NCBI GenBank assembly: GCA_937952455.1
Contig: CALFYU010000076.1
Coordinates: 1-39,919 of the forward strand
Source: an uncultured Planctomycetaceae bacterium
GTDB taxonomy: Bacteria > Planctomycetota > Planctomycetia > Planctomycetales > Planctomycetaceae
Length of the DNA: 39,919 nucleotides
Direction: 5' to 3'
Shown here: piece by piece, positions 1 to 39,919 of the stretch
Layout: the number at the start of each line of letters is the position of its first letter
Numbering within the stretch: position 1 is the stretch's first letter
Program-made: the position numbers and the translations under genes
Notes under the pieces: generated by a model
What the model saw: the letters and a program-made list of their open reading frames with translations, nothing else
What the model was told of the DNA's origin: nothing
Database searches by the model: none

Positions 1-359
1 TGGGCCTCGATCAACGGCAGGTCGGCGATCGTTCTGTATCCGTCGCGTTTAAGTTCCTCGTTGCGGACGGGTTCGCCGAGCGCCGCTTCCAACGTCGACC
101 GTTGGACCGCCCGGTACATTTCCGTTTTCTTGTAGGTTTCGAAATCCTCAGCCGGAAGCACATCGGCATCCAATATCGGCTCGCGGCTCGCTTCGATGTA
201 AACAACCGACGTAGCGACAAAGTCAGGCGGAGCTAGGTAGTAAACAGCAAGAGCGGCGGCGCCGCCGAATAACAGGCCCATTGCGATTGCTGTGGGCCAT
301 CGTCGCAGTCGGCGACGACGGGGGGCGGGTGTCTGTTCTTTAGTGGTGCCTGCCGTCAT
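1..359 (-). CDS. Polysaccharide chain-length determinant / tyrosine autokinase (Wzz/Wzc/GumC-like), N-terminal part; runs off the left edge
   Basis: Not in the ORF track; translated by hand from ATG at 359 (GGAGA SD-like upstream): MTAGTTKEQTPAPRRRRLRRWPTAIAMGLLFGGAAALAVYYLAPPDFVATSVVYIEASREPIL...FETYKKTEMY... The basic stretch, TM helix and 'P.(Y/F).A.S.V.I' pattern match Wzz/GumC N-termini. The frame is open to position 1. Confidence 0.65.
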   Translation of the reverse strand, partial: MTAGTTKEQTPAPRRRRLRRWPTAIAMGLLFGGAAALAVYYLAPPDFVATSVVYIEASREPILDADVLPAEDFETYKKTEMYRAVQRSTLEAALGEPVRNEELKRDGYRTIADLPLIEA

Positions 360-639
360 CTATTGTCTCCCGAATCTGTGCTTAGCGGACGAGCGACGCG
401 AACGTCAAGAGAGTCAAGTCTAACGCGCGGCAGCGCAGCGCGTGCAAGTACTTTTCTCGGATTTTTTGCCGATTGCGGGTTTGTCAGAAGGAGTGCGGCT
501 CTCTTCCTCAAGCCTGTTCCCTCAAGCCTCACACCTCCTCGCGTCTACTCTGCTTGTCCCCCGCGCATGGCAAGCATTATGATGCCCGTTTTCGTTTCAC
601 CTCCTACCATTTGCCCACAAAACGGCAAAGGATGATGCG

Positions 640-1104
640 TTGCCAAGGCTTGTGGACAAGATCATCTCCGGCGGCCAGACTGGTGTCGACCGGGCGGCGC
701 TCGACGTGGCGCTGATCGCCGGGATCGATTGCGGCGGATGGTGTCCTCTGGGACGCAAGGCGGAAGACGGGCCGCTGCCACTGCATTATCCGCTGACCGA
801 AACCGAATCCGATGACTATGCCCTGCGGACCGAATACAATATCCGCGACAGCGACGGCACGCTGATCCTCGCCCGGCGGCCGTTGACCGGCGGGACGGCG
901 CTCACCCAGCGGTTAGCACAGCGATACCAGCGCCCCTGTCACGTGGCGTTGCCGTTTGGAGAGCGGGACGTGGCCTCGGTTGCGGAATGGCTGGCGGCGA
1001 ATAGAATTCGCACAGTGAACATCGCCGGCCCCCGCGAAAGCCAACAACCGGGCATTTACAGCGCCGCTGTCACGTTTTTGGGCACGTTGTTCGGCGGCGA
1101 TTGA
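640..1104 (+). CDS. Putative molybdenum carrier protein (SLOG superfamily)
   Basis: KIISGGQTGVDRAALDVA, GGWCPLGRKAEDG, RTEYNIRDSDGTL and NIAGPRES motifs. Start could be 640 (TTG) or 652 (GTG). Confidence 0.85.
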   Translation: MPRLVDKIISGGQTGVDRAALDVALIAGIDCGGWCPLGRKAEDGPLPLHYPLTETESDDYALRTEYNIRDSDGTLILARRPLTGGTALTQRLAQRYQRPCHVALPFGERDVASVAEWLAANRIRTVNIAGPRESQQPGIYSAAVTFLGTLFGGD

Positions 1105-1113
1105 CGGTTGAGC

Positions 1114-1235
1114 GGCGAGCGGCTGGCGTCAGTCGGCCGGTTTGGTGGCGCAACGTTTTTCGGTGGGGGGCGAAACCCGTGGGCTGACGCCCACGGCTCG
1201 CCATTATCCCCCCCAGCCCCCGGCTCTGCCGGGGG
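1114..1235. repeat. REP-like palindrome cluster (inverted pair plus a third hairpin)
   Basis: 1114-1141 and 1175-1202 are inverted copies (21/28 identical). Each is GGCGAG plus an 8-bp stem with a GTCA loop. The third palindrome is CCCCCGGC-TCT-GCCGGGGG at 1217-1235. Confidence 0.65.
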
Positions 1236-1267
1236 GTAACCACATACTCCACGGATCACGAATCACA

Positions 1268-2938
<1,671 letters not shown>

Positions 2939-3245
2939 GGTTTCGGCAAGGGGTTAGCCACGGAGTTCACGCAAGCAATAGGCTCTTGTGGCCTTCCGTT
3001 GAGATCGTGGTATTGACGACGCAAGTTTTACGAATCGCGGTCGGTCGCGGTAAAGCGCTGCGTGACCCGGAGAAGCGGTGTCGTGGGCTTGGTGTCGACG
3101 AGAGTGGTCAGTGGCCGGAAAGTGTCGGCCAAGGGCGGTGGCAGTTGGCGTGCGTTTGATACTCCTTGCGTGCCTCAGGCCCCCTTTCTCCGTTCCTACA
3201 GCCTAACGCCTAAAGTCTACAACCTATTCAAAGTCGGGATTTGTC

Positions 3246-4316
3246 GTGCGAATTTTTCAGATTGCAGTGATCGAGGGGGCCGGCATCGGTGTCGATGGGA
3301 CGCGGGAGGCGCTCAAGGTGGTCGAAGCGGTCGCGGCGTTGGACGGCGCGGAGTTTTCCTGGAGTCACTTTCCGTGGGGCACTGATTATTACTTCGAACA
3401 TGGGCGAATGGCAGCGGCGGATTATTTGGATCAACTCGCTCCGCACGATGCGCTGCTCTTGGGGGCGGTGGGGCACCCCGACGTGCAGGATCACATCACC
3501 CTCAACGGCCTGTTGCTGCCAATCCGGCGGCGGTTTGATCAGGCGATTTGCCTCCGCCCGGCGTTTTTGTACGAAGGAGTGCAAAGTCCGTTGCGGGACA
3601 AGCCGCCCGAGTCGATCGACATGCTCGTGTTTCGGGAAAACACTGAGGGAGAATATGCCAATATCGGCGGACGGTTGTATCAGCATTCAGATCACGACGT
3701 GGCCGTGCAGACGTCGGTCTTTACGCGGCGGGGGTGCGAGCGGATTATCCGTGCCGCCTTCGACAGGGCGATGACCCGTCCCCGCAAGCGGGTGGCGTCG
3801 ATCACCAAGAGCAATGCCCAAGGGTACGGCATGGTACTCTGGGATGAGACGTTTGCCGCCGTTTCCAAGGACTATCCGGAGATCAAAACCGAGTCGCTGT
3901 TGATCGACCGGGCGGCGATGGAGTTTGTGCGGCGGCCGGAATCATTCGACGTTGTGGTCGCCAGCAATCTGTTCGGCGACATCCTAACCGACTTGGCGGC
4001 GATTGTCGTCGGGAGTATGGGCCTGGCGGCCAGTGCCAACATTGCCGTCGATCGCCGGAATTTGAGTATGTTCGAACCCGTGCACGGTTCAGCGCCGGAT
4101 ATCGCAGGGCAGGGGATCGCCAACCCGCTGGCAGCCATTCTTTCGGCGGCGATGATGCTGGAACATTTGGAATTGCCGCAAGCCGCTTCCGCCGTCCATG
4201 CAGCGGTTAAGGCGCTGCTCAAGGAAGGAAAAACACTTCCGCCCGATTTGGGAGGAACTGCGCATACGGAGGTGGTCGGAGACCGGGTCGCTGCGCTGGC
4301 CGGCGGTCGGCAGTAG
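3246..4316 (+). CDS. Tartrate/D-malate dehydrogenase (TtuC/DmlA-like; isocitrate/isopropylmalate dehydrogenase family)
   Basis: RENTEGEY, TKSNAQ..WDE, VVASNLFGDILTDL, SMFEPVHGSAPDIAG and LLLPIRRRFDQ motifs. Confidence 0.85.
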   Translation: MRIFQIAVIEGAGIGVDGTREALKVVEAVAALDGAEFSWSHFPWGTDYYFEHGRMAAADYLDQLAPHDALLLGAVGHPDVQDHITLNGLLLPIRRRFDQAICLRPAFLYEGVQSPLRDKPPESIDMLVFRENTEGEYANIGGRLYQHSDHDVAVQTSVFTRRGCERIIRAAFDRAMTRPRKRVASITKSNAQGYGMVLWDETFAAVSKDYPEIKTESLLIDRAAMEFVRRPESFDVVVASNLFGDILTDLAAIVVGSMGLAASANIAVDRRNLSMFEPVHGSAPDIAGQGIANPLAAILSAAMMLEHLELPQAASAVHAAVKALLKEGKTLPPDLGGTAHTEVVGDRVAALAGGRQ

Positions 4317-4522
4317 GAAGAAACAACTGTCGCATCACGTCACAGGCTTGATTGCGAGAACGACGTGCGACTCGCGGATCATTCCGTAATCCCACCTGCG
4401 GCGCGCCGTCGGCGTCGTAGTACGTCAGCACGTGCTAAGCGGCCGACTTCGTCGTTTTTCGGTCAACGTGAAACGGCTCAGACCGACCACGAACGAACGG
4501 TGTCGGTTATGAATAGACGACT

Positions 4523-4813
4523 CTATCTCCATCCAGGCACAACGATTTTATAAAGTGTTTGCCATAACACAAAGCAACATACGATCTCGATGACTACGCA
4601 TACAACTATCGTGATGGGGTAACTTCCGCGTAACGCGTATCTTCGCATTCCTAGAGTAACACACACAGCCGCAGACAACGCCCCTGGTGCGATCAGAAGG
4701 AGAGCAATTGCTGCTGCTAATGGTCCGTTGAAAAGCCAATCTACTGCGTAACCGAACGCCATGAACGCTGCCAGCGTCATCGGTGGCGCCACAATAAAAA
4801 CAAATGTTCTCAT
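4523..4813 (-). CDS. Small hypothetical membrane protein (3 predicted TM helices)
   Basis: 96-aa ORF with three hydrophobic segments, lying in a visibly AT-richer patch. Confidence 0.55.
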   Translation of the reverse strand: MRTFVFIVAPPMTLAAFMAFGYAVDWLFNGPLAAAIALLLIAPGALSAAVCVTLGMRRYALRGSYPITIVVCVVIEIVCCFVLWQTLYKIVVPGWR

Positions 4814-5033
4814 TTTCCGAATGCTCGTCCAAGGGGATATACCGCATCCTCCCCTTTGCCAACCATTATTTCAAAGGTGTTAAGAACACCATAACCGCCA
4901 CATTCAGCGTCTCTTGGTGCCTTAACCTGCGGCGGGGATGCCATGACTGGCGCAGTGAACACTGCCCGTCGCCTTGACCCCACACACCGTCAACCGCAAT
5001 TCTCATGCGATTCGCAATGACGCAATCGGCGGA

Positions 5034-6497
5034 TTACCGCTTGGCGTTGATCGTCGTCCATTCCTCGACCGCGTGCGGCTGGGTGTCCAAGTCGCTTTTG
5101 ACGGACGCTTCAATTTTGTGATGTCCCGCCCGGACGCCTTGGGCGCGTACCCGCAGTTCGAGGGTGCTGTCGGCGGCGAATCGCGGGATCGTCTCGAAGT
5201 CCCAACCTCCTTGCTGCACCTTATGCGGCAATTGGATCGGTTCGCCGTCTTGTGTCGCTTCGACGCCCAGCAACTTCAAACCGGTCGGCGGCGTCAACGC
5301 GATGTCCACGTTGCGGACGTCTTGGAAACCACGATTGTGAACCGTCACAACGTAAGTGATTTCTGCATCGACGGCGGCAGGTTCGCCTTCGTCGCGGAGC
5401 TTCAGGTCCAATACGCCGCGCGGGGGGACAATTTCCAGGCCGGTTTCCTTGCGGAGTGAATCTCCGCCAGTCGTCGCCAGTTCGACGTCGAACTTGGCCA
5501 CATCCGCGGCGCGCCCACATTCGAACTCGACCTGCAGTTGCAGGACTTCGCCCGGTTGCAGATCGCCAAGATTCCATGATAGCGTATCGGTCCCCTCCTC
5601 GGCTCCTTCGGTCGCCTCTTTGGGGATCAACGCATCGTCGAAGGTCAACGTGGACTGCATTCCCTTGAGCACGCGGTCGCTGATGTTGGTGATCGTCAAC
5701 GTATACTCCGCCCGACTGCCGACGCTGCGGCGGTCCGGACCGATCACATCCAACGACAACGACTGTTTCGTGACGTCGATGCAGACCGACTTCCAGACGA
5801 TCTCCTGCCCGGCCGATTTGACGGTGAACTGTGCGCAGTGCCGCCCCAATTCGCGGGCAATCAGCGTCAGTGACATCGTCTGTGCATCTCCCGCATCCAC
5901 GCCGCCGATATTCCGCCGCAACTCCTTCTCGACCTTGCCGGGAAACTGCAGCCCGTCTTCAAAGGTGCAGAAGACTTCGACGTCATCGACTGGAATGTCC
6001 GTTTGGTTGCGAATCGTGACCTCAAACCGCACGTCCCCCCCTTGCGTCGCATGTTCGGGCCGGACGATGTCCAATAACAGACGCGCCGGCGTCGTGCCGG
6101 TCTCCTCATCGTCGTCGGTCACGCGGGGCGCCGTCAGCGGGGGCGGTGCGAACAGCGGACCGGTCTCCTCCTCCGGGAGAATTTCGTAAGGGGGAATCTC
6201 GGCCTCGACTTCGGGAATGATGACGTTGTCGTTCGGCTCCGGTTCGACTTCGATCACTTCCGGTGACCCCAGATCGGGAACCGTAACCGCCGGTTTGTCG
6301 ACGCGGGTCGATTGTCCGGGCGGGGGCGTGACGGTCGTTTCCGGACCCCGGTAGCCGCGATACTGCGGCGCATACGCCGTCTGATCTTCAATCGTGCCGA
6401 ACGGAGTATTGCGTCCTGGCGCCACGCATCCGCCGGCAATCAGAACCATCGACAAGACGATGAGCCAATATGGCGACTTTTGAATTTTCTCGGACAT
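5034..6497 (-). CDS. DUF11-repeat (OmcB-like) lipoprotein
   Basis: Lipobox-like LIAGGC and a Pro/Glu-rich linker. Three Ig-like repeats follow (VRFEVTIRN, AEYTLTITN, ITYVVTVHN), with LSWNLGDLQPGE typical of DUF11. Confidence 0.8.
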   Translation of the reverse strand: MSEKIQKSPYWLIVLSMVLIAGGCVAPGRNTPFGTIEDQTAYAPQYRGYRGPETTVTPPPGQSTRVDKPAVTVPDLGSPEVIEVEPEPNDNVIIPEVEAEIPPYEILPEEETGPLFAPPPLTAPRVTDDDEETGTTPARLLLDIVRPEHATQGGDVRFEVTIRNQTDIPVDDVEVFCTFEDGLQFPGKVEKELRRNIGGVDAGDAQTMSLTLIARELGRHCAQFTVKSAGQEIVWKSVCIDVTKQSLSLDVIGPDRRSVGSRAEYTLTITNISDRVLKGMQSTLTFDDALIPKEATEGAEEGTDTLSWNLGDLQPGEVLQLQVEFECGRAADVAKFDVELATTGGDSLRKETGLEIVPPRGVLDLKLRDEGEPAAVDAEITYVVTVHNRGFQDVRNVDIALTPPTGLKLLGVEATQDGEPIQLPHKVQQGGWDFETIPRFAADSTLELRVRAQGVRAGHHKIEASVKSDLDTQPHAVEEWTTINAKR

Positions 6498-6917
6498 GAC
6501 ACGACCTGCCCGCGACAGTGAAGAGCTGAGAAATTCCGTGAGTTGAATGAGATAAAGCCCGCACCGGCGGACGAACGGTCCGTGGTCCCCTTTTTTAAGT
6601 GGGTTGCCGGTGCTACAACTTTACCACCTCTCGGCGGGTTGTGACGGAATCAATCTGCACATTCCACACGGGGCAAACTGCGCGCGAGTTTTCCGCTTGC
6701 GTAGCGAATATTGCTGATGGCAACGATGACGAGAGAACGGGTTGTCGCGGGTCGATTGCGGCACGTTGCCGGAAGACTTTGCCGGTTGCGCGTCGTCTGC
6801 CCGCAGGATGCTTCATGACGAACGATCTCGATGGGAAACCAGGAGATACGAGTAGAGACGCCGCAAAGTTGCGCAGATTTTTGGGAGTTGCGCGTTATGC
6901 GGACGACACCGGCGGCG

Positions 6918-8438
6918 TCACTTGACGTCCAGCGCCTTGCGAAGTTCGTCAGTTTCTTCGCGGAAGGTTCGCACCTTGTCCGGGTCGAGGTAATTGTCGA
7001 TCAACTCGCCGGTTCGGGAACAGAGGCGTTCGATTCGACGTTGCGCGGAGACGTCGCGCCGTTCGGCGGCGATGCTCACGCCCCGTTCGCGAATGATGGT
7101 TAGCTCGGTTTGCAGCGGCGCCGGCCCGGTGATTTGGTCGATTCGGTTTAGGAACTCGTCAACGCTCTTCCAATCGTTCGCCTTGATGGCGGCCCGCGTG
7201 CGGGCCATCAGCACGGCCCGCTTGGCGACCGCATCGATGACCTTGGCCTCCAATACCGCCAACTGGCCTTCGACGTTCAATCGCACTGTGTCGTCTGGAA
7301 GCAGGACTTCCGATTCCTGTTCCAAGCCCGGCACGAGCGGCACGCGGGCCAACAGCGATTTGCCGCTATGAACGGCCAGCAGAATCGGCTTGTGTGAGCC
7401 GTCGCTGGGAATCGTCACCGTCCCTTCGCGGTCGGACATGAACGTGACCGGTTCCGGCTTTTCCGCTGCCGACTGCTCGTCATCGGCCCCCTCTTCGGTG
7501 GCTTGTTCGGTCTGTTCTGGAACGATGCTAACGGTCAATCCCGATAAAGCGCGGTCGGAGAATTGTTGCGAGACGAACTTCAGCCGCGTGGATTCGAATC
7601 GCGGGCTCACGCCCTGCGCCCAGGCTTCGATCAACCGCCGCCGGCGTGCGGTCAGCGGAACTCGGAGGCCGCTGACAATATCGCAAGTCGCCAGCGCCCG
7701 ATCGACATCGGCGACGACAAAGTAGGTCCAAGGAATCTCCTGGATTCGCAACACCTCCCCTTCGCGGGAGAGGAAGCGGTAAAAGGGCGTGAACAATCGC
7801 CCCGGCTTCAGTTGCGTCTGACTGGGATCATCCGGCAAAAGTTCGCCCGCCCGAATCTGCAGCGTCACCTGCTCCTCGTCGAAGTCCGCGATTTCCACCA
7901 CCGGCTCAAACAAGTCGCTCAACACGCCAAACAGCCGGTCCGCGATTTCGCTGCGGCGGACCGATTTTGCCGAGAGCACTTCGCTGGTGAACCGCGACGT
8001 CGAATCCCAGCACTTTCCCGATACCAGATATCCGCCGCCGTCCGGCTCGACCGTCAGAAAATAAAGTTTGTCGCAATCGGCCGCTTCGGGAGTTTCATGA
8101 TCGACCGGCAGACGCTGCAGCGTTTGCGCAGTGGCGGGGAGCAGCCGCGACGTTTCCGCAATCTCGACCCGGCACATCCGCCCCCAATAACCCTCGCAGC
8201 GGTCGCGCAGTTCGTCCAAAACGCGCCCGCGAAATGCCGAGGGAAACCCCACGTGATCATCGAACGCCAGATCGACCCGCACGTCATACGGTTTGAGCGG
8301 CAGCGGAATCGGCGTTTCTTCCTCTTCAGCGCGGGCAACGGAACAGAGAACCAGCGCCGCGATCAACGATGCCGCGGCAGCCCAACGGTTCTGCCACAAT
8401 GGTCGAGATGCGTTCATATTGTTATAGCGATCGATCAT
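6918..8438 (-). CDS. Exported hypothetical protein (putative TolB_N/CsgG-like plus FlgT_C-like domains, helical C-terminus)
   Basis: Signal peptide ending VARA/EEE. Start is likely ATG 8438 (4 nt after the upstream stop) or 8417. The domain calls are pattern-based inference. Confidence 0.7.
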   Translation of the reverse strand: MIDRYNNMNASRPLWQNRWAAAASLIAALVLCSVARAEEEETPIPLPLKPYDVRVDLAFDDHVGFPSAFRGRVLDELRDRCEGYWGRMCRVEIAETSRLLPATAQTLQRLPVDHETPEAADCDKLYFLTVEPDGGGYLVSGKCWDSTSRFTSEVLSAKSVRRSEIADRLFGVLSDLFEPVVEIADFDEEQVTLQIRAGELLPDDPSQTQLKPGRLFTPFYRFLSREGEVLRIQEIPWTYFVVADVDRALATCDIVSGLRVPLTARRRRLIEAWAQGVSPRFESTRLKFVSQQFSDRALSGLTVSIVPEQTEQATEEGADDEQSAAEKPEPVTFMSDREGTVTIPSDGSHKPILLAVHSGKSLLARVPLVPGLEQESEVLLPDDTVRLNVEGQLAVLEAKVIDAVAKRAVLMARTRAAIKANDWKSVDEFLNRIDQITGPAPLQTELTIIRERGVSIAAERRDVSAQRRIERLCSRTGELIDNYLDPDKVRTFREETDELRKALDVK

Positions 8439-8442
8439 TTTG

Positions 8443-10986
8443 TTATTTGAGCGGGTACCACGGTTGTACGACCCACTGTTCGATGCCGTCATAAGTCGAG
8501 ATGGGAGCTTCCGGGACGCCCCGCACGGTCTTACGGACGAGCAGGTATTCATCGGTTTCCCACAGCGGAATCAATTGCACCTCCGCCAACAAATCGCGAT
8601 GCAAGGCGTGCAACAAACCTTCGGCGCGCGCCCAATCGGACACGCCGTCCAGTTCGAGAAGTTTTTGCCGCAACCAATGTGGAAGTCGTTCCAAGTCGGC
8701 GATTTCCGCCTGATCGGTTCCCGTCAACAGCGGCCACAGTTCGACGGCCGGCTCGCGCATGGAGACTTTTCGATAGGCCACGTCCCAATTGTCGTCGGTG
8801 ACCGGTGCGTCAACGTCGGCCAAAGTGACGTCCAGTCCGATCCGCGACCAGGCGGCGATCAGCTGTTTGGCGACGGCGCGGCTCTCCGGGTCGGGCGGGG
8901 CGCGGAGCGTCAGTTTGGGAAACGCACCCCCCAATTCCTTCCGCGCGGCGACGGAGAGGGCCACGGCGAGTTCCAGGTCGTATGAGAGCGGCTGCACCGC
9001 CGGGTCGTAGGCATAACTCGTTTGTGGAAACGGCGCGGAGGTGAGCCGCGCCTTTCCATTGTTGGGGGCTTTGAGGACGAACTCCTCCAATAACCGTTCC
9101 GAATCGATACAGGCCGCCATGGCCCGCCGCAAGGACCGGCTGCGGAGCGCCTTGTTGCGGATGTTGAATTGCACGACGTGCGTCTTGGGCAGTTGATACT
9201 TATGCACGAAGAACTGTGGATGATCGCGGAGGACGTCCACATCCCGCAGCGGCACCTGCGGCAACATGTCGACCTGACCGCGCAGCAGCGCCTGAATCGC
9301 CTTTTCGTGCGTGTCGTACTTCTGTTCAATCACTTCGGCGACGTGAAACTCCTTCTCGTCGGCCGGTTCGGGAATCGCCCGCCGGTACGTGACGGACTGT
9401 GCATCGCGCTGCGACAGCTCGAACGAACCAGGAGCACTCAACGCGTAAGAAAACAGCGATTCGGGACGCAAGGGGACGCTGTCGAATTCGACATCGAACA
9501 CAAACGGCGATTTCAGCGACACCGACGAGATGCGGTCGGAGAGCCGCTCGTCGAACGTCTGGCTGTCCGATCTTAATTTGTCCGCCAATTGCCGAATCAT
9601 GGGCATCGCATTGGTCACCGGCTGCGACTCCCAGGTCTGCCGAAACGGCCGCAATTCAAATCGAATCCGCCGGCCAAGGTTGGTTGGCTCCCATTCGTTC
9701 AAATAGCGGCTGCGGTAGCGGACGATCTGTTCATCCAAAAAGTCCGGCTCAAATAAAGCCGATTGCGTCAATTCGCGCTGGCGGTCATCCGCCGGCGTGC
9801 GATCCAACGGCGAGACGTCGTCGCCAGGTAGCGTGAGTACACCGACGCGCAGCTTTTGATGCCGCCGCGCCAGCCGGGCGTAGAGCGTCCGCAAACCCGA
9901 GGCGGTCGGCCAAATTTGCGTGGCGGTTTCAGTCGCCGCGAGAGCCTTTTCGATGTCACCCGCTGATTCCGCCGCCTGCGCTTGGTCCATCAACTCCGCG
10001 GTGCGGGCTGTCATTGTTTCCGTCCAGCGGGCCGCCGTGCGATGTTGGGGATACTGCGTTTCGAGACGCTTCAGAAAATGCCGTGCGCGCCGGTAATCCC
10101 CCGCGTCATAGGCCGAGGAGATCATTCCGTCGGCCGCTTCACCCATCGCTTCGGATAACTGCGGAAAATCGGGAACGCGCTGGTGCAATTGCTCCAAGTC
10201 GACGAACGCCAGTTCGTGTTTCCCTTCCTGCTGCAGGCGCTTTGCTTCAGCGAACAACAACCGCTGTTCGCGAAACTCCAATCCCGGCCATTGGGAATTG
10301 CGTCTTCGCAACGCGACGACCATTTCATAAGCTTCGCTGATCTGCCCATTGTCGAGAAAGGCGTCGATCTGCTTGAGCATCATGTCTTCGAAATAGATGA
10401 TTTGCTTGATTTCCCGCGTCTTGATGAAATATTCGCGGTCGGCCTCCTCGGTGATGTTCTCCGCGTCAAAGGGCATGTGCACTTTCACATAGGCCAACGA
10501 CTTGCGCCACAATCGCCGCGCATTCTCCAGCGCCTCCCCTTCGAGCGGATTGCCCTCTTCGTCCCGTCCGAGGTCCTGCGGCTCGTATTTGCGAGGTTCC
10601 TTGGCCCATTCGGCTAAGGTTTCCAACGTATTCGGGCGCGGTTCGACCGGCTGCACCACGACGACCTGTTCCTTGAAGTTCAATACCACCCAATCTTCGG
10701 CTGGTCCTTTCATCAGTTGTTCGACCGAGAGCGGCTGCATCTCCTCCAACGTCGGCAACGGCTTTTCTTCGGCCTCCGCTTCTCCCTCGGGATTGTCGGC
10801 GGCCGGCTCGTCCGGATTCTCGGCGGCGTTTTCCTCGGCAGGCGGCTGGTCGGCCTGTTGATCCTGCGCAGGGGCAACCGCCGTCAGTAACAGCCACACC
10901 GCGCAGAAGGCGAACATCGACAGCAGCATGCGCAGCCAACCATCAGTGCGGCGCCGCGCCGGCTGGGAATTCAATCGAGAGATCAT
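8443..10986 (-). CDS. TPR-containing ABC-type family-5 (peptide/nickel) solute-binding-like protein
   Basis: Signal peptide (VAPA/Q), acidic linker and TPR-like helices. The C-terminal region resembles SBP_bac_5 (ALLRGQVDML, FNIRNKAL..LRRAMA..ID, YDLELA, WSRIGLDV, LIPLW). ATGA overlap with the upstream gene. Confidence 0.8.
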   Translation of the reverse strand: MISRLNSQPARRRTDGWLRMLLSMFAFCAVWLLLTAVAPAQDQQADQPPAEENAAENPDEPAADNPEGEAEAEEKPLPTLEEMQPLSVEQLMKGPAEDWVVLNFKEQVVVVQPVEPRPNTLETLAEWAKEPRKYEPQDLGRDEEGNPLEGEALENARRLWRKSLAYVKVHMPFDAENITEEADREYFIKTREIKQIIYFEDMMLKQIDAFLDNGQISEAYEMVVALRRRNSQWPGLEFREQRLLFAEAKRLQQEGKHELAFVDLEQLHQRVPDFPQLSEAMGEAADGMISSAYDAGDYRRARHFLKRLETQYPQHRTAARWTETMTARTAELMDQAQAAESAGDIEKALAATETATQIWPTASGLRTLYARLARRHQKLRVGVLTLPGDDVSPLDRTPADDRQRELTQSALFEPDFLDEQIVRYRSRYLNEWEPTNLGRRIRFELRPFRQTWESQPVTNAMPMIRQLADKLRSDSQTFDERLSDRISSVSLKSPFVFDVEFDSVPLRPESLFSYALSAPGSFELSQRDAQSVTYRRAIPEPADEKEFHVAEVIEQKYDTHEKAIQALLRGQVDMLPQVPLRDVDVLRDHPQFFVHKYQLPKTHVVQFNIRNKALRSRSLRRAMAACIDSERLLEEFVLKAPNNGKARLTSAPFPQTSYAYDPAVQPLSYDLELAVALSVAARKELGGAFPKLTLRAPPDPESRAVAKQLIAAWSRIGLDVTLADVDAPVTDDNWDVAYRKVSMREPAVELWPLLTGTDQAEIADLERLPHWLRQKLLELDGVSDWARAEGLLHALHRDLLAEVQLIPLWETDEYLLVRKTVRGVPEAPISTYDGIEQWVVQPWYPLK

Positions 10987-13900
10987 TGAGCCGCGCCTCC
11001 CTCATCGGTCTTCACTGCCACGAACCCGCCGTCGGGCGTAATCACGACTGGATGACTACCCAGCAAATACGGACCGTCAGCAATCGCCTGTTGCACATCG
11101 AGCCGCTTGACGACCTCGCCCGATTCCGGATTGATGCGGAGGACTTCGCCGTTTTGCAGCGCCGCTACGAGGGTCCCGTCTACCATCTGCGGCGCGCCGG
11201 CCAGCGACGTTGCGGGCAGCGGCACCTCCCACAATTTCGTCAGCGTCTCGCCGAATTCAAAACAAAGCAGCCGGTCCCGTCCGCTTTGAACGAGTATCCG
11301 GTCGTCGACGACCCACGGCGCACGCGGCGCGGGTTGCGGTAGCGCTGCTTTGCCCAGTACCTCTAGCGAACGCCCGTTGAGAACACTGAGTGCGGGTTCG
11401 GCATCAGCGATCAACAGCCGGTCCCCGAAAACGCGGAGACCGACGTCCACGCCCTGCTGAAGCGGAATCGACGCGACCTCTTCGAAGAACGCGACCTGAT
11501 TTTGCTCGCGCAGTTGCAAACGGGAGAGTTTTCCTGACGTCGTGAGGACGATCACCTGATCTTCCTCAAACGGCACGAGGTCCTGGAAGCGGTCGACCGC
11601 TTGACCGCTGACCGGCAACGGAAAATCTTGGATCTGCCCGCTGGCGGATGAGCGCCCCAAGACTTGCAGGCTGCCTGATGCGGGCAGAATCAGCCCGCGA
11701 CCGAAGGCGATCGGATCGGTCTGCAGCGGCTCGGCCAAAGCTTGATCAAAGACGAGCCCGCCGGTGGGATTGATCACCCACAGATGCGGCTTCTCGCCGG
11801 TGGTGTAGACGGCCAGGCGTCCGTCCGACAGCCGCGCCGCATGATAAGTGGCCTCGACGTCGTCTTGGATTTTTAGTTGCGTCAGCGGCCGTGCTTCGAT
11901 GCCCCCTTCGGCGAGCCGTTTGGCGGTCACCAGAAACAGGTCTCCCGCCGATGTGACGCAAACGAGGGAGCCATCGTCGGGATTCGGCGCCGCCGTCGCC
12001 AACACCGGCGCGCCGACCACCACCAGCCATTCACCGGTCATTTGTTGCCGGTTGACGCCGCGGAAAAAGACCGCCTGGCTCGTCGGAAATCGCCCCGCGA
12101 CGAAAATCGAGTTCCCCGATGTCTGTAGCGGCTGTGTGCTCAGGCCTACCCGCATCCGCTGCTTCACATCTTCTTCCATTTGGTCCAGCGTCACGTGGAA
12201 CTTGCGCAAATCGCGGGCCGCCATCCACATCTGGTCGTCCGGCCCGACCGCCAGATAAATCGGGCAGCCGATCGGCGATTCGTTCTGCGCGCTGTCGACA
12301 TACGTCAGCGGCTTTTGACCGGTTTCTTGCGTCACCGTAAACGCCGTAACCCGTTCTCCGCTGGAAGGGATAAACAACCGATTCCCCCGCAACACCGGCG
12401 AATCGAGCACGTGCCCCATCCGCCCGGCGTTGTCTTGATAGGAAGCGACTTCCTTAAGTCCCCGCTCCGCTTCAGTGACGTCGTACAGCCGCACGCGGCA
12501 GTTGTCCGCCTGGTTATTCTCAATGGCCAACAAATACGGCCCCATCGTCAGCAGCGGCGCTTCAATGACCCCCGGCGCATGGCCGCTGTCGAAGACCTGC
12601 ACGCACTCCAGCGGGCGGCGGGAGAGGATATACATCACCCCGCGATGCCCGGCGACGAACAGAAATGCGCCCGATTCTGAAATGGCGGGACTGGACGAGA
12701 TCGGCTGCGCAAATTTCAGCCGCGACGTCAGCTCACCGGTCTCCAAGTCGAACTGACACAACTCACCTGCTTCGGTCGGCAGAAACACTTGGCCTTCGTC
12801 GATCACCGGCTTTCCGGACGCCCGGCCCGAGACGGCGTTGCGCCAAATCAGCGAGCCATCCGCCTTCGACACGAGCATCAGTTCATTGTTCCGCGTGTCA
12901 AACATTAACAGCGCCGGATCCGGGACCGATTGCTCGATCGGGAAAAACGGCGTGTCATACCCGATCGCGCGCCGCCAGCGCGGCGTGCCGTTGATGGTGT
13001 CGACCGCCATGCAGGCGTTCTCGGCCAGCACGATGACGCTCTCGTTTTCCGACTGGTTGCCCCCTTGTGCACGGGTATGACGGACCAGCGACAACGCCGA
13101 AGCGACATCCGACTCGCGTTCCTTTGTGGCCGCCTCAACGGATGTGGCCTCCCGTTGCACCGAACCTTTTTCGAGCTCGATGGCTTGGTTCATCAAATCC
13201 CGGATTTCGCGGTTGGAGGCAAAATCCGGATAACGGGCCAGCAGTGCCCGCCGCTCATCGAGCGCGGTGATTGCCTGCGAGTCCTGAATCGCCTGTTTGA
13301 TCTTGGCGACTGCCTCGTTAAACGTATCCTGTTTCAAGATCGCGTCGTTGGCTTCCTTTTTCACGCGGGCGACGCGGGCCAGATACGCGTCGGTATCTTT
13401 TTTGTCCGTTCCGATCCGCGTCAATAAGGTTCCCGCCTCGTCCGAAATCTCCAGAAGTTCCGGCTTGAGGCTCGACTTCGCGCTGGTGGCGGCGCCGAGG
13501 GCAATCCGCTTGATGTACTCCTCCAACTCCTGCACATTGGCCTCTTCGTTGTATTCAGGCAGGTCCTTGGACTTCTCCCGATACTCGTGAACCGACTGCA
13601 GTCCTGCTTCCCAGGCCGGCGATGATCCGGAAACGTGTTGTTGGATGCGGGTCAAACCCAATTGGATCTGTGCACTGTTGGTCGACGAGTCGCGGGGGTA
13701 GTTGACGAGGAACCGCTCGAAGCCCTTGATGGCCTGGGCGTATTTGCCTTCCTGTTTCGCCTGTGCCGCCTCCTGAAACTGGCTGTCGATTTCCTGACGG
13801 CTGTTCATAAAACGAAATGTGAGTGCCGTCAGAAGCAGGATCAAGCCTCCTCCGCCCAAGGTGAGCACCAGCGGCGACTGCAGAATTTTGCGTTCACCAG

Positions 13901-14588
13901 GGCGAATTTTCCGGCCTCCCGTCCAATTCGTCTTCTCGCTCGTCTTTGTTCGTGCGCTCGGGGCGGGGCGTTCTTTGGGGGCGGGTTTTTCCGCCGCGGC
14001 CGGCCGGCCGGAATCCTCATCGTCCGACGCCGCCGGAATTTCGTCATCGCTGGTGATAATATCGCCCAAACTCAATTCGGCGATCGATTCCGAGTGCGGA
14101 GCCGCCACCGGCTCCTTCTTGCGGCGTTTCTTACGGCGGGGACTCGGCTCCGGCTCCTCTTCAAAAACCGGCGTCTCGTCCGGCTCCTCAGGCGGCGCAT
14201 ACAGCGACTCCCGCTCGGCACGGACCGTCTCCTCGTCGTCGAGCGGCTTCAGCTCGAATTCGCTCAGTTCCGCCTTGGCACGATCGTCGTGCAGGGGATC
14301 ATTCTCATCGACCAGCGTGATCTTGACCTTGCCGATATTAATCACGTCGCCGGCTTTAAGCGTCGATTTCGCAACCCCCTTGCCATTGACGAGCACTTCA
14401 GAGTTGGCCGCCGAATTGATGCGGTAGCCATACTTCTGCCAGCTGATGCGGCAATGCATGGCCGCAATACTGTCGTCGTCGATGTGGACGTCATTCGAAG
14501 GATGGCTGCCGATCGACACCGGCAAATCCTTGGAGAGTTGGACCACGTCCGTTTCGCCTGAAGGAAGTCGAATTTTTAGGGCGGGCAT
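10983..14588 (-). CDS. FHA domain - TM helix - TPR - PQQ-type beta-propeller protein
   Basis: N-terminal FHA fold (VSIGSHPSNDVHI..HCRI..VLVNG..LKAGDVINIG) and a charged linker, then one TM helix (LVLTLGGGGLILLLTALTF). A BamD/YfiO-like TPR (YAQAIKGFERFLVNYP) and PQQ-like repeats (NGTPRWRR, DGSLIWRN, DLETGEL, NPESGEVV) follow. Confidence 0.85.
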   Translation of the reverse strand: MPALKIRLPSGETDVVQLSKDLPVSIGSHPSNDVHIDDDSIAAMHCRISWQKYGYRINSAANSEVLVNGKGVAKSTLKAGDVINIGKVKITLVDENDPLHDDRAKAELSEFELKPLDDEETVRAERESLYAPPEEPDETPVFEEEPEPSPRRKKRRKKEPVAAPHSESIAELSLGDIITSDDEIPAASDDEDSGRPAAAEKPAPKERPAPSARTKTSEKTNWTGGRKIRPGERKILQSPLVLTLGGGGLILLLTALTFRFMNSRQEIDSQFQEAAQAKQEGKYAQAIKGFERFLVNYPRDSSTNSAQIQLGLTRIQQHVSGSSPAWEAGLQSVHEYREKSKDLPEYNEEANVQELEEYIKRIALGAATSAKSSLKPELLEISDEAGTLLTRIGTDKKDTDAYLARVARVKKEANDAILKQDTFNEAVAKIKQAIQDSQAITALDERRALLARYPDFASNREIRDLMNQAIELEKGSVQREATSVEAATKERESDVASALSLVRHTRAQGGNQSENESVIVLAENACMAVDTINGTPRWRRAIGYDTPFFPIEQSVPDPALLMFDTRNNELMLVSKADGSLIWRNAVSGRASGKPVIDEGQVFLPTEAGELCQFDLETGELTSRLKFAQPISSSPAISESGAFLFVAGHRGVMYILSRRPLECVQVFDSGHAPGVIEAPLLTMGPYLLAIENNQADNCRVRLYDVTEAERGLKEVASYQDNAGRMGHVLDSPVLRGNRLFIPSSGERVTAFTVTQETGQKPLTYVDSAQNESPIGCPIYLAVGPDDQMWMAARDLRKFHVTLDQMEEDVKQRMRVGLSTQPLQTSGNSIFVAGRFPTSQAVFFRGVNRQQMTGEWLVVVGAPVLATAAPNPDDGSLVCVTSAGDLFLVTAKRLAEGGIEARPLTQLKIQDDVEATYHAARLSDGRLAVYTTGEKPHLWVINPTGGLVFDQALAEPLQTDPIAFGRGLILPASGSLQVLGRSSASGQIQDFPLPVSGQAVDRFQDLVPFEEDQVIVLTTSGKLSRLQLREQNQVAFFEEVASIPLQQGVDVGLRVFGDRLLIADAEPALSVLNGRSLEVLGKAALPQPAPRAPWVVDDRILVQSGRDRLLCFEFGETLTKLWEVPLPATSLAGAPQMVDGTLVAALQNGEVLRINPESGEVVKRLDVQQAIADGPYLLGSHPVVITPDGGFVAVKTDEGGAAQ

Positions 14589-14745
14589 ATTGTACTCAGT
14601 CGCTATTGGAGTGTGCGTGTCACGGCATCATGGCGACGCCGGTTCGCCTCGAAGTCGTTCTGTTCAAAAAAGCGGCCGTGCCGCTGGATATCCAAATGGG
14701 GTCGTTACCGCCATTGCCGCGGCGGCGATAATACGGTCGCGGAGG

Positions 14746-15375
14746 TCATTCATCGTCACCGGCGGCGACGGTCACCATGCGGATTTTCTGCATGGCGACT
14801 TCATTTGCCGCGTCGAACACAGCGACCGTCGTTTCGTGAAACGAATCGGCATGGGCGTTGATCACCATTTCGCGGCGCCCGGAGGAGTCCATCGACTGTT
14901 GCAACATCTCGGCCAAATTGCCGCCGGCCGGCAGCGGCTCGTCGTCGACGACAATTGTGTTGTCCGCTTGGATTTCCACGATAATCGCGTCTACCTCCAG
15001 TTCCTCCAGCGAAATGGGCGTGGATTGCGCCCCTTCGCGCTGCGGATCAGGCGGCGGGACCGCGATTGCTTTCTGCAAGCTTAAGCTGGCCGTCAGAATA
15101 AAGAAAATCAATAATTGAAACGTGACGTCGACCATCGGCGTGAGATCCAGCTCTGCTTCTTCAACGTCGCGTTTGCGCAGTTGAAACTCCTCAACTTCCG
15201 CATCAGTGTCCAGATACCGGTGCGGCTCATACGGCCGGTGGGACCGCATGATCGCCTCGGGCGAGGGAACGGTCGCCACGTCGCCGCACTTCGGGCAGTT
15301 CACCCGCCGCCCGGCGGCGCGTGAGGGAATCTTGATTTTTTTGCGGCACTTCGGGCAGCGAAATTTAATGGGCAT
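14746..15375 (-). CDS. exbD: ExbD/TolR family protein with an N-terminal zinc ribbon
   Basis: LDLTPMVDVTFQLLIFF TM motif with the essential Asp and a C-terminal 'INAHADS.HE..V.VFDAA' domain. N-terminus is CPKC-x16-CPKC. Confidence 0.88.
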   Translation of the reverse strand: MPIKFRCPKCRKKIKIPSRAAGRRVNCPKCGDVATVPSPEAIMRSHRPYEPHRYLDTDAEVEEFQLRKRDVEEAELDLTPMVDVTFQLLIFFILTASLSLQKAIAVPPPDPQREGAQSTPISLEELEVDAIIVEIQADNTIVVDDEPLPAGGNLAEMLQQSMDSSGRREMVINAHADSFHETTVAVFDAANEVAMQKIRMVTVAAGDDE

Positions 15376-15465
15376 CGCAACTGGCCGCCGATCAATCGCG
15401 GCGGATTTCTAAGGATTGTGGTTCCATTCCTCCTTCAAGGAGGCCCGGCCGGTACCGGTCGGGTG

Positions 15466-15921
15466 TCACGGCTCCTTCTCTTCGACGGCGATGAAGAATT
15501 CCACGCCGTCGATCTCGGCAATCGCGCGGGCCACCTTTTGCACGTCGCCGTGTGAGATTTCGCGCTCGGCGAGAATCATGACTTTGTTGATATTCGCCGC
15601 AACCTGCTCTTCAACATGCCGCCGCACGCCGTCGATGTCCACTTCTTGTCCGTTATCCAACAAGATCGACGCCGCTTCGCCCCGCCCGGCCTTAAGCGTG
15701 ATCGCCGTACTTTGGTTTCCGCTGACTCCGTCGCCGTATTTGGCCTTAGGCAAATCCAGCGCATCGGCCGGGCTCATCGTCGACTTCACCAGAAAATAAA
15801 TCAGCAACAGAAACGTGACGTCGATCATCGGTGTGATGTCGAGGTCGTCTTCCTGTGCCCGCTTGGCCGTTTTGAATTGGCCGCCTTCGTCACCGGCGAA
15901 GACGCTTCGGCGTTTTCTCAA
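15466..15921 (-). CDS. exbD: ExbD/TolR family protein
   Basis: LDITPMIDVTFLLLIYF, LDLPKA and ILAEREISHGDV motifs. The TTG start overlaps the exbB stop. Confidence 0.9.
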   Translation of the reverse strand: MRKRRSVFAGDEGGQFKTAKRAQEDDLDITPMIDVTFLLLIYFLVKSTMSPADALDLPKAKYGDGVSGNQSTAITLKAGRGEAASILLDNGQEVDIDGVRRHVEEQVAANINKVMILAEREISHGDVQKVARAIAEIDGVEFFIAVEEKEP

Positions 15922-16586
15922 GATTCCCGTCCTCCCTTGCCGGTGAGGGCCACCTCATAATCATCCAAAAACTCACCGACCCAGTGCTGAACGCTGTCCT
16001 GCAGCCGGCCGATCCGCACGTTGATCAAGGCCCCGGCCAACACCAGCGGAATCGCCACCGCCAAACCGGCTGCCGTCGTAAACAGGGCCACGCTGATGGC
16101 GCCGGCGAGCTGTTCGCCCCCTTCGCCGCCGGCGCTTTGTGCCAAATCCAATTGTTGAAACGCGCTGATCATGCCGATCACCGTTCCCAACAGTCCCAGC
16201 ATCGGGGCGCTCTTGACGATTGTCCCCACCCACGACATCCGGTATTCCAAATCGGCCAGGATCTCCCGCTCAAAGGTTTCCGCCAGGCTGCGGCGGAGAC
16301 GGGCCATCGACTGTTCCTTCTTATTCAGCGCAAACAACACCAACTGCGGCACCGCCTTGCTCCAGTAAGCGGGAGAGTCGCACATTTCCGCGACCGCTTC
16401 AAAGTCGCGCTTTTGCAGGTTGCCGCGAACCTCTTCGAGAAATTCCTCGGCGGCCGCGTTGGAAAACTGCTTCTCCTGAATGCGTCGCAACAACAAGATC
16501 ACCGTGAAGGCGCCGTACAAAGCGACCAGGGCCAGCATCACATAAATGAAATTGCCGCCCCAGTCGAGAAGTTGGGTATAGTCCAT
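15918..16586 (-). CDS. exbB: MotA/TolQ/ExbB proton channel family protein
   Basis: SAPMLGLLGTVIGMISAF and ISVALFTTAAGLAVAIP motifs; three TM helices. Confidence 0.92.
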   Translation of the reverse strand: MDYTQLLDWGGNFIYVMLALVALYGAFTVILLLRRIQEKQFSNAAAEEFLEEVRGNLQKRDFEAVAEMCDSPAYWSKAVPQLVLFALNKKEQSMARLRRSLAETFEREILADLEYRMSWVGTIVKSAPMLGLLGTVIGMISAFQQLDLAQSAGGEGGEQLAGAISVALFTTAAGLAVAIPLVLAGALINVRIGRLQDSVQHWVGEFLDDYEVALTGKGGRES

Positions 16587-16694
16587 TGCGTGTTAACCAG
16601 TTCTTAAGGATCGTGGTGAAGTGGCCACCTTCCATCGGCAGGCGACACAACCGCCGCCTGCACCGTAACTCTTCCAGTGGGCACTGCTGTCAAT

Positions 16695-17591
16695 TCAACG
16701 AAAGAGGATCTGCCGCGTGACGACAAACTTGTATCCGCTGCCGGCCTCCTTGATCGCGAAATAGGTCCGGCGAATCTGTTCGGCGGGTCGATTTTGATAG
16801 TCCCGCTCAAGTTGCGCGAGTTGATTCTCCATCTTGTCCGGAACGAACTGAAAGATGTTCAGTCCGGTCACGTCGATGCCCGCCTTTTGGAATAGTTGGG
16901 CATCGGCCGCGCGGCGGCCTCCCCCTTGCCAGGTCAGGTACAACCGTTTCTCGTTTTCGCCCGATTTCACCCGTTTGACGTCGGGCCGCGGCTTGGAAAA
17001 ACCCGACACATAGACCAATTCCTGCCCCTGGATCACGCCGAACACCACGCCGAAGTAATCCAGCCGCCGAGCGTATTCCGAGAGGGTGATCTGATCGTCG
17101 TAACGGACAAACCACCGCTGGTCGCGCGGCAGGCCCCCTTGCCCCTCGCCCACGCCCAAGGCGCGGCGGCCTGTCCCCGAAGCGCTCCCCGGTTTGCCAG
17201 CATTGACGGCGTCGAGTTCCAGTTGGCGGTTGGTCTGTTCCACCGCCTGATCGGCCAGATCGATCACGTTGTCCAACAACTCTTCGACTTCGACTTCGTC
17301 CGACTCGACCTCCGCCAGCGACGGGTCGAGCGTTTCTTCCGCGGGCGATTCCAACAACAGCGTCTCGTCGATGGCGCCGTCCTCACTTCCGCCGGGCAAT
17401 TCGATCAATTCCATGGCCACGGCATCATTCGCCTGTGCCGGGCGGTTGATGAAGTGCACGGCCACTTCCCAGCTGGCGGCGATCGAGACGCCCACCACCA
17501 GGGCGATCAGCCAGGCGGCCACTTTGTCATAGCGGGTTACGTTCAGCACGGGGGAATGTGCCGGGTTCGATTTGTCGCGTAGTGACGGCAT
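16695..17591 (-). CDS. Single-pass membrane protein with TonB/TolA-like topology (hypothetical)
   Basis: N-terminal TM helix, very acidic linker, Gly-rich hinge (GKPGSASGTGRRALGVGEGQGG) and a ~140-aa globular C-terminal domain. Lies directly upstream of exbB. Confidence 0.7.
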   Translation of the reverse strand: MPSLRDKSNPAHSPVLNVTRYDKVAAWLIALVVGVSIAASWEVAVHFINRPAQANDAVAMELIELPGGSEDGAIDETLLLESPAEETLDPSLAEVESDEVEVEELLDNVIDLADQAVEQTNRQLELDAVNAGKPGSASGTGRRALGVGEGQGGLPRDQRWFVRYDDQITLSEYARRLDYFGVVFGVIQGQELVYVSGFSKPRPDVKRVKSGENEKRLYLTWQGGGRRAADAQLFQKAGIDVTGLNIFQFVPDKMENQLAQLERDYQNRPAEQIRRTYFAIKEAGSGYKFVVTRQILFR

Positions 17592-17677
17592 CTTGTCGTG
17601 TTAGTGATTTGAGAGAATGCGGCAGCCGGGCACGCGGTGAGCGAGGTTCGGCGACTCGAGGGCAGGGAATCAGTAGC

Positions 17678-17840
17678 GGGTGAGTTTCGTTTCAGTGGTT
17701 TGTCAGGGTTTCTCTTTTCGATTGTGTGCCACTGGCTATGTCAGTGTCACCATCAATGTGTGCGAAACGTGCAAAACACTGGGAAAGCCAGTGGCACGCA
17801 AATTCTTTGGTCTGACAAAACACGCGTTTTCAAAACACCC
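17678..17840. repeat. Nested inverted-repeat element (REP doublet / MITE-like)
   Basis: Inner IR: GTGCCACTGGCT-atgt-CAGTGT (17726-17747) / ACACTG-ggaa-AGCCAGTGGCAC (17776-17797). Outer degenerate 29-bp IR: 17678-17706 / 17812-17840 (GGGTG...GTG.TTTGTCAG). Confidence 0.65.
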
Positions 17841-17873
17841 ATAAGGTGCCGGCGATAATCATTCGTCAGCCGG

Positions 17874-19604
17874 CTATTCTTCCGCGCTCAACAGGTCGTC
17901 ACGTTCGTCGTAAGGCCGGACGGTGAGGTACCACTCTTTCCAGCGCGCAATCGCCTGCTGGCGTTCTTTGTCTGTCGGTTGATTCGGCAGACCGTAGCCG
18001 TCGATGCGTTTGCTGAGAAATCTCAGCGCATTGCGGGCTTCGACCATCGTGTCCAAATTGGGGTCGCTCAGTGCCTGAATCAACGTCGGCACCACGGTGA
18101 TATCCTGGCTGCGGCCCAGTGCCCACATGGCGGTCCGCCGCACTTCATCGTTTTTCACAGTGGCGAGTTTCAGCAATTTATCGGTCTTGCCCACCAGCGC
18201 CTTGGGGTCCTCCAGCACGACCTTCTCGACCAGGGCTTCTTGTGCCTCGAAGAAATTCGCGTTTTGCGGGTCTTCCAGAACCGACAACAGTTCGTCCACG
18301 GGACCGGAGATTTTGCGCTGTTTTACCGTGCCATCTTCGATGGACGTAATGGCGCTTAAGTCTTTCGGTAGTCCGCGACCGCCGGCCAGCAGTCCGCCGC
18401 CGATCCGTTTGGCCGGCCGCCGACGGCCCAACGTCTTGTGCGTCGCGCGGGTCAGAAACATCAAGCCGAACGCCGTGGTCGGCACAGCTCCCGCCTGTCC
18501 CGTCCAACCCCCCGTCGGTAACTGCTGGCGGACCAGATGACTCGCCCCGTCCAGGTACCAGCTGTGGTCTCCCAACTTGTCATCGAGTTCCGCCAGGGCC
18601 ATCGCCCGTTCCAGACTGTACAGGTAGTAATAAGGCCACCCCGTCGGCTTCTCGATCTCGTAATTACCGGCCAACCACCGTAGTCCCCCGCCAATGCCCT
18701 TGGTTAACGTGCTGTCCGGGATAATCGGGCCCCGCGGCTTGCTTTTTCTGACCGCTTCCTTCTCCAATTCCGCTTCGACGGCATCGGGGTCTTCCAGAAC
18801 GCCGAATTTCTTGCGTGCCGCTTCGCGCTGTTTCTTCTCAGCAGACGTCTCCTCCGAGATCGGTGATCCGCCCTTATTCGAGGGATACAAGAACATGCGG
18901 CAGATGCACAGACTCCCCACCCCGGCCGCGGTCATACTGTGCGTTGTGCGGTGGTAGTTATTCGTCGTGTCGCCGGGCCGATAGGCAAATCCTCCGTCCC
19001 CCGCCTGACGCGCTGCATGCCAGCGGGCAGTCCGGCCGAAGCCCGGCAAATCGACCGTCGCCCCAGCCATCGACGCTTCCCACAGCCCCAGCATCGCATA
19101 TTGCGTCTGACTCGTATCCCCCATTTCATCGGCACCGGGTTGGCTCGGATAATCCCAGCCTCCAGTGGAGCGCTGCCCCGCGGCCAGATAGTCCGCCAGG
19201 ATCTGGATCTCTTTCTCATATCTCTCCGGATCACTGTTGGCGAACGCCATAATGAAGCAGGTCGCAACATAGTTGGCTGTGCGCTTTTGCGGTGGATCAA
19301 ACGTCCCCTCGCTGCACCGCGCGGCCATCTCGTCCAATGCCTCTTGGATGATCGGATTCGTCGGTTTCACGCCCGCCTTGAGCAAGGCCGTCACGCCGAT
19401 AGATGACAGATCGATGCGCGTTTTCTGGATGTTTTCCAGGAGATACGCCTTGGCCTTTTCGATGGAATTCTCGATCTGGGCCTCGGTCGCAGGTTCAGCC
19501 CCTCGGCACGGAGCGCCGGCGCACACCAGTGCGACGGACGTCAATATCACCAATCTCCAGACGAAAGGTCGATCGGTCATGCGGTTCATAAGTGGTCCCC
19601 GCAT
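17874..19604 (-). CDS. Exported prenyltransferase/squalene-oxidase-repeat (alpha/alpha barrel) protein with C-terminal HEAT repeats
   Basis: Signal-peptide-like N-terminus; QW-like repeats (GQRSTGGWDY, RQAGDGGFAY, QQLPTGGW) plus GDTSQTQYAMLGL and YYYLYSLERA. HEAT repeats VRRTAMWALG..VPTLIQALSD..ARNAL. A GAGGAG SD favours the ATG at 19604. Confidence 0.82.
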   Translation of the reverse strand: MRGPLMNRMTDRPFVWRLVILTSVALVCAGAPCRGAEPATEAQIENSIEKAKAYLLENIQKTRIDLSSIGVTALLKAGVKPTNPIIQEALDEMAARCSEGTFDPPQKRTANYVATCFIMAFANSDPERYEKEIQILADYLAAGQRSTGGWDYPSQPGADEMGDTSQTQYAMLGLWEASMAGATVDLPGFGRTARWHAARQAGDGGFAYRPGDTTNNYHRTTHSMTAAGVGSLCICRMFLYPSNKGGSPISEETSAEKKQREAARKKFGVLEDPDAVEAELEKEAVRKSKPRGPIIPDSTLTKGIGGGLRWLAGNYEIEKPTGWPYYYLYSLERAMALAELDDKLGDHSWYLDGASHLVRQQLPTGGWTGQAGAVPTTAFGLMFLTRATHKTLGRRRPAKRIGGGLLAGGRGLPKDLSAITSIEDGTVKQRKISGPVDELLSVLEDPQNANFFEAQEALVEKVVLEDPKALVGKTDKLLKLATVKNDEVRRTAMWALGRSQDITVVPTLIQALSDPNLDTMVEARNALRFLSKRIDGYGLPNQPTDKERQQAIARWKEWYLTVRPYDERDDLLSAEE

Positions 19605-19882
19605 CGAGCGCTCCTCGGCTAGGGGAAATCGGGGGGAGTGCACGGCGTCAGGACTGTGCAGCACGCACATCGTCACCGTACAAAGTAGCTTTCGATCACA
19701 TTAAAATTCTACAGGCCCCCATTCGGCATTGTCAATGACGTAAGCGACAATGCGCGGGACGGCGACAATTGCACCGTTTGCTATTATCGCGTCCGACCGG
19801 TTAGTCTGTCCTGGCAGTGCAGGGCCGCACGCCCTCGGTGCGGATTGCCCGCCGCGACAACATCTTGCAGGAGCCACGCACT

Positions 19883-20704
19883 ATGAAGCTCGGATTGATC
19901 AACTCCGCCTGGTCCCAGGCCGGACGGGATACCGCTTGGGGCATCCAAAAAACCAAAGAGATCGGCTTCGACGCGATCGACATTCAAACCGATCCTTTGT
20001 CCATCGACGTCAAAGAACGGAAACTGATCAAAGACGCCTGCCGCGACGCCGGACTGCCCATCGTCTCGCTCTGCTGCGTCGCAGTGGGACTGATCGATTT
20101 CAACGACAGCGTCCAGCGGTTCAGTCTTGACCGCGTCAAAGCCCATTTGGACTTCGTCTACGAGCTTGAAGCGGAGAACCTGCTGCTGGTCATCGGAGAG
20201 TACATTTGGAACCGCGAGGTGATCCCCCCCGAAGAACAGTGGGCCACCGGCGTCAAGAATTGTCGATTGTTGGCCGAGTATGCGGACTCGCTGGGTGTCA
20301 AAATCGCCCTCGAACTGGAACCGTTTCAGCTCTCACTCGTCAATGACGTCGACAGCATGGTCCGCTTCATCGACGACGTCGGGCATCCGGCGTTTGCCGC
20401 CAACATCGATGTCTCCCACTTGTGTCTCTCGAAGGTCGCCCCGGAGGAATTGCGGAGGCTCGCGGGAAAGGCGACGCATGTACACATTTCCGATTGCGAT
20501 GGCCGGGTTCACGGTGATCTCCCTCCCGGACGCGGCGTCGTCGACTTTCCCCCCTATCTCCGAGAGATCCGCGATCTGGAAATCGACGGGACCATCTCCA
20601 TCGAATTGGAGTACGCCCCCCACCCCGACGAAATAGAAGCCTGGGTGACCGAAGCTTATGTGGAGACCGACAAATTACTGCGCGCCGCCGGATTGCGGGG
20701 GTGA
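19883..20704 (+). CDS. Sugar phosphate isomerase/epimerase (D-tagatose/psicose 3-epimerase-like TIM barrel)
   Basis: IALELEPF, NIDVSH, HVHISD...HGDLPPGRG and ISIELE metal-binding motifs. AGGAG SD before MKLGLIN. Confidence 0.88.
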   Translation: MKLGLINSAWSQAGRDTAWGIQKTKEIGFDAIDIQTDPLSIDVKERKLIKDACRDAGLPIVSLCCVAVGLIDFNDSVQRFSLDRVKAHLDFVYELEAENLLLVIGEYIWNREVIPPEEQWATGVKNCRLLAEYADSLGVKIALELEPFQLSLVNDVDSMVRFIDDVGHPAFAANIDVSHLCLSKVAPEELRRLAGKATHVHISDCDGRVHGDLPPGRGVVDFPPYLREIRDLEIDGTISIELEYAPHPDEIEAWVTEAYVETDKLLRAAGLRG

Positions 20705-20771
20705 GTTCGGCCGCAGAAGCGGCATTTCGCCGACGTTTTCAGGCGACGTCCGCAGCGCTGCCGTTCCAAGC

Positions 20772-20805
20772 TTGACAACGCAACCGGGCATTAAATAGGT
20801 TGTCA
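20772..20805 (+). promoter_or_regulatory. Putative sigma70 promoter for sat, with an overlapping inverted repeat
   Basis: TTGACA-N18-TAGGTT. A TGACAAC-N19-GTTGTCA inverted repeat overlaps both boxes. Confidence 0.4.
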
Positions 20806-21014
20806 TCGCTTCAGATTCCGGCGAGTCGCATTTTGGGCCGACGTCCGCCCTGAGCGGACTGACGTGGGACAAATCTCTCGGGCGATCGGGACGCGCGGCC
20901 ATCTCCCCCGTCCCCCTGTGGGCAATCGCCCTGCTGCGTCCGCATGGCCAACGAATCGCAGAGCAACAGCAGACAATTTGCACGAATCAACCCAACGATC
21001 GAATGAGGACGCAC

Positions 21015-22271
21015 ATGACAGATTTGATCCCGCCGCACGGTGGTTTGACAGCCCCCGTTTGCCGCACTGTTCCGGCCGAAGAGGTTGACGCCTTTCGCGC
21101 CGAAGCCGCCAAATTACCGCAAGTTCCGGCCTCTGCCGCCGACCTGTCGACAGTCTACCGGTTGGGAGACGGCACGCTCAGTCCGCTGACCGGTCCCATG
21201 GACTCGGCAACCTATAACCGCGTGCTGGACGAGTCGGTCATCGAGGTCGACGGCAAAAAATACGCCTGGACGATCCCCCTCTCACTGCCGGTCACCTCCG
21301 AATTGGCGGCGTCATTATCGGCCGGTCAAAAAGTCGCGCTCACCAATCCCGACGACGATATCGTCGCCACGCTCGACGTGACCGACGTTTTCGAATGGGA
21401 CAAGCCGCGGTATTTGAAGAGCGTCTATCTGACCGAGCGTACGGACCATCCCGGTGCCGATATGGTCCTCAAAGGCGACGCCGACAAGACGCATTTGATC
21501 GGCGGCGAGATTCGCGTCCTGCCGCAGCCGAAAAATCCGGCCTTCGGGCAATACGTCATGACGCCCCGCGAAGTCCGCGCCTTCCTGGCGGAAAAGGGTT
21601 GGGACAGCGTCGTCGCTTTCCAAACCCGTAACCCTCTGCATCGCGCGCACGAGTACGCGTTGGTCTACGCCCTGGAAAAATTGCTCAAAGAGGGCAAAAA
21701 CGCCGGTGCCTGTCTGAATCCGCTGATCGGCGAAACCAAGTCGGACGACGTCAACGCGGAAATCCGCATGCAGACCTACGAAAAACTGATCTCCGACCGG
21801 GCGATGGGGGACGGCGACAGCGACGTCGGATTGTGGGAAGGCCGCGGCGAGAGTGTTCCCGATCGCGTCGTATTGATCGGCCTGGACATCAAGATGTTCT
21901 ACGGTGGCCCCAAGGAAGCGGTCATGCACGCCATCTACCGGCAGAACTGCGGTTTCACGAACATCGTCATCGGCCGCAAACATGCCGACGCCCCCTATCA
22001 CGACGGTTCGGCGATCTGGGGTGACTTCGATGCCCAGGAGATCTTCAATAATCTCAACGGCGACCTGCAGATCAAACCGGTCAACGTCGGCTTTGCTGCC
22101 TATTACGAGTCGCTAGGGCGCGTGGACCTGATGGAAAACCACAACGACGAAAAACCGGTGTTCATCTCCGGGAAACAGGTCCGAGCGACCTTACAGGAGG
22201 GGGAACTGGTCGACCCGCGGATCATGCGCGAAAGCACGTCGAAAATCCTGGCGGCCGCCATGCACAAATAG
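21015..22271 (+). CDS. sat: Sulfate adenylyltransferase (ATP sulfurylase, Sat type)
   Basis: LIPPHGG N-terminus, [44 protein letters not shown] and ISGKQVR. Confidence 0.93.
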
Positions 22272-22329
22272 GAAGTAATCGAGGAACACTCGACGGCTCC
22301 ATTGGCGCCGAGAAAACGGCAAATCCTGG

Positions 22330-22366
22330 ACGGCGGAACGCTGCAACGGCACGTTCCGCCGTTTTT
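22330..22366 (+). terminator. Rho-independent terminator after sat
   Basis: ACGGCGGAACG-N11-CGTTCCGCCGT followed by TTTT. Confidence 0.7.
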
Positions 22367-22644
22367 ACGTTGCTCACGGCCCCGCGCCACGCCGTAAGAA
22401 CTGCCAAACGAGTCGTTTTTGCGGGGAAAACGCGAATTTCCGCACACGTATCCCATTCTGGGAGGCCGATCCCAGACGAAGCGGATCGGTTCCAACGGAA
22501 AAAGGCCTGTCCGCGTAGAAATGGCGGACGAATCTGCTCGCAAAACGCCCAATCCTCTGCAAAAATCGCGGTTTGTCCGCGGAAACGCACATCACAGTTC
22601 CGTTTTTGACGGTATTTCTCTTACCCAAACGATAGGGCCGGCCG

Positions 22645-25600
22645 GTGTCTTCTCCCAATCAGCCATCAGAAACCCCATCCGACGAGACCCCGCACGACGA
22701 AACTCCCGAAACGGCAACGGAACCGACCGAAGATGGCGGCATGCCCGAATATGAGCCGTTGACCCCCGAGCTCGTGGAAGACGAAGCCGCGCGCGGCGAC
22801 TTCATGCTCCGTTGGGCCGTCGTCTTGTTGGCATTCCTGATGGGGTGCACCTTCATTGCCGAGACATCCACGCTAGTGCACGTCCGGTCGGGCGAGTACC
22901 TGGCGGCACACGGGGTTTGGCCCCCCGCCAACGACGTCTTCTCCTTCACGGCGTCGGAACGGCCCTGGGTCAATGTGTCGTGGCTGTTCGATCTCGTCCT
23001 CGCCGGCATCTATGCCGTCTCCGGCGCCGTCGGTCTGTCATTGTTCAAGGCTCTGGTGGCGGCGGTGACTTTTTGGTTTGTCGTGAATCTGGGCATGGGA
23101 AAGACATCGACCTGGGGGGCGAGCATCTGTTCGGCGGTGGCGCTGCTGGCCTGCCATCACTCTTTGACCGCCCAGCCGATGTTAATCACGCTGCTCGGCT
23201 TGGCGATGATGTTTTGGGTGATCAACTCCTGGAAGCTCGGCGCCTCTCCCCGGAGGATCTATGCGTTGATCCCATTATTCTTATTCTGGGCCAATCTCGA
23301 TCCGCGGATGTTTCTGGGATTGGTCGCATTGGTCCTGTACGGTTTGGGTGACCTGATCGGCGTGCTCTGGGGACGCCCCTCGCTGACCGAATCGGAGCGC
23401 GGTCCGTTTCAGTTGGCGGTCGCCGGCAGTTTCCTGGCGGCTATGGTCAACCCGTTCGGTTGGCATACGTTGCTGCGGCCGTTGGAGTTGTACGGCACGG
23501 AATATCCCGCCTACCGCGAATTCCTGTCCGGCTCCCCCGCCACGCCCACGACGGTCCAATACTACACGCTTCTCGATTCCAGCGTCTGGGACGTGTTGGG
23601 GCATACCGGAATCGCGGCCGTGGCTCTGGGAATCGCGGCGATCATCGTCATGTACCTGAACTTTCGACGCCTGGACATCGGGCACGTCCTTGTCTTTTTT
23701 GGCTTTGCGGCGTTTGCACTTTCCAGCGTCGAACAACTACCGGCGGCGGCGTTGGTGTTCGCCGTTTTGCTGGCGATCAATGGCCAAAGCTGGTACCAGG
23801 CAAACTTTGACCAGTCATATTCGGTCAAGACCGGCGAGTTGATTTTCTCCCGGGGCGGTCGCGCGGTCACCGTATTGGCGTGCGCCGCATAGGCCTTCAT
23901 GGCCGGAACCGGCTGGTTACGGGCTCCCGGCCATGGTTCGACCGGTTTCGGCTTGGACTACTCCCTGAGTCAGTCGCTGAACGCCTTGCAGTCGCAAACT
24001 CAAGACACCTTCAACGACCGGGTCTTCAATATGACCGGCCAACAGGGGGACATGTTGATCTGGGTGGGCCAAAAGCCGTTTTTCGACATGCGGCTTCCGC
24101 TTTACGTCGGCGAGGGAGACGACGACCTGCTGGCCCTGCATCGCAAGACCCGCGAATCGTTACGCATTCAATATCTGCCGATCTCCGCCCAAGAGGCGGA
24201 AACCATGGAGGTCAAGCCGCAGGATTGGAAGCCCGTGTTTGCCGAGTATCAGATATCGTACGCGATTCCGCAATTGACCATGTCGCCGGTGCCCGATTAC
24301 GCCATGCTGCGAGCGTTTATTTTCTCCGGACGCGATTGGCAATTGACCAGCCTCAGCGGAACGGCCGCGGTGTTTCACCGTGTCGACCCCAACAACGCGG
24401 AACTGATGCAGTTCAACAAGGAGCACCGGTACGACTTCGTGGCCCAAGCCTTCCGGGAAGATACCAAAGCGATCGGGCCGCGTACCGCCTGGGCCGCGCC
24501 GCCGGGCATCTATGAAGAAAACGTCTGGAAAACCAAGCCTCAGATCCCCGAACCGATCCAGCAGGCTCACCACTTGAACGTGATCCTGCAGGACCTGGTC
24601 ACAATATCGGCGCAGATGCCGCTGGCCGACCGGGCGGTTTATCCCGCGTTGGCCTGGCTAGCGCTCCGGGAAGCCCAGAAGGGCCTTGACGAAGACCCGA
24701 CCTCGGCCGAAGGCTATGTCGAGTTGGGCAATGCTTACCGCTATCTCGCCTTCTGGAACCAGGGGTCGCTGATGGGCATGAAGCAATGGCAAGGACAAGG
24801 CATGCGCTTCTTCCAATCCATGATGGCTTACAACCAGGCCCTCGCCGCCGACCCGGATAACTTGACGGCCCATTCTCGGCTATTCGAGTATTACAGTTCG
24901 CCCGGATTCTTACGGGTCGACCTCGCCCTGCGGGAGCTTGAAGCACTCGAGACCATGATGAGCCGCAAACCCAACGCCACAGAGGCGGAACAGCAACAAC
25001 TCAAACAGCTCGGCGAAATGCGCGAAAAAATGTCCGTACACGTCGAACAGCTGAGTGCCGAGTTGGACAAAGCGGCCAAGGACAACGCCGATCCACTGCA
25101 GTTGGCCCAGATTGCATCGCAACGGTATAACTGCCCGCTGGCGGCGCTGGAGCAACTCGAAAAAAGCCCCGAATTCGTCGCCACGAATCCCAACGCGAAG
25201 TTGTTCTATCTCACGATGCTGCTCGAGTCGGGCCGCATTGAGGACGCCTATCAGACCGCCATGGAAATCGAGTATGAGCAAAACGCCACGCAGAATCAGT
25301 TGCCGAACTGGCGTTCCCTCGTTGTGGCGGCCTATTTGGCAAACGCCGAGTACGAAAAGGCCCAGGAACTCTGGAAGGCCGAAGGCCAGCAGATCGAGAT
25401 GAACGGATTCCGCAGCGCACTGAGCACGCTTCCCCCACGCGTGATCCCCAATTCCCCGCAACCCTGGCCAATTCCCACCATCAACAGCGCCTATCAGTAC
25501 TTCTCCAGTCGCGATTCGCGGCTCACCTCGTTGAATCTGGACATCGCCTACGCGCTGCTGGAATCGGGACAATGTGAGGCTGCTGGAAAACAATTCCAGC

Positions 25601-25767
25601 GAACCCTCGAGGACTCGCCCGATTCCTCGGCCCGACACCTGATCGGGTTTTATCTCGCGCAAATCAACCAGGAGATGATCGACCCGGTCCCGCCCAGCGA
25701 TCGCGTGCCGGTGTTATTCGCCGATGGCAACGAAACCGATCCATCCTCTTCCGACGAATCGAAGTAA
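22645..25767 (+). pseudogene. Multi-pass membrane (GT-C-like) plus TPR protein, interrupted by one in-frame TAG at 23890-23892
   Basis: ORFs 22645-23892 and 23899-25767 share a frame and are separated only by TAG-GCC-TTC. The stop falls inside a TM helix (GRAVTVLACAA*AFMAGTGWL). The N-half has about 11 TM segments with H.RSG..DVFSFT...PW...WL and WANL motifs; the C-half is TPR-rich. Could be a nonsense mutation, a base-call error or readthrough. Confidence 0.7.
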
Positions 25768-25775
25768 CCGGTGCG

Positions 25776-26819
25776 TCAATCCGCATACTCCACGGCCGAC
25801 TCCCCGGCCACGATCTCGCCGATCACGTGGCTGCCCACCTGTTCCGACGTGAGCGTTTGCCGGATGGCGGCGACGTCCGACTGCGGGGCAATCACCACGT
25901 AGCCAATCCCCATATTGAAGACCTTATACATTTCATCGCGATCGATCCCTCCCAGCGTCTGTAGCCACGTGAACTCGGGCAGCGGCTGCCAATTTGCGCG
26001 GCGGATGATCGCCCGGCAGCCGGCGGGCAGAATTCGGCTGACGTTCTCCTCCAAACCGCCCCCGGTATTGTGTGCCATACCGTGAATCGACACCGGTTGC
26101 TTCATCGCCGCTCCGATGGACGAAACGTACAACCGCGTCGGTCTGAGCAATACTTCGCCCACAGTCGCCCGCAATTCCGGAATCGCATCGTCGACGCTTA
26201 GTCCGCCGTCGTCGAAGACCACCTTGCGAATCAAGCTGTAGCCGTTGGAGTGAAATCCGCTCGACTCCAGCCCGATAATCGCGTCGCCCGGCTGAATCGC
26301 CTGTCCGTCAATTGTCCGCTTTCGCTCCACGACGCCTACGGAAAACCCTGCCATGTCGAAATCCCCCTCGGCGTACAAATCAGGCATGATTGCCGTTTCC
26401 CCGCCCAGAAGAGCCGATCCGGTCTCGACGCAGGCGTCGCTGACCCCCGAAACGAGCGCCGCCACCAACTCCGGGTCGTCTTTGCCCAGCGCCAAGTAGT
26501 CGAGGAAAAACAGCGGCTCGGCGCCGAGGCACAGACAGTCATTTACGCACATCGCCACCAAGTCGATGCCGATCGTGTCGTATTTCTTCGCCAGGATGGC
26601 GACTTTGATTTTTGTCCCCACCCCGTCCGTCCCCGCGACCAGCACGGGGTCGTCATAGCGCCGCGAGTCCCCCTGCAGCCCGAACAGTCCGGCAAATCCT
26701 CCGGGCAAATCCAACACGCGGGGCGTCCGCGTCCGCTGCATCAACTGCGGCAACTTCGCCATCGCCTGTTGGTACAACTCCAAATCGACGCCGGCATCCT
26801 TATAAGTCGCTGCAGCCAT
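25776..26819 (-). CDS. purM: Phosphoribosylformylglycinamidine cyclo-ligase (AIR synthetase)
   Basis: TYKDAGVD, GGFAGLF, GTDGVGTK, IDLVAMCVND, GGETA, SSGFHSNGYSL and FNMGIG motifs. Confidence 0.96.
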   Translation of the reverse strand: MAAATYKDAGVDLELYQQAMAKLPQLMQRTRTPRVLDLPGGFAGLFGLQGDSRRYDDPVLVAGTDGVGTKIKVAILAKKYDTIGIDLVAMCVNDCLCLGAEPLFFLDYLALGKDDPELVAALVSGVSDACVETGSALLGGETAIMPDLYAEGDFDMAGFSVGVVERKRTIDGQAIQPGDAIIGLESSGFHSNGYSLIRKVVFDDGGLSVDDAIPELRATVGEVLLRPTRLYVSSIGAAMKQPVSIHGMAHNTGGGLEENVSRILPAGCRAIIRRANWQPLPEFTWLQTLGGIDRDEMYKVFNMGIGYVVIAPQSDVAAIRQTLTSEQVGSHVIGEIVAGESAVEYAD

Positions 26820-26922
26820 GTACGGTCTTCCATATCGTGGGAATTGGCGAACGAAATCACAAGATGACCGAATCATAGCAGACGTCTTGCGGCTTGGCAC
26901 GCCAACGGCAATCCGCCTATTT

Positions 26923-26953
26923 TTGACGAACAGTCACCAGATTCTGTTATAAT
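26923..26953 (+). promoter_or_regulatory. Sigma70 promoter (extended -10) for the antitoxin gene
   Basis: Perfect TG-n-TATAAT at 26945-26953, with TTGACG at 26923-26928. Confidence 0.6.
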
Positions 26954-26999
26954 TGTGCAATGGTTAGATTCCTTGCCCGAAAAATAGAGAGGAGCTGAT

Positions 27000-27284
27000 T
27001 TGTCAACTCCTATGCAATTGCCATCTGAGTTGCAGGAACTGGTTGATCAAGAACTGGCAACCGGGCGGTATTCCTCTTCGGAAGAAGTGCTCATAGCCGC
27101 CGTTGAGTTATTGAGAGAGCAGGATCGTCGCTATGACGCATTTCGTGCTGAGGTGCTTGCGCGTCTCAAAGCCCTAGATGAAGGGGGCGCGATCGAACTT
27201 GAAAATGAATCCGCCTTGAGCGGCTTTTTTGACGACATCAGTAATCGCGGACAAATCCGCTGCGCGACGCACCCTACGCGCTGA
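27000..27284 (+). CDS. ParD-like ribbon-helix-helix antitoxin (CC2985 family), orphan
   Basis: LPSELQELVDQELATGRYSSSEEVLIAAVELL is the typical 'V.SGRY.S.SEV.R.AL.LL' signature. AGGAG SD before TTG. Confidence 0.82.
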   Translation: MSTPMQLPSELQELVDQELATGRYSSSEEVLIAAVELLREQDRRYDAFRAEVLARLKALDEGGAIELENESALSGFFDDISNRGQIRCATHPTR

Positions 27285-27320
27285 GCACGCCGCATGTCTT
27301 GCACGAATCGCATCAACAAC

Positions 27321-27364
27321 AAAAAACTCCCGCAACGAGCATTCGCCCGTGCGGGAGTTTTTTT
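27321..27364. terminator. Bidirectional Rho-independent terminator between the antitoxin and glnA
   Basis: AAAAAACTCCCGCA...TGCGGGAGTTTTTTT. Confidence 0.85.
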
Positions 27365-27396
27365 GAACCAAAGTTCGTTTTAATTACAAACGGCGA

Positions 27397-28809
27397 TCAA
27401 CTGTCGTAGTACAACGCAAACTCGTACGGGTGAGGACGCAGACGGAATTCGTCGATTTCGTTCTCCCGCTTGTAGCTGATCCAGGTTTCGATCAGGTCCT
27501 CGGTGAAGACGTCCCCCTTGGTCAGGAACTCGTTGTCCGCTTCCAAGGCACCGAGCGCCTCGCCGAGCGACGCCGGCGTGGTGTTGGTTTCGGCCAACTC
27601 TTCTGGCGTCATCTCGTAAATATCCCGATCAAGCGGATCGCCCGGATCGATCTTGTTCTGGACACCGTCCAGCAACGCCATCAACATGGCCGTGTACATC
27701 AGATAGCCGTTGGCCGTCGGATCGGGGCAACGGAATTCCAATCGTTTCGCCTTCGGGCTGGCGGAGTACATCGGAATCCGCACCGAGGCCGAGCGGTTCC
27801 GTTGCGACATGGCCAACGTCACCGGTGCCTCGAAGCCGGGCACCAACCGGTGATACGAATTGACCGTCGGAGCGGCAAACGCCAGCACCGCACGTCCATG
27901 CTTGAGCAAACCACCGATCGCGTGCAGCGCGGTTTCGCTCAATCCGGCGTAACCGTCGCCCGCCATCAGCGTCTGGCCGTCCTTCCACAACGACATGTGG
28001 GTGTGCATCCCCGAGCCGTTATCTTCGAAGATCGGCTTGGGCATGAACGTCACCGTCTTGCCGTGCTTTTTGGCGACGTTGCGGATGATGTACTTGTACC
28101 ACATGAACTGGTCGGCCATCTTGAGCAAATCGCAGAACTCCATGTCGATTTCGCACTGGCCGCCCGTGCCCACTTCGTGGTGATGGGCTTCGACGACAAT
28201 CCCCAATTCCCGCATCGTGTACACCATTTCACCGCGGAGATCGTGGTAGCTGTCGGTCGGGCTGACGGGGAAGTATCCGCCTTTGTAGCTGGGTTTGTAG
28301 CCCAAGTTCGGTTCTTCGATTCGCGACGTATTCCAGGCCCCTTCGACCGAGTCGATTTCATAGAACGCGCGGTTTTGCGATTGGTCATAGCGGACTTCGT
28401 CGAAGATGAAGAATTCCGGTTCCGGACCGACGAAGCAGGCATCGGCGATGCCGGTTTGCTTCATGTACGCGATCCCCTTGCGGGCCACGTGCCGCGGGTC
28501 GCGGGTGTATTCCTCTTTTGTGATCGGATCGACGATGTTGGCCAAGACGCTCACGGTCGGACGAGCATAAAACGGGTCCAACTTCGCCGTGGAGGCGTCG
28601 GGAACCGCTAACATGTCGGACTGGTTGATCGCTTGCCAGCCGCGAATGGACGAGCCGTCAAAACCGACGCCGTCCTCAAACGTCCCTTCGTTCCACGTGT
28701 CGATGGGATAAGAACAGTGTTGCCAGGTGCCCAGCAGGTCAGTGAACTTCAAGTCCACCATTTCCGCGCCATGCTCCTTGGCGAATTCAAAGAACTCTTT
28801 GGGGTTCAT
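27397..28809 (-). CDS. glnA: Glutamine synthetase type I (GSI-beta)
   Basis: [50 protein letters not shown] and RLEFRCPD motifs; adenylylation-site Tyr in DRDIY. Confidence 0.98.
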
Positions 28810-29100
28810 CGTTTTTGTTCTCCTTCAGTGTGACTTCCAATGTGACGCTAAAAACTCTTGGACGCAGATCGTAAATTCCGCCAGTGCACCCACGATCGTC
28901 TCGCCGCAAAAAACAACCCCCGCTGGACTGAAATCAGTCGACCATTGACGGTAAACCCAGTGAGGAGCGGGGACAGTCAAACATGTGGACCGCCGCCGCG
29001 AGACCCAACAATTCGCTGCCGCCTGACAGGTGCATCTGGGCAATAACCGCGAATAAGCGGGTGCAAAAAAATAAAACAGCAACCCTATCGAGCGGAAGAC

Positions 29101-29117
29101 TGCGCGATCCTTGCGCA
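29101..29117. promoter_or_regulatory. NtrC-like binding box near glnA
   Basis: Perfect palindrome TGCGC-N7-GCGCA, compared with the NtrC consensus TGCAC-N7-GTGCA. Confidence 0.5.
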
Positions 29118-29204
29118 AAACTTGCACATTCATTCGGCGGCTTGGCCAAGCTTGGTTAGCCAAACTGCGAGAATAACGTGCTGCGGCCGCCGCCTCAGCC
29201 AATC

Positions 29205-29221
29205 CGCAATCAGCGTGCCAA
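29205..29221 (-). promoter_or_regulatory. Sigma54 (-24/-12) promoter upstream of glnA
   Basis: Minus strand TTGGCACGCTGATTGCG matches TGGCACG-N4-TTGC. Confidence 0.75.
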
Positions 29222-29442
29222 TTCGCGATAGCTCTCCCGATGTGACCATCGCTTTGCAGCCGCCGACTCGTCTCCTTCATCAGCGAAGTCGCCCATGATA
29301 ACTTCCACATTTACAGAATGAAACCGAAACGGCTTCGCGTGGGCGATTTTCATTCGGGTGATCGGGGACGGGAGAAATTCGCCTCCCGCGCCCCCCGGCC
29401 GCAGCACAGCCGGGAGGCCTCGAGGACAGGGAACAGCGAATT

Positions 29443-29802
<360 letters not shown>

Positions 29803-30011
29803 TCAAGGGTTTTGCGGTAACGGAAATGCCGACCGGCTGCGGTGGAGATGGGGACACGACGTTGCCGCCGCGCCCCATCTCACCGATCCGCGTCCTGCGA
29901 CACGTCCAATCCATTTGGTCACAGCCGGGCACTCGCCCGCCTCGCTCGACCGCGTCGCAAGGCGACGAGCGAGGCGGCTCTCTCCTAGGAGCCGTAAGGG
30001 TCCCCAACGCT

Positions 30012-31409
30012 CTACGGATCGAGGGTATAAGCGGCCATGCCGTGCTCGACCATGTCCAACCCGGAGATTTCTTCGTCGGGCGATACACGCAGCATGCCAA
30101 TCCCCTTCAGTCCGAGGAATAAGGCAAGCATCGTGATAAACGCCCAGGCAGGAATCACTGCCGAGCCGATAATCTGCGTCACAAGGTTTGTGTCGCTGCC
30201 GAAAATTCCCGTGGCGACTCCGCCCCAAACACCGCAAAGGCCGTGTACGGGAAACGCCCCCACAGGGTCGTCAATCTTGAGTTTGTCCAGGGCGATGATT
30301 CCGATCACCACCAGCACGCCGGCAATGGCACCGATGACAATGCTCTCAACATTGGTCACGCGATCACAGTTGGCGGTAATGCCCACCAAACCTGCCAAGA
30401 TGCCGTTGAGGGCCATCGACAAGTCCGGCTTCTTGAACATCACCCAGCTGAGCAGCATCGCTGCAAATCCGCCGGCTGCCGCTGCGAGAGTCGTATTGAC
30501 GGCGATCAACATCACAGCGTTGGTGTTATCAGACCCGGCGAAGGCCAACTGGCTACCGGGATTAAAGCCGAACCAACCCACCCACAGAATAAAGACGCCC
30601 AGCGTGGCGATCGCCAGGTTGTGCCCCGGCATGGGAATCGACTTGCCTTCGGGCGAATAACGGCCAATCCGCGGTCCCAACACGATGGCTCCGGCCAAAC
30701 CTGCAAAGCCTCCCACGGCATGCACCACGATTGACCCGGCAAAGTCTTGGAATTCCATCAATTGGAGCCAGCCACCGCCCCACTTCCAGAAACCGCTGAT
30801 GGGATAGATCAGACCTGTCAGAATCGCACTGTAGACGAGATAGCCAACAAACTTCATACGCCCGGCCACAGCACCGGAAACAATCGTCGCAGCCGTTGCG
30901 GCAAATGCAACTTGGAACAGAAAGTCAACCTGTGGATTGAGTGTTCCCGCTTCGCTGGTCGGCGGCGTTTCACTGACGCCGAATCCTCCAAACCCGAAAT
31001 ACGGGTTTTCCGACGCAGTTCCCGGATACATCAGACTGTAGCCGATGGCATAGAACAGGAGACACCCGATGCAGAGGTCCATCACGTTTTTGAACAGAAT
31101 GTTCACGGTGTTCTTACCGGCATTGAAGCCCGCTTCCACCATTGCGAATCCGGGCTGCATGAAAATGACCAGCACGGCGGACAGAAACAACACGACGTTG
31201 TCGAACGCGTAGGCCATCTCGGCATCGGACACCGTGGCGGGTTCCGCCGGTGCTTCCTCTTCGGCCGGTGCCTCTTCCCCTTCAGCCGGCTCAGCGGCGG
31301 CCGCTTCCGCGGGAGGGGTTGCCGGCGCCTCCTGGTAGGCGGCGAGTCTCCCAGCAGGGATCGCCACGCACAGAAATATGGCAGCAGCCATGGTCAGTGC
31401 AGTACGCAT
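30012..31409 (-). CDS. amtB: Ammonium transporter
   Basis: FQVAFAATAATIVSGA, DFAGSIVVH, WFGFNPGS and DDPVGAFPVHG (twin His). N-terminal signal peptide plus an Ala/Pro/Glu linker. Confidence 0.96.
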   Translation of the reverse strand: MRTALTMAAAIFLCVAIPAGRLAAYQEAPATPPAEAAAAEPAEGEEAPAEEEAPAEPATVSDAEMAYAFDNVVLFLSAVLVIFMQPGFAMVEAGFNAGKNTVNILFKNVMDLCIGCLLFYAIGYSLMYPGTASENPYFGFGGFGVSETPPTSEAGTLNPQVDFLFQVAFAATAATIVSGAVAGRMKFVGYLVYSAILTGLIYPISGFWKWGGGWLQLMEFQDFAGSIVVHAVGGFAGLAGAIVLGPRIGRYSPEGKSIPMPGHNLAIATLGVFILWVGWFGFNPGSQLAFAGSDNTNAVMLIAVNTTLAAAAGGFAAMLLSWVMFKKPDLSMALNGILAGLVGITANCDRVTNVESIVIGAIAGVLVVIGIIALDKLKIDDPVGAFPVHGLCGVWGGVATGIFGSDTNLVTQIIGSAVIPAWAFITMLALFLGLKGIGMLRVSPDEEISGLDMVEHGMAAYTLDP

Positions 31410-31720
31410 GTCACAGGTTCCTCTTTCCAAAGACTAAAAGGACGGTACGGATCGGTAGCGCAGAATGAGATCGAAGTCCAATTCACCCACACACGAGAAT
31501 TGGACCAAAAGCCTTAGAATTCAGCCGGCCTCGCAGACACCGTGATTCCCCGCGGCGGAACCCTCTGAGCAAAACGGGTTTCTAGAACCGCCGTCCTGCC
31601 CTGCACCAGTGTGCCGGTCTTTCACAGCTACCTGCGCCGAGCCGGGAACTCCCTTGCAGCGATGTCGTCGTTACAAATGAGGGATTCCCCAAAGGACCAC
31701 AGATAGCCATGATGTGGAAT

Positions 31721-31737
31721 TGCAACTTTCGTGCCCA
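31721..31737 (-). promoter_or_regulatory. Sigma54 (-24/-12) promoter upstream of amtB-glnK
   Basis: Minus strand TGGGCACGAAAGTTGCA (GG-N10-GC with CACG and TTGC). Confidence 0.72.
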
Positions 31738-31981
31738 ACGGGCGGGCGGTGTGTGTAGTTTGTTTGCAATCCGTTTCTAGCAAAGCGATTGCGTCTGCCG
31801 TTTCATCTCGAAAACTTGCGGGCGAGGCCCGCTGATAAGCAGCTTGCAAAGAATTAGCACAACCAACGCGCGCAATGCAGGCATATCGGCCCATTCACGA
31901 CGCCGGGTGAAGGATGTGATCTTCGCTTAAGATAGGGGCCGTCGGGCGGAGGCGGCCTGGTCGATGGCCCGATATCAAGAA

Positions 31982-32013
31982 CAGCCGCCCACCGAATATT
32001 CGGCGGGCGGCTG
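31982..32013 (-). terminator. Probable terminator after the porin gene
   Basis: CAGCCGCCC-accgaa-ta-ttcggc-GGGCGGCTG hairpin, followed by TTCTT on the minus strand. Confidence 0.6.
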
Positions 32014-32073
32014 GGGAGAGACTTTCACAGATTCGCGTACGAAAGACTCGTTCGCGTCGGTCGTTCACTTAAC

Positions 32074-33315
32074 TTAGAAGGTCAAGATCGCGTCGACGGC
32101 GAAGATGTCCTGCGTGTATTCGTCGTGCGGGAACCAGTCATGACGGTATTCCGGACGAACAATCAGGTTTCCAGTCGGCTTGTAATTGACGCCGAACGTC
32201 GCTTCGTAGTAGGAGTGCTGGCCACCTCGGGGCAGCGTTTGTCCGCCGTGGTCGAAACCAGCGTCAGAACTCCACCATTCCACCCGCGACCCGAGCTTTA
32301 CTTCGTCGTTAACGGTGTAGAACAGGTACTGGTTGACACCATATTCGTTGTTTCCGCCGCCAGCCGTGTTCAAGGAAACCATGTCGCTTTGGAAAACGTA
32401 GTTCCACTTGTCGGTCAGGGCAAAGTCGGTCACGATGCTATGCGAGTAACCGTCGCCGCGAGCACCCATGTTGCCGGCCGTGAGGATGTAGGTTAACGTG
32501 ACTTCTTCGGTCAACGCCAAGCTGGCACCACCGAGGAAGTTGCTGCCGCCGTCGAGTTGATCGAAGCCGGTGTCCCATCCCAACGTCCAACCGCCGTACA
32601 GGGTCACATCGTCGCTGGCCTTGTAGGTGGCCAACACGCCGGTGTGAGTAAACGGCTCGCTGTTGTACATGGTGTACGCGTGGCTGAAGAAGAAGTTGTC
32701 CGGCGCGGGCACGACTTCATAGCCGATCAGCGTGAAAAAGTGACCGAACTTCACGGACAGGTCGCCGTTGGCGATTTCACCGTAAAGCTGCGGCATGGCC
32801 CAACCGTAAATCCCGTGGTCCCACCCGTTCAGGTAGTCCCAACGGCCGGGGTTGTTCCCGAAGGCTTGGGTGTCATTGGCGTCGGTACCGTACATGAAGT
32901 CCATGCGGGCACCCCAGTCCCAACCTTTGGAACCGTCGGCCACCTTTTCCATGTACAACCAGCTTTGGTGGTTGTTGAAACGGTCCGGGTCGCTGTTGAA
33001 CATCCCAGTCGACTCGCTGGTGTAACCCCACTGGGTCCAGCCGCCGACGTCGAAGCCCATGACGGGATCGGAGAAGAGCTTCCAGGGGTCGCTGGACTCT
33101 TCTTCGCAACCGCCGCCGCAGCTATTGTCACAAGCGACGTCGCAGCTGGGAGGCGCTTCACAGGAACCGCCGTTGTAGTGAGAAAAGTGATTGGCAAACT
33201 CACCGGCGTCGGCGCCTTGGGGGGCAAGTAATCCGGCACCGCCAATGAGGAGCGAGGCAGCTATTGTTTTGCCGCGCGACATAACGTCTAAGATGTTTTG
33301 CAGAATGTCCGGCAT
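32074..33315 (-). CDS. Outer-membrane beta-barrel porin (BBP2/OmpL-like)
   Basis: Signal peptide (ADA/G), DFMYGTDA, GHFFTLIGYEVV, NFFFSHAY..SEPFTHTG and RPEYRHDW motifs; C-terminal Phe. GGAGG SD before ATG 33315. Confidence 0.88.
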   Translation of the reverse strand: MPDILQNILDVMSRGKTIAASLLIGGAGLLAPQGADAGEFANHFSHYNGGSCEAPPSCDVACDNSCGGGCEEESSDPWKLFSDPVMGFDVGGWTQWGYTSESTGMFNSDPDRFNNHQSWLYMEKVADGSKGWDWGARMDFMYGTDANDTQAFGNNPGRWDYLNGWDHGIYGWAMPQLYGEIANGDLSVKFGHFFTLIGYEVVPAPDNFFFSHAYTMYNSEPFTHTGVLATYKASDDVTLYGGWTLGWDTGFDQLDGGSNFLGGASLALTEEVTLTYILTAGNMGARGDGYSHSIVTDFALTDKWNYVFQSDMVSLNTAGGGNNEYGVNQYLFYTVNDEVKLGSRVEWWSSDAGFDHGGQTLPRGGQHSYYEATFGVNYKPTGNLIVRPEYRHDWFPHDEYTQDIFAVDAILTF

Positions 33316-33645
33316 CGGATCCTCCGTGCACGCGTCGCTCCATTGGTTTTGGAGCAATTTGTTAATAAATCAAGCTGGCTGACAATTCGCGATGGGCTCT
33401 GATTCAGCCCTTGGTCTTAATCGCAACACGACTGTTCAGCCGCTCGGTAAGGGTGGTCAGTTCGTTCCAAGCGGTGCGCGTAGCGCAATTCGCATGATTT
33501 GGCTATCGGAATGAGCGGCGAAATCGAATCAAGTCGCGCTCGCGGTACCGGATTTTCGGCAAAACGCAAAAAACCGATCCCCGACGTATGCCTTACCTAG
33601 TCCGCCTAGCTTTCTGAGCGTTCGTTGAGCAAACGGCGAACATTC

Positions 33646-33712
33646 TGCGAATAGAACGTGCAAACTGTTTCCAACAGCGGGATTATTGCTCGTATTGCTT
33701 ACCGGATAAGCA
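33646..33712. promoter_or_regulatory. Pair of NtrC-like boxes upstream of the porin
   Basis: TGCGA-N7-GTGCA (33646-33662) and TGCTT-N7-AAGCA (33696-33712), 50 bp apart. Confidence 0.45.
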
Positions 33713-33856
33713 AACTTCGCGCATTGCGGAGCAAAAATTTTTTTGAGAATTATTAATGAGATATGGGTTCCGAGATGATAAGCGACCGGTGGACGCCCTT
33801 CACGACCCCGGCGCGGACCAGCGTCGCCTGGCTGAAATGGATTTGCCAACATCGCT

Positions 33857-34573
33857 TCAAAACGTGATCAGCGACTTCATCTCACGAACCGCTTCCTCGA
33901 ATCCGACCATCAAGGCCCGCGCGACAATGCTGTGGCCGATGTTCAGTTCGCTCACTCCGTCAATCTCGGCAATCGGGACCACGTTGCGGTACGTTAGCCC
34001 GTGCCCCATGTGGACGAGTAGCTCCTGATCCAGACCCGATTCGGTCGCCGCGATCAGCTGATCCAACTCCTCGTCGCGGGCGGCGCCGGTCGCGGCATCC
34101 GCGTAGCGGCCGGTGTGCAATTCCACCGCTTCGACATCAAGCGCGCGCGCGGCTTCAATCTGCCGCAGGTCGGGATCGATAAACAGGCTCACGGCGATCC
34201 CCGCGGCTTTCAGGTGGTCGGCACAGCGACGGATCTTTTCGATCTGGGCGATCACGTCCAATCCCCCCTCGGTGGTGATTTCCTCCCGTTTTTCCGGAAC
34301 TAGCGTGACCTGATCCGGTTTCACCTGCAGGGCGATGGCGGTAATCGCCTCTTCGGCCGCCATTTCCAGGTTCAATTTTACTTGCACCGTTTGCCGCAGG
34401 ACGTGCAGATCCCGGTCCTGGATATGCCGGCGGTCTTCCCTCAGATGCAAAGTGATCCCGTCCGCACCCCCAACCTCCGCCAAGACGGCCGCCCACACGG
34501 GGTCCGGCTCAATCGTACGGCGGGCTTGGCGGACGGTTGCGACATGGTCGATGTTGACACCCAGGGCAGGCAT
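33857..34573 (-). CDS. pdxJ: Pyridoxine 5'-phosphate synthase
   Basis: [50 protein letters not shown] and ELNIGHSI motifs. Confidence 0.97.
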
Positions 34574-34690
34574 AACGGCACTTTCGGATTTGCTGCGGAT
34601 TAACGAAGATAGTGAAGCTATGACGAGCGACACGATAATCGCCGCAGAGGTTCGTCGCCAGTCGCCACGACGACGCAGGGGAGAGAAAAC

Positions 34691-35482
34691 TCAACCGTCG
34701 GTTTGCGCCGCCGCACATGCGTGGACCCAAGCCAACGTTTCTGAATCCACTGCCAGCGACGGCCGTGAGTCATAATGAACAACGTCGGCATATCGACCGC
34801 GTTGATAGGCCACCTCAAAAACGGCCGCCAAGTCGACTTCGATATCCCGGTCCGGTGCGCTCAAGGGGACTGGAATCGTCGGAATCGGTGAGCGCAGATC
34901 CCAGGCATACACTTCGCAATTCGGCCGGTTTTGAGCACGCGACAGCAGCGCATAGGCATGCCCCGGCGGAAGCGGCCGCTGCAATTTCAGGCGTTGCCCG
35001 CCCAATAACAGGTCCAATTCCAGGAGATTCACATCTTCGCGAAGTAACTGCTTTTGTTTTTGCACGTACTGGCTCAATCCCGGTTCACATTTGTTCGAGG
35101 GAGAAAGCAACTCAATGACCGTCACCAGTGAATGATCGTCGCGCCGCACGATCTCCACAAACGTCTGGCGGAGTTCCTCCTGAGAATCCATCCGATGAGG
35201 AATTGTCGTCGGCCGAGCTTCGGCGACCGCTGAAGTAGAGGCCGCGGAACCGGCACTGGATTGGTCGCGAATAATCGCCACATCGGGGATCACAATCTTG
35301 GCCTGCCGGGAGGCCTCGTCGTGAGTAATCAGACTGATACGCTCGCCGATGCTGGCGTGGTAGCGGCTAGGTAGTTTGTCGGCGATTTGGTCGCTGAGGT
35401 ACGTAATGAACCGAGCGTGGAAATCTGCCCAAAACCCCTGGGATTCCAGGTAGGGATCGACGCCAGGGAACGGACATTTCAT
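34691..35482 (-). CDS. DUF4058 family protein
   Basis: N-terminal PFPGVDPYLE..WADFH, VIELLSPSNK, LLELDLL and IPVPL..PD..VDL motifs. Confidence 0.88.
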   Translation of the reverse strand: MKCPFPGVDPYLESQGFWADFHARFITYLSDQIADKLPSRYHASIGERISLITHDEASRQAKIVIPDVAIIRDQSSAGSAASTSAVAEARPTTIPHRMDSQEELRQTFVEIVRRDDHSLVTVIELLSPSNKCEPGLSQYVQKQKQLLREDVNLLELDLLLGGQRLKLQRPLPPGHAYALLSRAQNRPNCEVYAWDLRSPIPTIPVPLSAPDRDIEVDLAAVFEVAYQRGRYADVVHYDSRPSLAVDSETLAWVHACAAAQTDG

Positions 35483-35586
35483 GACGGACTTACCTTAGCT
35501 GCGGCAGGTCGACGTGAGTACTTCATTCGTGACAACATCTGAACAATTATACCCCGGTTACAAGGGTCATCCCAGTCCTTCATCCT

Positions 35587-36630
35587 TCAGTCGCGACCAA
35601 ACCGCCCGCTCGTCAGTCCCGCCAGCCAAGAACAGCAATACATCGGCCGGGGAACGGTCGATTCCATGGCGAACTGCCATTGCTGGTCCGGTGTGCCGGC
35701 TTGGGCGGTCCCCAGCAGAATCTCGACCAGCGTGGCGCTGCTTTCGTAGGTGATCACCCGGACGTCCTCGGCTTTGCGATCAATGCGCGCATACAAGTCG
35801 TCCAAGGCGGCCTCTTCGTAGCCGATGCTGTCGATCAGCCTGTTCTTGAGCGCATCGTCGGCGGTATAGACTTCGCCGGTCGCCAGCTCACGAACCTGGG
35901 ACACGTCCAACTCCGGGCGGTTTTCGGCAATTACCCCGATAAAGCGGTCGAAGGCTTGCTCGATGATATTATCCCATACCGCCTGTTCGTCCGGCGTCAA
36001 TTCGCGAAACGGGCTGAGCGCGTCCTTAAACGGCCCCGTCTTGATCGGCTTGGACTCCAAGCCCATTTTGTCCGCCAGGCCGATCATCTGCATGCGGGGA
36101 ATGATGACCCCGATCGAACCGGTCCACGTCGTCGGTTCGGCAAAGATCTTACCCTCCGTGCCGGCCCCCATGGCGACATACAGCCCGCCCGAAGCGGCCA
36201 TGCTCTTCATGTGCACCGCCACCGGCTTCGATTCGCGCAGCTCCTTGATTCGGTGATAGATTTCATGGCTGTCTGCGACGGCGCCGCCGGGGCTGTCGAT
36301 TGATAACAGCACGGCTTTGACGTCCGGGTCCTCTTTGGCGTGACGTATTCGCCGCAAGATCCGATCGGTGTTGGGGGGCATGATCACCCCTTGGACCTTG
36401 ATCACGGCGATCTTGTCTGTGGAGGTTTCGCTGCCGGAATAATACTGTTCGATCGGCTCGTTGCCGTCGGAAAAGTAGGCCCGGTACTCCTCGTACAGGT
36501 AGAAATTGACCGCCACGGAAAAGGCCAGTGCCACAAGCAAGAATCCGATGAGCCACCGGCGGCGCTTGGGCGGACAGGGAGGGGACGGGGGAGGCGGATC
36601 AGCTCTGTTCACGATTTGCGTGCTCCGCAA
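35587..36630 (-). CDS. sppA: Signal peptide peptidase SppA (36K type, peptidase S49)
   Basis: IDSPGG, MAASGGLYVA, TWTGSIGVI and IKTGPFKD motifs; N-terminal TM helix. Start uncertain (36630 TTG or 36612 GTG). Confidence 0.9.
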   Translation of the reverse strand: MRSTQIVNRADPPPPSPPCPPKRRRWLIGFLLVALAFSVAVNFYLYEEYRAYFSDGNEPIEQYYSGSETSTDKIAVIKVQGVIMPPNTDRILRRIRHAKEDPDVKAVLLSIDSPGGAVADSHEIYHRIKELRESKPVAVHMKSMAASGGLYVAMGAGTEGKIFAEPTTWTGSIGVIIPRMQMIGLADKMGLESKPIKTGPFKDALSPFRELTPDEQAVWDNIIEQAFDRFIGVIAENRPELDVSQVRELATGEVYTADDALKNRLIDSIGYEEAALDDLYARIDRKAEDVRVITYESSATLVEILLGTAQAGTPDQQWQFAMESTVPRPMYCCSWLAGLTSGRFGRD

Positions 36631-37094
36631 TGGCAGAATCGAACGATTGGCTACAAGTCAGCCGCCAGGCGTCCGGTCCTTCCGTGCCCGGCGGCTTATT
36701 TTATGATAGCACACAACCGCCGGCGACCAAGGGTGACTGAAGCCGCATGCCACTCCGTCACGATTCGCAAGCACGGCCAGCCCTACTGGTTCGCCCAGCG
36801 ACAAGAAGGTGCGCCATGTGCGTTGATTGTTGAATGAGCGCACATGGCGCTGCGTCTTGTGCCTGACGGCACCCAACCGCTACGCGGTCGGGCCACCACT
36901 TAGAAATAATAGCCGTTCAATTTGACATTTCGCATTAGACGAAACGCTCACTTCCCACCATTCAAAGCAGCGTATTTTCAGATAGGCAACGCCGCACGCG
37001 ACGTCAAGCCGTCGGTTGGAGCTTTGCGGATTCACCCCCGAAGATCCGTGATGGACCCGTGTTAATCTGTGGTTCATTAGCCCCGGCAGGGAGC

Positions 37095-38171
37095 CTAGTG
37101 AAACCAGCCCTTGCGGTGGATCCACAGCAGTAGGCCGCCCGTCGTCAGCAGCATCAATGACAACGCGTAGGGATAGCCGTATCGCCATTTCAGCTCGGGC
37201 ATGTCATGGAAGTTCATTCCATAGAGTCCCGCGATGAAACCCAACGGAATGAAAATCGTGGCGATGAGCGTCAGCGTCTTCATCACGTCGTTCGAGCGAT
37301 TGCTCAACGCGGTGAGATGGAAGTCGCGGAGGTCTGAGCAGCTTTCGCGGTAGGTGTCGATCGCATCGCCCAGTTGAATCGTGTGGTCGTAACAGTCGCG
37401 GAGAAAGACCCGCGATTCCTCATCGATGAGCTGATGCTCATCCCGCAGCAGCGAATTGACCATTTCGCGATGGGGTCGCAGCGCCCGGCGGAGCTCAAGC
37501 AGTTCGCTGCGAAGCGAATGGATGTCGGCGATCGAAGCCCGTCCCTTGGTATTGATCAGGATCTCGTCCATTTTGTCGAGGCGTTCGCCGTACGATTCTA
37601 CGACTGGGAAGTAATGGTCGATCACCGAATCGAGCAGTTCATACGTCAAATAGCCGGTTCCTCCGCTCCGCAGCCGCCCGCCCGATTTTCGGATGCGTTC
37701 CCGCACCAAATCGAGGCAGTCCCCCGGTTTGCCTTCCTGGAAGGTCAGCACGAACTTCTCGCCGACGAAGAACGAAACTTGCTCGGTGCTGATTCGTGCC
37801 CCTTCGTGCACCATGCGGGCCACGATGAATAAATACTGGCCGTAGTCGTCGACTTTGGCCCGCTGATGCACGTTCACCACATCTTCCAGGGCCAGCAGGT
37901 GCAGGCCGAACATCTCGCCGAGCTGATTGAGAACCCCGCCGTCCCCCAGGCCGTCGACATTGACCCACGTCACGTCATATTGTTCGGTCAGGTCTTTGAC
38001 GCCGCGGACTGAGTCTAAGGTCTCATCCAATAGATCGCCGCTGGTGTATGCCATGACGGTGATCACCGGTTTCGGCGCATCGGGATGGGTCACGATGGAA
38101 CCAGGCGTGGCACCCGGCGGCGTTTGGCGCGCAAAGGGACGGAGGATGGAATCCCCGATTCTACGTTTCAT
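37095..38171 (-). CDS. corA: Magnesium/cobalt transporter CorA
   Basis: LHLLALEDVVNVHQRAKVD, EQVSF, GLYGMNF..MPELKWRYGY and two C-terminal TM helices. Confidence 0.95.
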   Translation of the reverse strand: MKRRIGDSILRPFARQTPPGATPGSIVTHPDAPKPVITVMAYTSGDLLDETLDSVRGVKDLTEQYDVTWVNVDGLGDGGVLNQLGEMFGLHLLALEDVVNVHQRAKVDDYGQYLFIVARMVHEGARISTEQVSFFVGEKFVLTFQEGKPGDCLDLVRERIRKSGGRLRSGGTGYLTYELLDSVIDHYFPVVESYGERLDKMDEILINTKGRASIADIHSLRSELLELRRALRPHREMVNSLLRDEHQLIDEESRVFLRDCYDHTIQLGDAIDTYRESCSDLRDFHLTALSNRSNDVMKTLTLIATIFIPLGFIAGLYGMNFHDMPELKWRYGYPYALSLMLLTTGGLLLWIHRKGWFH

Positions 38172-38193
38172 GGTCGGCCCCTCTCGGTGCTAA

Positions 38194-39919
38194 TTACGCG
38201 GCCTCGTGCTGAAACCGTTCCTGAAATGCGCCCAGCAGTGTTTGGTCAATGGACCGCAAATGCAAGTCGCGCTGCGGAAAGGCGATCTCGATTTTGGCGT
38301 TGCGGAACGCTTTGTCGATCGAGGTGGGCAATTGGTCGATGACCATCAGGCGATTTGCGAGATCCGGCAGAAACGTGCGGACCACGAGACTCAGGCTATT
38401 GTCGCCTAATCCTTCAAACGTCACCCGCGTCGGTGGGTCATTTAGGATCAATGGATGCTCCTCGCAGGTGCGCAGCAGCAATTCCTTGGCGCGGTCGACG
38501 TCGGAGCCGTAAGCGATGCCGACATTGATCACCACGCGATTCGTCTTGTCCGACAGCGTCCAGTTCAGCGTGCGGCCGGTGATGAATTCCTTGTTGGGGA
38601 TCACGTATTCTTTGCGGTCCCAATTCGTGATCGTCGTGGCCCGAATGCGAATGCGCGACACGACGCCCGAGATGTCATCGACCGTGACCACGTCCCCCAC
38701 CCGAATCGGCCGCTCGAACAACAAAATCAATCCGGCGACGAAATTGGCGAAGATCTCCTGCAATCCGAACGCCAAACCGAACGTCAGCGCCGTCGCCAGC
38801 CACTGCACTTTTGACCAGCCGACCGAAATCGAGTTGAATGCGAAGATCACCCCCAGCAGCACAATGGCATAGCTGGTGACACTCGTGATGGCGTAACGGA
38901 TCGAATTGTCCAGCGGCAGTCTTTGCAGGACTGATAATTCCATCAGTCCGGGGATATTGCGAGCGCAAACGATCGTGACAATGCCGATCAAAACGGCCAA
39001 CCCCAGGTCGGCGACCGTCACGGTCCGCACAAATTCCGTCGGGTGTCCGGGCAAAGTGGCGGCATCTGTGGAATCGGTGGATGACTGCGAGGAAAGCAGA
39101 CCCGAGGGAAGCACGCCGGCGGGTCCCGTGGGGGCCACTTCCGTGACGGTCGTCGTCCAGACCGGCCATTGGTTTAGAAACCGCAGGGCCGGTAAGACGT
39201 CGACCCACACCAACCACATGCCGACCAGCGTGACCGCCGTCAGTCCCGTGCGGATCAGGCGCCGGCTCTGTTCCGTATTGGCGGCGACATCCAGTTCCGA
39301 AACCTCCAAGGGCACAATCTGACTGGGGCCTTGCGGCGTCGGTTCGTTTGCGTGTTCGCGCAGGGCGGCCTCGTTGGCGCGGCGTTCCTTGGCCTGCTGG
39401 ATGCTGATTGCCCGCCGATGGACCAAGAGCAACCGTTGCAAAAATGCTCGGATCAACTGTACGACCACAATCAGCACAAACGAGGCATAAATCCGCCACG
39501 ACAAATGCTGCGCGGTGTAATAATAGCCGGCGATCGTCATGCCGGCGACCGCCAGCGGAATCAGGACGCAACCGCGATACCAGATGGGCGTGAGGCGATC
39601 GAACCAGCCGCCGCGGTTGGCGGCCAGATACTCGCGAAAGATTCCCAAATCGGGCCGGAGCACGCGGTTGAGGAACAGCGAAAGTGCCAACATGCCCAGC
39701 ACGAAACAGACCCGCTCCATGGTATCCAGCCCATGTTCGGGATCGCTCGAATAAAGCAGCGAAGTGATGAAGACGATCGTCAGCCCGAATAACGTGGCCC
39801 ACAAGAGATTGCCGCGAAACACGGCGATCGTCGAGGGGGGCCAGTCAAAGTGCGAATCGGCCAGCCCATGTTTGCGGCAAACGCGCCGCATCAGCTCCAG
39901 CGGAAAATAAACCCACGCG
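38194..39919 (-). CDS. Large MscS-family mechanosensitive channel (MscK/KefA-like), 5' end beyond the right edge
   Basis: WSKVQWLATALTFGLAFGLQEIFANFVAGLILLFERPIRVGD, IRIRATTI and IPNKEFIT motifs. The frame is open to the window end. Confidence 0.9.
   Translation of the reverse strand, partial: AWVYFPLELMRRVCRKHGLADSHFDWPPSTIAVFRGNLLWATLFGLTIVFITSLLYSSDPEHGLDTMERVCFVLGMLALSLFLNRVLRPDLGIFREYLAANRGGWFDRLTPIWYRGCVLIPLAVAGMTIAGYYYTAQHLSWRIYASFVLIVVVQLIRAFLQRLLLVHRRAISIQQAKERRANEAALREHANEPTPQGPSQIVPLEVSELDVAANTEQSRRLIRTGLTAVTLVGMWLVWVDVLPALRFLNQWPVWTTTVTEVAPTGPAGVLPSGLLSSQSSTDSTDAATLPGHPTEFVRTVTVADLGLAVLIGIVTIVCARNIPGLMELSVLQRLPLDNSIRYAITSVTSYAIVLLGVIFAFNSISVGWSKVQWLATALTFGLAFGLQEIFANFVAGLILLFERPIRVGDVVTVDDISGVVSRIRIRATTITNWDRKEYVIPNKEFITGRTLNWTLSDKTNRVVINVGIAYGSDVDRAKELLLRTCEEHPLILNDPPTRVTFEGLGDNSLSLVVRTFLPDLANRLMVIDQLPTSIDKAFRNAKIEIAFPQRDLHLRSIDQTLLGAFQERFQHEAA

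What the first reader, a model, noticed from the sequence alone, without database searches (positions are those of the whole stretch)
6918..19604. Candidate undescribed proton-driven envelope machine: ExbB + 2xExbD + TonB-like + FHA/propeller + orphan SBP + prenyltransferase-barrel operon
Seen: eight co-oriented genes, several translationally coupled (overlaps at 15918-15921 and 10983-10986, 4-nt gap at 8439-8442). The window has no TonB-dependent receptor, Pal, canonical TolB, or ABC permease/ATPase. Known: a TolQ + two TolR stator, a membrane protein with a cytoplasmic FHA domain, a zinc-ribbon module and periplasmic TPR proteins are the parts list of the Myxococcus Agl-Glt motility machine (AglR/Q/S, GltG, GltJ). 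ExbBD/TolQR convert proton motive force into mechanical work. Inference: a planctomycete-type trans-envelope motor distinct from Ton and Tol-Pal. It could serve macromolecule uptake into the enlarged periplasm, membrane invagination or tethering, budding, or export of a surface structure. Individual genes get generic annotations, and I do not recognise a characterised system with this composition.
Basis: partly seen in the sequence, partly recalled or inferred. Interest (0 to 1): 0.8.

Follow-up and report, generated by a model that had tools for sequence, protein, structure and literature searches.

The report
Core planctomycete proton-driven envelope motor
Eight neighbouring genes, whose relatives occur mostly in single copy in nearly all sampled genomes of one class of planctomycete bacteria, encode a proton-channel motor and novel partner proteins that likely pull on the cell envelope, in a class where the usual Tol-Pal parts were not found and TonB receptors are scarce.

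Summary
The cluster is real, and it is a near-universal system of class Planctomycetia. The 298-aa 'TonB-like' gene (T) is in 145 of 151 class genomes and orf8 in 140 of 151; its own ExbB type is single-copy in 105 of 151. Proton-path Thr/Asp residues are invariant. TonB-dependent receptors occur in 37 of 151, flagellar FlgH in 73, Pal and TolB_N in none, so Ton, flagellar and Tol-Pal readings fail. T has transducer topology and an unassigned C-terminal domain. Gemmata-type orthologues keep the TonB/TolA His (115 of 119); the window's lineage lost it together with the partner Ser/Trp of ExbB. The orf8 model matches FlgT and the TolB N-domain. Cytoplasmic modules swap between lineages (FHA or Ser/Thr kinase; Zn-ribbon or GYF-like), as in Agl-Glt, but the Glt parts are not matched. 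Best reading: a localised, Tol-like force machine for envelope remodelling (architecture about 0.8, this output about 0.4); macromolecule uptake is the main rival. No outer-membrane target was found, and it is probably dispensable in the laboratory. I found no description in print. The scan had no look-alike of this stretch, but noted a different barrel-headed transducer operon in other planctomycetes.

The parts
17874..19604 (-). Exported alpha/alpha barrel (terpene-cyclase/prenyltransferase fold, about 40-390) plus HEAT repeats, 576 aa; likely non-catalytic scaffold or partner of T. Start uncertain (ATG 19604, 19589 or 19580).
   Evidence: HEAT Pfam; squalene-hopene cyclase E 9e-10; N-terminal hydrophobic stretch; G162, D163, S165, Q168 in 39 of 39; upstream of T in 38 of 64 loci
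16695..17591 (-). T, predicted force transducer, 298 aa: one membrane helix (about 20-49), disordered acidic linker (63-151), confident alpha/beta C-terminal domain (152-298) with no assigned fold
   Evidence: AlphaFold model; no fold match; 145 of 151 class genomes; His-bearing helix in 115 of 119 Gemmata-type orthologues
15918..16586 (-). ExbB/TolQ-type pentamer subunit, 222 aa; T135, T170, T171 invariant; TM1 Ser/Trp pair replaced
   Evidence: PF01618; Thr in 42 of 42; TM1 register; own clade 100/99; one copy in 105 of 151
15466..15921 (-). ExbD/TolR 1, 151 aa, TTG start overlapping the ExbB stop; Asp34 invariant
   Evidence: PF02472; alignment of 35; Asp aligns with E. coli TolR and ExbD
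14746..15375 (-). ExbD/TolR 2 with a cytoplasmic Cys4 zinc ribbon, 209 aa; Asp83 invariant; ribbon replaced by a GYF-like module or absent in other families
10983..14588 (-). Bitopic protein, 1201 aa: degenerate cytoplasmic FHA, membrane helix (about 235-253), TPR/helical region, PQQ-type beta-propellers; FHA replaced by a Ser/Thr kinase or a short helical domain in other families
8443..10986 (-). Exported TPR + family-5 solute-binding-protein fold, 847 aa, with no permease gene in the cluster
   Evidence: PF00496; best solved relatives NikA/DppA, E 1e-24; overlap with the upstream gene
6918..8438 (-). orf8, exported, 506 aa: FlgT/TolB-N-like alpha/beta domain, beta domain, transthyretin-like sandwich, three-helix bundle
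   Evidence: model pLDDT 86.5; Foldseek FlgT E 1e-8 and 6e-8, TolB E 3e-6 to 2e-4; domains; 140 of 151 class genomes
19706..19735 (-). Sigma-70-like promoter match (11 of 12) upstream of the barrel gene; not tested

Best explanation
The cluster encodes a proton-channel motor (ExbB with two different ExbD) that likely drives the membrane-anchored protein T to pull, through its new C-terminal domain, on a predicted periplasmic assembly (barrel, FlgT/TolB-N-like orf8, TPR-SBP, propellers), and so likely remodels or tethers the envelope at a chosen cell site in place of Tol-Pal. Shown: the genes, their conservation, the proton-path residues, T's topology, the missing Pal/TolB_N matches and the swapped cytoplasmic modules. 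Inferred from ExbBD/TolQR knowledge: 5:2 stoichiometry with a D1-D2 heterodimer, and docking of T's helix on ExbB TM1 through a rewired, His-free interface. Inferred and untested: T's periplasmic partner, positioning by the Zn-ribbon/GYF and FHA/kinase modules, and the output (outer-membrane handling during growth and budding). Architecture about 0.8; this output about 0.4.
For: Motor intact: ExbB T135/T170/T171 in 42 of 42; D34 and D83 invariant and aligned with the E. coli Asp. T as transducer: helix-linker-domain topology; ExbB follows T in 54 of 76 loci; Gemmata-type T has His in 115 of 119 helices, with A/T/S/G four residues before it, and its ExbB keeps Ser at the TolQ Ser28 register, the contact described for TolA His22 (PMC12215075 passages). 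In three genomes of family f83 only T's C-terminal domain matches and this ExbB is not found at E<=1e-45; one of them, read out, has a lipoprotein-like T and no motor genes in the locus. One system when unlinked: the ExbB-D1-D2 trio is intact in 19 of 20 loci fetched around ExbBs that lie away from T or in rearranged loci; G193 and G228 lack T, this ExbB and orf8 together. Tol-like output: orf8 matches TolB/FlgT; the propeller protein's TPR resembles CpoB/YbgF, E 3e-6; Pal 0 of 151, TolB_N 0 of 151; the system is mostly single-copy, and no glycan-degrading family was among the recurrent neighbours scanned.
Against: No outer-membrane or peptidoglycan-binding partner was found: lipobox-like motifs in 3 of 39 barrels, 0 of 44 orf8, 1 of 42 SBP, and no beta-barrel in the cluster. 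The window's own T has no His or SHLS motif. T's domain shows no similarity to TolA, and orf8 none to TolB by sequence; the structural TM-scores over the whole chain are low (about 0.2). The same T domain occurs twice in an unrelated 1175-aa membrane protein (P0186), so it may be a binding or sensor module. In Gemmata-type genomes the parts are scattered. Six of 151 genomes lack T. P. limnophila source data imply that its essential ExbB is a 274-aa paralogue, not this one. The SBP fold argues for ligand capture.
Confidence: 0.42

Rival explanations
1. The same motor energises uptake of large molecules into the enlarged periplasm: T opens or works an unlinked outer-membrane channel or fibre, and the TPR-SBP and propellers hold the cargo.
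For: Full family-5 SBP fold; TonB-dependent receptors missing in 32 of 36 f1 and 36 of 36 f79 genomes; a 2025 review states that uptake in this phylum is energy-dependent and its players unknown (PMC12673574 passage); the system is present in Gemmata-type and Planctomycetaceae genomes alike.
Against: No channel or permease gene travels with the cluster in the 80 + 40 loci read; near-invariant single copy is unlike substrate-specific uptake loci (own knowledge); family f2 has both this system and receptors (14 of 19).
Confidence: 0.25
2. It works like Agl-Glt/Nfs: a motor that moves or deposits a surface structure (holdfast, stalk, fibres, adhesin), recruited by cytoplasmic Zn-ribbon/GYF and FHA modules.
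For: Two different ExbD; Zn-ribbon/GYF-like swap on ExbD2 and FHA on a bitopic protein; GltJ carries ZnR + GYF (PMC11135422 passages); GltG carries FHA and AglR5QS is the predicted motor (PMC11761067 passages); the degenerate FHA fits a scaffold role.
Against: GltG model matched at 22.5 bits against a cut-off of 650, FHA region only; no other Glt model matched; no outer-membrane barrels or adhesin in the cluster; T lacks a TonB-type C-terminal domain.
Confidence: 0.17
3. It is mainly an envelope-sensing and signalling complex: periplasmic propellers and SBP read a ligand or stress, a Ser/Thr kinase transmits it, and the motor only resets the complex.
For: The propeller protein carries a whole Ser/Thr kinase N-terminally in L121 and L127; T is fused to a kinase in P0166; a kinase-family gene lies in 12 of 40 cross-family loci, directly after orf8 in 7; T survives with a changed anchor and no linked motor in G245.
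Against: Most families have no kinase domain on either protein; the FHA has Arg28 in only 8 of 27 and the loop Ser in at most 1 of 27; the motor trio is kept in nearly all carriers.
Confidence: 0.1
4. It is an ordinary Ton system serving an unlinked TonB-dependent receptor, or a flagellar accessory (orf8 as FlgT).
For: ExbB/ExbD families are shared with Ton; orf8's best structural match is FlgT.
Against: Receptors in 37 of 151 and FlgH in 73 of 151; family f79 has neither (0 of 36 each) but has T and this ExbB in 35 of 36; G193 and G228 have FlgH but lack the system; no TonB_C or receptor in the window's genome (91.6% complete).
Confidence: 0.03

Closest known systems
Tol-Pal (TolQ-TolR-TolA-TolB-Pal-CpoB)
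   Same: 5:2-type motor with invariant Thr/Asp; bitopic transducer with a long linker; a periplasmic TolB-N-like domain, beta-propellers and a CpoB-like TPR; conserved operon.
   Different: No Pal or TolB_N match in 151 class genomes; two different ExbD; T's domain unlike TolA's; His lost in most families; TolB-like N-domain and propellers on separate proteins, the propellers anchored in the inner membrane; extra SBP and barrel.
Ton (ExbB-ExbD-TonB + TonB-dependent receptor)
   Same: Motor family; His-bearing helix in Gemmata-type T.
   Different: No TonB_C domain; receptors not found in 114 of 151 class genomes; ExbB clade separate from E. coli ExbB.
Myxococcus Agl-Glt (AglRQS, GltG, GltJ)
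   Same: One pentamer subunit with two different ExbD/TolR; cytoplasmic FHA, Zn-ribbon and GYF-like modules; periplasmic TPR.
   Different: Zn-ribbon/GYF sit on ExbD, and FHA on a propeller protein, not on TonB-domain proteins; no GltA/B/H barrels or CglB; no Glt family model passed; AglR relationship not tested.
vWA-headed force transducers of PVC bacteria (PMC12204202, section 8 read)
   Same: tolQ plus two heterologous tolR plus a helix-linker-domain transducer with a non-TonB head; function unknown.
   Different: Those have an SHLS helix, a vWA head and a TPR gene; T has an unassigned head, mostly no His, and four further conserved partner genes.
Vibrio FlgT
   Different: orf8 has two more domains and is kept in non-flagellated genomes.

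Membership tests
MotA/TolQ/ExbB - MotB/TolR/ExbD ion motors | Pentamer subunit with pore Thr and partner with membrane Asp | tested here: met
Tol-Pal | Pal lipoprotein | tested here: not met
   TIGR02802 0 of 151 at E<=1e-18; controls E. coli and Caulobacter positive
Tol-Pal | TolB (N-domain joined to a six-bladed propeller) | tested here: not met
   PF04052 0 of 151; orf8 has a TolB-N-like fold but no propeller; no sequence similarity to TolB
Tol-Pal / Ton | SHLS (Ser-x3-His) transducer helix with ExbB/TolQ TM1 Ser and Trp | tested here: not met
   Window T has no His there; 7 of 120 near relatives have any His in that stretch; His present in 115 of 119 Gemmata-type orthologues; ExbB TM1 Y/F and C/L/W at the two positions (register counted from the first basic residue, not superposed)
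Tol-Pal / Ton | TolA/TonB C-terminal fold | tested here: inconclusive
   No Pfam, Foldseek or hhalign match, but the domain was not folded alone and the wide search was filled by the helix
Ton | Co-occurring TonB-dependent receptor | tested here: not met
   0 in the own genome; 37 of 151, f79 0 of 36
Agl-Glt | One TolQ-like plus two different TolR-like subunits | tested here: met
Agl-Glt | GltG/GltJ: FHA or ZnR-GYF, helix and TonB-type domain in one chain | tested here: not met
   NF033760 22.5 bits against 650, FHA region only; modules lie on other chains
Agl-Glt | Outer-membrane GltA/B/H barrels and CglB adhesin | tested here: not met
   None in the eight genes or among the recurrent neighbours scanned; unlinked genes were not searched
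Agl-Glt | ExbB orthologous to AglR | not tested
   No AglR sequence was obtained; trees lack it
vWA force transducers (PMC12204202) | vWA head on an SHLS helix | tested here: not met
   No vWA match in Pfam or Foldseek; no SHLS in the window's T
Class II terpene cyclase | DxDD general-acid motif | tested here: not met
   No DxDD in the barrel; GDTSQTQY at the position that by recall corresponds; that correspondence was not aligned by a call
ABC importer (family-5 SBP) | Linked permeases and ATPase | tested here: not met
   None travels with the SBP in the loci read; use of an unlinked permease was not tested
Flagellar H/T-ring (FlgT) | Co-occurrence with the flagellar L-ring | tested here: not met
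   FlgH 0 of 36 in f79, orf8 36 of 36 (one weak)

The most novel reading that the evidence does not exclude
This is the class-defining, energy-consuming envelope machine of Planctomycetia: a fourth kind of ExbBD-family system with its own transducer head, a His-free motor interface and kinase/FHA control, and it is the missing apparatus behind budding-site membrane handling or the unexplained energy-dependent uptake of macromolecules.
Probability: 0.25. Interest if true: 0.9.

Novelty: new variant of a known kind. Interest (0 to 1): 0.72.

Why it matters
Planctomycetia have a swollen periplasm, divide by budding (own knowledge) and take up macromolecules by an energy-dependent route whose players a 2025 review calls unknown. 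They also show no Pal or TolB and few TonB receptors here. A near-universal, mostly single-copy proton motor with defined knock-out targets (D1 Asp34, D2 Asp83, T) makes these questions directly testable in genetically tractable species. It also gives a natural case of a TonB/TolA-type transducer that lost the His thought essential, together with its partner residues on ExbB, which bears on how these motors couple to their arms.

Tried and rejected
Complex prediction of T's C-terminal domain with orf8 (45-385) and the barrel (36-395): no verdict, score 0.00, controls not folded; not evidence either way. RNA runs: no RNA holder listed. Atlas: only unnamed Planctomycetota clusters for T and orf8, with a CsgG/PEGA lead at 0.77. 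PDB sequence search with orf8: nothing under E 0.2. The DUF11 lipoprotein-like gene next door (5034-6497) was rejected as a part: no hit in the 80 loci. Upstream neighbours (TPR-peptidase, MazG, Lhr and others) are lineage-specific. Outside the class: of 205 other-class genomes in the phylum draw, 8 gave only weak matches to T's linker region; 28 gave partial SBP matches, and the two best loci read held no motor, T or orf8 match. My label 'gemmata_type' on L038 was wrong; it groups with the operon clade. My note that C286:4638-8033 is the barrel-headed transducer of earlier scan notes was wrong; C710:4142-6373 fits better. P. limnophila locus tags could not be mapped by sequence: the look-up did not return that species, and the full essentiality table is too large to read. 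PMC7533069 is not held. The Akkermansia MUL1 comparison rests on recall: searches did not give its gene content, so it was dropped.
Full report
Observation. The eight minus-strand ORFs, the two 4-nt overlaps and the 4-nt gap are as described. Other gaps are 90-282 nt, so a single transcript is not shown. The nearest named relative of T is from Symmachiella dynata, 87% identical. The window's genome (91.6% complete) has six MotA/ExbB matches, one of them flagellar, and no TonB_C or TonB-dependent receptor match; T, orf8 and this SBP type are single-copy in it.

Conservation. The best 80 of 564 confirmed genome matches to T were fetched; nearly all are labelled Planctomycetaceae or Planctomycetota. 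ExbB follows T in 54 of 76 loci with at least 1 kb downstream; all six downstream genes follow in 26 of 42 with at least 9 kb; the barrel precedes T in 38 of 64 with at least 2 kb upstream. In an even draw of 151 class genomes (own genome included; kin are not independent), T matched in 145, orf8 in 140 and this ExbB type, at E<=1e-45, exactly once in 105. The 46 misses include all 31 of f80 and all 5 of f89, whose ExbB is a divergent type. Of 40 loci that I picked across families, 11 hold all eight genes, 4 all but the barrel, 9 lack the motor trio but keep T, propeller, SBP and orf8, and 10 hold T alone. The trio is intact in 19 of 20 loci fetched around ExbBs lying away from T or in rearranged loci. 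In Gemmata-type genomes (names) the parts are scattered: orf8 stands alone; SBP and a large propeller protein were found in 5 of 5 tested; the barrel has many paralogues and no clear orthologue. Outside the class, full-length T was not found in 205 genomes searched, and two partial SBP loci held no other core part.

Motor. ExbB T135, T170 and T171 are in 42 of 42 sequences; D1 Asp34 and D2 Asp83 are invariant and align with the E. coli Asp. In a 31-row tree without MotA, 19 operon-type ExbBs form a clade (100/99). They join five Gemmata-type rows against E. coli TolQ/ExbB and five planctomycete paralogues at 92/85, which is not starred. With MotA included, support for the 19 fell to 81/76 under a long-branch warning. 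AglR was not available.

Transducer. T is modelled as one helix, a disordered acidic linker and a confident domain at 152-298 with no match by fold, family or profile. The window's helix has no His. Gemmata-type orthologues share the C-terminal domain and have His in 115 of 119 helices (120 examined, one without a helix by my threshold), preceded four residues earlier by Ala 66, Thr 34, Ser 13 or Gly 2; near relatives of the window's T have a His in that stretch in 7 of 120, and 9 of 137 representatives do. TolA His22 contacts TolQ Ser28 and Trp32 (PMC12215075, passages). Counting back from the first basic residue after TM1, Gemmata-type ExbBs keep the Ser, whereas the operon clade has mostly Tyr/Phe/Trp there and Cys/Leu at the Trp position. 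I infer that T descends from a TonB/TolA-type arm and that both sides of the interface changed together; this is one or few evolutionary events, not a statistic. In G245, G284 and G292 only T's domain matches and this ExbB is not found; in G245 T has a lipoprotein-like start and no motor genes beside it.

Periplasmic and cytoplasmic parts. The orf8 model (pLDDT 86.5) matches FlgT (E 1e-8, 6e-8) and TolB (E 3e-6 to 2e-4), with low whole-chain TM-scores; further domains are a transthyretin-like sandwich and a helix bundle. The SBP's best solved relatives are NikA and DppA. The barrel has no DxDD motif and an invariant G-D-x-S-x-x-Q; that this is the cyclase acid site is recalled. Another locus of the same genome (C710) has an ExbB-ExbD followed by a 743-aa protein with a Ser-x3-His helix and a barrel match, the kind noted earlier by the scan; by that fusion logic the free barrel is a candidate partner of T. 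No conserved lipobox was found. The propeller protein's cytoplasmic end is FHA in f1 and f79, a whole Ser/Thr kinase in L121 and L127, and a short helical domain elsewhere; ExbD2 carries a Zn ribbon, a GYF-like module (by eye; Pfam did not call it) or neither. The FHA has Arg28 in 8 of 27 and the loop Ser in at most 1 of 27, so by recalled FHA chemistry it probably does not read phosphothreonine.

What it is not. TonB-dependent receptors: 37 of 151, f1 4 of 36, f79 0 of 36. FlgH: 73 of 151, f79 0 of 36, and present in G193 and G228, which lack the system. Pal 0 of 151 and TolB_N 0 of 151, with positive controls. PMC8871954 (passages) calls Tol-Pal largely reduced in planctomycetes.

Essentiality. 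The P. limnophila TraDIS paper (PMC10632474; passages, supplements 1 and 5 in part) does not mention these families in its main text. Its essential set with orthologous groups lists one COG0811 (Plim_3131) and one COG0848 (Plim_3133), and no COG0747, COG1520 or COG1716. Insertion indices read as fractions give lengths of 274, 173, 170 and 393 aa for Plim_3131-3134 (controls: FabF 429, PlsC 289). These fit the other ExbB-ExbD-ExbD trio (L009, L038, L137, L148) better than this one. Plim_3135 and Plim_3136 come out at 584 and 306 aa, the sizes of barrel and T, with non-essential-range indices of 0.088 and 0.105. I infer that the system is probably dispensable in the laboratory. The tags were not mapped by sequence and the full table could not be read, so this is weak; a second motor could also mask a defect.

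Mechanism. Shown: parts, conservation, proton-path residues, topology, absences. Inferred: proton flow through ExbB5-D1-D2 works T's linker; T's domain pulls on a periplasmic assembly; cytoplasmic modules place or switch the machine. The Tol-like output is preferred (0.42) because the class shows no Pal or TolB, keeps this system mostly in one copy, and holds in it a TolB-N-like domain, propellers and a CpoB-like TPR. Against it, no outer-membrane or wall-binding partner was found. Uptake (0.25), surface-structure handling (0.17), signalling (0.10) and Ton or flagellar roles (0.03) are the rivals.

Novelty. Nine literature searches gave no description of this cluster; the library lacks most subscription papers, and PMC7533069 was not held. 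PMC12204202 (passages and section 8) describes vWA-headed transducers beside tolQ and two tolR in PVC bacteria, a different head and gene set. PMC11135422 and PMC11761067 (passages) give the Agl-Glt architecture. PMC12673574 and PMC8567305 were seen as passages, PMC13174399 as the first half of its text. Supplements that I did not see, above all those of PMC12204202, may list T. The scan had no look-alike of this stretch. Verdict: a new variant of the ExbBD/TolQR force-transducing machines, not a member of Ton, Tol-Pal or Agl-Glt; interest 0.72.

Noticed in passing
L009:1362-3521 (G000 C650); also L137, L148, L038: A second ExbB-ExbD-ExbD trio after a TPR gene. By inferred gene lengths it fits the essential P. 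limnophila genes Plim_3131 and Plim_3133, and it lies next to parts of the present system in L038, L137 and L148, which may mean the two motors are linked.
   Followed up: partly
L008:1-6373 (G000 C710): TPR - ExbB - ExbD - 743-aa protein with a Ser-x3-His helix and a prenyltransferase-barrel match: a barrel-headed transducer operon of the kind in earlier scan notes.
   Followed up: partly
P0186 (1175 aa): T's C-terminal domain occurs twice in a protein whose N-terminus looks like a BlaR1/M56 peptidase (by eye), so the domain is a mobile module.
   Followed up: no
P0166, P0169; L121:12984-17432; L127:6624-11123: Ser/Thr kinase fused to T in P0166 (P0169 appears to carry only a kinase tail), and to the propeller protein in L121 and L127.
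   Followed up: partly
L107:13472-14326 (G245): T with a lipoprotein-like signal in place of the membrane helix, in a locus without motor genes: a possible motor-free version.
   Followed up: partly
L112, L121; G254, G318: Tandem or near-tandem duplications of T.
   Followed up: no
L114, L124, L125 and L121: Gemmata-type T lies just downstream of, or near, a DnaK/Hsp70-family gene.
   Followed up: no
window 5034-6497 (-): DUF11-repeat protein with a lipoprotein-like signal, same strand, 420 nt downstream of orf8; not conserved with the cluster.
   Followed up: yes
window 22645-25767 (+): A 415-aa protein with no Pfam or NCBIfam match followed by a 622-aa TPR protein.
   Followed up: no
window 27397-33357 (-): Nitrogen cluster: glutamine synthetase, ammonium transporter and a BBP2-type porin.
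   Followed up: no
L010:402-4768 and L011 (G000 C741; C705:3417-4846): Two further divergent MotA/ExbB-family genes, each followed by a membrane protein with a short ExbD-like start.
   Followed up: no
L175:7269-12577 (G175, another class): Zn-ribbon membrane protein, SBP-like protein and PQQ-propeller protein in a row without motor genes; possibly a distant echo of this cluster.
   Followed up: partly
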